Of a stretch of DNA of 64,000 nt, positions 1 to 64,000 are shown piece by piece. The DNA comes from Naegleria gruberi (lineage: Eukaryota), in assembly GCA_000004985.1 (NCBI GenBank), contig GG738847.1. One strand, written 5' to 3'. The notes below the pieces were generated by a model, which did not search any database, was not told where the DNA came from, and saw only the letters and a program-made list of their open reading frames with translations. Both the position numbers and the translations under genes were made by a program. Within the stretch, counting starts at the first letter, position 1. Each line of letters starts with the position of its first letter.

Positions 1-3000
1 NNNNNNNNNNNNNNNNNNNNNNNNNNNNNNNNNNNNNNNNNNNNNNNNNNNNNNNNNNNNNNNNNNNNNNNNNNNNNNNNNNNNNNNNNNNNNNNNNNNN
101 NNNNNNNNNNNNNNNNNNNNNNNNNNNNNNNNNNNNNNNNNNNNNNNNNNNNNNNNNNNNNNNNNNNNNNNNNNNNNNNNNNNNNNNNNNNNNNNNNNNN
201 NNNNNNNNNNNNNNNNNNNNNNNNNNNNNNNNNNNNNNNNNNNNNNNNNNNNNNNNNNNNNNNNNNNNNNNNNNNNNNNNNNNNNNNNNNNNNNNNNNNN
301 NNNNNNNNNNNNNNNNNNNNNNNNNNNNNNNNNNNNNNNNNNNNNNNNNNNNNNNNNNNNNNNNNNNNNNNNNNNNNNNNNNNNNNNNNNNNNNNNNNNN
401 NNNNNNNNNNNNNNNNNNNNNNNNNNNNNNNNNNNNNNNNNNNNNNNNNNNNNNNNNNNNNNNNNNNNNNNNNNNNNNNNNNNNNNNNNNNNNNNNNNNN
501 NNNNNNNNNNNNNNNNNNNNNNNNNNNNNNNNNNNNNNNNNNNNNNNNNNNNNNNNNNNNNNNNNNNNNNNNNNNNNNNNNNNNNNNNNNNNNNNNNNNN
601 NNNNNNNNNNNNNNNNNNNNNNNNNNNNNNNNNNNNNNNNNNNNNNNNNNNNNNNNNNNNNNNNNNNNNNNNNNNNNNNNNNNNNNNNNNNNNNNNNNNN
701 NNNNNNNNNNNNNNNNNNNNNNNNNNNNNNNNNNNNNNNNNNNNNNNNNNNNNNNNNNNNNNNNNNNNNNNNNNNNNNNNNNNNNNNNNNNNNNNNNNNN
801 NNNNNNNNNNNNNNNNNNNNNNNNNNNNNNNNNNNNNNNNNNNNNNNNNNNNNNNNNNNNNNNNNNNNNNNNNNNNNNNNNNNNNNNNNNNNNNNNNNNN
901 NNNNNNNNNNNNNNNNNNNNNNNNNNNNNNNNNNNNNNNNNNNNNNNNNNNNNNNNNNNNNNNNNNNNNNNNNNNNNNNNNNNNNNNNNNNNNNNNNNNN
1001 NNNNNNNNNNNNNNNNNNNNNNNNNNNNNNNNNNNNNNNNNNNNNNNNNNNNNNNNNNNNNNNNNNNNNNNNNNNNNNNNNNNNNNNNNNNNNNNNNNNN
1101 NNNNNNNNNNNNNNNNNNNNNNNNNNNNNNNNNNNNNNNNNNNNNNNNNNNNNNNNNNNNNNNNNNNNNNNNNNNNNNNNNNNNNNNNNNNNNNNNNNNN
1201 NNNNNNNNNNNNNNNNNNNNNNNNNNNNNNNNNNNNNNNNNNNNNNNNNNNNNNNNNNNNNNNNNNNNNNNNNNNNNNNNNNNNNNNNNNNNNNNNNNNN
1301 NNNNNNNNNNNNNNNNNNNNNNNNNNNNNNNNNNNNNNNNNNNNNNNNNNNNNNNNNNNNNNNNNNNNNNNNNNNNNNNNNNNNNNNNNNNNNNNNNNNN
1401 NNNNNNNNNNNNNNNNNNNNNNNNNNNNNNNNNNNNNNNNNNNNNNNNNNNNNNNNNNNNNNNNNNNNNNNNNNNNNNNNNNNNNNNNNNNNNNNNNNNN
1501 NNNNNNNNNNNNNNNNNNNNNNNNNNNNNNNNNNNNNNNNNNNNNNNNNNNNNNNNNNNNNNNNNNNNNNNNNNNNNNNNNNNNNNNNNNNNNNNNNNNN
1601 NNNNNNNNNNNNNNNNNNNNNNNNNNNNNNNNNNNNNNNNNNNNNNNNNNNNNNNNNNNNNNNNNNNNNNNNNNNNNNNNNNNNNNNNNNNNNNNNNNNN
1701 NNNNNNNNNNNNNNNNNNNNNNNNNNNNNNNNNNNNNNNNNNNNNNNNNNNNNNNNNNNNNNNNNNNNNNNNNNNNNNNNNNNNNNNNNNNNNNNNNNNN
1801 NNNNNNNNNNNNNNNNNNNNNNNNNNNNNNNNNNNNNNNNNNNNNNNNNNNNNNNNNNNNNNNNNNNNNNNNNNNNNNNNNNNNNNNNNNNNNNNNNNNN
1901 NNNNNNNNNNNNNNNNNNNNNNNNNNNNNNNNNNNNNNNNNNNNNNNNNNNNNNNNNNNNNNNNNNNNNNNNNNNNNNNNNNNNNNNNNNNNNNNNNNNN
2001 NNNNNNNNNNNNNNNNNNNNNNNNNNNNNNNNNNNNNNNNNNNNNNNNNNNNNNNNNNNNNNNNNNNNNNNNNNNNNNNNNNNNNNNNNNNNNNNNNNNN
2101 NNNNNNNNNNNNNNNNNNNNNNNNNNNNNNNNNNNNNNNNNNNNNNNNNNNNNNNNNNNNNNNNNNNNNNNNNNNNNNNNNNNNNNNNNNNNNNNNNNNN
2201 NNNNNNNNNNNNNNNNNNNNNNNNNNNNNNNNNNNNNNNNNNNNNNNNNNNNNNNNNNNNNNNNNNNNNNNNNNNNNNNNNNNNNNNNNNNNNNNNNNNN
2301 NNNNNNNNNNNNNNNNNNNNNNNNNNNNNNNNNNNNNNNNNNNNNNNNNNNNNNNNNNNNNNNNNNNNNNNNNNNNNNNNNNNNNNNNNNNNNNNNNNNN
2401 NNNNNNNNNNNNNNNNNNNNNNNNNNNNNNNNNNNNNNNNNNNNNNNNNNNNNNNNNNNNNNNNNNNNNNNNNNNNNNNNNNNNNNNNNNNNNNNNNNNN
2501 NNNNNNNNNNNNNNNNNNNNNNNNNNNNNNNNNNNNNNNNNNNNNNNNNNNNNNNNNNNNNNNNNNNNNNNNNNNNNNNNNNNNNNNNNNNNNNNNNNNN
2601 NNNNNNNNNNNNNNNNNNNNNNNNNNNNNNNNNNNNNNNNNNNNNNNNNNNNNNNNNNNNNNNNNNNNNNNNNNNNNNNNNNNNNNNNNNNNNNNNNNNN
2701 NNNNNNNNNNNNNNNNNNNNNNNNNNNNNNNNNNNNNNNNNNNNNNNNNNNNNNNNNNNNNNNNNNNNNNNNNNNNNNNNNNNNNNNNNNNNNNNNNNNN
2801 NNNNNNNNNNNNNNNNNNNNNNNNNNNNNNNNNNNNNNNNNNNNNNNNNNNNNNNNNNNNNNNNNNNNNNNNNNNNNNNNNNNNNNNNNNNNNNNNNNNN
2901 NNNNNNNNNNNNNNNNNNNNNNNNNNNNNNNNNNNNNNNNNNNNNNNNNNNNNNNNNNNNNNNNNNNNNNNNNNNNNNNNNNNNNNNNNNNNNNNNNNNN

Positions 3001-6000
3001 NNNNNNNNNNNNNNNNNNNNNNNNNNNNNNNNNNNNNNNNNNNNNNNNNNNNNNNNNNNNNNNNNNNNNNNNNNNNNNNNNNNNNNNNNNNNNNNNNNNN
3101 NNNNNNNNNNNNNNNNNNNNNNNNNNNNNNNNNNNNNNNNNNNNNNNNNNNNNNNNNNNNNNNNNNNNNNNNNNNNNNNNNNNNNNNNNNNNNNNNNNNN
3201 NNNNNNNNNNNNNNNNNNNNNNNNNNNNNNNNNNNNNNNNNNNNNNNNNNNNNNNNNNNNNNNNNNNNNNNNNNNNNNNNNNNNNNNNNNNNNNNNNNNN
3301 NNNNNNNNNNNNNNNNNNNNNNNNNNNNNNNNNNNNNNNNNNNNNNNNNNNNNNNNNNNNNNNNNNNNNNNNNNNNNNNNNNNNNNNNNNNNNNNNNNNN
3401 NNNNNNNNNNNNNNNNNNNNNNNNNNNNNNNNNNNNNNNNNNNNNNNNNNNNNNNNNNNNNNNNNNNNNNNNNNNNNNNNNNNNNNNNNNNNNNNNNNNN
3501 NNNNNNNNNNNNNNNNNNNNNNNNNNNNNNNNNNNNNNNNNNNNNNNNNNNNNNNNNNNNNNNNNNNNNNNNNNNNNNNNNNNNNNNNNNNNNNNNNNNN
3601 NNNNNNNNNNNNNNNNNNNNNNNNNNNNNNNNNNNNNNNNNNNNNNNNNNNNNNNNNNNNNNNNNNNNNNNNNNNNNNNNNNNNNNNNNNNNNNNNNNNN
3701 NNNNNNNNNNNNNNNNNNNNNNNNNNNNNNNNNNNNNNNNNNNNNNNNNNNNNNNNNNNNNNNNNNNNNNNNNNNNNNNNNNNNNNNNNNNNNNNNNNNN
3801 NNNNNNNNNNNNNNNNNNNNNNNNNNNNNNNNNNNNNNNNNNNNNNNNNNNNNNNNNNNNNNNNNNNNNNNNNNNNNNNNNNNNNNNNNNNNNNNNNNNN
3901 NNNNNNNNNNNNNNNNNNNNNNNNNNNNNNNNNNNNNNNNNNNNNNNNNNNNNNNNNNNNNNNNNNNNNNNNNNNNNNNNNNNNNNNNNNNNNNNNNNNN
4001 NNNNNNNNNNNNNNNNNNNNNNNNNNNNNNNNNNNNNNNNNNNNNNNNNNNNNNNNNNNNNNNNNNNNNNNNNNNNNNNNNNNNNNNNNNNNNNNNNNNN
4101 NNNNNNNNNNNNNNNNNNNNNNNNNNNNNNNNNNNNNNNNNNNNNNNNNNNNNNNNNNNNNNNNNNNNNNNNNNNNNNNNNNNNNNNNNNNNNNNNNNNN
4201 NNNNNNNNNNNNNNNNNNNNNNNNNNNNNNNNNNNNNNNNNNNNNNNNNNNNNNNNNNNNNNNNNNNNNNNNNNNNNNNNNNNNNNNNNNNNNNNNNNNN
4301 NNNNNNNNNNNNNNNNNNNNNNNNNNNNNNNNNNNNNNNNNNNNNNNNNNNNNNNNNNNNNNNNNNNNNNNNNNNNNNNNNNNNNNNNNNNNNNNNNNNN
4401 NNNNNNNNNNNNNNNNNNNNNNNNNNNNNNNNNNNNNNNNNNNNNNNNNNNNNNNNNNNNNNNNNNNNNNNNNNNNNNNNNNNNNNNNNNNNNNNNNNNN
4501 NNNNNNNNNNNNNNNNNNNNNNNNNNNNNNNNNNNNNNNNNNNNNNNNNNNNNNNNNNNNNNNNNNNNNNNNNNNNNNNNNNNNNNNNNNNNNNNNNNNN
4601 NNNNNNNNNNNNNNNNNNNNNNNNNNNNNNNNNNNNNNNNNNNNNNNNNNNNNNNNNNNNNNNNNNNNNNNNNNNNNNNNNNNNNNNNNNNNNNNNNNNN
4701 NNNNNNNNNNNNNNNNNNNNNNNNNNNNNNNNNNNNNNNNNNNNNNNNNNNNNNNNNNNNNNNNNNNNNNNNNNNNNNNNNNNNNNNNNNNNNNNNNNNN
4801 NNNNNNNNNNNNNNNNNNNNNNNNNNNNNNNNNNNNNNNNNNNNNNNNNNNNNNNNNNNNNNNNNNNNNNNNNNNNNNNNNNNNNNNNNNNNNNNNNNNN
4901 NNNNNNNNNNNNNNNNNNNNNNNNNNNNNNNNNNNNNNNNNNNNNNNNNNNNNNNNNNNNNNNNNNNNNNNNNNNNNNNNNNNNNNNNNNNNNNNNNNNN
5001 NNNNNNNNNNNNNNNNNNNNNNNNNNNNNNNNNNNNNNNNNNNNNNNNNNNNNNNNNNNNNNNNNNNNNNNNNNNNNNNNNNNNNNNNNNNNNNNNNNNN
5101 NNNNNNNNNNNNNNNNNNNNNNNNNNNNNNNNNNNNNNNNNNNNNNNNNNNNNNNNNNNNNNNNNNNNNNNNNNNNNNNNNNNNNNNNNNNNNNNNNNNN
5201 NNNNNNNNNNNNNNNNNNNNNNNNNNNNNNNNNNNNNNNNNNNNNNNNNNNNNNNNNNNNNNNNNNNNNNNNNNNNNNNNNNNNNNNNNNNNNNNNNNNN
5301 NNNNNNNNNNNNNNNNNNNNNNNNNNNNNNNNNNNNNNNNNNNNNNNNNNNNNNNNNNNNNNNNNNNNNNNNNNNNNNNNNNNNNNNNNNNNNNNNNNNN
5401 NNNNNNNNNNNNNNNNNNNNNNNNNNNNNNNNNNNNNNNNNNNNNNNNNNNNNNNNNNNNNNNNNNNNNNNNNNNNNNNNNNNNNNNNNNNNNNNNNNNN
5501 NNNNNNNNNNNNNNNNNNNNNNNNNNNNNNNNNNNNNNNNNNNNNNNNNNNNNNNNNNNNNNNNNNNNNNNNNNNNNNNNNNNNNNNNNNNNNNNNNNNN
5601 NNNNNNNNNNNNNNNNNNNNNNNNNNNNNNNNNNNNNNNNNNNNNNNNNNNNNNNNNNNNNNNNNNNNNNNNNNNNNNNNNNNNNNNNNNNNNNNNNNNN
5701 NNNNNNNNNNNNNNNNNNNNNNNNNNNNNNNNNNNNNNNNNNNNNNNNNNNNNNNNNNNNNNNNNNNNNNNNNNNNNNNNNNNNNNNNNNNNNNNNNNNN
5801 NNNNNNNNNNNNNNNNNNNNNNNNNNNNNNNNNNNNNNNNNNNNNNNNNNNNNNNNNNNNNNNNNNNNNNNNNNNNNNNNNNNNNNNNNNNNNNNNNNNN
5901 NNNNNNNNNNNNNNNNNNNNNNNNNNNNNNNNNNNNNNNNNNNNNNNNNNNNNNNNNNNNNNNNNNNNNNNNNNNNNNNNNNNNNNNNNNNNNNNNNNNN

Positions 6001-9000
6001 NNNNNNNNNNNNNNNNNNNNNNNNNNNNNNNNNNNNNNNNNNNNNNNNNNNNNNNNNNNNNNNNNNNNNNNNNNNNNNNNNNNNNNNNNNNNNNNNNNNN
6101 NNNNNNNNNNNNNNNNNNNNNNNNNNNNNNNNNNNNNNNNNNNNNNNNNNNNNNNNNNNNNNNNNNNNNNNNNNNNNNNNNNNNNNNNNNNNNNNNNNNN
6201 NNNNNNNNNNNNNNNNNNNNNNNNNNNNNNNNNNNNNNNNNNNNNNNNNNNNNNNNNNNNNNNNNNNNNNNNNNNNNNNNNNNNNNNNNNNNNNNNNNNN
6301 NNNNNNNNNNNNNNNNNNNNNNNNNNNNNNNNNNNNNNNNNNNNNNNNNNNNNNNNNNNNNNNNNNNNNNNNNNNNNNNNNNNNNNNNNNNNNNNNNNNN
6401 NNNNNNNNNNNNNNNNNNNNNNNNNNNNNNNNNNNNNNNNNNNNNNNNNNNNNNNNNNNNNNNNNNNNNNNNNNNNNNNNNNNNNNNNNNNNNNNNNNNN
6501 NNNNNNNNNNNNNNNNNNNNNNNNNNNNNNNNNNNNNNNNNNNNNNNNNNNNNNNNNNNNNNNNNNNNNNNNNNNNNNNNNNNNNNNNNNNNNNNNNNNN
6601 NNNNNNNNNNNNNNNNNNNNNNNNNNNNNNNNNNNNNNNNNNNNNNNNNNNNNNNNNNNNNNNNNNNNNNNNNNNNNNNNNNNNNNNNNNNNNNNNNNNN
6701 NNNNNNNNNNNNNNNNNNNNNNNNNNNNNNNNNNNNNNNNNNNNNNNNNNNNNNNNNNNNNNNNNNNNNNNNNNNNNNNNNNNNNNNNNNNNNNNNNNNN
6801 NNNNNNNNNNNNNNNNNNNNNNNNNNNNNNNNNNNNNNNNNNNNNNNNNNNNNNNNNNNNNNNNNNNNNNNNNNNNNNNNNNNNNNNNNNNNNNNNNNNN
6901 NNNNNNNNNNNNNNNNNNNNNNNNNNNNNNNNNNNNNNNNNNNNNNNNNNNNNNNNNNNNNNNNNNNNNNNNNNNNNNNNNNNNNNNNNNNNNNNNNNNN
7001 NNNNNNNNNNNNNNNNNNNNNNNNNNNNNNNNNNNNNNNNNNNNNNNNNNNNNNNNNNNNNNNNNNNNNNNNNNNNNNNNNNNNNNNNNNNNNNNNNNNN
7101 NNNNNNNNNNNNNNNNNNNNNNNNNNNNNNNNNNNNNNNNNNNNNNNNNNNNNNNNNNNNNNNNNNNNNNNNNNNNNNNNNNNNNNNNNNNNNNNNNNNN
7201 NNNNNNNNNNNNNNNNNNNNNNNNNNNNNNNNNNNNNNNNNNNNNNNNNNNNNNNNNNNNNNNNNNNNNNNNNNNNNNNNNNNNNNNNNNNNNNNNNNNN
7301 NNNNNNNNNNNNNNNNNNNNNNNNNNNNNNNNNNNNNNNNNNNNNNNNNNNNNNNNNNNNNNNNNNNNNNNNNNNNNNNNNNNNNNNNNNNNNNNNNNNN
7401 NNNNNNNNNNNNNNNNNNNNNNNNNNNNNNNNNNNNNNNNNNNNNNNNNNNNNNNNNNNNNNNNNNNNNNNNNNNNNNNNNNNNNNNNNNNNNNNNNNNN
7501 NNNNNNNNNNNNNNNNNNNNNNNNNNNNNNNNNNNNNNNNNNNNNNNNNNNNNNNNNNNNNNNNNNNNNNNNNNNNNNNNNNNNNNNNNNNNNNNNNNNN
7601 NNNNNNNNNNNNNNNNNNNNNNNNNNNNNNNNNNNNNNNNNNNNNNNNNNNNNNNNNNNNNNNNNNNNNNNNNNNNNNNNNNNNNNNNNNNNNNNNNNNN
7701 NNNNNNNNNNNNNNNNNNNNNNNNNNNNNNNNNNNNNNNNNNNNNNNNNNNNNNNNNNNNNNNNNNNNNNNNNNNNNNNNNNNNNNNNNNNNNNNNNNNN
7801 NNNNNNNNNNNNNNNNNNNNNNNNNNNNNNNNNNNNNNNNNNNNNNNNNNNNNNNNNNNNNNNNNNNNNNNNNNNNNNNNNNNNNNNNNNNNNNNNNNNN
7901 NNNNNNNNNNNNNNNNNNNNNNNNNNNNNNNNNNNNNNNNNNNNNNNNNNNNNNNNNNNNNNNNNNNNNNNNNNNNNNNNNNNNNNNNNNNNNNNNNNNN
8001 NNNNNNNNNNNNNNNNNNNNNNNNNNNNNNNNNNNNNNNNNNNNNNNNNNNNNNNNNNNNNNNNNNNNNNNNNNNNNNNNNNNNNNNNNNNNNNNNNNNN
8101 NNNNNNNNNNNNNNNNNNNNNNNNNNNNNNNNNNNNNNNNNNNNNNNNNNNNNNNNNNNNNNNNNNNNNNNNNNNNNNNNNNNNNNNNNNNNNNNNNNNN
8201 NNNNNNNNNNNNNNNNNNNNNNNNNNNNNNNNNNNNNNNNNNNNNNNNNNNNNNNNNNNNNNNNNNNNNNNNNNNNNNNNNNNNNNNNNNNNNNNNNNNN
8301 NNNNNNNNNNNNNNNNNNNNNNNNNNNNNNNNNNNNNNNNNNNNNNNNNNNNNNNNNNNNNNNNNNNNNNNNNNNNNNNNNNNNNNNNNNNNNNNNNNNN
8401 NNNNNNNNNNNNNNNNNNNNNNNNNNNNNNNNNNNNNNNNNNNNNNNNNNNNNNNNNNNNNNNNNNNNNNNNNNNNNNNNNNNNNNNNNNNNNNNNNNNN
8501 NNNNNNNNNNNNNNNNNNNNNNNNNNNNNNNNNNNNNNNNNNNNNNNNNNNNNNNNNNNNNNNNNNNNNNNNNNNNNNNNNNNNNNNNNNNNNNNNNNNN
8601 NNNNNNNNNNNNNNNNNNNNNNNNNNNNNNNNNNNNNNNNNNNNNNNNNNNNNNNNNNNNNNNNNNNNNNNNNNNNNNNNNNNNNNNNNNNNNNNNNNNN
8701 NNNNNNNNNNNNNNNNNNNNNNNNNNNNNNNNNNNNNNNNNNNNNNNNNNNNNNNNNNNNNNNNNNNNNNNNNNNNNNNNNNNNNNNNNNNNNNNNNNNN
8801 NNNNNNNNNNNNNNNNNNNNNNNNNNNNNNNNNNNNNNNNNNNNNNNNNNNNNNNNNNNNNNNNNNNNNNNNNNNNNNNNNNNNNNNNNNNNNNNNNNNN
8901 NNNNNNNNNNNNNNNNNNNNNNNNNNNNNNNNNNNNNNNNNNNNNNNNNNNNNNNNNNNNNNNNNNNNNNNNNNNNNNNNNNNNNNNNNNNNNNNNNNNN

Positions 9001-12000
9001 NNNNNNNNNNNNNNNNNNNNNNNNNNNNNNNNNNNNNNNNNNNNNNNNNNNNNNNNNNNNNNNNNNNNNNNNNNNNNNNNNNNNNNNNNNNNNNNNNNNN
9101 NNNNNNNNNNNNNNNNNNNNNNNNNNNNNNNNNNNNNNNNNNNNNNNNNNNNNNNNNNNNNNNNNNNNNNNNNNNNNNNNNNNNNNNNNNNNNNNNNNNN
9201 NNNNNNNNNNNNNNNNNNNNNNNNNNNNNNNNNNNNNNNNNNNNNNNNNNNNNNNNNNNNNNNNNNNNNNNNNNNNNNNNNNNNNNNNNNNNNNNNNNNN
9301 NNNNNNNNNNNNNNNNNNNNNNNNNNNNNNNNNNNNNNNNNNNNNNNNNNNNNNNNNNNNNNNNNNNNNNNNNNNNNNNNNNNNNNNNNNNNNNNNNNNN
9401 NNNNNNNNNNNNNNNNNNNNNNNNNNNNNNNNNNNNNNNNNNNNNNNNNNNNNNNNNNNNNNNNNNNNNNNNNNNNNNNNNNNNNNNNNNNNNNNNNNNN
9501 NNNNNNNNNNNNNNNNNNNNNNNNNNNNNNNNNNNNNNNNNNNNNNNNNNNNNNNNNNNNNNNNNNNNNNNNNNNNNNNNNNNNNNNNNNNNNNNNNNNN
9601 NNNNNNNNNNNNNNNNNNNNNNNNNNNNNNNNNNNNNNNNNNNNNNNNNNNNNNNNNNNNNNNNNNNNNNNNNNNNNNNNNNNNNNNNNNNNNNNNNNNN
9701 NNNNNNNNNNNNNNNNNNNNNNNNNNNNNNNNNNNNNNNNNNNNNNNNNNNNNNNNNNNNNNNNNNNNNNNNNNNNNNNNNNNNNNNNNNNNNNNNNNNN
9801 NNNNNNNNNNNNNNNNNNNNNNNNNNNNNNNNNNNNNNNNNNNNNNNNNNNNNNNNNNNNNNNNNNNNNNNNNNNNNNNNNNNNNNNNNNNNNNNNNNNN
9901 NNNNNNNNNNNNNNNNNNNNNNNNNNNNNNNNNNNNNNNNNNNNNNNNNNNNNNNNNNNNNNNNNNNNNNNNNNNNNNNNNNNNNNNNNNNNNNNNNNNN
10001 NNNNNNNNNNNNNNNNNNNNNNNNNNNNNNNNNNNNNNNNNNNNNNNNNNNNNNNNNNNNNNNNNNNNNNNNNNNNNNNNNNNNNNNNNNNNNNNNNNNN
10101 NNNNNNNNNNNNNNNNNNNNNNNNNNNNNNNNNNNNNNNNNNNNNNNNNNNNNNNNNNNNNNNNNNNNNNNNNNNNNNNNNNNNNNNNNNNNNNNNNNNN
10201 NNNNNNNNNNNNNNNNNNNNNNNNNNNNNNNNNNNNNNNNNNNNNNNNNNNNNNNNNNNNNNNNNNNNNNNNNNNNNNNNNNNNNNNNNNNNNNNNNNNN
10301 NNNNNNNNNNNNNNNNNNNNNNNNNNNNNNNNNNNNNNNNNNNNNNNNNNNNNNNNNNNNNNNNNNNNNNNNNNNNNNNNNNNNNNNNNNNNNNNNNNNN
10401 NNNNNNNNNNNNNNNNNNNNNNNNNNNNNNNNNNNNNNNNNNNNNNNNNNNNNNNNNNNNNNNNNNNNNNNNNNNNNNNNNNNNNNNNNNNNNNNNNNNN
10501 NNNNNNNNNNNNNNNNNNNNNNNNNNNNNNNNNNNNNNNNNNNNNNNNNNNNNNNNNNNNNNNNNNNNNNNNNNNNNNNNNNNNNNNNNNNNNNNNNNNN
10601 NNNNNNNNNNNNNNNNNNNNNNNNNNNNNNNNNNNNNNNNNNNNNNNNNNNNNNNNNNNNNNNNNNNNNNNNNNNNNNNNNNNNNNNNNNNNNNNNNNNN
10701 NNNNNNNNNNNNNNNNNNNNNNNNNNNNNNNNNNNNNNNNNNNNNNNNNNNNNNNNNNNNNNNNNNNNNNNNNNNNNNNNNNNNNNNNNNNNNNNNNNNN
10801 NNNNNNNNNNNNNNNNNNNNNNNNNNNNNNNNNNNNNNNNNNNNNNNNNNNNNNNNNNNNNNNNNNNNNNNNNNNNNNNNNNNNNNNNNNNNNNNNNNNN
10901 NNNNNNNNNNNNNNNNNNNNNNNNNNNNNNNNNNNNNNNNNNNNNNNNNNNNNNNNNNNNNNNNNNNNNNNNNNNNNNNNNNNNNNNNNNNNNNNNNNNN
11001 NNNNNNNNNNNNNNNNNNNNNNNNNNNNNNNNNNNNNNNNNNNNNNNNNNNNNNNNNNNNNNNNNNNNNNNNNNNNNNNNNNNNNNNNNNNNNNNNNNNN
11101 NNNNNNNNNNNNNNNNNNNNNNNNNNNNNNNNNNNNNNNNNNNNNNNNNNNNNNNNNNNNNNNNNNNNNNNNNNNNNNNNNNNNNNNNNNNNNNNNNNNN
11201 NNNNNNNNNNNNNNNNNNNNNNNNNNNNNNNNNNNNNNNNNNNNNNNNNNNNNNNNNNNNNNNNNNNNNNNNNNNNNNNNNNNNNNNNNNNNNNNNNNNN
11301 NNNNNNNNNNNNNNNNNNNNNNNNNNNNNNNNNNNNNNNNNNNNNNNNNNNNNNNNNNNNNNNNNNNNNNNNNNNNNNNNNNNNNNNNNNNNNNNNNNNN
11401 NNNNNNNNNNNNNNNNNNNNNNNNNNNNNNNNNNNNNNNNNNNNNNNNNNNNNNNNNNNNNNNNNNNNNNNNNNNNNNNNNNNNNNNNNNNNNNNNNNNN
11501 NNNNNNNNNNNNNNNNNNNNNNNNNNNNNNNNNNNNNNNNNNNNNNNNNNNNNNNNNNNNNNNNNNNNNNNNNNNNNNNNNNNNNNNNNNNNNNNNNNNN
11601 NNNNNNNNNNNNNNNNNNNNNNNNNNNNNNNNNNNNNNNNNNNNNNNNNNNNNNNNNNNNNNNNNNNNNNNNNNNNNNNNNNNNNNNNNNNNNNNNNNNN
11701 NNNNNNNNNNNNNNNNNNNNNNNNNNNNNNNNNNNNNNNNNNNNNNNNNNNNNNNNNNNNNNNNNNNNNNNNNNNNNNNNNNNNNNNNNNNNNNNNNNNN
11801 NNNNNNNNNNNNNNNNNNNNNNNNNNNNNNNNNNNNNNNNNNNNNNNNNNNNNNNNNNNNNNNNNNNNNNNNNNNNNNNNNNNNNNNNNNNNNNNNNNNN
11901 NNNNNNNNNNNNNNNNNNNNNNNNNNNNNNNNNNNNNNNNNNNNNNNNNNNNNNNNNNNNNNNNNNNNNNNNNNNNNNNNNNNNNNNNNNNNNNNNNNNN

Positions 12001-15000
12001 NNNNNNNNNNNNNNNNNNNNNNNNNNNNNNNNNNNNNNNNNNNNNNNNNNNNNNNNNNNNNNNNNNNNNNNNNNNNNNNNNNNNNNNNNNNNNNNNNNNN
12101 NNNNNNNNNNNNNNNNNNNNNNNNNNNNNNNNNNNNNNNNNNNNNNNNNNNNNNNNNNNNNNNNNNNNNNNNNNNNNNNNNNNNNNNNNNNNNNNNNNNN
12201 NNNNNNNNNNNNNNNNNNNNNNNNNNNNNNNNNNNNNNNNNNNNNNNNNNNNNNNNNNNNNNNNNNNNNNNNNNNNNNNNNNNNNNNNNNNNNNNNNNNN
12301 NNNNNNNNNNNNNNNNNNNNNNNNNNNNNNNNNNNNNNNNNNNNNNNNNNNNNNNNNNNNNNNNNNNNNNNNNNNNNNNNNNNNNNNNNNNNNNNNNNNN
12401 NNNNNNNNNNNNNNNNNNNNNNNNNNNNNNNNNNNNNNNNNNNNNNNNNNNNNNNNNNNNNNNNNNNNNNNNNNNNNNNNNNNNNNNNNNNNNNNNNNNN
12501 NNNNNNNNNNNNNNNNNNNNNNNNNNNNNNNNNNNNNNNNNNNNNNNNNNNNNNNNNNNNNNNNNNNNNNNNNNNNNNNNNNNNNNNNNNNNNNNNNNNN
12601 NNNNNNNNNNNNNNNNNNNNNNNNNNNNNNNNNNNNNNNNNNNNNNNNNNNNNNNNNNNNNNNNNNNNNNNNNNNNNNNNNNNNNNNNNNNNNNNNNNNN
12701 NNNNNNNNNNNNNNNNNNNNNNNNNNNNNNNNNNNNNNNNNNNNNNNNNNNNNNNNNNNNNNNNNNNNNNNNNNNNNNNNNNNNNNNNNNNNNNNNNNNN
12801 NNNNNNNNNNNNNNNNNNNNNNNNNNNNNNNNNNNNNNNNNNNNNNNNNNNNNNNNNNNNNNNNNNNNNNNNNNNNNNNNNNNNNNNNNNNNNNNNNNNN
12901 NNNNNNNNNNNNNNNNNNNNNNNNNNNNNNNNNNNNNNNNNNNNNNNNNNNNNNNNNNNNNNNNNNNNNNNNNNNNNNNNNNNNNNNNNNNNNNNNNNNN
13001 NNNNNNNNNNNNNNNNNNNNNNNNNNNNNNNNNNNNNNNNNNNNNNNNNNNNNNNNNNNNNNNNNNNNNNNNNNNNNNNNNNNNNNNNNNNNNNNNNNNN
13101 NNNNNNNNNNNNNNNNNNNNNNNNNNNNNNNNNNNNNNNNNNNNNNNNNNNNNNNNNNNNNNNNNNNNNNNNNNNNNNNNNNNNNNNNNNNNNNNNNNNN
13201 NNNNNNNNNNNNNNNNNNNNNNNNNNNNNNNNNNNNNNNNNNNNNNNNNNNNNNNNNNNNNNNNNNNNNNNNNNNNNNNNNNNNNNNNNNNNNNNNNNNN
13301 NNNNNNNNNNNNNNNNNNNNNNNNNNNNNNNNNNNNNNNNNNNNNNNNNNNNNNNNNNNNNNNNNNNNNNNNNNNNNNNNNNNNNNNNNNNNNNNNNNNN
13401 NNNNNNNNNNNNNNNNNNNNNNNNNNNNNNNNNNNNNNNNNNNNNNNNNNNNNNNNNNNNNNNNNNNNNNNNNNNNNNNNNNNNNNNNNNNNNNNNNNNN
13501 NNNNNNNNNNNNNNNNNNNNNNNNNNNNNNNNNNNNNNNNNNNNNNNNNNNNNNNNNNNNNNNNNNNNNNNNNNNNNNNNNNNNNNNNNNNNNNNNNNNN
13601 NNNNNNNNNNNNNNNNNNNNNNNNNNNNNNNNNNNNNNNNNNNNNNNNNNNNNNNNNNNNNNNNNNNNNNNNNNNNNNNNNNNNNNNNNNNNNNNNNNNN
13701 NNNNNNNNNNNNNNNNNNNNNNNNNNNNNNNNNNNNNNNNNNNNNNNNNNNNNNNNNNNNNNNNNNNNNNNNNNNNNNNNNNNNNNNNNNNNNNNNNNNN
13801 NNNNNNNNNNNNNNNNNNNNNNNNNNNNNNNNNNNNNNNNNNNNNNNNNNNNNNNNNNNNNNNNNNNNNNNNNNNNNNNNNNNNNNNNNNNNNNNNNNNN
13901 NNNNNNNNNNNNNNNNNNNNNNNNNNNNNNNNNNNNNNNNNNNNNNNNNNNNNNNNNNNNNNNNNNNNNNNNNNNNNNNNNNNNNNNNNNNNNNNNNNNN
14001 NNNNNNNNNNNNNNNNNNNNNNNNNNNNNNNNNNNNNNNNNNNNNNNNNNNNNNNNNNNNNNNNNNNNNNNNNNNNNNNNNNNNNNNNNNNNNNNNNNNN
14101 NNNNNNNNNNNNNNNNNNNNNNNNNNNNNNNNNNNNNNNNNNNNNNNNNNNNNNNNNNNNNNNNNNNNNNNNNNNNNNNNNNNNNNNNNNNNNNNNNNNN
14201 NNNNNNNNNNNNNNNNNNNNNNNNNNNNNNNNNNNNNNNNNNNNNNNNNNNNNNNNNNNNNNNNNNNNNNNNNNNNNNNNNNNNNNNNNNNNNNNNNNNN
14301 NNNNNNNNNNNNNNNNNNNNNNNNNNNNNNNNNNNNNNNNNNNNNNNNNNNNNNNNNNNNNNNNNNNNNNNNNNNNNNNNNNNNNNNNNNNNNNNNNNNN
14401 NNNNNNNNNNNNNNNNNNNNNNNNNNNNNNNNNNNNNNNNNNNNNNNNNNNNNNNNNNNNNNNNNNNNNNNNNNNNNNNNNNNNNNNNNNNNNNNNNNNN
14501 NNNNNNNNNNNNNNNNNNNNNNNNNNNNNNNNNNNNNNNNNNNNNNNNNNNNNNNNNNNNNNNNNNNNNNNNNNNNNNNNNNNNNNNNNNNNNNNNNNNN
14601 NNNNNNNNNNNNNNNNNNNNNNNNNNNNNNNNNNNNNNNNNNNNNNNNNNNNNNNNNNNNNNNNNNNNNNNNNNNNNNNNNNNNNNNNNNNNNNNNNNNN
14701 NNNNNNNNNNNNNNNNNNNNNNNNNNNNNNNNNNNNNNNNNNNNNNNNNNNNNNNNNNNNNNNNNNNNNNNNNNNNNNNNNNNNNNNNNNNNNNNNNNNN
14801 NNNNNNNNNNNNNNNNNNNNNNNNNNNNNNNNNNNNNNNNNNNNNNNNNNNNNNNNNNNNNNNNNNNNNNNNNNNNNNNNNNNNNNNNNNNNNNNNNNNN
14901 NNNNNNNNNNNNNNNNNNNNNNNNNNNNNNNNNNNNNNNNNNNNNNNNNNNNNNNNNNNNNNNNNNNNNNNNNNNNNNNNNNNNNNNNNNNNNNNNNNNN

Positions 15001-18000
15001 NNNNNNNNNNNNNNNNNNNNNNNNNNNNNNNNNNNNNNNNNNNNNNNNNNNNNNNNNNNNNNNNNNNNNNNNNNNNNNNNNNNNNNNNNNNNNNNNNNNN
15101 NNNNNNNNNNNNNNNNNNNNNNNNNNNNNNNNNNNNNNNNNNNNNNNNNNNNNNNNNNNNNNNNNNNNNNNNNNNNNNNNNNNNNNNNNNNNNNNNNNNN
15201 NNNNNNNNNNNNNNNNNNNNNNNNNNNNNNNNNNNNNNNNNNNNNNNNNNNNNNNNNNNNNNNNNNNNNNNNNNNNNNNNNNNNNNNNNNNNNNNNNNNN
15301 NNNNNNNNNNNNNNNNNNNNNNNNNNNNNNNNNNNNNNNNNNNNNNNNNNNNNNNNNNNNNNNNNNNNNNNNNNNNNNNNNNNNNNNNNNNNNNNNNNNN
15401 NNNNNNNNNNNNNNNNNNNNNNNNNNNNNNNNNNNNNNNNNNNNNNNNNNNNNNNNNNNNNNNNNNNNNNNNNNNNNNNNNNNNNNNNNNNNNNNNNNNN
15501 NNNNNNNNNNNNNNNNNNNNNNNNNNNNNNNNNNNNNNNNNNNNNNNNNNNNNNNNNNNNNNNNNNNNNNNNNNNNNNNNNNNNNNNNNNNNNNNNNNNN
15601 NNNNNNNNNNNNNNNNNNNNNNNNNNNNNNNNNNNNNNNNNNNNNNNNNNNNNNNNNNNNNNNNNNNNNNNNNNNNNNNNNNNNNNNNNNNNNNNNNNNN
15701 NNNNNNNNNNNNNNNNNNNNNNNNNNNNNNNNNNNNNNNNNNNNNNNNNNNNNNNNNNNNNNNNNNNNNNNNNNNNNNNNNNNNNNNNNNNNNNNNNNNN
15801 NNNNNNNNNNNNNNNNNNNNNNNNNNNNNNNNNNNNNNNNNNNNNNNNNNNNNNNNNNNNNNNNNNNNNNNNNNNNNNNNNNNNNNNNNNNNNNNNNNNN
15901 NNNNNNNNNNNNNNNNNNNNNNNNNNNNNNNNNNNNNNNNNNNNNNNNNNNNNNNNNNNNNNNNNNNNNNNNNNNNNNNNNNNNNNNNNNNNNNNNNNNN
16001 NNNNNNNNNNNNNNNNNNNNNNNNNNNNNNNNNNNNNNNNNNNNNNNNNNNNNNNNNNNNNNNNNNNNNNNNNNNNNNNNNNNNNNNNNNNNNNNNNNNN
16101 NNNNNNNNNNNNNNNNNNNNNNNNNNNNNNNNNNNNNNNNNNNNNNNNNNNNNNNNNNNNNNNNNNNNNNNNNNNNNNNNNNNNNNNNNNNNNNNNNNNN
16201 NNNNNNNNNNNNNNNNNNNNNNNNNNNNNNNNNNNNNNNNNNNNNNNNNNNNNNNNNNNNNNNNNNNNNNNNNNNNNNNNNNNNNNNNNNNNNNNNNNNN
16301 NNNNNNNNNNNNNNNNNNNNNNNNNNNNNNNNNNNNNNNNNNNNNNNNNNNNNNNNNNNNNNNNNNNNNNNNNNNNNNNNNNNNNNNNNNNNNNNNNNNN
16401 NNNNNNNNNNNNNNNNNNNNNNNNNNNNNNNNNNNNNNNNNNNNNNNNNNNNNNNNNNNNNNNNNNNNNNNNNNNNNNNNNNNNNNNNNNNNNNNNNNNN
16501 NNNNNNNNNNNNNNNNNNNNNNNNNNNNNNNNNNNNNNNNNNNNNNNNNNNNNNNNNNNNNNNNNNNNNNNNNNNNNNNNNNNNNNNNNNNNNNNNNNNN
16601 NNNNNNNNNNNNNNNNNNNNNNNNNNNNNNNNNNNNNNNNNNNNNNNNNNNNNNNNNNNNNNNNNNNNNNNNNNNNNNNNNNNNNNNNNNNNNNNNNNNN
16701 NNNNNNNNNNNNNNNNNNNNNNNNNNNNNNNNNNNNNNNNNNNNNNNNNNNNNNNNNNNNNNNNNNNNNNNNNNNNNNNNNNNNNNNNNNNNNNNNNNNN
16801 NNNNNNNNNNNNNNNNNNNNNNNNNNNNNNNNNNNNNNNNNNNNNNNNNNNNNNNNNNNNNNNNNNNNNNNNNNNNNNNNNNNNNNNNNNNNNNNNNNNN
16901 NNNNNNNNNNNNNNNNNNNNNNNNNNNNNNNNNNNNNNNNNNNNNNNNNNNNNNNNNNNNNNNNNNNNNNNNNNNNNNNNNNNNNNNNNNNNNNNNNNNN
17001 NNNNNNNNNNNNNNNNNNNNNNNNNNNNNNNNNNNNNNNNNNNNNNNNNNNNNNNNNNNNNNNNNNNNNNNNNNNNNNNNNNNNNNNNNNNNNNNNNNNN
17101 NNNNNNNNNNNNNNNNNNNNNNNNNNNNNNNNNNNNNNNNNNNNNNNNNNNNNNNNNNNNNNNNNNNNNNNNNNNNNNNNNNNNNNNNNNNNNNNNNNNN
17201 NNNNNNNNNNNNNNNNNNNNNNNNNNNNNNNNNNNNNNNNNNNNNNNNNNNNNNNNNNNNNNNNNNNNNNNNNNNNNNNNNNNNNNNNNNNNNNNNNNNN
17301 NNNNNNNNNNNNNNNNNNNNNNNNNNNNNNNNNNNNNNNNNNNNNNNNNNNNNNNNNNNNNNNNNNNNNNNNNNNNNNNNNNNNNNNNNNNNNNNNNNNN
17401 NNNNNNNNNNNNNNNNNNNNNNNNNNNNNNNNNNNNNNNNNNNNNNNNNNNNNNNNNNNNNNNNNNNNNNNNNNNNNNNNNNNNNNNNNNNNNNNNNNNN
17501 NNNNNNNNNNNNNNNNNNNNNNNNNNNNNNNNNNNNNNNNNNNNNNNNNNNNNNNNNNNNNNNNNNNNNNNNNNNNNNNNNNNNNNNNNNNNNNNNNNNN
17601 NNNNNNNNNNNNNNNNNNNNNNNNNNNNNNNNNNNNNNNNNNNNNNNNNNNNNNNNNNNNNNNNNNNNNNNNNNNNNNNNNNNNNNNNNNNNNNNNNNNN
17701 NNNNNNNNNNNNNNNNNNNNNNNNNNNNNNNNNNNNNNNNNNNNNNNNNNNNNNNNNNNNNNNNNNNNNNNNNNNNNNNNNNNNNNNNNNNNNNNNNNNN
17801 NNNNNNNNNNNNNNNNNNNNNNNNNNNNNNNNNNNNNNNNNNNNNNNNNNNNNNNNNNNNNNNNNNNNNNNNNNNNNNNNNNNNNNNNNNNNNNNNNNNN
17901 NNNNNNNNNNNNNNNNNNNNNNNNNNNNNNNNNNNNNNNNNNNNNNNNNNNNNNNNNNNNNNNNNNNNNNNNNNNNNNNNNNNNNNNNNNNNNNNNNNNN

Positions 18001-21000
18001 NNNNNNNNNNNNNNNNNNNNNNNNNNNNNNNNNNNNNNNNNNNNNNNNNNNNNNNNNNNNNNNNNNNNNNNNNNNNNNNNNNNNNNNNNNNNNNNNNNNN
18101 NNNNNNNNNNNNNNNNNNNNNNNNNNNNNNNNNNNNNNNNNNNNNNNNNNNNNNNNNNNNNNNNNNNNNNNNNNNNNNNNNNNNNNNNNNNNNNNNNNNN
18201 NNNNNNNNNNNNNNNNNNNNNNNNNNNNNNNNNNNNNNNNNNNNNNNNNNNNNNNNNNNNNNNNNNNNNNNNNNNNNNNNNNNNNNNNNNNNNNNNNNNN
18301 NNNNNNNNNNNNNNNNNNNNNNNNNNNNNNNNNNNNNNNNNNNNNNNNNNNNNNNNNNNNNNNNNNNNNNNNNNNNNNNNNNNNNNNNNNNNNNNNNNNN
18401 NNNNNNNNNNNNNNNNNNNNNNNNNNNNNNNNNNNNNNNNNNNNNNNNNNNNNNNNNNNNNNNNNNNNNNNNNNNNNNNNNNNNNNNNNNNNNNNNNNNN
18501 NNNNNNNNNNNNNNNNNNNNNNNNNNNNNNNNNNNNNNNNNNNNNNNNNNNNNNNNNNNNNNNNNNNNNNNNNNNNNNNNNNNNNNNNNNNNNNNNNNNN
18601 NNNNNNNNNNNNNNNNNNNNNNNNNNNNNNNNNNNNNNNNNNNNNNNNNNNNNNNNNNNNNNNNNNNNNNNNNNNNNNNNNNNNNNNNNNNNNNNNNNNN
18701 NNNNNNNNNNNNNNNNNNNNNNNNNNNNNNNNNNNNNNNNNNNNNNNNNNNNNNNNNNNNNNNNNNNNNNNNNNNNNNNNNNNNNNNNNNNNNNNNNNNN
18801 NNNNNNNNNNNNNNNNNNNNNNNNNNNNNNNNNNNNNNNNNNNNNNNNNNNNNNNNNNNNNNNNNNNNNNNNNNNNNNNNNNNNNNNNNNNNNNNNNNNN
18901 NNNNNNNNNNNNNNNNNNNNNNNNNNNNNNNNNNNNNNNNNNNNNNNNNNNNNNNNNNNNNNNNNNNNNNNNNNNNNNNNNNNNNNNNNNNNNNNNNNNN
19001 NNNNNNNNNNNNNNNNNNNNNNNNNNNNNNNNNNNNNNNNNNNNNNNNNNNNNNNNNNNNNNNNNNNNNNNNNNNNNNNNNNNNNNNNNNNNNNNNNNNN
19101 NNNNNNNNNNNNNNNNNNNNNNNNNNNNNNNNNNNNNNNNNNNNNNNNNNNNNNNNNNNNNNNNNNNNNNNNNNNNNNNNNNNNNNNNNNNNNNNNNNNN
19201 NNNNNNNNNNNNNNNNNNNNNNNNNNNNNNNNNNNNNNNNNNNNNNNNNNNNNNNNNNNNNNNNNNNNNNNNNNNNNNNNNNNNNNNNNNNNNNNNNNNN
19301 NNNNNNNNNNNNNNNNNNNNNNNNNNNNNNNNNNNNNNNNNNNNNNNNNNNNNNNNNNNNNNNNNNNNNNNNNNNNNNNNNNNNNNNNNNNNNNNNNNNN
19401 NNNNNNNNNNNNNNNNNNNNNNNNNNNNNNNNNNNNNNNNNNNNNNNNNNNNNNNNNNNNNNNNNNNNNNNNNNNNNNNNNNNNNNNNNNNNNNNNNNNN
19501 NNNNNNNNNNNNNNNNNNNNNNNNNNNNNNNNNNNNNNNNNNNNNNNNNNNNNNNNNNNNNNNNNNNNNNNNNNNNNNNNNNNNNNNNNNNNNNNNNNNN
19601 NNNNNNNNNNNNNNNNNNNNNNNNNNNNNNNNNNNNNNNNNNNNNNNNNNNNNNNNNNNNNNNNNNNNNNNNNNNNNNNNNNNNNNNNNNNNNNNNNNNN
19701 NNNNNNNNNNNNNNNNNNNNNNNNNNNNNNNNNNNNNNNNNNNNNNNNNNNNNNNNNNNNNNNNNNNNNNNNNNNNNNNNNNNNNNNNNNNNNNNNNNNN
19801 NNNNNNNNNNNNNNNNNNNNNNNNNNNNNNNNNNNNNNNNNNNNNNNNNNNNNNNNNNNNNNNNNNNNNNNNNNNNNNNNNNNNNNNNNNNNNNNNNNNN
19901 NNNNNNNNNNNNNNNNNNNNNNNNNNNNNNNNNNNNNNNNNNNNNNNNNNNNNNNNNNNNNNNNNNNNNNNNNNNNNNNNNNNNNNNNNNNNNNNNNNNN
20001 NNNNNNNNNNNNNNNNNNNNNNNNNNNNNNNNNNNNNNNNNNNNNNNNNNNNNNNNNNNNNNNNNNNNNNNNNNNNNNNNNNNNNNNNNNNNNNNNNNNN
20101 NNNNNNNNNNNNNNNNNNNNNNNNNNNNNNNNNNNNNNNNNNNNNNNNNNNNNNNNNNNNNNNNNNNNNNNNNNNNNNNNNNNNNNNNNNNNNNNNNNNN
20201 NNNNNNNNNNNNNNNNNNNNNNNNNNNNNNNNNNNNNNNNNNNNNNNNNNNNNNNNNNNNNNNNNNNNNNNNNNNNNNNNNNNNNNNNNNNNNNNNNNNN
20301 NNNNNNNNNNNNNNNNNNNNNNNNNNNNNNNNNNNNNNNNNNNNNNNNNNNNNNNNNNNNNNNNNNNNNNNNNNNNNNNNNNNNNNNNNNNNNNNNNNNN
20401 NNNNNNNNNNNNNNNNNNNNNNNNNNNNNNNNNNNNNNNNNNNNNNNNNNNNNNNNNNNNNNNNNNNNNNNNNNNNNNNNNNNNNNNNNNNNNNNNNNNN
20501 NNNNNNNNNNNNNNNNNNNNNNNNNNNNNNNNNNNNNNNNNNNNNNNNNNNNNNNNNNNNNNNNNNNNNNNNNNNNNNNNNNNNNNNNNNNNNNNNNNNN
20601 NNNNNNNNNNNNNNNNNNNNNNNNNNNNNNNNNNNNNNNNNNNNNNNNNNNNNNNNNNNNNNNNNNNNNNNNNNNNNNNNNNNNNNNNNNNNNNNNNNNN
20701 NNNNNNNNNNNNNNNNNNNNNNNNNNNNNNNNNNNNNNNNNNNNNNNNNNNNNNNNNNNNNNNNNNNNNNNNNNNNNNNNNNNNNNNNNNNNNNNNNNNN
20801 NNNNNNNNNNNNNNNNNNNNNNNNNNNNNNNNNNNNNNNNNNNNNNNNNNNNNNNNNNNNNNNNNNNNNNNNNNNNNNNNNNNNNNNNNNNNNNNNNNNN
20901 NNNNNNNNNNNNNNNNNNNNNNNNNNNNNNNNNNNNNNNNNNNNNNNNNNNNNNNNNNNNNNNNNNNNNNNNNNNNNNNNNNNNNNNNNNNNNNNNNNNN

Positions 21001-24000
21001 NNNNNNNNNNNNNNNNNNNNNNNNNNNNNNNNNNNNNNNNNNNNNNNNNNNNNNNNNNNNNNNNNNNNNNNNNNNNNNNNNNNNNNNNNNNNNNNNNNNN
21101 NNNNNNNNNNNNNNNNNNNNNNNNNNNNNNNNNNNNNNNNNNNNNNNNNNNNNNNNNNNNNNNNNNNNNNNNNNNNNNNNNNNNNNNNNNNNNNNNNNNN
21201 NNNNNNNNNNNNNNNNNNNNNNNNNNNNNNNNNNNNNNNNNNNNNNNNNNNNNNNNNNNNNNNNNNNNNNNNNNNNNNNNNNNNNNNNNNNNNNNNNNNN
21301 NNNNNNNNNNNNNNNNNNNNNNNNNNNNNNNNNNNNNNNNNNNNNNNNNNNNNNNNNNNNNNNNNNNNNNNNNNNNNNNNNNNNNNNNNNNNNNNNNNNN
21401 NNNNNNNNNNNNNNNNNNNNNNNNNNNNNNNNNNNNNNNNNNNNNNNNNNNNNNNNNNNNNNNNNNNNNNNNNNNNNNNNNNNNNNNNNNNNNNNNNNNN
21501 NNNNNNNNNNNNNNNNNNNNNNNNNNNNNNNNNNNNNNNNNNNNNNNNNNNNNNNNNNNNNNNNNNNNNNNNNNNNNNNNNNNNNNNNNNNNNNNNNNNN
21601 NNNNNNNNNNNNNNNNNNNNNNNNNNNNNNNNNNNNNNNNNNNNNNNNNNNNNNNNNNNNNNNNNNNNNNNNNNNNNNNNNNNNNNNNNNNNNNNNNNNN
21701 NNNNNNNNNNNNNNNNNNNNNNNNNNNNNNNNNNNNNNNNNNNNNNNNNNNNNNNNNNNNNNNNNNNNNNNNNNNNNNNNNNNNNNNNNNNNNNNNNNNN
21801 NNNNNNNNNNNNNNNNNNNNNNNNNNNNNNNNNNNNNNNNNNNNNNNNNNNNNNNNNNNNNNNNNNNNNNNNNNNNNNNNNNNNNNNNNNNNNNNNNNNN
21901 NNNNNNNNNNNNNNNNNNNNNNNNNNNNNNNNNNNNNNNNNNNNNNNNNNNNNNNNNNNNNNNNNNNNNNNNNNNNNNNNNNNNNNNNNNNNNNNNNNNN
22001 NNNNNNNNNNNNNNNNNNNNNNNNNNNNNNNNNNNNNNNNNNNNNNNNNNNNNNNNNNNNNNNNNNNNNNNNNNNNNNNNNNNNNNNNNNNNNNNNNNNN
22101 NNNNNNNNNNNNNNNNNNNNNNNNNNNNNNNNNNNNNNNNNNNNNNNNNNNNNNNNNNNNNNNNNNNNNNNNNNNNNNNNNNNNNNNNNNNNNNNNNNNN
22201 NNNNNNNNNNNNNNNNNNNNNNNNNNNNNNNNNNNNNNNNNNNNNNNNNNNNNNNNNNNNNNNNNNNNNNNNNNNNNNNNNNNNNNNNNNNNNNNNNNNN
22301 NNNNNNNNNNNNNNNNNNNNNNNNNNNNNNNNNNNNNNNNNNNNNNNNNNNNNNNNNNNNNNNNNNNNNNNNNNNNNNNNNNNNNNNNNNNNNNNNNNNN
22401 NNNNNNNNNNNNNNNNNNNNNNNNNNNNNNNNNNNNNNNNNNNNNNNNNNNNNNNNNNNNNNNNNNNNNNNNNNNNNNNNNNNNNNNNNNNNNNNNNNNN
22501 NNNNNNNNNNNNNNNNNNNNNNNNNNNNNNNNNNNNNNNNNNNNNNNNNNNNNNNNNNNNNNNNNNNNNNNNNNNNNNNNNNNNNNNNNNNNNNNNNNNN
22601 NNNNNNNNNNNNNNNNNNNNNNNNNNNNNNNNNNNNNNNNNNNNNNNNNNNNNNNNNNNNNNNNNNNNNNNNNNNNNNNNNNNNNNNNNNNNNNNNNNNN
22701 NNNNNNNNNNNNNNNNNNNNNNNNNNNNNNNNNNNNNNNNNNNNNNNNNNNNNNNNNNNNNNNNNNNNNNNNNNNNNNNNNNNNNNNNNNNNNNNNNNNN
22801 NNNNNNNNNNNNNNNNNNNNNNNNNNNNNNNNNNNNNNNNNNNNNNNNNNNNNNNNNNNNNNNNNNNNNNNNNNNNNNNNNNNNNNNNNNNNNNNNNNNN
22901 NNNNNNNNNNNNNNNNNNNNNNNNNNNNNNNNNNNNNNNNNNNNNNNNNNNNNNNNNNNNNNNNNNNNNNNNNNNNNNNNNNNNNNNNNNNNNNNNNNNN
23001 NNNNNNNNNNNNNNNNNNNNNNNNNNNNNNNNNNNNNNNNNNNNNNNNNNNNNNNNNNNNNNNNNNNNNNNNNNNNNNNNNNNNNNNNNNNNNNNNNNNN
23101 NNNNNNNNNNNNNNNNNNNNNNNNNNNNNNNNNNNNNNNNNNNNNNNNNNNNNNNNNNNNNNNNNNNNNNNNNNNNNNNNNNNNNNNNNNNNNNNNNNNN
23201 NNNNNNNNNNNNNNNNNNNNNNNNNNNNNNNNNNNNNNNNNNNNNNNNNNNNNNNNNNNNNNNNNNNNNNNNNNNNNNNNNNNNNNNNNNNNNNNNNNNN
23301 NNNNNNNNNNNNNNNNNNNNNNNNNNNNNNNNNNNNNNNNNNNNNNNNNNNNNNNNNNNNNNNNNNNNNNNNNNNNNNNNNNNNNNNNNNNNNNNNNNNN
23401 NNNNNNNNNNNNNNNNNNNNNNNNNNNNNNNNNNNNNNNNNNNNNNNNNNNNNNNNNNNNNNNNNNNNNNNNNNNNNNNNNNNNNNNNNNNNNNNNNNNN
23501 NNNNNNNNNNNNNNNNNNNNNNNNNNNNNNNNNNNNNNNNNNNNNNNNNNNNNNNNNNNNNNNNNNNNNNNNNNNNNNNNNNNNNNNNNNNNNNNNNNNN
23601 NNNNNNNNNNNNNNNNNNNNNNNNNNNNNNNNNNNNNNNNNNNNNNNNNNNNNNNNNNNNNNNNNNNNNNNNNNNNNNNNNNNNNNNNNNNNNNNNNNNN
23701 NNNNNNNNNNNNNNNNNNNNNNNNNNNNNNNNNNNNNNNNNNNNNNNNNNNNNNNNNNNNNNNNNNNNNNNNNNNNNNNNNNNNNNNNNNNNNNNNNNNN
23801 NNNNNNNNNNNNNNNNNNNNNNNNNNNNNNNNNNNNNNNNNNNNNNNNNNNNNNNNNNNNNNNNNNNNNNNNNNNNNNNNNNNNNNNNNNNNNNNNNNNN
23901 NNNNNNNNNNNNNNNNNNNNNNNNNNNNNNNNNNNNNNNNNNNNNNNNNNNNNNNNNNNNNNNNNNNNNNNNNNNNNNNNNNNNNNNNNNNNNNNNNNNN

Positions 24001-27000
24001 NNNNNNNNNNNNNNNNNNNNNNNNNNNNNNNNNNNNNNNNNNNNNNNNNNNNNNNNNNNNNNNNNNNNNNNNNNNNNNNNNNNNNNNNNNNNNNNNNNNN
24101 NNNNNNNNNNNNNNNNNNNNNNNNNNNNNNNNNNNNNNNNNNNNNNNNNNNNNNNNNNNNNNNNNNNNNNNNNNNNNNNNNNNNNNNNNNNNNNNNNNNN
24201 NNNNNNNNNNNNNNNNNNNNNNNNNNNNNNNNNNNNNNNNNNNNNNNNNNNNNNNNNNNNNNNNNNNNNNNNNNNNNNNNNNNNNNNNNNNNNNNNNNNN
24301 NNNNNNNNNNNNNNNNNNNNNNNNNNNNNNNNNNNNNNNNNNNNNNNNNNNNNNNNNNNNNNNNNNNNNNNNNNNNNNNNNNNNNNNNNNNNNNNNNNNN
24401 NNNNNNNNNNNNNNNNNNNNNNNNNNNNNNNNNNNNNNNNNNNNNNNNNNNNNNNNNNNNNNNNNNNNNNNNNNNNNNNNNNNNNNNNNNNNNNNNNNNN
24501 NNNNNNNNNNNNNNNNNNNNNNNNNNNNNNNNNNNNNNNNNNNNNNNNNNNNNNNNNNNNNNNNNNNNNNNNNNNNNNNNNNNNNNNNNNNNNNNNNNNN
24601 NNNNNNNNNNNNNNNNNNNNNNNNNNNNNNNNNNNNNNNNNNNNNNNNNNNNNNNNNNNNNNNNNNNNNNNNNNNNNNNNNNNNNNNNNNNNNNNNNNNN
24701 NNNNNNNNNNNNNNNNNNNNNNNNNNNNNNNNNNNNNNNNNNNNNNNNNNNNNNNNNNNNNNNNNNNNNNNNNNNNNNNNNNNNNNNNNNNNNNNNNNNN
24801 NNNNNNNNNNNNNNNNNNNNNNNNNNNNNNNNNNNNNNNNNNNNNNNNNNNNNNNNNNNNNNNNNNNNNNNNNNNNNNNNNNNNNNNNNNNNNNNNNNNN
24901 NNNNNNNNNNNNNNNNNNNNNNNNNNNNNNNNNNNNNNNNNNNNNNNNNNNNNNNNNNNNNNNNNNNNNNNNNNNNNNNNNNNNNNNNNNNNNNNNNNNN
25001 NNNNNNNNNNNNNNNNNNNNNNNNNNNNNNNNNNNNNNNNNNNNNNNNNNNNNNNNNNNNNNNNNNNNNNNNNNNNNNNNNNNNNNNNNNNNNNNNNNNN
25101 NNNNNNNNNNNNNNNNNNNNNNNNNNNNNNNNNNNNNNNNNNNNNNNNNNNNNNNNNNNNNNNNNNNNNNNNNNNNNNNNNNNNNNNNNNNNNNNNNNNN
25201 NNNNNNNNNNNNNNNNNNNNNNNNNNNNNNNNNNNNNNNNNNNNNNNNNNNNNNNNNNNNNNNNNNNNNNNNNNNNNNNNNNNNNNNNNNNNNNNNNNNN
25301 NNNNNNNNNNNNNNNNNNNNNNNNNNNNNNNNNNNNNNNNNNNNNNNNNNNNNNNNNNNNNNNNNNNNNNNNNNNNNNNNNNNNNNNNNNNNNNNNNNNN
25401 NNNNNNNNNNNNNNNNNNNNNNNNNNNNNNNNNNNNNNNNNNNNNNNNNNNNNNNNNNNNNNNNNNNNNNNNNNNNNNNNNNNNNNNNNNNNNNNNNNNN
25501 NNNNNNNNNNNNNNNNNNNNNNNNNNNNNNNNNNNNNNNNNNNNNNNNNNNNNNNNNNNNNNNNNNNNNNNNNNNNNNNNNNNNNNNNNNNNNNNNNNNN
25601 NNNNNNNNNNNNNNNNNNNNNNNNNNNNNNNNNNNNNNNNNNNNNNNNNNNNNNNNNNNNNNNNNNNNNNNNNNNNNNNNNNNNNNNNNNNNNNNNNNNN
25701 NNNNNNNNNNNNNNNNNNNNNNNNNNNNNNNNNNNNNNNNNNNNNNNNNNNNNNNNNNNNNNNNNNNNNNNNNNNNNNNNNNNNNNNNNNNNNNNNNNNN
25801 NNNNNNNNNNNNNNNNNNNNNNNNNNNNNNNNNNNNNNNNNNNNNNNNNNNNNNNNNNNNNNNNNNNNNNNNNNNNNNNNNNNNNNNNNNNNNNNNNNNN
25901 NNNNNNNNNNNNNNNNNNNNNNNNNNNNNNNNNNNNNNNNNNNNNNNNNNNNNNNNNNNNNNNNNNNNNNNNNNNNNNNNNNNNNNNNNNNNNNNNNNNN
26001 NNNNNNNNNNNNNNNNNNNNNNNNNNNNNNNNNNNNNNNNNNNNNNNNNNNNNNNNNNNNNNNNNNNNNNNNNNNNNNNNNNNNNNNNNNNNNNNNNNNN
26101 NNNNNNNNNNNNNNNNNNNNNNNNNNNNNNNNNNNNNNNNNNNNNNNNNNNNNNNNNNNNNNNNNNNNNNNNNNNNNNNNNNNNNNNNNNNNNNNNNNNN
26201 NNNNNNNNNNNNNNNNNNNNNNNNNNNNNNNNNNNNNNNNNNNNNNNNNNNNNNNNNNNNNNNNNNNNNNNNNNNNNNNNNNNNNNNNNNNNNNNNNNNN
26301 NNNNNNNNNNNNNNNNNNNNNNNNNNNNNNNNNNNNNNNNNNNNNNNNNNNNNNNNNNNNNNNNNNNNNNNNNNNNNNNNNNNNNNNNNNNNNNNNNNNN
26401 NNNNNNNNNNNNNNNNNNNNNNNNNNNNNNNNNNNNNNNNNNNNNNNNNNNNNNNNNNNNNNNNNNNNNNNNNNNNNNNNNNNNNNNNNNNNNNNNNNNN
26501 NNNNNNNNNNNNNNNNNNNNNNNNNNNNNNNNNNNNNNNNNNNNNNNNNNNNNNNNNNNNNNNNNNNNNNNNNNNNNNNNNNNNNNNNNNNNNNNNNNNN
26601 NNNNNNNNNNNNNNNNNNNNNNNNNNNNNNNNNNNNNNNNNNNNNNNNNNNNNNNNNNNNNNNNNNNNNNNNNNNNNNNNNNNNNNNNNNNNNNNNNNNN
26701 NNNNNNNNNNNNNNNNNNNNNNNNNNNNNNNNNNNNNNNNNNNNNNNNNNNNNNNNNNNNNNNNNNNNNNNNNNNNNNNNNNNNNNNNNNNNNNNNNNNN
26801 NNNNNNNNNNNNNNNNNNNNNNNNNNNNNNNNNNNNNNNNNNNNNNNNNNNNNNNNNNNNNNNNNNNNNNNNNNNNNNNNNNNNNNNNNNNNNNNNNNNN
26901 NNNNNNNNNNNNNNNNNNNNNNNNNNNNNNNNNNNNNNNNNNNNNNNNNNNNNNNNNNNNNNNNNNNNNNNNNNNNNNNNNNNNNNNNNNNNNNNNNNNN

Positions 27001-28636
27001 NNNNNNNNNNNNNNNNNNNNNNNNNNNNNNNNNNNNNNNNNNNNNNNNNNNNNNNNNNNNNNNNNNNNNNNNNNNNNNNNNNNNNNNNNNNNNNNNNNNN
27101 NNNNNNNNNNNNNNNNNNNNNNNNNNNNNNNNNNNNNNNNNNNNNNNNNNNNNNNNNNNNNNNNNNNNNNNNNNNNNNNNNNNNNNNNNNNNNNNNNNNN
27201 NNNNNNNNNNNNNNNNNNNNNNNNNNNNNNNNNNNNNNNNNNNNNNNNNNNNNNNNNNNNNNNNNNNNNNNNNNNNNNNNNNNNNNNNNNNNNNNNNNNN
27301 NNNNNNNNNNNNNNNNNNNNNNNNNNNNNNNNNNNNNNNNNNNNNNNNNNNNNNNNNNNNNNNNNNNNNNNNNNNNNNNNNNNNNNNNNNNNNNNNNNNN
27401 NNNNNNNNNNNNNNNNNNNNNNNNNNNNNNNNNNNNNNNNNNNNNNNNNNNNNNNNNNNNNNNNNNNNNNNNNNNNNNNNNNNNNNNNNNNNNNNNNNNN
27501 NNNNNNNNNNNNNNNNNNNNNNNNNNNNNNNNNNNNNNNNNNNNNNNNNNNNNNNNNNNNNNNNNNNNNNNNNNNNNNNNNNNNNNNNNNNNNNNNNNNN
27601 NNNNNNNNNNNNNNNNNNNNNNNNNNNNNNNNNNNNNNNNNNNNNNNNNNNNNNNNNNNNNNNNNNNNNNNNNNNNNNNNNNNNNNNNNNNNNNNNNNNN
27701 NNNNNNNNNNNNNNNNNNNNNNNNNNNNNNNNNNNNNNNNNNNNNNNNNNNNNNNNNNNNNNNNNNNNNNNNNNNNNNNNNNNNNNNNNNNNNNNNNNNN
27801 NNNNNNNNNNNNNNNNNNNNNNNNNNNNNNNNNNNNNNNNNNNNNNNNNNNNNNNNNNNNNNNNNNNNNNNNNNNNNNNNNNNNNNNNNNNNNNNNNNNN
27901 NNNNNNNNNNNNNNNNNNNNNNNNNNNNNNNNNNNNNNNNNNNNNNNNNNNNNNNNNNNNNNNNNNNNNNNNNNNNNNNNNNNNNNNNNNNNNNNNNNNN
28001 NNNNNNNNNNNNNNNNNNNNNNNNNNNNNNNNNNNNNNNNNNNNNNNNNNNNNNNNNNNNNNNNNNNNNNNNNNNNNNNNNNNNNNNNNNNNNNNNNNNN
28101 NNNNNNNNNNNNNNNNNNNNNNNNNNNNNNNNNNNNNNNNNNNNNNNNNNNNNNNNNNNNNNNNNNNNNNNNNNNNNNNNNNNNNNNNNNNNNNNNNNNN
28201 NNNNNNNNNNNNNNNNNNNNNNNNNNNNNNNNNNNNNNNNNNNNNNNNNNNNNNNNNNNNNNNNNNNNNNNNNNNNNNNNNNNNNNNNNNNNNNNNNNNN
28301 NNNNNNNNNNNNNNNNNNNNNNNNNNNNNNNNNNNNNNNNNNNNNNNNNNNNNNNNNNNNNNNNNNNNNNNNNNNNNNNNNNNNNNNNNNNNNNNNNNNN
28401 NNNNNNNNNNNNNNNNNNNNNNNNNNNNNNNNNNNNNNNNNNNNNNNNNNNNNNNNNNNNNNNNNNNNNNNNNNNNNNNNNNNNNNNNNNNNNNNNNNNN
28501 NNNNNNNNNNNNNNNNNNNNNNNNNNNNNNNNNNNNNNNNNNNNNNNNNNNNNNNNNNNNNNNNNNNNNNNNNNNNNNNNNNNNNNNNNNNNNNNNNNNN
28601 NNNNNNNNNNNNNNNNNNNNNNNNNNNNNNNNNNNN
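1..28636. other. Assembly/sequence gap (continuous run of N)
   Basis: Sequence is 'n' throughout; no information content. Confidence 0.99.
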
Positions 28637-28652
28637 AATCTACTAGTAGTTA

Positions 28653-29000
28653 ATGGAACCTTCAGACAATTTCACAATTTCAATTGCATTCAATGCATCC
28701 AAAGAACAATCAATGCATGAGGAAAGAGCAGTCAAAGCTTGTGTAGATTTGAGCTCAAGGTTGGCAGACTTACAAAAAAACAAATGGAATCAGATGGCCA
28801 ATAGTCACTCTTTGAATACTTGTCAGTTTAGGTTAGCTATTTATGTTCAACAATGTTTGTGTGGAAATGTGGGGACTAATGATAAAAGATTGTTCAAAAT
28901 TTTAGAAAATCTAAATATTTTGCTAGTAAGGTTGCTCGATTCTCTTTCCATACAAGATTTGTTTCATTTATTAATCTTCAAAATGATAATAATACTGTGA
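28653..29000 (+). CDS. Degenerate nucleotidyl-cyclase catalytic-domain-like fragment (3' part only; 5' part in gap or upstream exon); possibly pseudo-cyclase or pseudogene
   Basis: Translation ...HEERAVKACVDL...FRLAIYVQQCLCGNVG...ILLVRLLDS resembles the second half of a class III cyclase-homology domain (hA.RAv.aal.m ... lRIGIHtGpvvaGVVG ... VNlASRmes) but with substitutions at catalytic positions; in-frame TAG stops immediately upstream, abutting the N-gap. Confidence 0.3.
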   Translation: MEPSDNFTISIAFNASKEQSMHEERAVKACVDLSSRLADLQKNKWNQMANSHSLNTCQFRLAIYVQQCLCGNVGTNDKRLFKILENLNILLVRLLDSLSIQDLFHLLIFKMIIIL

Positions 29001-29044
29001 AAAATAGAAAAGTGTTTGAAATAGGAGCAAAAATTAAAGTGTCT

Positions 29045-29900
29045 CTATGAATTAGCAAATAAATCAATTAGATTGTGGAATGGCTTTACAATTTTAAATG
29101 AAGAGAATACACCAAGAAGAACTCCCATCACAACAATAACAATAGATGATGCCAGAGCTGCAATGATAGCAATAATCATGGTTCCTAGATAGTTCCATTG
29201 AGGAACTGAAAATACAAATAACCTGTCAAGAAGCAGTGTCATTGGGAAAATAAGGAATCATCATACTTACCAATTTACATTAGCAGAATTACATAACCTG
29301 TACATTAAAAAATCTGTCCCCGAAAGATAAAAACTTGAATGAATCGCAGCTAAGTGAGTCCAACTTGCTTTGATACCTCGTATATATAAAGTTACCAACA
29401 GTTTCTACTTCTAAAACACCAAAATTTGTTGCCTTCTTACGCTCTTGATTTCCCTTATCATCCCACTTGGCTACAGGAACTTCAGGATAACTAGAGGCCA
29501 CGATAAACTCAGTTTCAATTTCAATGACAAAGGCAAGTGAACCAGTTATTTAACTTGTGATTTCCTTCAGATAGCTACTAATTGTAGCCACAGAAATATC
29601 AAAACCAAAATACCAATCAAAGTTGAATCCTGTGGCCGTTTGATTTCTAGATGGTCTTGAATTGACCAAACTCATAAAGGTAATGGAAGGAAGTGTTGGG
29701 TCAGTGTAGGAGAGCGTAAAAGTTGGTTTGTTCACTTGGTCCGATGCCACTCCTAGAATGTAACTCATATCAAATGGTGGTAACTGTACATCTGGTTCCC
29801 TAGATTGTGTATGACAATATTCATACAATGTCATATTATCACAATAGGTCCAAAACTGACCTGTTGAATTCACAAACAATATGCTTGGAATTCTCACCAT
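29045..29900 (-). CDS. Hypothetical gene fragment(s): ORFs 29550-29900, 29289-29501, 29045-29242 on minus strand, last one with C-terminal transmembrane helix; exon structure unresolved
   Basis: Three consecutive minus-strand ORFs with plausible codon usage; the last encodes a hydrophobic helix IIAIIAALASSIVIVVMGVLLGV; no clean splice junctions found linking them. Confidence 0.2.
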
Positions 29901-30614
29901 TCATCATCTTTCCCTTATTTCCTTCGTATGGATCTCCAACATACGAATCTATCATTAAAGTGGAGAGGAATTGGTATTAAGATTTGAAAATCTTGTAGGT
30001 GATCGGGTTAATCCAATCAGTGTTCGCATAATCCAAGTCCCACTAAAAGTTTACATCCTTTTAAATCATACTTGGGTTTTCGGGAGATTTTACCAACATT
30101 CAATATAAAATAAAAAATAAATACAGACACTTAGATTTGAGAATCCAAATTATATATTTTATCTTGAGATAATCTCTTATTTGTTATTCCAAGAGATGAT
30201 CCTCGCCAAAAACTACACATTAATATTGCGAGTCCCAAAGCATGACATTTGACAGTTGCTGAGGGATGTGTTTGACTTGTATACGTGAACATCATTCTAT
30301 ATTACCTTATAATATTAAGCGTTGGTTCATGTATTGCTCTCTTTATCACTAAATAAAAAGTTGAATGATGTATAGACAACTTTCGTGTAAAAACTTGTTC
30401 TCCAGACATGCTCATCTCCTAAATGAAAAGATAAAAATCTTTGAACAAAGTGCGCCAGGTTTCGAGATGAAAAAGTTGTCAATATTTCATTATTCTGTTA
30501 TCTCTAATGATGGCAGGTTTTGGGATAACAATTTCAAGGATTAGGAAATTGAGTGTGTTTGCATAGAATCACAATACATCAACAAGCAAAGTTCTTTTAG
30601 TTGCAGCAAACATT

Positions 30615-32732
30615 TTAATTCAATTTTCTTACAATTAAGGGCCAACCAACTTGTATCACTGTATACTTATGAATGCTTTTTGATTTGTCAGCATCATTTT
30701 CATATTGAGCATATTGTTTGACTTGAGAAATTGCAGAATTCAAAATTGATCTGGCTACAACTTTCTCTTTGGCATGAGTAAGTACTTCCATTTCTAATAA
30801 TTCTTCATCAGTTTGTTTAGATAAATCTTTAAATATATTTTTAAAAATTTGCGGATTCCAATATTCAATATTGGAATATTTTGTTAAAGAATTTGGTCTA
30901 ATATGTTTGAATTCAATTATTAATACTTTTTTAGAAGTTCTTATCACAAGATCAGCACGTTTGATGTATTCCTTATTGTTAGAATTCTTTACATGATATT
31001 CCTTTTCAGCTTGAATTTTCAATTCTTTGTTTCTAAATAAACAATATGCTCTTAATGCAGATTCAATACTTGCTTGTAAACCTCCTTCAGACATTGAATT
31101 GTCATAAATAGTTTCTTGTTTTTCTAAAATATTATTGAGTAACATTCTCAAATTATCTTGGGTAGGTTCATTAATAAAAGTTGATACATCTTTTTCATGT
31201 AGAGATATAAGTCTACGTAACTGCTCTAAATATTGGACTTTTGCAATTTCATTTGGAATTAACAATTGTTTTGGGTTCATCTGTTTTGATGATTCTTTTG
31301 TGAAGGTAACCATACCGTGATAATACATGAATGATAAAGCATTATCACGAATCTTTTGTATATCTTCTTCATTGGATGGTGGATCAATAATCTCTCTTAA
31401 TTTCAGTGAAGGATAAATTGACTCTGTTACTTCTACATAATCTTTTGAAAGTAATTGTTGAATAATATCATTCGATACAACTGATGATGCCAAAGTTGCA
31501 AAAACGTTCTCACTGATCATTGTGTTGGTATCTGTTAATATTGATAATGGAATTTCTTGTTTTTGTAGAACAGCATTTCTGAAAGGTTCATCTTTTACAA
31601 GTTTGTTCAAAAAGAACATTGAAAGAGTTGTGTTGAATAGAGCATGTTTTGAACCAGGAAAATGATAACCTTTATAATACTTTTTCATGGTTGAAATGGT
31701 AATATCTTGATCATTTCCAATAATATCAATGTTATTTAATGCCATTCTCAAATCATTTTCTGTAAAACCAACCAAACCACCAAATATCTTATCAGAGGAA
31801 ATATTACTGGAAACATTATATCCAGATGCATCAGCAAGAGCAATAGGAGTGATACCAGTGATGATACTACGAAAATCTTGTAAACCAGTAGCGGAAGACT
31901 CTTTCAATCTTTCAAAGAAAGAACGAATTGGTGAAGATGTTGGATCTCCTCTCTTTCCTTCAACTATTAATTGATATTTTTCAGGATTTTCAAACATTAA
32001 TTTGTTTGCAAATCTATCATATTCATCAATTAATACCATTAATTTGCCTTTTCTCTTGACTAAAAGTTGGATAAGTTTTTGATAAGTATCAAATGAATCA
32101 TTTTGATTAATGCTAACCTCACCACCCATACCATAACATTCCAAAAATCCTTCAATGGTTGTATTGATTTTTGTGTGAAGTCGTTGATTAATATCATCAG
32201 CAGTACCATCAACTTGAATAGAAAAATCTAACTTTAAAACATAATATTGATTCTTTCCAGGTGTCCAATTATTTTCATCACCAATCCATAAACCAGAAAA
32301 TAATTCATCAAATTCATCTTTCTTGTTAATATCATAATATGATGAAAGCATTGATAATAATAGTGATTTTCCCCATCTCGGAGGACGAACAAAAAATAAT
32401 TGTTTTCCACTTTCTTCTAATAGAGGAATTAAATTAGTTTTATCAACATAAAATTGTTTACTTCTTCTGATGGAAGCAAAATCTGATTCACCATATGGAA
32501 AATATGGCACCAACAAATTTCCGTCACCAATATTTTTAAATTTAATATTTTCAACATTATTTGTTGTTGGTTTTAATGTATTTGAATAGTTTTTAGTTTG
32601 ATTCACTCTATTAATTGTAAACTTGTTAATATCATTAGTTAAATTATTAATTTTTAATATTGATCTGTTGATTTTGGGTGATGCAGTAAATAACTGCAAT
32701 CTATTGATTTTACGAAGGAAGGTATGTTTCAT
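30615..32732 (-). CDS. Predicted AAA-ATPase-like protein with C-terminal PD-(D/E)XK nuclease-like domain (AAA-ATPase_like / PDDEXK_9 architecture, DUF1703-type), 705 aa, apparently intronless
   Basis: Motifs YGESDFASIRRSKQFYVDKTNLIPLLEES...FFVRPPRWGKSLLLSML (hallmark of the 'predicted AAA-ATPase' family) and C-terminal ...DLVIRTSKKVLIIEFKH (PD-D/ExK core); A-rich context before ATG. Confidence 0.8.
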   Translation of the reverse strand: MKHTFLRKINRLQLFTASPKINRSILKINNLTNDINKFTINRVNQTKNYSNTLKPTTNNVENIKFKNIGDGNLLVPYFPYGESDFASIRRSKQFYVDKTNLIPLLEESGKQLFFVRPPRWGKSLLLSMLSSYYDINKKDEFDELFSGLWIGDENNWTPGKNQYYVLKLDFSIQVDGTADDINQRLHTKINTTIEGFLECYGMGGEVSINQNDSFDTYQKLIQLLVKRKGKLMVLIDEYDRFANKLMFENPEKYQLIVEGKRGDPTSSPIRSFFERLKESSATGLQDFRSIITGITPIALADASGYNVSSNISSDKIFGGLVGFTENDLRMALNNIDIIGNDQDITISTMKKYYKGYHFPGSKHALFNTTLSMFFLNKLVKDEPFRNAVLQKQEIPLSILTDTNTMISENVFATLASSVVSNDIIQQLLSKDYVEVTESIYPSLKLREIIDPPSNEEDIQKIRDNALSFMYYHGMVTFTKESSKQMNPKQLLIPNEIAKVQYLEQLRRLISLHEKDVSTFINEPTQDNLRMLLNNILEKQETIYDNSMSEGGLQASIESALRAYCLFRNKELKIQAEKEYHVKNSNNKEYIKRADLVIRTSKKVLIIEFKHIRPNSLTKYSNIEYWNPQIFKNIFKDLSKQTDEELLEMEVLTHAKEKVVARSILNSAISQVKQYAQYENDADKSKSIHKYTVIQVGWPLIVRKLN

Positions 32733-33512
32733 ATTTTTGATGATTTTTTTTTTAAGCTATTTGATGGCACCGTTGTGATGATTGTGATGGTGTGGAAGAG
32801 GAAATCCTACAAAGTTACATTGTTGGTGTTTATTTTAGCTTCATTGCTTATTGGTTGCGTTGCATGTGCTACCCGTTATGAATATTGGGTCATGTTCAAC
32901 AAGTACATGTTGTTGCGCTACTCTGAAGGTAAAAGTTCTTGACAATAATCTAGATTATGTTAATTATCCATGTGGTTGGTATACATGCCTGGGCGAAACC
33001 AGGAAATATTGGATTCAAAGGGTTATTATTTGTCTTTGAGTGGTTGGACTTCTAATGGGTTCTGTGATTCTTCTTCTGTTTATGCCACCTGTGTGAGTGG
33101 TTCTTGTTTGGTGATTCTGAAATTGTCTCATTGCCGGTTTTGAGATGAGTAATGTTTGGTAACGTAATTGTGTTTGGACTTCAAGAAGATAAACAACCAG
33201 GCATCAAAGTAAACTTATCTCTGTAAATTTAAGGTAACAAATGATCATTAGACCATGTGAACTTGGGAATTAAATCAAAAATGTAGTTTTAAAAGTATTT
33301 GAAAGTTGGTTTGTTGTTTTTTTATTGTACTGTTGTGTTCCCTTTTTCCTCAAGGGTATTGTGATGAAGCTGGTATACCCTTTAGAAAATGCAAACTTAA
33401 ATAAGCTACCAATCTCTTCAAATATAGAGCTTCTAATATTGATGAAAGCTGGAACAAAATTGTTTCCTGTTGTGGACTTCAAACCTTGGTAACATGAAAA
33501 GAACAATATATA

Positions 33513-33962
33513 ATGTTCAGCTCTTCTTTTCCTGTGCCAATAGTTTCTAGATTTAAAACAAATTTACCATCTATTTCTAATATTAATGAATATCTATCTT
33601 CTGATATGGCATTGGAAGGTTTCTTCCTGGGAGAATTTTTGCAGGTTGCATTGGAATCCATTGCAGATGCTACTTCAATGGTTAATGGAAACAAACTTAT
33701 TAACTATATTTATACAAGCCAACAATTGGTGATAAGAGAACAAAAATATGGGTTCTTCAATAGAGATGACAAGAGAAATCCATTATGTAATATGGGACTG
33801 AGAGATAGGTTTTTGTTTGAGATTAAGAACTTTAACACAAATATGGTATCAACAACAACTTTTCCAAAGCAACAATGCTGTTTGCAAGACTTGTTGGAAA
33901 ATCCAAAATCTGTTACCTTTACAAGACTTAAACAAATTGTGAGATTAAAGAGATCAACATGA
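33513..33962 (+). CDS. Hypothetical small ORF (149 aa) in the 1.95-kb divergent intergenic region; weak
   Basis: ORF only; contains several rare codons (CTG, AGG, GGG) relative to confident genes; no recognisable motif. Confidence 0.15.
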   Translation: MFSSSFPVPIVSRFKTNLPSISNINEYLSSDMALEGFFLGEFLQVALESIADATSMVNGNKLINYIYTSQQLVIREQKYGFFNRDDKRNPLCNMGLRDRFLFEIKNFNTNMVSTTTFPKQQCCLQDLLENPKSVTFTRLKQIVRLKRST

Positions 33963-34685
33963 CTGAAATGTTAACAATAGAACTAGTAGATGATTTCTCG
34001 AGAGGGATTATTACAAATATTAACCATGTTAACAATTTACACAAATATTCCTATCAGTTTCAATTCCTGACCCAATTCTACAATATACTGATATTATTCA
34101 CTCATAAATGAATTGATCACAAGACAACAAATTTTTAAAATATTTTGAAAACCTTATTTTCACAACAAAATTCATCTTTTCCAATTTTACAAAATTATTG
34201 AAATGGTTTGTTGTGACATGTATGGATGTCTACTTTTGTGATTGCTTTTTATGGAATTTTCGATAGATGTTGACATATTGAGCTTGTTCATTACTTCTTG
34301 TCAGCCACAAACAATGAGGTATTGCCATTCTGGAGAATGATCTCAAACGGTACCAGTCAATTTTGAGTGATCACTTTTTGAAACAATCAATAACTGTAGT
34401 TGTCCAACATATTGTTTAATAGTATTATTGTAATGTTTCGTTTAGTTCAGTTTAATTCAAAGGAACTTGATACCTCGTTCCAACATCTCCCTTTTTACAT
34501 TACGCAAGCCTTACAGAAGTACTCGCACGAACTCTTTTCAACGTATTAAACTGTAGACGAAACACATTTAAACTTTACAATAGTCAACTTGAAAATGTGT
34601 TCAACACTTTACCCAACACAAATTCCAAATTGCATGCAATTAAAAATGTATCATTAATTAAATAGTATCAAAATCTTAAAAAAAA

Positions 34686-36416
34686 ATGTCAAGACAAGAA
34701 GTTAACCAAACCACAACTCAATTCTATGAAATCCACAAAAATTACGATTTGATTCAGGAGGAGAGAATTAATCAGGTGAATTTTCTCATTCCCAATCAAG
34801 AGATTCAAATTTCATCAACTATTCATTCTATAAAACTCTATGATGATGCGAAGAAGGAAGTAGTAATTAATGATGATCGGAATGAAAATATAAATGATCA
34901 GGAAATTAAACAATTGGCAGAGAAGGGAAATGATGTGATGAAAGGACAAGAGGCTTATAAGAATGTTGATCATTTGTTTGTTTTGAATGAATTGCTTCAT
35001 CCTGATGAGTGTTGTCAAATTCTCTCTATTGAAAAGAAGCAAAAAAAGCAATTGGATGAAGTAAAGAGTCTTTCTAAAGATTTCGAATCAATTCAAGCAG
35101 AGTATCCTCCCGAATACAGAAATAGTAGCCGAATTATTTATAATGATAAGGAATTAGCTCAAAGATTGTGGAGAAGAATGAAGAAGCACTTGGTGAGATA
35201 TACATTTGTTAGACCTTATGGATTGGATAATGGTGGACATTGGATTCCAGTTGGAGTGAATGAATGTTTTAGAATGAGCAAGTATGAACCTGGAAATTAT
35301 TTCAAACCTCATGTTGATGGTCAATTTGTGAGAAATACGGATGAGAGAAGTGTTTATACTTTATTGATTTATTTGAATGAGGATTTTACTGGGGGAGAAA
35401 CAAGATTTTTGACAGTTGTTAATAATGTGGAAGAAGGACAAGGTTTGGATTCAAGCAAAAAAGTGAAGAAATTGTCAAGATCTGATAAGAAAATGGCAAA
35501 GAAAAAGTTTGCCAAAGAGGCAACAAAACTGAATCGTTTCAATGACAATCCAGAAAAGAGTTTAAAAGAAAATTCAACTTTACAATTCAAACATTTGTGC
35601 TCAGTTTCACCAAAAATAGGATCTGCAGCAATTTTCAATCATGATTTGTATCACGAAGGATGTCCAGTCACGAATGGTATCAAATACATTCTTAGAACTG
35701 AAATCATGTTTAAAAGAGTTGATTCGAATAGTGTTGTGAAAAATAAGAATGACACTAAGCTCTATAACCAAGTAATGGCCATTCTCAAACAGAGTGATGA
35801 TTTGGAAAAGAAGGGTAAAATTTACGAATCCACAGAATATTACAGAAAAGTTCAGGATTTATTAATAATGAATGGTCACTCCATGTCCTTATTGATGGTT
35901 CCAAAATTTCAAAGAAAATCAAATTTTTCAGATAATCAAACCGAATCTTACGACAATGAGTTGAGTATTCTTCCTGATGAAACCCTCAACCACATATTCT
36001 CATATCTACAAGATTCTGAAATTTGTACATTAATTTTACCTCTCGATAGATATTTTCATTATTTTGGAAGAAATAATCATTTGTGGGAATCATTGTATAT
36101 GCACAGATGGGGAAATAACATCACTGAACTATTGAAACGATTGTACAGAAAGAAAAACTTAGAGCTTGGTCAACTAAATAGCGTCGATAACACAACATCA
36201 ATTGATGAAACTCCCACGCTTGAAAATGATCAAAATTGGTACCATATTTATATAATGAAGAGATATTTCGAGAAGGAATTTGAACCAGTATTTTTGGATG
36301 TTGGATATGATCGTTCTAATTTGTCGAGCATTAGTGGAGAGTTCAAAAATGTGAGATCTCTAATGTACAGAACCAAATTCTCTCAGTATGTACATTTTTA
36401 TATTCGACATCATTAA
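34686..36416 (+). CDS. Fusion protein: 2OG-Fe(II) oxygenase of the EGLN/PhyA prolyl-4-hydroxylase type (N-terminal/central) plus C-terminal F-box domain, 576 aa
   Basis: HxD...H triad and 2OG-binding Arg: KPHVDGQF...TLLIYLNEDFTGGETRF ... AAIFNHDLYHEG...KYILRTEIMF (compare PHD2 HVDNP...CIYYLNKDW...GGILRIF). F-box: LSILPDETLNHIFSYLQDSEICTLILPLDRYFHYF...WESLY. A-tract start context cttaaaaaaaaATG. Confidence 0.8.
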   Translation: MSRQEVNQTTTQFYEIHKNYDLIQEERINQVNFLIPNQEIQISSTIHSIKLYDDAKKEVVINDDRNENINDQEIKQLAEKGNDVMKGQEAYKNVDHLFVLNELLHPDECCQILSIEKKQKKQLDEVKSLSKDFESIQAEYPPEYRNSSRIIYNDKELAQRLWRRMKKHLVRYTFVRPYGLDNGGHWIPVGVNECFRMSKYEPGNYFKPHVDGQFVRNTDERSVYTLLIYLNEDFTGGETRFLTVVNNVEEGQGLDSSKKVKKLSRSDKKMAKKKFAKEATKLNRFNDNPEKSLKENSTLQFKHLCSVSPKIGSAAIFNHDLYHEGCPVTNGIKYILRTEIMFKRVDSNSVVKNKNDTKLYNQVMAILKQSDDLEKKGKIYESTEYYRKVQDLLIMNGHSMSLLMVPKFQRKSNFSDNQTESYDNELSILPDETLNHIFSYLQDSEICTLILPLDRYFHYFGRNNHLWESLYMHRWGNNITELLKRLYRKKNLELGQLNSVDNTTSIDETPTLENDQNWYHIYIMKRYFEKEFEPVFLDVGYDRSNLSSISGEFKNVRSLMYRTKFSQYVHFYIRHH

Positions 36417-36773
36417 CCTTATGTTTAGTTATAGCGTTTCTAGTTATTCCAACTATCGGCTGACAGAATCTGCTGGATATGCGAGAACCAGGCCCATCAC
36501 TGAAACTGAAATAGCCGCCAATTTTCACATATTCATTGTTCTTTTGTTATCCCAATTGAAGAAAACACCTCAGAGACATCCGATAGTTCTCAGTTTATCA
36601 CCAATATTGATGAAAAATTACAAAATCAATGAAGAGAAGATTAAGGATACGCTTGTAAGTTTACTATTATGGATTCAATCCTTTTCTATTAATCGACAAT
36701 AATCCAGTTTAAAAACAATGTTCCAGCTATATGCATACTCCCTAGATGTTACTTATTATCGATACATTATGAT

Positions 36774-37253
36774 GTGAGAACTTGTCTTGTGATAGATATT
36801 AATCAAGTTTGTTTGAGCGTCCATACAATAATTGAAAATGATATTGACACTATTGAATCACTGTATTTTGAATTTCCAAGGGTGATGGCAGGGTTTGAAA
36901 TTGTACCATTAATTTTTTCAGATGTTCATACAGAGGACTCCTTCGATAAATGTAAACTAGTTTCCATGATTGACCAAATACTTGGCCAATATCCAAACGA
37001 AATTAGATTCAAGCTCTCTGAAAACATCATTCTCTCTGGGGAAGTTATTGAAGATCAAAAGCAATTCATGGATTTCCAAAAAGAAGTCAAAACAAGATTC
37101 AACTCTAATTACTCTCGATACAAGATCAAGTTCACTACAGAAGGATCAGAAGCAATTAAGGGAGCAATATCCTTCTCAAAACTTCCAAACTTTAAAGATT
37201 ACTTTTCATATTGGTTTAATTGTGTGGATACTCTAAATAGGAATGGTATTTAA
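36774..37253 (+). CDS. Hypothetical ORF (159 aa; first in-frame ATG near 36886); ends 3 nt from the convergent CTU2-like stop; possibly an independent small gene
   Basis: Moderately yeast-like codon usage, no recognisable domain; ORF-track start is GTG. Confidence 0.25.
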   Translation: MRTCLVIDINQVCLSVHTIIENDIDTIESLYFEFPRVMAGFEIVPLIFSDVHTEDSFDKCKLVSMIDQILGQYPNEIRFKLSENIILSGEVIEDQKQFMDFQKEVKTRFNSNYSRYKIKFTTEGSEAIKGAISFSKLPNFKDYFSYWFNCVDTLNRNGI

Positions 37254-37256
37254 GGT

Positions 37257-38675
37257 TTATTCAGTATCCTCGAGTAAGAATTCAGCAATTTGTTCCTTCA
37301 TTTCCTTACGTGTTAATTGATAAGAATTTTGAATATATGATGGGAATGAATCATCAATAAAAACTTCACTGGTCAAGTCTGTAATGGCAACCTTTCCTAT
37401 TGATTGAGTATTTTGAGAATTCGAATAAGTTAACATTCTCTTGCAACCAAAACAACAACATGTTGAAAGCGACAAGTCTTCGGAGGTTGATTTAGCATCC
37501 TTCAAGTCTTCCTTTGAAAGGAAAGATCCACACATTGAGCATCTAATCTTATTTTGATCTGGAACCTTCAGTTTTTCAATAGTTCTCAAAATTGCATGAA
37601 CAGTCGATGGGAAATCCTTTTGTAACATTGAAATGAAATCTTCAACAAGTCTATTGATTGTACTTTGTCTTGCTCCTGCTTTGGTTGTGAGATTCTTAAC
37701 AAAGACATACTTCTTAATACCAGTCCAGTGATTGTACATGGCCAATTCGTTAGATAAAAAGCTACGAACAGGTCTGATATATGTTATCACTGGATCAGTT
37801 TCTGGGTTAAATGATGGTACATTATTCATAGTCTTGTCTTCGAGAACAATTTGTAAAGGAACAATATATCCTCTTCCCTTTGAAATTTCACTCAAAACAT
37901 TAATAGCCATATGATTAGCACTTTCACCTGTCAATACTTGCTTAAAGTTCTTTTCAACTGCAAATTTGTAAATGCATGTCTTGACCATTTGACTAATCAA
38001 ATCTTCATGAACACTCATAGTATTGAATTGTCTGAAAATGAAATCCTTCATTCTTTGTTCATCACCATCAAATAACATATCTTCAATTGATCTAATATGA
38101 ATAATATTATTACTTTCATCTAAATTTGTACAAAAATCTCTAACTTGTTGACGAACAGACTCTCTTTCTTCAGAATTTAATCCTAAAGCTCCAGTAACAT
38201 CAACAAATAAATATTCCCATTTGAAATGCAATTTCCAATTAGGATTTGGTGAAACGCAATTATGTAATAAATTAGCAAGTGATGTTGAATTCATTCCACC
38301 ACTAAAACAAACTAAAACTGTATCTCCCTTTGCAATTTTTTCATTTAAATTAATTTTAAATTGTTTGTGATTACTTTGAATAAATGTTTGTTTGTCAACA
38401 GGAACTCCTCTTCTTCCTTTGATTGCTGGTTGTCCCTTTACAGCTTGTTGTTTAGCAGCTTCTCTTTCTTCCTTGGAAGGTTTCTTTGGTGGTTGATTCT
38501 TTTTAGGTTTTGTTGTTGTAGTTGAATTATCACAATGATTATTACCGGAGCAACATTCGGTTGTTGTAGCTGGATGATTGGAAGATTGTACTTCCTCCGA
38601 GTTACCTCCACTATTTTGATGATGGCAATCACAAGAGTCAGAACATGAAATGTTGTTATTATTATCGGAAGACAT
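37257..38675 (-). CDS. CTU2: Cytoplasmic tRNA 2-thiolation protein 2-like (CTU2/NCS2 family), 472 aa
   Basis: Degenerate PP-loop region VLVCFSGGMNSTSLANLLH similar to CTU2 (not the SGGKDS of CTU1); Cys-rich N-terminus; C-terminal CxxC...CCFGC zinc-finger-like cluster; A-tract start. Confidence 0.55.
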   Translation of the reverse strand: MSSDNNNNISCSDSCDCHHQNSGGNSEEVQSSNHPATTTECCSGNNHCDNSTTTTKPKKNQPPKKPSKEEREAAKQQAVKGQPAIKGRRGVPVDKQTFIQSNHKQFKINLNEKIAKGDTVLVCFSGGMNSTSLANLLHNCVSPNPNWKLHFKWEYLFVDVTGALGLNSEERESVRQQVRDFCTNLDESNNIIHIRSIEDMLFDGDEQRMKDFIFRQFNTMSVHEDLISQMVKTCIYKFAVEKNFKQVLTGESANHMAINVLSEISKGRGYIVPLQIVLEDKTMNNVPSFNPETDPVITYIRPVRSFLSNELAMYNHWTGIKKYVFVKNLTTKAGARQSTINRLVEDFISMLQKDFPSTVHAILRTIEKLKVPDQNKIRCSMCGSFLSKEDLKDAKSTSEDLSLSTCCCFGCKRMLTYSNSQNTQSIGKVAITDLTSEVFIDDSFPSYIQNSYQLTRKEMKEQIAEFLLEDTE

Positions 38676-39118
38676 TTTTTTCTATCGATTCAATAAAACA
38701 AGTGCAAGTTGAGAAATGATGACAACGGTAATAGTGATGAATAAACATATCAATTGCTAAATGAGTTGAATTTTCAAGAATATACTATGGATAATAATCA
38801 TGATCACAACATGTTGAGCTTATTTGAAAGTTTCCAAGAAGACACAAGATGATTATATGAGGGTTAAAGGCAAAATTGAGTTCTTATTATCGTAAATTTA
38901 TGGAAAGGGATTTGTTTTACAAATTGAAAAGATAAAAGGGAATGGAGAAGGATGGAAAATACTATTTGCTACTATTAATTAAATTACTCGTATTAAATAA
39001 TATGGAGTAAACAATAGAGGGTCTAAACACATATTGTTGTTATCTAAATAGAATGTTGTTTGAAATAAATAAATTTCTTATTCTAACAAAATATTAAACA
39101 ACATTAATTGAACAAAAT

Positions 39119-39808
39119 CTAATCAATTCTAATGCAATGAAGGACATTCTTCTTTCCTTGTAATTGATCTTCAAAGGTCTTAAAATCAAAGGTAAATTGG
39201 TCAGCATGTGAAGTCAAGATTGAAAGATCACCCTGCTTTGTGTTACCAGTGATAGAACCATGGTTGAGAGACTCTTTAAATTGTTGTCCAATACGTACAA
39301 TAGCCTCGTCATTAGACTTATCACCAACCCAAATGTTCAATCTAAATTGTGATTTACGAACAGCAACACAACCTCCAGTGATAATTTCACCATCATCAAA
39401 GAATTCACCAATGAGAGCCATAGCTAAATTCATCCACCAATCGTTAACATTGCACTTCTTTCTCAAGAATGGGAACATCCACTCTCCTCCGTGGATATTC
39501 TTTGGGTCTTCCCATTCAGGCCTGATACCATCTTTCAAGATGTAGTAAGCGCTACCAGTTTCAAGATGAGTAGGAGGTTTAATATGGTTGAAAACACTCC
39601 AGAAATCTTCAACATATTCGAAGGTGTATACTTGAATAAATTGTGGTGGATTATGATACCATAAAGTCCATGATTGTTGCAATGGATGTTTTTGAGCAAA
39701 TTCAGGGTCTACATTTTCTTCGTAATGTTCTTCAGCAATGTCTTCTGCAGGATGTTGTTGATTGTCAATTTCTTCACTGAGTAGGGATCCACTGCTTGTT
39801 CTTTGCAT
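39119..39808 (-). CDS. eIF4E: Translation initiation factor eIF4E (cap-binding protein), 229 aa
   Basis: Conserved Trp-rich cap-binding core HPLQQSWTLWYH...FKPTHLETGSAYYILKDGIRPEWEDP...GGEW; aaaaaaaaATG start context. Confidence 0.9.
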   Translation of the reverse strand: MQRTSSGSLLSEEIDNQQHPAEDIAEEHYEENVDPEFAQKHPLQQSWTLWYHNPPQFIQVYTFEYVEDFWSVFNHIKPPTHLETGSAYYILKDGIRPEWEDPKNIHGGEWMFPFLRKKCNVNDWWMNLAMALIGEFFDDGEIITGGCVAVRKSQFRLNIWVGDKSNDEAIVRIGQQFKESLNHGSITGNTKQGDLSILTSHADQFTFDFKTFEDQLQGKKNVLHCIRID

Positions 39809-40510
39809 TTTTTTTTTGTTTGAAGTTTTTTGTATTAATTTTTCTTCTCCCTTCGCAACATTTCAAAAATGGCAAGACTGAGGCTTGTCTGCAACTCATC
39901 AACACAATAATTATATTCATTTGAATCATAATAATTATAAGATGACATCATTAAATGATGACAATTATCTTTTGCAAACAACATTACGTTTCAGTTTGTT
40001 ACTTTCACACTGTTGCATTTCAAAACCACCTCGTTAACATTACGACCATATTGTTGTCTTCAAGAGATATGTGAATCTTTAGTCTTTCCTGTCTCTACAG
40101 TTAAATAATAATATATTTAATTGGTCCATATGAATAGCAAATTGGAAAAACAAGGCTCCACTGCCTACCATTCTTATTCATTGTGCCGTATGGAGAGATT
40201 CTCATTCTAGAAAAAATTGTGTGTAATTGAATAAGGTCATCGTTGGCAAAAGATTCACATTCTGTAGAACGCAACACAGTGAGCGAATAAATCCACGCAC
40301 TTGCCGCTTTTTGTAAGCACGTCCAAAAGAATGAATATTTCCATATTTTATTCCTAATTGCCGGTTGTCTCTGTTGTTTACAATGAAGATGCAACCATAC
40401 AATGAAATATACGGTATATTAATATTTCTGTTAAGGAATTTACTGATTTTAAGAATGATAATTATCGTTTTTTGAAATTGCATAAATATTGAAAAAATTA
40501 AGAAAAAAAA

Positions 40511-42745
40511 ATGTCGCAATTGCTGCAACACATTATTCTCAATGATGAATATATTCTCTCTCATATTTTATCTTATTTGAAAGTCGGAAATGTAATTTTG
40601 CTAGGAAGAGTATCGGGTACATGGAAGGAAATTATTCAAAAATTGTACTTTTTTCAATTTGAAGAGTTTTATTTGGATCAATATTTTGCAGAGTATTTTT
40701 CATTACGGGGGAGAGAAGGATCGATCAATCGTAGTGAAGGCATTGATGTTTGGAAAGGAAGGATGATCAATGTATTATCCAAATATCTTACGAATATACA
40801 AATTAGTTGTGGTACTTTTCAAAGTGTTACAGTGATGAATTTATTTGAAGACTTTATGTTGGATTTAAAATTGATAAAGAGCGTTTGTGCATTGTTTCCT
40901 TCGATAGAGGTATTTAGGATTTCATTTCCAGAGGAGAATGATCCAGCCAATTTTGTTGAAATTATTGAAATTATGATATCCCTGTTGGGAAATTTAAAGG
41001 AAATTCAAATAATATCTTGTGCTAGCCGTTCAAGCGGGGTTGATAACAAGTTAAATCAAAAAAGTATAATTCAATTGGAATTATTGAGCTATTTTGATGA
41101 ATTATCTAAGATGCATACCTCAATTTCGATTAAATTATTGGATTCTTTGACATTTTATACATCTAACTTGGGAAGACTTAGATTAAAGCTCGTTGAAATT
41201 CAATCATTCAAGAAAAATACAGAATTACAATTTAACACGAGAGAGAACTATTTTCAACTAAGCAGCAATGATTATTACAATTTAGAAGAAATATTTTCAA
41301 CTGATGAGGAATTACTTCAATTACTTACCGAAAATGAATGGATTCTGAAATTCCAATGTATGGAGTTCAATATTTTAACAATAGCAATCCATTTGAACTT
41401 TATTGAAAGTATGAAATATATTATAAGAAAACAACCAGATACTCTATACAGAGGCATGATAATTAACTACAACACAACATTAGCAACATCTTTTAAGTGT
41501 TTAAAAGAAGAAAATATTATATACCTCTTAGAAAACATGGTGAAATTATATGAAAAGAGTGAGTGCTTTATTCGTGATGAGATACCAATGCTTTTCAATC
41601 ACAATATGAGGAATGTACTCAGTCCACTCGAGAGCATTAGTGCAAAAGGAGATATGACTAACCACTATTTGGAGCTCACAATGAAAATATTTGGAAAAAA
41701 CCTATTCCAAGATAAGATTCTAAAATATCAAACTGGTCTCAGTACTCATCACTACATTCTGAGATATTTAAGCAGTCATCCATTATTATTGAATCAAATT
41801 ACTTATTGGGATTTGGACGATGAAAATGTTCGATTATTACTTGGTCATATTGTTCGGCTTGATGAAGTCCTTTTTCAACGAGTGGTTAGGGAATGGAAAG
41901 GATTCAATGAAAAATTAGTGAATAACTATAAGCTTGTCGATAATTGCAAGCAAAATATTCTTCATAATTTATTTTCCCATCACGATGTTCTTAATACCTC
42001 CGTTCAATATCATCATTTGAAGAAATTGTGTCCAAATATTTCAGAACTATTGTTGCAGCCAGATATTCTCAATTTTTATCCACTACAGAACCTGTTTACA
42101 AACCATTTCTGCATTGAATCCCGCTATGATCTTGTGGAAGAGCTTGTGACAGATATGAGGTCATTGGATGAGAATGAAACTAGAAAAATATTGAAGCATG
42201 CTTGTTTTGAACACAAACATTTCACAGTACTTTATGCATTGGTGAAATTTATGGGAGGAATTGATTTTTTGGAGGTGGAAGACTTGAATTTTGCCATGTC
42301 ATGGCACGGAGCTAATAGTTTGAAGGCTGAGGGCATTAATCGCCAATACTTTAACCTACTCCAGAAGGGCTATGTGAACCCAAAAAGAGTTAATTCTCAC
42401 AAACAAACTCTTCTTCATCAAGTAGCACTTGCTGGAATCAAACACTCAGGTCTTTTTATATTATTGGCAGCATTTGGATGTGGAGTTGATGATTTAGATG
42501 AATACGGGAACACTGTTTCACATTACTCTATTCCAAAGAACCAATGCTTACTGAAGAAAATGGGAGCAGATCCAAACATTTACAGCTTTTCAAAAAGAGC
42601 GTATTCATTCACGCAAAGGACGGGAAGAAATCTTTCTCCATACACGAAAAGGAGAATAGATAGAGTTTTAATTTGTCCAAGATGTCTCAAATATTTCACA
42701 TATTTCAGATCTGTTAGACATCATAATTTACATTGTAGAGATTAG
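40511..42745 (+). CDS. F-box / ankyrin-repeat protein with C-terminal C2H2 zinc finger, 744 aa
   Basis: N-terminal F-box-like ILSHILSYLKVGNVILLGRVSGTWKEII; C-terminal ankyrin repeats (TLLHQVALAGIKHSG...YGNTVSHYSI...MGADPN); terminal CPRCLKYFTYFRSVRHHNLHC. Confidence 0.8.
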   Translation: MSQLLQHIILNDEYILSHILSYLKVGNVILLGRVSGTWKEIIQKLYFFQFEEFYLDQYFAEYFSLRGREGSINRSEGIDVWKGRMINVLSKYLTNIQISCGTFQSVTVMNLFEDFMLDLKLIKSVCALFPSIEVFRISFPEENDPANFVEIIEIMISLLGNLKEIQIISCASRSSGVDNKLNQKSIIQLELLSYFDELSKMHTSISIKLLDSLTFYTSNLGRLRLKLVEIQSFKKNTELQFNTRENYFQLSSNDYYNLEEIFSTDEELLQLLTENEWILKFQCMEFNILTIAIHLNFIESMKYIIRKQPDTLYRGMIINYNTTLATSFKCLKEENIIYLLENMVKLYEKSECFIRDEIPMLFNHNMRNVLSPLESISAKGDMTNHYLELTMKIFGKNLFQDKILKYQTGLSTHHYILRYLSSHPLLLNQITYWDLDDENVRLLLGHIVRLDEVLFQRVVREWKGFNEKLVNNYKLVDNCKQNILHNLFSHHDVLNTSVQYHHLKKLCPNISELLLQPDILNFYPLQNLFTNHFCIESRYDLVEELVTDMRSLDENETRKILKHACFEHKHFTVLYALVKFMGGIDFLEVEDLNFAMSWHGANSLKAEGINRQYFNLLQKGYVNPKRVNSHKQTLLHQVALAGIKHSGLFILLAAFGCGVDDLDEYGNTVSHYSIPKNQCLLKKMGADPNIYSFSKRAYSFTQRTGRNLSPYTKRRIDRVLICPRCLKYFTYFRSVRHHNLHCRD

Positions 42746-42752
42746 AAATAAT

Positions 42753-44432
42753 TTATTCTGATTTTTGATAGACAAAATTTAAATATTGACGATAATTGGT
42801 TGGTGTTAAGGTACTGAATGAATTAAATAGTTCAGATCTGAAATCTCCGAGTGGAGGCAATTCACCATCTTTCAAATTCATTCTTGACATTGCTAACTCT
42901 CCACTCAAAGCTACATAGGAACAGCCAGCTGATGCTGCAATAAGTGGATTGGAACATACTGATGCAAATGCTGCTTGGATGGCTCCTGTCATACATCCAA
43001 CACCTGTTAAATGTTGCAAGTTAGGCTCATTGTGGTAAACGTGAATAATATCAGAACCGTCAGAGATTACATCAACTGGTCCTGTCATACAAACAACACA
43101 GCCAAACTTTTGAGCTAATTCCGAGACAACCTTATCCATCTCTGGGAGATTTGATGAATTGGATTCAGAATCAACACCCTTCAACTTGGCAAATCCAGCA
43201 TTTCCATGAATTCTTCCAATCTCACCATAATTTCCTTTCAATATGGTGATTTTATGATTCAATAAAAGTTCCAAAACAGTTGCTTCTCTTGCCTTTGTAG
43301 CTCCATATCCAACAGGATCGAGAATGACTGGTTTACCCAATTCATTTGCACGTTTAGCAGCCAAATGCATAGCCTTAATTGAATATTCATCCAAAGTTCC
43401 AATGTTAATAAGAACACCACTTGCTATTCCAACCATATCACTAATTTCCTCATGATATTGAGACATTACAGGTGAAGCACCAATTGCTAATAAAGAATTG
43501 GCTGTTTGAGTTGTAACAACATTATTGGTGAGATTGTGAATGAGTGGTCTTGTCTTTTTGATATCCAAAAGGGCTTGTACCATTTCTTCTCTAACTCTTG
43601 CCTTATCATTTGATTGATTCATTTGATAATAATTAATAGTACTTCTCAATTCTCTGGATGCTTGAAGAGCACTTTCAGCTCCAACTACACTTGAAACAAC
43701 AGCCACACCGTCCACACCACATTCCATTACTTGAGAAATATTTTCCTTTCCAATACCTCCTATAGCAACAAGTCCAACATGTTTTCCATTTCTTGTGGTA
43801 TGTCTGACATATGAAACTAATTCTTTGAGACCATCCAAACCAACTGCTTGACCAGCATCTTTCTTTGTAAGGGTTGGGAATATTGCATTTGTACCCAAAT
43901 AATCAGCTCTAACATTGTGTGAAAGAGCTTCATCAACTTGGTCAAAAGTGCCAACTGTCAGACCCAAAATCTTTGAATTACCAATCAGTTTTCTAACATA
44001 TTGAGGAGGTAAATCCTTTTGTCCAACATGAACACCATCAGCATCAATAGCAACAGCCAAATCAACACGATCATCAATCAAGAATGGAACTCCATGTCTT
44101 CTACAAATTTTTTGCAAACTTTTAGCTTGTTCCAACATTTGTCTTGTTGTTAATTGTTGTGGATATCTCTTTTCACGATATTGGATAATTGATGATCCTC
44201 CCTCAATGGATTGCTCAACAGTTTCTTCCAAAGAACGTTTTCCCATCTTTTCTGAAATGTCGGAATCTGTAACAACATACAATCCGTAATCAATTTTGGT
44301 ACTATATGAACATTTTTGAAGAGAATTAAATAGTGATGATGATGGCAGCAGGAATTGTCTTGTAGATTTTTGATGGTTTTCTTGTTTTAAAATGTTTTGT
44401 GTAAGCTTGAGAGTTCTTTTTGAAGTTTTCAT
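42753..44432 (-). CDS. THI6: Bifunctional thiamine-phosphate diphosphorylase (ThiE, N-terminal) / hydroxyethylthiazole kinase (ThiM, C-terminal), THI6-type fusion, 559 aa
   Basis: ThiE motifs LYVVTDSD...IIQYREK...GVHVGQKD...LGTNAIFPT..K...VAIGGI; ThiM motifs IHNLTNNVVTTQTANSLLAIGASPVMS...LINIGTL...GKPVILDPVGYGAT...ILKGNYGEI; aaaaaaaATG start. Confidence 0.9.
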   Translation of the reverse strand: MKTSKRTLKLTQNILKQENHQKSTRQFLLPSSSLFNSLQKCSYSTKIDYGLYVVTDSDISEKMGKRSLEETVEQSIEGGSSIIQYREKRYPQQLTTRQMLEQAKSLQKICRRHGVPFLIDDRVDLAVAIDADGVHVGQKDLPPQYVRKLIGNSKILGLTVGTFDQVDEALSHNVRADYLGTNAIFPTLTKKDAGQAVGLDGLKELVSYVRHTTRNGKHVGLVAIGGIGKENISQVMECGVDGVAVVSSVVGAESALQASRELRSTINYYQMNQSNDKARVREEMVQALLDIKKTRPLIHNLTNNVVTTQTANSLLAIGASPVMSQYHEEISDMVGIASGVLINIGTLDEYSIKAMHLAAKRANELGKPVILDPVGYGATKAREATVLELLLNHKITILKGNYGEIGRIHGNAGFAKLKGVDSESNSSNLPEMDKVVSELAQKFGCVVCMTGPVDVISDGSDIIHVYHNEPNLQHLTGVGCMTGAIQAAFASVCSNPLIAASAGCSYVALSGELAMSRMNLKDGELPPLGDFRSELFNSFSTLTPTNYRQYLNFVYQKSE

Positions 44433-44717
44433 TTTTTTTAATTGAAGTTTTTTAATTGATTAGATAATTGATTTGAGAATCCATTGAATAGAGAGGCCAG
44501 TTGGAGCCTTAGTTTATTGTAATAAAATTGATTGAGTAATTTTATCATGTTGTGGTTCAATTTAGTAACGTCTTTTAACATGAGCCCAAAAACAAAGCAT
44601 TAATTTTTCAATCATTTTAGATTTTGAAATTAAAGCATTTCGAAGAATGGTATCTTCTTACAGAATCAAAAATTATCACACAAATGAGAAACTTGAATGA
44701 TGATTGAGATTTTCTCT

Positions 44718-47700
44718 TTAGTGATATCTATCAGATTCTTGTGATTGTTGAGTAAGCAATCTTTCATCTTGGGTAGTGAAAGAGGCAGCAGGAGGGTTCA
44801 TAGATGGATTGTATCCACTTGGGAATAATGGATAAATTTGTTGACCAACATTAGCTGCTCCAGCCTAAAATAAGGTGTTAGATTTACAAAATTCAATATC
44901 AAAATTACTTACATAGGATGTAACAGGAATGAGAGGATTCATAGCAGAAGCCATTTGCATAGAGGCCATTGAAGAAGCAGGGTCAAGCAATGGAATAGAG
45001 GAAGTCAAACCATAACCAATGCCATATCTGTGGTTGGTGAACTTCTTTGGTTTTTGCAACTTGACATTACTAATCTTCAAGTGAGACAAAGCACCTTCAA
45101 CAATAAAGTTCTTTTGCATGTAATTATCATTCTTAAAGTGGTGCAATAATAAATTCCACAATGGTTGCTTAGATAATACCTTAGCATTACCAATAATAAT
45201 AAGTCCACATCTAGCACGAGTGAGAGCAACATTCAAACGTCTTGGATCATTCAAGAAACCAATACCTTGGTGATCGTTAGATCTGACACAAGACAAGATA
45301 ATGAAATCCTTTTCTCTACCTTGGAAAGAGTCAACACTGGCAACTTCAATTTCCTTGTAAAGATCAGCATCAGCAGTACCAGCTCTTTGCATATGACTAA
45401 CACAGAAAGCTCTTTGACCTTCATAAGGAGTGACAACACCGAGTTGTTGAGGTCTAACACCAGCCTTTAGCATCTTAGTAACAATCTTTTCTACAATTTC
45501 AGCTTCAGTTCTATTCAAGAATGAAGTACCACTAGCACTGTATTCTTCTTGACTAACAGAATTGTAGAAGAACATTGGAGCATCTGGATGAGGCCATGGG
45601 AAGTCAAGGTGAATTAATCTGTCTTCCTTCTTTACACCATTTTGAAGAGTACCTTCATAGAAAGTATTAGATGGGAATTCTGACAAACATGGATGCATTC
45701 TGTATTGAACTTGGAGACGCATTGGTCTAATACCCAACATGACAAGACGTTCAAATAATGATCTTGACAAGCCAGCACGAGCTGCCTTTTTACACATAAT
45801 AACTGGACCCAATTGACAGTGGTCACCAACGAGAACAACTTGTTTGGCACCCTTAACGATAGGAATTAAACATTCTGGTTCAGTAGCTTGTGTAGATTCG
45901 TCAATGAGGACATATTTAAATTTGAATTCTCTCAATCTGACATCACCTGCACCAACACAAGTGCAACAAATTACATCAGCTGCCTTCAAAATATCTCTTT
46001 CAGTGGATCTCTTCAATATCTTTAAACGTTTCTCTTCAGCAACAGATAATTCTCCATCATCTTCCTTCTTTTGTTGGAGTCTTTGATATTCTTCCTTTTC
46101 CTTAGTCTTATAGAGACGTAATTGATAGTGCAATGTAAGGAAATCAACAGGAGAATTAACAGCTTCTCTGCTTCTGGCACACAATCTTACAACCTTCAAA
46201 CCTGTAGCATGGATCTTTTCAGCTAATTGATCTACAGCAACATTAGAAGGTGCACAAACAAGAACTCTATGTTTGTGCTTGTCAACTAGGTGATAGACAA
46301 TAGAAGCACTGGTAACTGTTTTACCTGTACCAGGTGGACCTTGAATGAGGGAAAGTGGTCTTTGCAAGGCATTCTTAACAGCTTGAATTTGGAAATGATT
46401 GAGTTCTGGAAGTCCAGGAGCAGAATATTTCTTTGGTAAATTAACCTTGAGAACAACTTCCTTTGTAGATTGATTTGGATGTCCAAGCATTTTGTGATAA
46501 AGATAGCTGCTAATACAATTTTCATCAATAGCAAAAGTTCTCATTGCATTTTGCATTCTTTCAAAAGATGTTGGTTTCCAAACAAAATCAACACTAAAAC
46601 CAGTGTTAAAATTAATTGGAGCAGTCTTCTTTTTCAATTCCAAAACAACTTCTTCTTCTTGATTGAATTTGATAACATGACCAATGCCTTCCCAATTAGA
46701 ACCATCTCTTATGTAACGAAGTCTGAGTTCATCACCAGGAACAAGACGTAATTCATTATCATCACGAGTGAAATAAAAGTAAGCCAATAATCTGTGACTA
46801 CTTGTAGTTTCCCAGTGGACTGCAATATTATCCTTAGTTTGGGATTCTTTCATTCTCTTGTCATATTGGGCCTCCAATTGAATGAGAGGGCTAAAAACAG
46901 ATTGATAATGGTATGCATCTTCGTAGAAGAATTGAACAGGAAGAGGATCATCATCAATACCTGGTTTTTCCAAATCATCAATTGAAGCATCAGTATTGCT
47001 TTTCCACAATTCTTCCAATTTGTTAATTTGTTGGGTGGTAACCTTTCTTCCTCTGTTCTTTTCTTCATCAGGTTCTTTGACAAGCCAAGGTAATAATTGA
47101 CGATCTTGAATTAATGGTAACCATGAATCAACATCCCAATCCATTCCTTTCAAGCTATTATCATGCAAGCAAGGTTCTCTGCACAAAAGAACAACTACAG
47201 AATCATTCTTTGCAGGAATAAAACCCAACAAGAAGACATTTCTACATCCACAATTATAACATTCAAGAACAGTATCTCCCAAGTTAGATTCAGGATGTAA
47301 GCTAACTTCCTTGTGTTTTGATTTTACCAAGTGATGAACAATGTGAGAACCATTTGAACCACCTCTACCATTGCAAAACCACTTTTGGCAAATATTACAT
47401 TTAACAACACAAGCAGGATCATGAATTGTACAATACTTGCAAGCATGTTCCGGAAGCTTCTTTTCTAAAACTTCTTCATCCTCTTCATCAAAATTAAGAG
47501 GAGTAGCATACTTGTCAATAAATGAGGTCAAATCATGAGTTTCTTTCTTTTTCTTCTTTTTAGTAAGAGAGGAAGAGCTAGTACTTGATTTAATACCCGA
47601 ACTTGATTGTAATGAATGTTGAGAGAAGGTACTTGGTTGAGTACTTTGTTGAGTATTTAGGAAATCTTGGGAATAAAGTTGAGATTGTGTTGTTGGTTGG

Positions 47701-47966
47701 AATTGACTACTTTGTTGAGTATTTAATTCCTCTACATATTCAAAATTATTATTTCCGTTACTACTAGAATCTTCTGATGAATCGCTTTGGTCATCATTCA
47801 AACCTTCATCATATTCATCATCATCTTCCCCAATAAAATTGGAAGTAACAAATTGGTTTGATTGTGAAGGTTCATTCTCTGGATAGTCATCATCTCCATC
47901 CTCTTGGAATTGGTAGGTGATTACGTTTTGTGAAGAGCCCTCTCCATCACCGTAAAAACCATTCAT
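44718..47966 (-). CDS. UPF1: ATP-dependent RNA helicase UPF1 (nonsense-mediated decay), 2 exons: join(47966..44913, 44864..44718), about 1066 aa
   Basis: CH zinc-knuckle domain ([24 protein letters not shown]...[11 protein letters not shown]...CYNCGCRN), SF1 helicase motifs [64 protein letters not shown]-track tail '[15 protein letters not shown]' is intron read-through; downstream exon gives S/Q-containing C-terminus ...[12 protein letters not shown]. Confidence 0.9.
44865..44912 (-). other. Spliceosomal intron of UPF1 (48 nt, GTAAGT...aatCTAACacc...TAG, phase 0)
   Basis: Donor TCC TAT|GTAAGT; branch-like CTAAC; first AG downstream used; downstream frame continues to a TAA stop. Confidence 0.75.
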
Positions 47967-48137
47967 TTTTTTTAAAGCTATTTTAAATTTTTATTTTAAT
48001 TTTATTGTATTAGCAATTATTTGCATGATACATTTGCCTTTATTGATGAAGATATCACACTTTGATAACAATATTTGTCACCTAAGATCATTTACAAAAG
48101 TTAATTCATTAATTTAAACTTAATTTATGTGATTAAT

Positions 48138-51100
48138 TTATTCATCTTTTCTTGGTGAGGTTTCTTCAACTTCCAAATCTCCTTCTTCATCTGAAACGGC
48201 TCCTCCTTCAGAGTTTTGGTCATCTTCAAATCCACCCTCATTTCTCAATACATTTTCTCTAACAATTTCCATTAGATCCTCTTTAGATAAGAGACCTCTT
48301 TCGTGGTGATGATCTTTCAAAAGGTAGGTTGAACACATACCCTTTCCTTTCACATCCAAGTTTCGTTCTTCAAATTCTAGACCCAAATCGTGTACTCTTT
48401 CATAGGAAGGTCTTGATAATTGGATACGACCTGGTTTTGAATTTGATTCCATTCTCGAGGCTGTATTAATAGTATCACCCCAGAAATCATAGGCAAACTT
48501 TTTAGTACCAATTACACCTGCAATAACAGGTCCTGTATTGACACCAATTCTGATATTAATTTGAGGAGTGCTTTCAATATCATTGACATTCATACAGTTT
48601 GCAAAGAGTCCCTTATTGTAATTACGAATAACAGTGAGAGTGTCAATACTGAACCGAAGCATTCTTTCAGGGTGATCTGATTGAGAATTTCCGTGAATAC
48701 CACCAACACAAAAGTATGCATCACCAATTGTTTTGACCTTCTCCAAGTGATACTTGTCAGTTAATGCATCAAATTCATTCACAATTGCATTCAGCATCAA
48801 AACTAATTCATTGGCTTGCATGTTACTTGAAATTCTTGTAAATCCAACCATATCAGAGAAAAATACTGAAACATCATTAAACTTTTCAGCAATAAATGTT
48901 TCACCTGTTTTTAACCTCGCAGCAACAGCATCTAAAAATGTTAAATTATAAATAAAATAATTAATATAAACATACCAGGCATAATATTTCTTAATAAGGC
49001 TTCAGATTTCTTCTTTTCTTCAGCAAGAAGGGCATTTTGCTTCTTTTCAGGGGTAATATCCTTAATGAAACAGGAAATAACTGGCTTTCCATTGAATGAT
49101 GTAACAAAAATATTGAGCTTGGATGAGAAGGACGACCCATTCTTTCTCATACACTCAACTTCAATAGTTTCTCCTTTTTGAGCAGCAGAGTTTGTACTAA
49201 GGAGGAAATCGACTGATTTGGCAACTTTCTTTCCCTCGCTTGCATCAAACAAAGAATATAGAGATGCACCAGCAACTTCATTTGCTTGAACACCAAACAT
49301 TCTCTGAGCAGATGGATTGATATACTCGAGACTAAAGTCATCGTTTGATTGCTTACAGAGACAAACACCATCAACAGCCGAGTCGAGAATACCAGTCAAC
49401 TTTGAAGTTGAATCATCCGTAACCTTCTTCTTTGAGAATCTATTGACAGCGTTTGGTAATTGGTGATTAAGGACAAATGATTTGAGTTCATGTGAGGATT
49501 CAATTTGATCTTCTGGAATGTAGTTCAACATCATTCTTAATTGCTTTTGATTACTTTCATAATTAAGAACTGTATTGTGAATCAAGTAGGCAAGTATAAT
49601 TGTAGATACAGCAGCAAATACTGTATAAATTAATATTAAGGTCAAATCATAAACAGTATTTGCAATGATAAGTTCACAAATTTGAACAAGATACAATGTA
49701 ATACTCTGAGTTTTTCTTGTAAGAGTGACCAAATTGGAAAATGATACTGGCTCTGTATAGATCTTTAGGTAATCGTTAAACCTTTTCATATTAACCATGT
49801 GAGCTGATACATCAGCAGACAAACCAACATAATCCACACATGAAGTAACATTTGTTAAAACAGATTCTGAACAATTAGTTCCCTTCAATATAGCATCTAC
49901 TTCAGGGTAGACTCCAACTAATGGATCAACACCTTGTGATGTATCACCATAGAATAAACTGTTCCAGCTACTGTAAAATGAGGGATATAAGTTATCCACC
50001 AATTTTGAAATTCCTACAACTTCATCTTGGCTTAGTAAATGTGAGGGTGTTATGGACATATTGTACTTGGAGAAGGTGGTGTAGAGGAATGTTTCTCTAA
50101 TAGAAAATTCCATAAGTTGCAATGTGCTCATTAAGCTAATTCCATCTCTGATGCTATACATATTTTGAAGAATGGTGTTTGCTTGATTCTTCAAATCTAG
50201 GAAAGCAACCACTAAAGCTATACAGCAAATAACTGTCAATATTATGGAAGAGGCAGAAACAATGTACTTTGGATTGGAAAATTTGGAGGGCAAACTTCCC
50301 AAGCCGTCATCATCAACTTTCTTTGACAAGTCATGGAATACCTTACCAGAAATATCTTTTGGAATGACTTTTGAATACATTCTGATAGCCCTCTCCAATA
50401 ATCCCAACCTAATAAAGGAAAATATGAAAAATAGAACACACAATGAAAAATATGTTGCTATGGCTACAGCAAAGTATTTCAAGAACAGATCTTGACTTCC
50501 AACTGATGCAGTACCCACACTAGTAATGAGAGTACTACAGAAAGTCTGGTAAGCAGTGGATGCAGTCAATCCATTGAGCCATAAAAACATGAATGAGAAT
50601 GTACTAGTTTCAGTAAGTAAATAATTCTTTTTTTCCCATTGTCTATCAAAATTTTCAAGTTCTGCATTCGTGATATCAATAATAGATGAATTTACAACAG
50701 TAGGAACAATAAAGAGAGTAGTATTTTCCTGTAGCTTTGGATAGATCAAATGGTGGGCAGGTTTGGAAAACTCTGTGTAAATTTGCTTTGTTAGGTCTTC
50801 TTGGAGTACTGTTGATCTCATGTTGGCGAGAATTTGTCTTGATTCTAGCCAAAAGTTTGTAGTTTTTGTTATGTCAACAGCTGCACCAGGATCATCTCTT
50901 GCAAAATACATTTGTCTCATTCTCAACTTGTTCAATCCATTCAAAACTGCTACGGCTGGTAAGCAAACAGTATCAACCAGAGGAACATAAGCAATAGTAT
51001 TTCCAACAAGTTGTGTTTCCAAGACGATACTTGAAACCAACAAACCTAATCCAATTACAATTAATATGACATAGAATACTTTCAATATAAGGTTAGAGGT

Positions 51101-53218
51101 TGGATTGGAAAGGGCGATGTTAATCATTGAATTCTTCTTTTTCACATCATCGATGGCAGTTCCTAACATATTTTCAATATCTTCAAGAGTTTCCTCAGCT
51201 CCCAAGTCTCTCTGGAACTGATCATGGCTCATTGAGATTGAACTTCTAGAACCAGTTACAGACATATTATTAGGTAAAGGAACAATTTTGTTTTTGGAAG
51301 CTCTGATACCAGCATTGTCTAGTTTACGAGCAATTTTAGCTTTGCGTCTACCTTCATCCTCCTCAATAATTGATGCCTCTGCAAAGAGCTCTTCTGCCTG
51401 ATCCTTGTTGAAACAAAGTTCTTCCAAGAATTTGCCATACATTCTCAAGAGATTCTTGTCATTCTTTCCTGAACTAGTACTGAGAAGGTTGACAAATATT
51501 TCATTACTTTTTTCGGTAAGTTCAGCAATACATCTATTGATGGTTTCAATCTTGATGAGATCTGTATTTTGAGCAATCAATTCTTTCCAAAATTGTTTGT
51601 GTAAAGCATATAGCCTCTTTTGTTGTTTTTCAAGTTTTTCAATGATATTCTTGTGTTCTGCTTTTACTATTGACTCAGAGTCTTTGGTATTGGCAGAGTC
51701 AAGGTCCTTTAATCTCTGTCTTAATTTCAATCTAGTAATAATATTTGGTCTTTGTTTCAATCCTCTTGTCAATAGTATGTTTGCGTAAGTGGTATTATTT
51801 GGTTGACCTTGGCAATAGTATGAATAGATCATTGAACATAACATTAATAATGGTGGATTGACAAACATCTTATTTGCTGAAATTCCTTTTGTAAATGAAA
51901 TTGCTAAAGTAATATCATCATATTCATCTGCCTTTCTCTTTGATTTGAAGGCAAATCTAAGGAACATGGTCAATTTTCTTAGATCATTATTGGACTCAAA
52001 GTATTGCATCAATGAAACAGCTTCCTTCTCCATGGCATCCATTTCATCATGATGAGCATGTTCGTCGTTGTTCATTCTGGCATAGAAATTACTTCTGACA
52101 GTATGGCAAATTACTCTTGTATAAATTTCCATTATAACAAAGCCAATAACAAAGCAAATCAAAATAAGTGCTAGACAAACACCACTCATTCCTAGTCCCA
52201 AATCCCAAGCTGATGTTGTATTGACAGAGGAACTGATAATTGCACCCAAGCTGGATCCAACTCTAGCAAATGCAATACCTGCAAAGATTGAGTTGTTTAC
52301 TCTGCTAAAGAATGGTGTCTCAATAAATAAGATGGGAACATAAAGTGCGGAAAACACCAAATGGAAAGCAGCTCTAACATACATTAAACTAGATGGAATA
52401 AAGTAAGGGATTACCAATTGAATAGTGTTTGAAACAATGAGTGGTACCTTATAGAAAGTGCTATCGGCAGTGAATAAAATTGAACTCAATGGATTGCATT
52501 CATTGGATGTCAAGACACTGAATGAAGTGATACCACAGATTACCAACATATTCAACAAGCCGAATACCAAAAAAATAATGTTCATCGTTCCGTAACACTT
52601 CTCTGTACTGTATCTTGTGAGTGTTCTGAATACTTGTGCATGGTCAACCATCAAGTTGTCACTACAGTCTGCAAAACTAGATATTACAAATGAGGCGAAC
52701 ATACTAGTGTAGAGCACTACTTTAGCCCACACAATGATAACTGGCCTAATCTTTTCTGTTGATGGGCTGGCATTTTCAATTGCCTTCCTTGCAAACATGA
52801 AATAATAACCAAAAAAAAGTACATTTAGAACCAAACTAGCAAACATAATCACTACTGCAGCAATATATGGCAATCTGAAAACTGCTAATGTGATAGGATA
52901 GTTCAAAATTTCAAATATCCATGCACCGTATTCTCCCCAATTATAGTTTCCTATTGTTGGAATAAGTATGGAACAATAAATGAGGTAAACATTGAGAACA
53001 GCATCCAATAGAAATGATTTCCACCCTTTCGTTTGTCTTCTGTCTTGAAGGGAAATTAAAGCATCAGTTAGTGTTGTAAAGACTGAATTGAAAGCTGACT
53101 TCTTCTCTTGCTCAATTGCTGTTAATGATGTTGAGGCAGAGGACTCAATTAGTGACCTAGCACCCTTTCCAACCTCACTTCTGGGACCTTTCTTCATCGC
53201 TAGAACAGACTGATTCAT
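48138..53218 (-). CDS. Membrane-embedded sensor adenylyl (class III nucleotidyl) cyclase: about 1,150-aa polytopic N-terminal region, 2-TM-flanked sensor loop, PAS domain, single cyclase catalytic domain; 2 exons: join(53218..48976, 48931..48138), about 1678 aa
   Basis: More than 12 predicted TM helices; PAS-like LTGILDSAVDGVCLCKQSNDDFSLEYINPSAQRMFGV...; cyclase domain spans the intron: ...LLRNIMP|D AVAARLKTGETFIAEKFNDVSVFFSDMVGFT...KVKTIGDAYFCVGG...IRIGVNTGPVIAGVIG...YDFWGDTINTASRMES; both metal-binding Asp present, Lys/Asp specificity pair suggests ATP. Confidence 0.85.
48932..48975 (-). other. Spliceosomal intron of the cyclase gene (44 nt, GTATGT...TTTAAC...TAG, phase 1) located at the N-terminal boundary of the cyclase domain
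   Basis: Exon 1 ends CCT G|GTATGT; exon 2 begins AT GCT GTT..., giving P-D-AVAARLK... and restoring the canonical cyclase N-terminal motif; ORF-track tail GMFILIILFII is intron read-through. Confidence 0.8.
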
Positions 53219-53301
53219 GCTTTTTTTTATGTAGTTGTTTTTATGAGATATAAGATATCATTTGATGGGAGTTAAAATAATTGACTACAAACATTAGAGC
53301 A

Positions 53302-56301
53302 CTAATGAAAAGATTCATTAAAGTTGTCAAGAAGAAATGTCTTAATCTCTTGCAATGTTCTGTCCGAAAAGTTAAAGTTGTAAAATTTAGAAAGAGCAGA
53401 ATGAATTTTGGCGCGTCTTTGGCTGTCAGCAACTTCTTTCGTTGATGGCTCCAATATTTGTAATTGCGTTGTATTCATCAATTGTTTGATCTCTTCAGCT
53501 TTGCTTTCGGCCACTCTTATCACATCAATCGGGAAATCAGCAAGTTTAGCAACTTCAATACCAAAGCTATTACTGTTTTCTGTAATGGCTTCTTCGTTAT
53601 CTGTTACTATTTGATATAACATGACAAGCCTATTGTCAATAATCCTATCAAACATTAATGGCCAATATTCAAAATAGTACTTACTTTGAATCCATTCTTT
53701 CATTACAAATTGCTGGGAACTTCTCAATTAAAGCTCTCAATTCGTGGAAGTGAGTTGCAAACAAAGTGAAAGCATTTGTGCTGTCCATTAGGTGTTCAAT
53801 GATTGCATAAGCAAGACCAAAACCGTCATAAGTCTATTTCAATAATATATTAAAAAGGTAAATAAAGAAAGAGATTTTCTATCAATACCTACCGATGTTC
53901 CTCTTCCCAACTCATCTACAATAATAAGAGATTTAGAAGTAGCTGTTGACAGGAGTGCAGCAGTTTCTAACATTTCAGCCATGAATGTACTAATGCCTCT
54001 TTGAGTAGAATCTGATGCACCAACTCTGGAAAGAATTGCATCTCTTACAGTGACGATACTACCCTCTCTTGCAGGGATAAAACAACCAATTTGAGCCATA
54101 ATCACATTGATTGCCACTTGTCTGATAAATGTAGATTTACCTCCCATGTTTGGACCAGTTATTAAATGTAATTGATGTTGTGAGCGATCTAAGATGCATG
54201 TATTCTCCTTAAAGTCTACAGAATCCTGAATCTCTACAACAGGATGTCTACAATCGTAAAGAATAATTTCTTCTTCTTCATAATCTATTGGTCTTATGAT
54301 AGGTCTAGTGTATGGAATGGCAGCATTTACAGAAACAGATGCAAAAGAGATGAAAATATCAATACTTGCCAAGGTTTCTCTGAGTTGTGTAAATGCAGGT
54401 GCAAAAGTTGTTACAACTTCTCTTATTTTTTGGAGAGTCTCTTGAGATTTGCTTTCATATTGCTCAAGAATGTCAATATATGATTTGGCTAGTTCCTTCA
54501 ATGTATCATTAGTAAACTTGACATCTGATTTAGACTGTGGACCTATTAAAGTATAATTTGTTGCACCGGTCAAAGCATTTGCCTGTGCCTTTTTAACTTT
54601 GAAACAAACACTCTTTTTTGTCATTTCTAAAAACAACTCATTAACATTCAAATCATTTTCAACTGATTTACATTCTTCATCACATTGTGAAATAATTTCA
54701 TTGAGATCATTCATCAATTTTTCTAGTTCTGCATCAATTTTACAATTAATTCTGTATTCATGTTTCTCGGTTGCCTCCATATCTATAATACTGATGACCA
54801 TTTGCAAAAAACTTTGTAGATCAGCATAATTAGAATCTAAATGCACCATCAAGTCCATATACAAGTTGTCTTTTACAAATGATTTTTCATTCCTGACTCT
54901 GTTCATAACTTCTTTCACGGCAGGAACTTGCTGTACACAAATATATAATTTTACAATATCTTCTATAGTAACTCTCTGCTTTACAACCCTGATTAAAATC
55001 TTATCAAGATCAGGAACCTTTTTAAGAAGCTCCTTGATTTCTTCTCTTAATTCGTTTTCTTCAGCGAATATTTGAACCATGTCTAATCTTTTCTCGATTT
55101 CTGAATGACTTGTTAGAGGTTGTCTAATCCATTCTCTCAATAATCTCGCTCCAGGTCTAGTTACACATTGGTTTAATAAACCAAACAGAGAAGTATTCTT
55201 GGATCTATCGTTTGGTGGTGGTAAGATGTTCAATGAAGAGACACAAGTACTATCTAACTTCATGAATAAGGATATTTGTTGGGATTTTGTTTTGTAGTGT
55301 GAATAATTATTAATATCATCCAATAATTCTAAATAATCTAAAAGGGCCTGAGTAGAATTTGCAACATGTTCTTCATTAAATTCTAAATTCATAACTCTTT
55401 CTTCACCAGTTAATCTACAAATGTCAGCCTCCAAAGTACTTTTCTTTACAAAATCTGATTTTTTACGTTCAGTTTCTAGAATGTTACTTCTTCTGAGAAC
55501 GTCCTTAAGTCTTTCAGAGTCAGGATCATTCTTTTGATAAAATACGAGAGCTTCCTTTGTTTCAATTTGAGAAAGAGTAGAATCCAAGTTTGCCAACTGA
55601 TCACTATCGGTGAATGAACAGAATCCAATAGTTCTAAGTGTAGTATCAGCGAATGCCAGGCCTATCTTTCTCTCATTTAATTCCTTCTTGATATAGATGG
55701 CACACACCACACCTGTTTGAGAATCATTTTCCAGAAGCTCCTCGAATTCTTGTAAATTACCTGGAGAAGCAGATTTTAAACATTCATATTTATCTTCACT
55801 CCAAATTTCCACTCTCTTTCCGTGATTCAATAATAAACCTCTGACATATTGATGGAAGTGTGACTGCTTCAATGTAATGAAAGGAAGCCCATTATATTTT
55901 TTACCATCTTCTGTTTTATAAGGATTAGTACGATCAATAACACCTTTGTGTGTAAAAAGTTTAAAGTATCCTGTTTTACAAAAGTGTCTATCAATAAACC
56001 ATGCATCATGACCATGAACGTCATAAGTAAATTGCGATTCAGGATCATCTGCTTTGGCATCCCTTTTTTTTCTTTGAATAAAGACAATAGTATTTTTCTT
56101 TGCTTCATTGGTCTCTATCTTCAAATACATGTCAACAAATTTTTGGTTTTCTGTTGTGACTACTTTTGTTTCATCCTCTAATTGTGGTGTTGTTGATTCA
56201 TCGTCACTATCTTCCTTTTTCTTTTTACTTTTACTACTAGAAGCCGATGATGCTTTCCGCTTGGTTCCTGTTGTGGTTGTTGATTTTTTGCGTGGAGGCA
56301 T
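53302..56301 (-). CDS. MSH2: DNA mismatch repair protein MSH2 (MutS homolog 2), 3 exons: join(56301..53893, 53833..53685, 53644..53302), about 966 aa
   Basis: N-terminal mismatch/connector region [14 protein letters not shown]...[34 protein letters not shown]; Walker [41 protein letters not shown]...FATHFHEL across intron 1; C-terminus [11 protein letters not shown]...[27 protein letters not shown] matches the MSH2 C-terminal helix-turn-helix region. Confidence 0.9.
53645..53684 (-). other. MSH2 intron 2 (40 nt, GTAAGT...CATTAAT...GATAG, phase 2)
   Basis: Exon 2 frame hits TAA immediately after donor; splicing joins ...NERMDSK to [11 protein letters not shown]... in frame. Confidence 0.75.
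53834..53892 (-). other. MSH2 intron 1 (59 nt, GTAGGT...TTTTAAT...ATAG, phase 0) splitting the conserved [12 protein letters not shown] motif
   Basis: Read-through gives premature stop (…[18 protein letters not shown]); spliced product restores the universally conserved MutS motif. Confidence 0.85.
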
Positions 56302-56402
56302 TTTTTAAATTTTTAACTTCTAGAATTTGGAAGAATGAAAATTTTGGCGCCGTTTGTGAAATATTATTAGTTTGTTGAAACAAGCTGAAAGAGAAACTTT
56401 AT

Positions 56403-64000: not shown

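What the first reader, a model, noticed from the sequence alone, without database searches (positions are those of the whole stretch)
30615..32732. Prokaryote-type 'predicted AAA-ATPase' + PD-(D/E)XK nuclease-domain protein in a eukaryotic context
The motif block YGESDFASIRRSKQFYVDKTNLIPLL...FFVRPPRWGKSLLLSML and the C-terminal DLVIRTSKKVLIIEFK core match the AAA-ATPase_like/PDDEXK_9 (DUF1703) architecture. That architecture is abundant in Bacteroidetes, some archaea and a scattering of eukaryotic microbes, and is often interpreted as nucleic-acid-processing or defence-related. Here it is intronless but has native-looking AT-rich codon usage and an A-tract start, so any transfer would be ancient. 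It also has a 95-aa N/K/T-rich N-terminal extension not present in bacterial homologs.
Basis: partly seen in the sequence, partly recalled or inferred. Interest (0 to 1): 0.5.

Follow-up and report, generated by a model that had tools for sequence, protein, structure and literature searches.

The report
Mitochondria-addressed bacterial-type ATPase-nuclease in Naegleria
This Naegleria nuclear gene encodes a bacterial-type ATPase fused to a DNA-cutting domain, and in many unrelated protists its relatives carry an N-terminal tag that looks like a mitochondrial import signal, which suggests an undescribed organelle factor of unknown function.

Summary

The top ~50 homologs are eukaryotic: Naegleria, Willaertia, Balamuthia, Clydonella, Flabellula, Amoeboaphelidium, Pyropia and many unnamed. 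They separate from all sampled bacteria in 100% of NJ bootstraps. This points to one old acquisition, not a Naegleria-specific transfer.

The N-terminal extension is 77 aa, not 95. An extension occurs at this position across the eukaryotic clade and is absent from bacteria. It is disordered, basic and nearly free of acidic residues, often textbook presequence-like (MLRR..., RRFST).

Best reading: a mitochondrion-imported, ATP-switched nuclease. Localisation and activity are inferred, not shown. No defence-system match and no expansion were found. Interest is moderate.

The parts
30615..32732 (-). Complete intronless gene (705 codons plus TAA stop at 30615-30617). It is the ortholog of N. gruberi NAEGRDRAFT_78045.
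   Evidence: ORF listing. 95% aa identity to P0002 over the same length, and 98% to P0001. 99.0% nucleotide identity to metagenome locus L002.
32733..32759 (-). 5' leader with an A10 tract (32753-32744) and an in-frame TAG (32759-32757) that fixes the ATG at 32732 as the first possible start.
   Evidence: Sequence read.
32502..32732 (-). N-terminal extension, residues 1-77: putative mitochondrial presequence plus linker. There is no acidic residue before D34 and 6 K/R in the first 25 residues. The maximal helical hydrophobic moment is 0.74. The region is disordered in the model.
   Evidence: composition, hydrophobic moment. (pLDDT below 50 for residues 1-73). Bacterial homologs lack it.
32580..32597 (-). 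TKNYSN (residues 46-51): the only motif conserved among heterolobosean extensions, [IT][RK]x[FY]S[TN]. It resembles an R-3 processing-peptidase site, with K in place of R in this gene.
   Evidence: Alignment of seven heterolobosean N-termini. R-3 pattern hits in the paralogs. The cleavage role is inferred.
31818..32501 (-). P-loop ATPase alpha/beta domain (residues 78-305), PF09820.
32364..32387 (-). Variant Walker A, R116-P-P-R119-W-G121-K122-S123.
   Evidence: R116, P117, R119, G121 and K122 are invariant in 75 of 75 aligned homologs. Same motif as the family definition RPRRFGKS (PMC1913061).
32016..32027 (-). Walker B, D236-E237-Y238-D239.
   Evidence: D236 and D239 are invariant; E237 is present in 74 of 75.
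32034..32243 (-). Hypervariable patch (residues 164-233: a strand plus two inserted helices between Walker A and Walker B). It holds 30 of the 36 differences from the NEG-M ortholog.
31113..31817 (-). Helical lid and linker region (residues 306-540) between the ATPase and nuclease domains. A winged-helix-like part is inferred from the ORC/Cdc6 and STAND matches, not delimited directly.
30618..31112 (-). C-terminal PD-(D/E)XK (restriction-endonuclease-like) domain, residues 541-705. Motif I is E549, motif II D594, motif III E607-x-K609, motif IV Q670.
30906..30953 (-). Catalytic core D594...E607-F-K609 (ADLVIRTSKKVLIIEFK).
30756..30899 (-). Eukaryote-clade insertion of about 40-48 aa (residues ~612-659) between the third core strand and the motif IV helix. 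It explains the split, sub-threshold Pfam PF08011 match.

Best explanation
The gene encodes a nuclear-encoded member of the DUF1703 family. The protein has a variant P-loop AAA+-like ATPase, a helical region and a C-terminal PD-(D/E)XK nuclease. It belongs to a eukaryote-only clade that descends from one old acquisition from bacteria. Members of this clade gained an N-terminal presequence.

Proposed mechanism, step by step:
1. The 77-aa basic, acid-free, partly amphipathic N-terminus directs import into the mitochondrion and is removed, perhaps near K47-N-Y|S50 (inferred).
2. The mature protein of about 75 kDa binds ATP through RPPRWGKS and DEYD (motifs shown, activity inferred).
3. As in its closest structural relatives (archaeal PF01637 ATPases, ORC/Cdc6, STAND NTPases), the nucleotide state drives a conformational or oligomerisation switch (inferred from fold).
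4. The switch licenses the metal-dependent E549/D594/E607/K609 nuclease site to cut nucleic acid, most likely organellar DNA, for genome maintenance or surveillance (site shown intact; substrate and role inferred).
For: Family membership: PF09820 at 8e-42. Walker A and B are invariant in 75 of 75 homologs. The nuclease domain aligns with bacterial PDDEXK_9 domains at 97.5% probability, and all four motifs are kept in this gene.

Eukaryotic clade: named members are Naegleria spp., Willaertia, Balamuthia, Clydonella, Flabellula, Amoeboaphelidium and Pyropia. The P0028 contig carries a Ty3-type retroelement. The split between eukaryote-type and bacterial sequences is recovered in 100/100 and 50/50 NJ bootstraps.

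Presequence: every complete eukaryote-type homolog listed has an extension before FPYG, mostly 20-100 aa (two have only 4 and 12 aa). Bacterial homologs have 2-11 aa, and all 80 prokaryotic loci begin matching at about query residue 78-80. Acidic residues in the first 25 aa average 0.31, against 3.2 expected from the mature parts, and the median first acidic residue is at position 33 against 9 in bacteria. Of 23 non-redundant complete clade members with an extension of at least 18 aa, 16 have no acidic residue in the first 25 aa, where the per-sequence expectation is 0.034. Many are textbook presequences, for example MFPVFFRRVALSSAALRRFAATRATPL|FPYG, MLVRRAFAGRRFLSTTTR and MLRFASRLF. Heterolobosean extensions share only an [RK]x[FY]S[TN] motif. 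Residues 1-73 are disordered in the model.
Against: No localisation data exist. The protein was not found in the stored part of the N. gruberi mitochondrial proteome table, but that file is truncated, so this is uninformative. No dedicated targeting predictor could be run.

The charge criterion alone is not specific. The neighbouring MutS homolog, with an NLS-like KKKK N-terminus, also passes it, although it fails on amphipathicity (0.31 against 0.74). This gene's extension is long and K/N-rich rather than R-rich. A minority of clade members have acidic N-termini (P0039, P0157, P0165, P0148).

The nuclease triad is altered in 15 of 37 eukaryotic members, including the Willaertia ortholog (D to R), while it is intact in 38 of 38 bacteria. 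Cleavage may therefore not be the conserved function in eukaryotes.

No member of the family has a tested activity in the literature found. No alphaproteobacterial affinity is seen.
Confidence: 0.5

Rival explanations
1. The protein is a cytosolic or nuclear conflict (innate-immunity-like) protein: a STAND/ORC-like NTPase with a nuclease effector that attacks foreign DNA such as giant-virus genomes. On this reading the N-terminal extension is only a disordered, basic linker or a nuclear localisation signal.
For: The closest folds include Avs3, Avs5, plant NLRs, CED-4 and BrxC. The nuclease domain resembles restriction-enzyme, Cas4 and CinB domains. A 70-aa patch diverges by 43% between two N. 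gruberi-type alleles while the rest is about 99% identical, which recalls diversifying surfaces of immune proteins. Bacterial DUF1703 genes are patchy and expanded in some symbionts. A basic N-terminus also occurs on a neighbouring nuclear protein.
Against: No PADLOC defence model matched beyond noise. There is no sensor repeat domain and no expansion. Independent lineages have N-termini of the MLRR.../RRFST type with hydrophobic and amphipathic character, not K-runs.
Confidence: 0.2
2. The protein is organelle-targeted but its conserved activity is not cleavage. The ATPase acts as a nucleic-acid-binding switch or loader, and the PD-(D/E)XK domain serves mainly as a binding or oligomerisation module.
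For: The ATPase motifs are invariant in 37 of 37 eukaryotic members, but at least one of D594, E607 and K609 is replaced in 15 of 37. Examples are N. lovaniensis paralogs with D to S and K to T, Willaertia with D to R, and Amoeboaphelidium with K to G. The fold is closest to ORC/Cdc6-type and PF01637 ATPases.
Against: This particular gene keeps all five nuclease residues. All 38 bacterial relatives keep them too. Migration of the catalytic lysine is known in the PD-(D/E)XK superfamily (PMC1913061), so some of the apparent losses may not be inactivating.
Confidence: 0.15
3. The gene is a recent horizontal transfer into Naegleria, bacterial contamination of the assembly, or cargo of a mobile element.
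For: The family is overwhelmingly prokaryotic. The gene lies about 2 kb from the start of the contig sequence. Its GC3 of 0.178 is somewhat below that of its neighbours.
Against: It is flanked on the same contig by eIF4E, CTU2, UPF1 and other eukaryotic genes. Orthologs or paralogs occur in N. gruberi NEG-M, N. fowleri, N. lovaniensis and Willaertia, and Heterolobosea are monophyletic in 100/100 bootstraps. The best bacterial identity is only 31-35%. No terminal inverted or long terminal repeats flank the gene.
Confidence: 0.03

Closest known systems
Bacterial and archaeal DUF1703 proteins (PF09820 AAA-ATPase_like plus PF08011 PDDEXK_9), defined by Knizewski et al. 2007 (PMC1913061); expanded in Cardinium cCpun (Siozios et al. 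2019, PMC6387759)
   Same: [quoted passage not shown] Homology extends over the whole mature protein.
   Different: This gene is eukaryotic, nuclear-encoded and at most 35% identical to any prokaryotic locus found. It carries a 77-aa presequence-like extension and a roughly 40-aa insertion in the nuclease domain that pushes PF08011 below threshold. The 2012 PD-(D/E)XK catalogue lists the family as bacterial, mostly Bacteroidetes. No activity is known for any member.
Archaeal PF01637 AAA+ ATPases SSO1545 (PDB 2fna) and PAB2304 (PDB 2qen)
   Different: Sequence identity is only 13-14%. They have no PD-(D/E)XK domain. They are not detected by sequence search against PDB.
STAND NTPases with nuclease effectors (Avs3/Avs5, NLR/NB-ARC, CED-4/Apaf-1) and ORC/Cdc6 initiators
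   Different: There are no TPR, LRR or WD40 sensor repeats. The nuclease is C-terminal rather than N-terminal. The Walker A is deviant. STAND-specific motifs were not examined. No defence-system profile matched.
Known mitochondrial PD-(D/E)XK nucleases (MGME1, DNA2, EXO5)
   Different: There is no specific relationship, since restriction-enzyme, Cas4 and CinB domains score higher. None of these nucleases is fused to this ATPase.

Membership tests
DUF1703 (PF09820 + PF08011) | N-terminal PF09820 AAA-ATPase_like domain above Pfam's gathering score | tested here: met
   143.7 bits against a cut-off of 26.1, E 8.1e-42, residues 79-301.
DUF1703 (PF09820 + PF08011) | Variant Walker A RPxR[FW]GK[ST] and Walker B DEYD | tested here: met
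   RPPRWGKS at 116-123 and DEYD at 236-239. These residues are invariant across 75 homologs. The family definition is in PMC1913061.
DUF1703 (PF09820 + PF08011) | C-terminal PF08011 PDDEXK_9 match above Pfam's gathering score | tested here: not met
   15.8 bits (18.5 for the isolated C-terminus) against a cut-off of 25.5, split into two stretches. No eukaryote-type homolog carries a precomputed PF08011 hit.
DUF1703 (PF09820 + PF08011) | Homology of the C-terminal domain to the PDDEXK_9 domain of bacterial members | tested here: met
   Independently aligned eukaryotic and bacterial C-terminal profiles give hhalign probability 97.5%, E 6.2e-12, with motifs I-IV in register.
DUF1703 (PF09820 + PF08011) | [quoted passage not shown] | tested here: met
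DUF1703 (PF09820 + PF08011) | ATPase and nuclease catalytic activity | not testable with these tools
   No biochemical data were found for any member.
STAND NTPases | NTPase-helical-winged-helix module followed by sensor repeats (TPR, LRR, WD40) | tested here: not met
   The fold of the NTPase module resembles STAND proteins, but no repeat domain is present. The C-terminus is a nuclease.
Classical AAA+ (ORC/Cdc6 clade) | Canonical GxxxxGK[ST] P-loop, sensor 1 polar residue and sensor 2 / arginine finger | tested here: inconclusive
Known anti-phage defence systems (PADLOC-DB v2) | Match to a profile of a described defence protein | tested here: not met
   The only hit is DndE at E 0.025, 13.3 bits, over 55 residues, which is noise.
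Mitochondrial presequence-bearing proteins | N-terminal 20-80 aa that is basic, almost free of acidic residues, able to form an amphipathic helix, and absent from bacterial homologs | tested here: met
   The query has 0 D/E and 6 K/R in the first 25 aa, its first acidic residue at position 34, and a hydrophobic moment of 0.74. Bacterial homologs start at the domain.
Mitochondrial presequence-bearing proteins | Positive call by a trained predictor (TargetP, MitoFates) and a processing-peptidase site | not testable with these tools
   No predictor is available offline. Only a conserved [RK]x[FY]S[TN] motif was seen.
Mitochondrial presequence-bearing proteins | Experimental localisation in mitochondria | not testable with these tools
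   The N. gruberi mitochondrial proteome table (PMC8134430, Supplementary Data 2) is held only in truncated form, and the protein was not found in the held part.

The most novel reading that the evidence does not exclude
A bacterial ATP-dependent PD-(D/E)XK nuclease was captured early in eukaryote evolution, possibly before the last common ancestor. It acquired a presequence and has persisted as a mitochondrial (or, in algae, organellar) genome maintenance or surveillance factor in Heterolobosea, Amoebozoa, aphelids, red algae and other protists, while being lost from animals, fungi and plants. That would make it an unrecognised component of organelle DNA metabolism, structurally akin to STAND/ORC-type switches coupled to a restriction-like effector.
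Probability: 0.3. Interest if true: 0.7.

Novelty: new variant of a known kind. Interest (0 to 1): 0.45.

Why it matters
DUF1703 is a very large family (18,584 cluster representatives at E <= 0.001) with no tested function. The 2012 PD-(D/E)XK catalogue lists it as bacterial. This work shows a coherent eukaryotic clade whose members carry presequence-like N-termini. That gives the family a concrete and testable cellular address. It adds a candidate to the poorly known set of organelle DNA and RNA enzymes of protists. It also offers a case of a bacterial ATPase-nuclease being domesticated by adding a targeting peptide. If the localisation fails, the gene is still a clean example of an old bacterium-to-eukaryote acquisition whose nuclease domain standard Pfam annotation misses.

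Tried and rejected
1. MutS link. P0161 is a single 1428-aa ORF with MutS_III and MutS_V upstream of a eukaryote-type DUF1703 module. Its MutS part is an MSH5 ortholog, closest to stramenopile proteins, with an internal duplication. No other protein in the search combines MutS with PF09820. I judge it a merged gene call, not functional evidence.
2. Defence-system membership. PADLOC gave only noise and NCBIfam gave nothing.
3. Sequence search of the PDB with the family profile found no hit at E <= 1. Foldseek against the PDB gave only weak ORC/Cdc6 hits, with MGME1 at E 0.03. The afdb50 library was unavailable.
4. Experimental localisation. The N. gruberi mitochondrial proteome supplement is truncated in the held copy, and there was no hit for the N-terminal peptide. 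My first query there used a guessed accession and was meaningless.
5. Exact-sequence contig look-ups for the window protein and for P0002 found nothing on record. Synteny with NEG-M was therefore not checked.
6. Mobile-element signature. Only short, chance-level repeats lie around the gene.
7. Conserved bacterial gene neighbourhood. Three loci showed unrelated neighbours: redox enzymes, protein kinases, PKD proteins and one Uma2 nuclease. This agrees with the literature statement that the context is not conserved.
8. Alphaproteobacterial (endosymbiont) origin. The closest prokaryotic loci are Desulfobacterota, Gammaproteobacteria and Chloroflexota. There is no support, and a donor cannot be named.
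9. Literature. There was no hit for the locus tag. Only a handful of papers mention the family, and none of the passages I read describes a eukaryotic or mitochondrial clade.
Full report
**Observation.** Window positions 1-28636 are N, so real sequence starts at 28637. The ORF at 30615..32732 on the minus strand is uninterrupted and encodes 705 aa. Its ATG is preceded by an A10 tract and by an in-frame TAG nine codons upstream, so the start is fixed unless there is an intron. The next methionine lies beyond the Walker A motif. The neighbouring ORFs encode eIF4E, CTU2, UPF1, a MutS homolog, a class III cyclase, ornithine decarboxylase and a ThiE/ThiM fusion, so this is an ordinary eukaryotic nuclear region. 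The gene is at least as AT-rich as its neighbours: GC 0.284 and GC3 0.178 against 0.21-0.32. The protein is 95% identical to N. gruberi NAEGRDRAFT_78045 at the same length and 98% identical to a metagenome protein. The window therefore comes from a Naegleria gruberi-like amoeba.

**Domains.** PF09820 (AAA-ATPase_like) matches residues 79-301 at 8.1e-42. PF08011 (PDDEXK_9) reaches only 15.8 bits against a cut-off of 25.5, in two stretches. None of the eukaryote-type homologs has a precomputed PF08011 hit, whereas the bacterial ones do. I therefore tested the C-terminus in three ways.
- In a 75-sequence alignment the query aligns with the bacterial PDDEXK_9-positive proteins to their last residue. 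The four family motifs are in register: E549, D594, E607-x-K609 and Q670.
- Eukaryotic and bacterial C-termini, re-aligned separately, match at hhalign probability 97.5%, E 6e-12. The comparison shows a roughly 40-aa eukaryote-specific insertion after the ExK strand, which explains the split Pfam hit.

**Relatives and origin.** The best ~50 hits are not bacterial. Named ones are N. fowleri, three N. lovaniensis paralogs, two Willaertia proteins, Balamuthia, Amoeboaphelidium, Clydonella, Flabellula and Pyropia, plus an MMETSP transcript and many metagenome proteins. One of those metagenome proteins lies on a contig with a Ty3-type retroelement. Bacterial proteins follow at 27-35% identity.
- In NJ trees the eukaryote-type sequences are separated from all sampled bacteria in 100/100 bootstraps (75 sequences) and in 50/50 bootstraps (105 sequences including Pyropia). 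Heterolobosea are monophyletic in 100/100.
- The nearest bacterial group contains Desulfosarcina, Desulfamplus and Electrothrix. A scan of species-representative genomes adds Competibacteraceae, Chromatiales, Thiothrix and Chloroflexota. There is no alphaproteobacterial signal.
- The whole family has 18,584 cluster representatives at E <= 0.001.

The simplest reading is one old transfer from bacteria into eukaryotes, followed by inheritance with many losses or by some eukaryote-to-eukaryote spread. It is not a Naegleria-specific event. Three caveats apply: the trees are distance trees, most clade members are unnamed, and the eukaryote set was delimited partly from the tree itself.

**N-terminal extension.** It is 77 aa, not 95. 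The key result is comparative. Every complete eukaryote-type homolog listed has extra sequence before the conserved FPYG..F..IR start, mostly 20-100 aa (two have only 4 and 12 aa). Bacterial homologs begin 2-11 aa before it. All 80 best prokaryotic loci start matching at about query residue 78-80.
- The extensions are not alignable between lineages but share a composition. They average 0.31 acidic and 3.9 basic residues in the first 25 aa, where 3.2 acidic would be expected from the mature parts. The median first acidic residue is at position 33, against 9 in bacteria.
- Among 23 non-redundant complete clade members with an extension of at least 18 aa, 16 have no acidic residue in the first 25 aa, where about 0.8 would be expected.
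- Many read like textbook mitochondrial presequences, for example MFPVFFRRVALSSAALRRFAATRATPL, MLVRRAFAGRRFLSTTTR, MLRFASRLFNAPGV and MLRKCHATLLVYNARSF.
- The seven heterolobosean extensions share only an [IT][RK]x[FY]S[TN] motif 20-30 residues before FPYG. It is TKNYSN in this gene and IRSFST or IRRFST in others, and it resembles an R-3 processing site.
- The query has no acidic residue before D34, six K/R in the first 25 aa and a hydrophobic moment of 0.74.

A control matters here. The neighbouring MutS homolog, with an NLS-like lysine run, also passes the charge test but has a moment of only 0.31. The charge test alone is therefore not specific. A minority of clade members have acidic N-termini. 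I could not run a trained predictor, and the only relevant proteome table is truncated in the held copy. Mitochondrial import is a well-supported inference, not a demonstrated fact. I put it at roughly two in three.

**Function.** No member of DUF1703 has a tested activity in the literature I could find. The PADLOC library gives no real match. Three bacterial loci show no shared neighbours, in line with the published remark that the context is not conserved. The mechanism I commit to is therefore built from anatomy. An ORC/STAND-like nucleotide switch is coupled to a C-terminal metal-dependent nuclease, acting after import on organellar nucleic acid, most likely DNA.

One observation cuts against cleavage being the conserved eukaryotic role. 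The D/E/K triad is intact in 38 of 38 bacterial sequences but altered in 15 of 37 eukaryotic ones, including the Willaertia ortholog and two N. lovaniensis paralogs. The ATPase motifs are never altered. The gene in this window keeps the full nuclease site.

**Rejected leads.**
- A 1428-aa metagenome ORF joins MutS domains to a eukaryote-type DUF1703 module. Its MutS part is an MSH5 ortholog, it is unique in combining the two, and I take it for a merged gene call.
- No inverted or long terminal repeats flank the gene.
- There is no second copy in the window. N. gruberi has at least one further, partial paralog (P0153). The family is not expanded here.

**Verdict.** This is not an odd prokaryotic gene stranded in a eukaryote. 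It is a member of a eukaryote-wide, presequence-bearing clade of the DUF1703 ATPase-nuclease family. It is a new variant of a known but functionally uncharacterised kind, and interest is moderate.

Noticed in passing
window 32034-32243 (-), residues 164-233 of the gene: 30 of the 36 amino-acid differences from the N. gruberi NEG-M ortholog fall in this 70-aa patch, about 43% divergence against about 1% elsewhere. A metagenome relative (L002) carries the window-type patch. Both versions are equally distant from outgroups. This looks like two old haplotypes, gene conversion, or diversifying selection on one surface of the ATPase domain.
   Followed up: partly
L083 3574-7860 (protein P0161): A single 1428-aa ORF on a eukaryote-like metagenome contig joins an MSH5-type MutS fragment, which has an internal duplication, to a eukaryote-type DUF1703 module. 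No other protein combines the two, so it is probably a merged gene call. The MSH5 part is closest to stramenopile proteins, hinting that the clade also occurs in stramenopiles.
   Followed up: yes
proteins P0008, P0009 (N. lovaniensis) and P0003 (Willaertia); alignment A1: Some heterolobosean paralogs and orthologs have lost nuclease catalytic residues (D to S or R, K to T) while keeping perfect Walker motifs. They may be non-catalytic partners or may have shifted function.
   Followed up: partly
window 42753-44432 (-): The ThiE/ThiM (TMP synthase plus hydroxyethylthiazole kinase) fusion protein starts MKTSKRTLKLTQNILKQ, with 7 K/R and 1 acidic residue in the first 25 aa and a hydrophobic moment of 0.66. 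This also looks presequence-like.
   Followed up: no
window 33513-33962 (+): A 149-aa ORF with no Pfam match lies in the 1.9-kb gap upstream of the gene. An ORF of the same length is called at the matching place in the related metagenome contig L002 (1952-2401). It may be a small gene or an exon.
   Followed up: no
window 1-28636 and 57393-57442: The first 28.6 kb of the window are N, and a 50-N gap interrupts the ORF at 56403-57494. Features near these edges cannot be assessed.
   Followed up: no
proteins P0219, P0233: Some relatives of unknown taxon (no source names) carry Sel1/TPR repeats instead of the nuclease after the PF09820 ATPase. This is a STAND-like architecture within the same ATPase family.
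   Followed up: no

What the first reader, a model, noticed from the sequence alone, without database searches (positions are those of the whole stretch)
48138..53218. Unusual sensor adenylyl cyclase: giant polytopic domain + two-TM-flanked extracytoplasmic loop + PAS + single class III catalytic domain, with an intron exactly at the catalytic-domain boundary
Seen in sequence: one continuous minus-strand ORF of 1,414 codons with many hydrophobic helices. A ~190-aa hydrophilic segment (roughly residues 960-1150) lies between two TM helices. After it comes a PAS-like segment, then a 44-nt GTATGT intron, then a complete cyclase-homology domain. That domain has both metal-binding Asp (FSDMVGFT, IGDAYF), the Lys (KVKTIGD) and Asp (YDFWGD) purine-specificity pair, and the transition-state Asn/Arg (TINTASRME). 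Established knowledge: this is neither the fungal Cyr1 type (LRR-PP2C-cyclase, soluble) nor the metazoan 12-TM pseudo-heterodimer. It is also not the Blastocladiella rhodopsin-guanylyl cyclase. A TM-sensor loop-TM-PAS-output layout is typical of bacterial one-component/chemoreceptor-like sensors. With a single catalytic domain it must homodimerise. Inference: a ligand- or environment-gated cAMP-producing receptor of a type not characterised in fungi. The intron at the PAS/cyclase junction is consistent with assembly by domain shuffling. A second, degenerate cyclase-like fragment lies at 28653-29000, hinting at a paralogous family.
Basis: partly seen in the sequence, partly recalled or inferred. 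Interest (0 to 1): 0.78.

Follow-up and report, generated by a model that had tools for sequence, protein, structure and literature searches.

The report
Naegleria 12-TM PAS adenylyl cyclase
This is a real, spliced gene for a large membrane-bound cAMP-making sensor enzyme, but it comes from a Naegleria-type amoeba rather than a fungus, and it is one more member of a big, already sequenced but unstudied family in those amoebae.

Summary
The sequence observation holds. The minus-strand gene runs 53218..48138 in two exons joined by a 44-nt GTATGT...AG intron (48975..48932). It encodes 1,678 aa with Pfam TPR_TmcB, PAS_9 and one complete class III cyclase domain. All catalytic residues are present, with the Lys/Asp pair that specifies ATP.

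- The organism is a Naegleria-like heterolobosean, not a fungus. The neighbouring UPF1 is 89% identical to N. fowleri.
- There are two TM-flanked ~185-aa extracytoplasmic loops, not one. Both are predicted four-helix bundles. The protein has about 12 TM helices: an 8-TM block, a cytosolic TPR region, then 2 x (TM-bundle-TM).
- The intron lies 14 residues upstream of the catalytic domain, inside the conserved LLxNILPxxVAxxLK linker. Two paralogues lack it, and bacteria carry the same PAS-linker-cyclase cassette uninterrupted. It is therefore not evidence of domain shuffling.
- The architecture is not unique. At least 24 clusters at 50% identity share it, and every named one is from Naegleria or Willaertia and annotated only as hypothetical.

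Best reading: a homodimeric receptor-type class IIIa adenylyl cyclase. The signal it senses is unknown. Novelty is modest: a new member of a sequenced but uncharacterised family.

The parts
48976..53218 (-). Coding exon 1 (residues 1-1414 plus the first base of codon 1415); start codon at 53218
   Evidence: ORF list and sequence. An environmental orthologue fragment, P0174, aligns at 73% identity beginning exactly at this Met. The upstream gene's stop codon lies only 84 nt away.
48932..48975 (-). 44-nt intron, GTATGT...TTTTTAG, phase 1, splitting codon D1415
   Evidence: Sequence. The junction peptide is conserved without gaps in N. gruberi P0001 and in AC9 C2. Two paralogues lack an intron here.
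48138..48931 (-). Coding exon 2 (rest of codon 1415 to residue 1678, plus the stop codon)
52070..53023 (-). N-terminal block of about 8 TM helices (residues 66-383), with a conserved Cys-containing beta-hairpin loop at 185-208
51314..52045 (-). Cytosolic all-alpha TPR-like region (residues 392-635), containing Pfam TPR_TmcB at 508-623 (window 51350-51697)
   Evidence: Pfam E 4e-15, 56 bits against a cut-off of 27. Present in 27 of 29 long family members. Helical in the model.
50411..51091 (-). TM9 - extracytoplasmic helical bundle 1 - TM10 (residues 710-936; loop 729-917)
49580..50254 (-). TM11 - extracytoplasmic helical bundle 2 - TM12 (residues 989-1213; loop 1008-1194).
   Evidence: Family-conserved C1116/C1127 pair and N1115-C-S/T sequon. 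No detectable sequence relationship to bundle 1.
49052..49399 (-). Cytosolic PAS domain (residues 1274-1389)
   Evidence: Pfam PAS_9, E 5e-13. The closest solved PAS domains are LOV-type (YtvA, PpSB1), but the flavin-binding Cys motif is absent.
48891..49045 (-). Helical linker / cyclase-transducer-like element (residues 1392-1428: KKQNALLAEEKKKSEALLRNIMP|DAVAARLKTGETFIAEKF), interrupted by the intron
   Evidence: Conserved in the family consensus. Aligned to AC9 C2 and to a bacterial REC-PAS-cyclase on L001.
48315..48890 (-). Class III (IIIa-like) nucleotidyl cyclase catalytic domain (residues 1429-1620)
   Evidence: Pfam Guanylate_cyc, E 1e-50. Best solved relatives are AC9/AC8/AC5 C2 and the mycobacterial 'Adenylate cyclase' entries 5o5k and 4p2f. 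Catalytic residues are conserved.

Best explanation
The locus is one two-exon gene of a Naegleria-like heterolobosean amoeba. It encodes a 1,678-aa receptor-type class IIIa adenylyl cyclase that belongs to a large paralogous family.

Shown:
- The domain order is: cytosolic N-terminus; an 8-TM block; a cytosolic TPR_TmcB region; TM9, an extracytoplasmic helical bundle and TM10; a short cytosolic loop; TM11, a second helical bundle and TM12; PAS; a helical linker (LLxNILPxxVAxxLK); and a single catalytic domain.
- That domain carries both metal Asp residues, the ATP-specifying Lys/Asp pair and the Asn/Arg transition-state pair.

Inferred:
- Two chains form a head-to-tail catalytic homodimer with two symmetric active sites that make cAMP.
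- The two disulfide-stabilised, glycosylated ectodomain bundles bind an external ligand or sense a physical cue.
- The resulting movement of TM12 passes through its cytosolic helical extension, the PAS dimer and the coiled-coil linker, and re-orients the catalytic dimer. This is how bacterial four-helix-bundle receptors and the PAS-coiled-coil-cyclase part of soluble guanylyl cyclase work.
- The 8-TM/TPR module is an additional regulatory or scaffolding unit of unknown input.
For: - Gene model and splice.
- Domains.
- Catalytic residues, conserved in up to 31 of 35 family sequences.
- IIIa-type similarity. The best solved relatives are AC9/8/5 C2 (E about 1e-59 to 1e-52) and homodimeric mycobacterial cyclases (E about 1e-44).
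- Family. 125 clusters at 50% identity match residues 30-1225, and 51 of them at E<=1e-30, many collinear over the whole region. Of 29 long members, 27 have TPR_TmcB, 27 have PAS_9 and 24 have the cyclase. All named ones are Naegleria or Willaertia.
- Organism: UPF1 is 89% identical to N. fowleri.
- Topology. Twelve hydrophobic helices, an even number that places the N-terminus, TPR, PAS and cyclase on the same side of the membrane. The family-conserved Cys pairs and N-x-S/T sequons checked (in the two bundles) lie in predicted outside loops.
- The PAS-linker-cyclase cassette as a functional unit also occurs in bacteria (L001: 37% identity over window residues 1231-1618).
- Pfam's family name ties the TPR module to Dictyostelium TmcB. 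One paper describes TmcB as regulating the cAMP pathway during sexual development (PMC12750705, citing Muramoto et al. 2005).
Against: - No expression, enzymatic or ligand data exist for this protein or, as far as the literature searches went, for any family member.
- The PAS domain has no recognisable cofactor motif.
- Topology rests on hydropathy and AlphaFold2, not on a dedicated predictor or an experiment.
- Dimerisation is inferred from class III enzymology and was not modelled.
Confidence: 0.7

Rival explanations
1. Transport-coupled cyclase. The polytopic part would be primarily a channel, transporter or flippase, with the cyclase fused to it. Precedents are the ciliate/Plasmodium K+-channel-adenylyl cyclases and the apicomplexan P4-ATPase-guanylyl cyclases.
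For: A very large membrane portion of about 12 TM helices precedes the cyclase. One weak cyclase-domain hit in the first search is a Babesia P4-ATPase-cyclase (P0003), which shows that such fusions exist in protists.
Confidence: 0.1
2. One reading: a novel fungal ligand-gated adenylyl cyclase assembled by exon or domain shuffling, with the intron marking the PAS/cyclase seam.
For: An intron does lie between the Pfam PAS and cyclase matches. The architecture is indeed unlike Cyr1 or metazoan 2x6-TM cyclases: there is one catalytic domain and no LRR or PP2C match.
Against: The organism is Naegleria-like, not a fungus. The intron splits the conserved linker 14 residues upstream of the domain. ORF pieces P0257 and P0261 of two paralogues read through this site and break elsewhere, after ILNAAV, CVGG and FFSDM. 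A bacterial REC-PAS-cyclase has the same seam sequence uninterrupted, so the cassette is older than the intron.
Confidence: 0.03
3. A guanylyl or dual-specificity cyclase rather than an adenylyl cyclase.
For: Public records name several family members 'guanylate cyclase domain-containing protein'. The Pfam family covers both activities. The solved receptor guanylyl cyclase ANPR1 scores E 6e-42.
Against: The purine-selecting positions are Lys1481 and Asp1563, as in the C2 domain of mammalian adenylyl cyclases and in Rv1625c. By established class III enzymology, guanylyl cyclases carry Glu and Cys/Ser/Gly there. These two residues are near-invariant in the family (K 29 of 29 and D 26 of 27 aligned residues). 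The best solved matches are adenylyl cyclases.
Confidence: 0.07
4. A decaying or non-functional paralogue (pseudogene) in a rapidly expanding family.
For: No orthologue above 50% identity was found in N. fowleri, N. lovaniensis, N. gruberi or Willaertia. The best full-length hits are 31-34% identical. The family is clearly turning over.
Against: The 5,037-nt frame is fully open after removal of one canonical intron. All catalytic residues, the conserved Cys pairs and the family motifs are intact. An environmental orthologue fragment is 73% identical at the N-terminus, with mostly conservative changes.
Confidence: 0.05

Closest known systems
Uncharacterised Naegleria/Willaertia 'adenylate and guanylate cyclase catalytic domain containing' proteins (e.g. 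N. gruberi P0001, 1,700 aa; N. lovaniensis XP_044555414 and XP_044555706; N. fowleri XP_044567394)
   Same: They are collinear over 98% of the length and have the same Pfam set (TPR_TmcB, PAS_9, Guanylate_cyc). They share the conserved ectodomain cysteines, the same linker and the same catalytic residues.
   Different: Overall identity is only 31-34%, rising to 51-59% in the PAS-cyclase part. No orthologue closer than 50% was found apart from a 135-aa environmental fragment. Intron positions differ.
Mycobacterial Rv1625c/Cya-type membrane adenylyl cyclases (6 TM + one class IIIa domain, homodimer) and mammalian membrane adenylyl cyclases (AC9/8/5)
   Same: The catalytic domain is of class IIIa type, with the conserved helical element just before it and Lys/Asp ATP specificity. 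Like Rv1625c, a single domain carries all the catalytic residues, which implies a homodimer (enzymology from established knowledge).
   Different: The membrane part has about 12 TM helices arranged 8 + 2 + 2, with two large ectodomains and a cytosolic TPR region. It is not a compact 6-TM bundle. A PAS domain is inserted before the linker. There is one catalytic domain, not the mammalian C1/C2 pair.
Bacterial PAS-coupled class III adenylyl cyclases (e.g. the REC-PAS-cyclase on metagenome locus L001), and the PAS-coiled-coil-cyclase half of soluble guanylyl cyclase
   Same: The order is the same (PAS, then 'DIT.EKK...LL.N.LP..VA..LK', then the catalytic domain) and the seam sequence is near-identical. 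Identity is 37% over window residues 1231-1618.
   Different: The bacterial protein is soluble and has a receiver domain as its input. Soluble guanylyl cyclase has an H-NOX haem input and is a GTP-specific heterodimer. Here the input is a 12-TM receptor.
Bacterial four-helix-bundle periplasmic sensor domains (Tar/Tsr 4HB_MCP, PilJ/McpN, NarX/NarQ, TorS, and the double-bundle NIT domain of NasR)
   Different: Sequence identity is 5-15% and no Pfam match is found. The fold is generic, and designed bundles score alike. Here two different bundles sit in one chain, each on its own TM hairpin. No HAMP domain follows.
Dictyostelium TmcB (tiny macrocysts protein B), the source of the Pfam name TPR_TmcB
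   Same: The shared TPR_TmcB domain scores above Pfam's curated threshold. TmcB is reported to regulate the cAMP pathway in sexual development (PMC12750705, citing Muramoto 2005).
   Different: Whether TmcB shares the 8-TM block and the ectodomain bundles, and whether it lacks a cyclase, could not be checked here. No Dictyostelium protein was retrieved by any search.
Dictyostelium ACG and trypanosomatid receptor adenylyl cyclases
   Same: Protist receptor-type cyclases with an extracellular sensor and a single intracellular class III domain acting as a homodimer (PMC9928731 text; otherwise established knowledge).
   Different: By established knowledge (not tested here), those have only one or two TM helices and a non-bundle ectodomain (CHASE-like or periplasmic-binding-protein-like). 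They have no PAS, no TPR and no 8-TM block.

Membership tests
Class III nucleotidyl cyclase (Pfam PF00211) | Catalytic-domain profile match above the curated threshold | tested here: met
   172 bits against a cut-off of 21.9, E 1e-50, profile positions 3-182 of 183.
Class III nucleotidyl cyclase (Pfam PF00211) | Two metal-binding Asp residues, an Asn/Arg transition-state pair and a phosphate-binding Arg | tested here: met
   D1441, D1485, N1570, R1574 and R1542 are present and conserved in the family alignment. They are aligned to AC9.
Adenylyl (not guanylyl) specificity | Lys and Asp at the two purine-selecting positions | tested here: met
   K1481 (KVKTIGD) and D1563 (YDFWGD). Enzymatic specificity itself cannot be tested with these tools.
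Class IIIa subclass | Closest relatives are the mammalian membrane cyclases, receptor guanylyl cyclases and Rv1625c, with the conserved helical transducer element immediately N-terminal to the domain | tested here: met
   The top solved hits are AC9/8/5 C2, mycobacterial Cya and ANPR1. The AC9 alignment starts at LLRNIIPYHVAEQLK. No formal phylogeny was made.
Metazoan membrane adenylyl cyclase (2 x 6 TM, C1 + C2) | Two catalytic domains in one chain forming a pseudo-heterodimer | tested here: not met
   A single Guanylate_cyc match in 1,678 aa.
Rv1625c/Cya-type bacterial membrane cyclase | A hexahelical membrane anchor directly followed by the linker and the catalytic domain | tested here: not met
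   About 12 TM helices with two ~185-aa ectodomains, a TPR region and a PAS domain in between.
Naegleria/Willaertia TmcB-PAS-cyclase family (unnamed) | Collinear full-length similarity together with TPR_TmcB + PAS_9 + Guanylate_cyc | tested here: met
   One collinear BLASTP alignment, residues 27-1674 against 57-1687 of P0001. 51 clusters at E<=1e-30. Architecture counts are 27, 27 and 24 of 29.
TmcB family (Pfam PF25474) | TPR_TmcB profile match above the curated threshold | tested here: met
   56.3 bits against a cut-off of 27, E 4e-15, residues 508-623. Similarity to Dictyostelium TmcB outside this domain was not tested.
Bacterial 4HB_MCP / NIT / PilJ-type sensor domains | Sequence-profile membership | tested here: not met
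   No such Pfam family at E<=1. Identity to the structural matches is 5-15%.
Bacterial 4HB_MCP / NIT / PilJ-type sensor domains | An antiparallel four-helix-bundle ectodomain continuous with the flanking TM helices | tested here: inconclusive
LOV photoreceptor PAS | The flavin-binding GxNCRFLQ motif with the adduct-forming Cys | tested here: not met
   Aligned to YtvA and PpSB1 at E about 3e-4, but the motif positions read GASLYSLF.
Fungal Cyr1-type adenylyl cyclase | Ras-association, LRR and PP2C domains before the cyclase; soluble or peripheral protein; fungal host | tested here: not met
   No LRR or PP2C match. About 12 TM helices. The host is a heterolobosean.

The most novel reading that the evidence does not exclude
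The Naegleria/Willaertia family may define a distinct class of eukaryotic receptor adenylyl cyclase. In it, two non-identical extracellular four-helix bundles (packed like a NIT-type double bundle) and a TmcB-type 8-TM/TPR module jointly gate a bacterial-type PAS-linker-cyclase cassette. If Dictyostelium TmcB shares the same membrane module, the genetic link between TmcB and cAMP signalling would have a mechanistic explanation: the module would be an ancient cAMP-pathway sensor, fused to its effector in heteroloboseans.
Probability: 0.2. Interest if true: 0.6.

Novelty: new member of a known kind. Interest (0 to 1): 0.35.

Why it matters
Naegleria genomes carry roughly 80 or more cyclases, and these are assumed to be environmental sensors (PMC9928731). 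None of this architecture appears to have been studied. The genus includes the lethal pathogen N. fowleri, which has several paralogues of this family.

Knowing that the family is a 12-TM, dual-ectodomain, PAS-coupled, ATP-specific homodimeric cyclase gives a concrete, testable model for how these amoebae could turn external cues into cAMP. The candidate processes (an assumption, not tested) are encystment and the amoeba-flagellate switch. It also gives defined soluble ectodomains for ligand screening.

For the scan itself, the main value is corrective. The finding is a normal member of a lineage-specific expansion, not a fungal oddity, and the intron carries no evolutionary message.

Tried and rejected
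- Exact-sequence look-ups of UPF1 and of P0001 found no recorded gene. The spliced protein was not accepted for look-up. The source species and the intron positions of the closest homologue therefore stay unknown.
- The third word-indexed search, using the family alignment, returned only P0001 plus unrelated PAS and cyclase proteins.
- The AFDB Foldseek library was unavailable, so I could not test whether Dictyostelium TmcB shares the membrane module.
- Foldseek against the PDB for the double-loop model gave nothing at E<=1e-3.
- Internal duplication of the two TM-bundle-TM modules was tested and not detected: BLASTP E 0.7 and hhalign probability 9%.
- The LOV/blue-light sensor idea for the PAS domain was rejected because the Cys motif is absent.
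- A metagenome scan for an orthologous locus found none. The scan with a smaller alignment returned mostly cyclases that look bacterial (only L001 and L006 were inspected). These helped with the cassette argument but not with intron conservation.
- Literature searches for functional work on Naegleria PAS or transmembrane cyclases found only genome-level counts. The Naegleria genome paper and the TmcB paper are not held.

Full report
WHAT IS IN THE SEQUENCE

Only 28637-64000 of the window is real DNA. Positions 1-28636 are N, and there is a 50-N gap at 57393-57442.

On the minus strand, ORF 48941..53218 (1,425 codons) and ORF 48138..48851 (237 codons) are separated by a short AT-rich stretch. 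Removing 48932..48975 joins them into one open frame of 5,037 nt, which encodes 1,678 aa plus a stop. The removed stretch is 44 nt: GTATGTTTATATTAATTATTTTATTTATAATTTAACATTTTTAG. Exon 1 contributes 1,414 codons plus one base, so the intron is phase 1 inside codon D1415.

The splice is not just formally possible:
- The joined peptide ...EALLRNIMP|DAVAARLKTGETFIAEKFNDVSVFFSDMVGFT... aligns without gaps to the best homologue, N. gruberi P0001 (...ENLLRNILPDAVATKLKNGETFIAEKFADITCFFSDMVGFT...).
- It also aligns to the start of the C2 domain of bovine AC9 (LLRNIIPYHVAEQLK).
- Unspliced, the first ORF terminates 11 codons into the intron, and the second ORF would start after the first metal-binding Asp.
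- The neighbouring MutS-family gene has what look like introns of about 40 and 59 nt (read from GT..AG boundaries, not verified by homology). A 44-nt intron is therefore ordinary here.
- The start codon at 53218 is supported by an environmental protein fragment, P0174. It is 73% identical over residues 1-117 and its similarity begins exactly at this Met. The stop codon of the upstream gene lies 84 nt away.

DOMAINS

Pfam finds three domains:
- Guanylate_cyc at 1429-1620 (E 1e-50).
- PAS_9 at 1283-1389 (E 5e-13), with weaker matches to other PAS models.
- TPR_TmcB (PF25474) at 508-623 (E 4e-15, 56 bits against a cut-off of 27).

No Cache, CHASE, 4HB_MCP, NIT, HAMP, LRR or PP2C family appears at E<=1.

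The catalytic domain is closest to the C2 domains of AC9, AC8 and AC5 (E 5e-59 to 9e-52) and to the mycobacterial 'Adenylate cyclase' entries 5o5k and 4p2f (E about 1e-44). Receptor guanylyl cyclases come next. This is the class IIIa pattern.

- Metal Asp: D1441 (FSDMVGFT) and D1485 (IGDAYF).
- Purine-selecting pair: K1481 (KVKTIGD) and D1563 (YDFWGD).
- Transition-state pair: N1570 and R1574 (TINTASRME).
- Phosphate Arg: R1542.

All of them are conserved wherever the domain is present in a 35-sequence family alignment. By established class III enzymology, Lys/Asp at the two selecting positions predicts ATP. A single domain carrying every catalytic residue must act as a head-to-tail homodimer.

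The PAS domain is most similar to LOV-type PAS domains (YtvA, PpSB1; E about 3e-4). The flavin-binding NCRFLQ motif is replaced by SLYSLF, so it is not a light sensor of that kind.

MEMBRANE ANATOMY

A 19-residue hydropathy scan and two confident AlphaFold2 models agree on about 12 TM helices. The models were built on family alignments: residues 40-700 (pLDDT 86.2, pTM 0.81) and residues 690-1260 (pLDDT 84.4, pTM 0.81).

The predicted layout is:
- Eight TM helices in residues 66-383. An outside beta-hairpin at 185-200 lies in the loop that holds C185 and C208, at the two conserved Cys positions of the family consensus (FxDC...RFPxxxC).
- An all-alpha TPR-like region at 392-635.
- TM9 (710-728), loop 729-917, TM10 (918-936).
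- A 50-residue cytosolic loop with a conserved IPK..GKIYH motif.
- TM11 (989-1007), loop 1008-1194, TM12 (1195-1213).
- A helical extension of TM12 into the cytosol.

So there are two TM-flanked loops of about 185 aa, not one.

Both loops are predicted as antiparallel helical bundles continuous with their TM helices. Loop 1 has an additional beta-hairpin.

The even helix count puts the N-terminus, TPR, PAS and cyclase on the same (cytosolic) side. The family-invariant features fall in the predicted outside loops, as expected for extracytoplasmic domains: the Cys pairs C752/C894 and C1116/C1127, and the sequons N843-x-S and N1115-C-S/T.

The two bundle modules show no detectable sequence relationship to each other (BLASTP E 0.7; hhalign probability 9%).

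WHAT THE FOLDS RESEMBLE

- Then bacterial periplasmic sensor bundles: McpN (12.9), a sensor kinase from Anaeromyxobacter (12.9), PilJ (12.3), PcaY (12.1), TorS (11.6), NarQ (11.2) and Tar (10.6).

De novo designed bundles, talin and catenin score in the same range, and sequence identity is 5-15%. The honest statement is 'four-helix-bundle ectodomains placed as in bacterial receptors', not membership of any of those families.

WHOSE GENE IT IS

The best full-length homologue is a 'predicted protein' of Naegleria gruberi. It is 1,700 aa and 32% identical in a single collinear alignment, 27-1674 against 57-1687, with the same Pfam set.

The intronless UPF1 gene immediately downstream (44865-47966) is 89% identical to N. 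fowleri UPF1 and 81% identical to that of Willaertia magna. The next hits drop to about 60-70%.

An exhaustive HMMER search of 1.84 billion cluster representatives with residues 30-1225 found 125 clusters at E<=1e-3 and 51 at E<=1e-30. Many are 1,400-1,800 aa long and collinear over the whole query.

Every cluster that carries a name is from N. gruberi, N. fowleri, N. lovaniensis or Willaertia magna. They are annotated only as hypothetical or 'adenylate and guanylate cyclase catalytic domain containing protein'. Of 29 long members, 27 have TPR_TmcB, 27 have PAS_9 and 24 have Guanylate_cyc.

The organism is therefore a Naegleria-like heterolobosean with about 33-35% GC. The species is not determined. 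The gene is one paralogue of a large lineage-specific expansion.

No orthologue above 50% identity was seen apart from the 135-aa fragment P0174, so this particular paralogue is fast-evolving or lineage-restricted. The PAS-cyclase part is much better conserved (51-59% identity to paralogues) than the membrane part (about 20-30%).

THE INTRON AND 'DOMAIN SHUFFLING'

The intron lies 14 residues upstream of the Pfam cyclase match. It sits inside the conserved helix LLxNILPxxVAxxLK, which the family consensus, AC9 and bacterial cyclases all share. This corresponds to what the literature calls the cyclase-transducer element of class IIIa/b cyclases (the term is used in PMC10622942; the assignment rests on my own knowledge).

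Two paralogue clusters could be checked indirectly, because intron-naive gene callers split them into ORF pieces:
- P0257 reads ...LPEAVANRLKAGETFIAEKFNDITCFFSDMVGFT... without a break. Its gene breaks instead after ILNAAV and after CVGG.
- P0261 reads ...LLLNILPLPVAIRLKQGETSICEKFNDLTIFFSDM and breaks only there.

The intron position is therefore not shared within the family.

A metagenome scan with a small family alignment returned hundreds of cyclases that look bacterial; only two loci were inspected. One of them, L001, lies next to a response-regulator-type gene on a contig that looks bacterial. It encodes a 473-aa receiver-PAS-cyclase whose seam (...IRDITERKKAEEALRVEREKSERLLLNVLPGSIASRLKQGENMIADNF...) matches window residues 1231-1618 at 37% identity.

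The PAS-linker-cyclase cassette is thus an old functional unit, and the intron is a later, paralogue-specific insertion. It gives no support to assembly by exon shuffling.

HOW IT MOST LIKELY WORKS

Shown:
- One spliced gene.
- The domain order.
- A complete catalytic apparatus with the ATP-type selecting residues.
- Extracytoplasmic hallmarks on both loops.
- Helical-bundle predictions for both loops.
- Membership of the family.

Inferred:
- The protein is a homodimeric receptor adenylyl cyclase.
- The ectodomain bundles detect an external ligand or physical cue.
- Displacement of TM12 and its cytosolic helical extension is relayed through the PAS dimer and the coiled-coil linker to the catalytic dimer, changing cAMP output.

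This combines the logic of bacterial four-helix-bundle receptors with the PAS-coiled-coil-cyclase relay known from soluble guanylyl cyclase and bacterial PAS-cyclases.

The role of the 8-TM/TPR module is open. The only lead is that Pfam names the TPR after Dictyostelium TmcB. One paper describes TmcB as a regulator of the cAMP pathway in sexual development (PMC12750705, citing Muramoto et al. 2005). I could not read the original paper or retrieve TmcB itself.

I put 0.7 on the overall statement. The gene and enzyme part is nearly certain. The sensing route is roughly even odds.

RIVALS

- Guanylyl or dual specificity, 0.07: contradicted by the K/D pair.
- Decaying paralogue, 0.05: the frame and all motifs are intact.

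THE SECOND 'CYCLASE-LIKE FRAGMENT'

At 28653-29000 (+), frame 2 reads ...ISIAFNASKEQSMHEERAVKACVDLSSRLADLQ...FRLAIYVQQCLCGNVGTNDKR.... Pfam gives no hit at E<=0.1. A profile I built from six cyclase domains aligns it in register with the middle of the domain at 9.2 bits, p about 4.5e-5 for this single comparison.

It may be a degenerate cyclase remnant. The pattern resembles the GDxxxAxFGAP style rather than the GDAYFCVGG of the main gene, so it is not good evidence for a local paralogue. It abuts the N-filled part of the window and cannot be completed.

NOVELTY AND SCORE

The architecture is absent from the literature I could search. That literature only counts Naegleria cyclases: 'at least 81 cyclases' in PMC9928731 (other searches). 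But dozens of proteins with the same architecture are already in public proteomes with automatic domain annotation.

The finding is therefore a new member of a sequenced, uncharacterised family: modestly interesting for cyclic-nucleotide signalling and for Naegleria biology, but not surprising. Interest 0.35.

The most novel reading still open is that the family is a distinct receptor-cyclase class whose TmcB-type module explains the Dictyostelium TmcB-cAMP link. I give that about 0.2 probability and 0.6 interest if true.

Noticed in passing
window 1-28636 and 57393-57442: The first 28,636 bases of the window are N, so the real sequence starts at 28637 (a contig or scaffold edge, or padding). 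A 50-N gap lies inside ORF 56403-57494.
   Followed up: yes
window 28653-29000 (+): Degenerate cyclase-like reading frame at the very edge of the real sequence. It has no Pfam hit and scores 9.2 bits (p about 4.5e-5) against a home-made cyclase profile, aligned to the middle of the domain. Its motif style differs from the main gene.
   Followed up: partly
window 30615-32732 (-): A 705-aa ORF with Pfam AAA-ATPase_like (PF09820, E 8e-42) and a weak PDDEXK_9 nuclease match at the C-terminus. From my own knowledge this pairing is typical of prokaryotes, so it may be a laterally acquired gene in this amoeba.
   Followed up: no
window 34686-36416 (+): A 576-aa ORF that combines a 2OG-Fe(II) oxygenase domain (residues 196-335) with an F-box-like motif (427-471). 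This is an unusual hydroxylase/F-box fusion, reminiscent of the Skp1 prolyl-hydroxylation pathway of protists.
   Followed up: no
window 42753-44432 (-): Bifunctional thiamine-phosphate synthase + hydroxyethylthiazole kinase (TMP-TENI + HK), arranged as in THI6.
   Followed up: no
window 44865-47966 (-) and 53302-56301 (-): The cyclase gene is tightly packed between an intronless UPF1 helicase gene (172 nt downstream; 89% identical to N. fowleri) and a MutS-family (MSH-type) gene. The MutS gene's stop is 84 nt upstream, and it appears to have two short introns (about 53834-53892 and 53645-53684). All three genes are on the same strand.
   Followed up: partly
L001 2156-3577 (+); L006 2022-6068 (+): Metagenome loci that look bacterial. 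Their receiver-PAS-cyclase (473 aa) and binding-protein-multi-PAS-cyclase (1,348 aa) proteins share the PAS-linker-cyclase seam of the Naegleria family almost motif for motif. This hints at a bacterial origin of the cassette.
   Followed up: partly
family alignment A1/A2 (window residues 937-988 and 1214-1260): Two strongly conserved cytosolic motifs of unknown function: IPKxxxGKIYHxL between TM10 and TM11, and LRxMLNYxPxxxxDxNExLxNFxL just after TM12.
   Followed up: no
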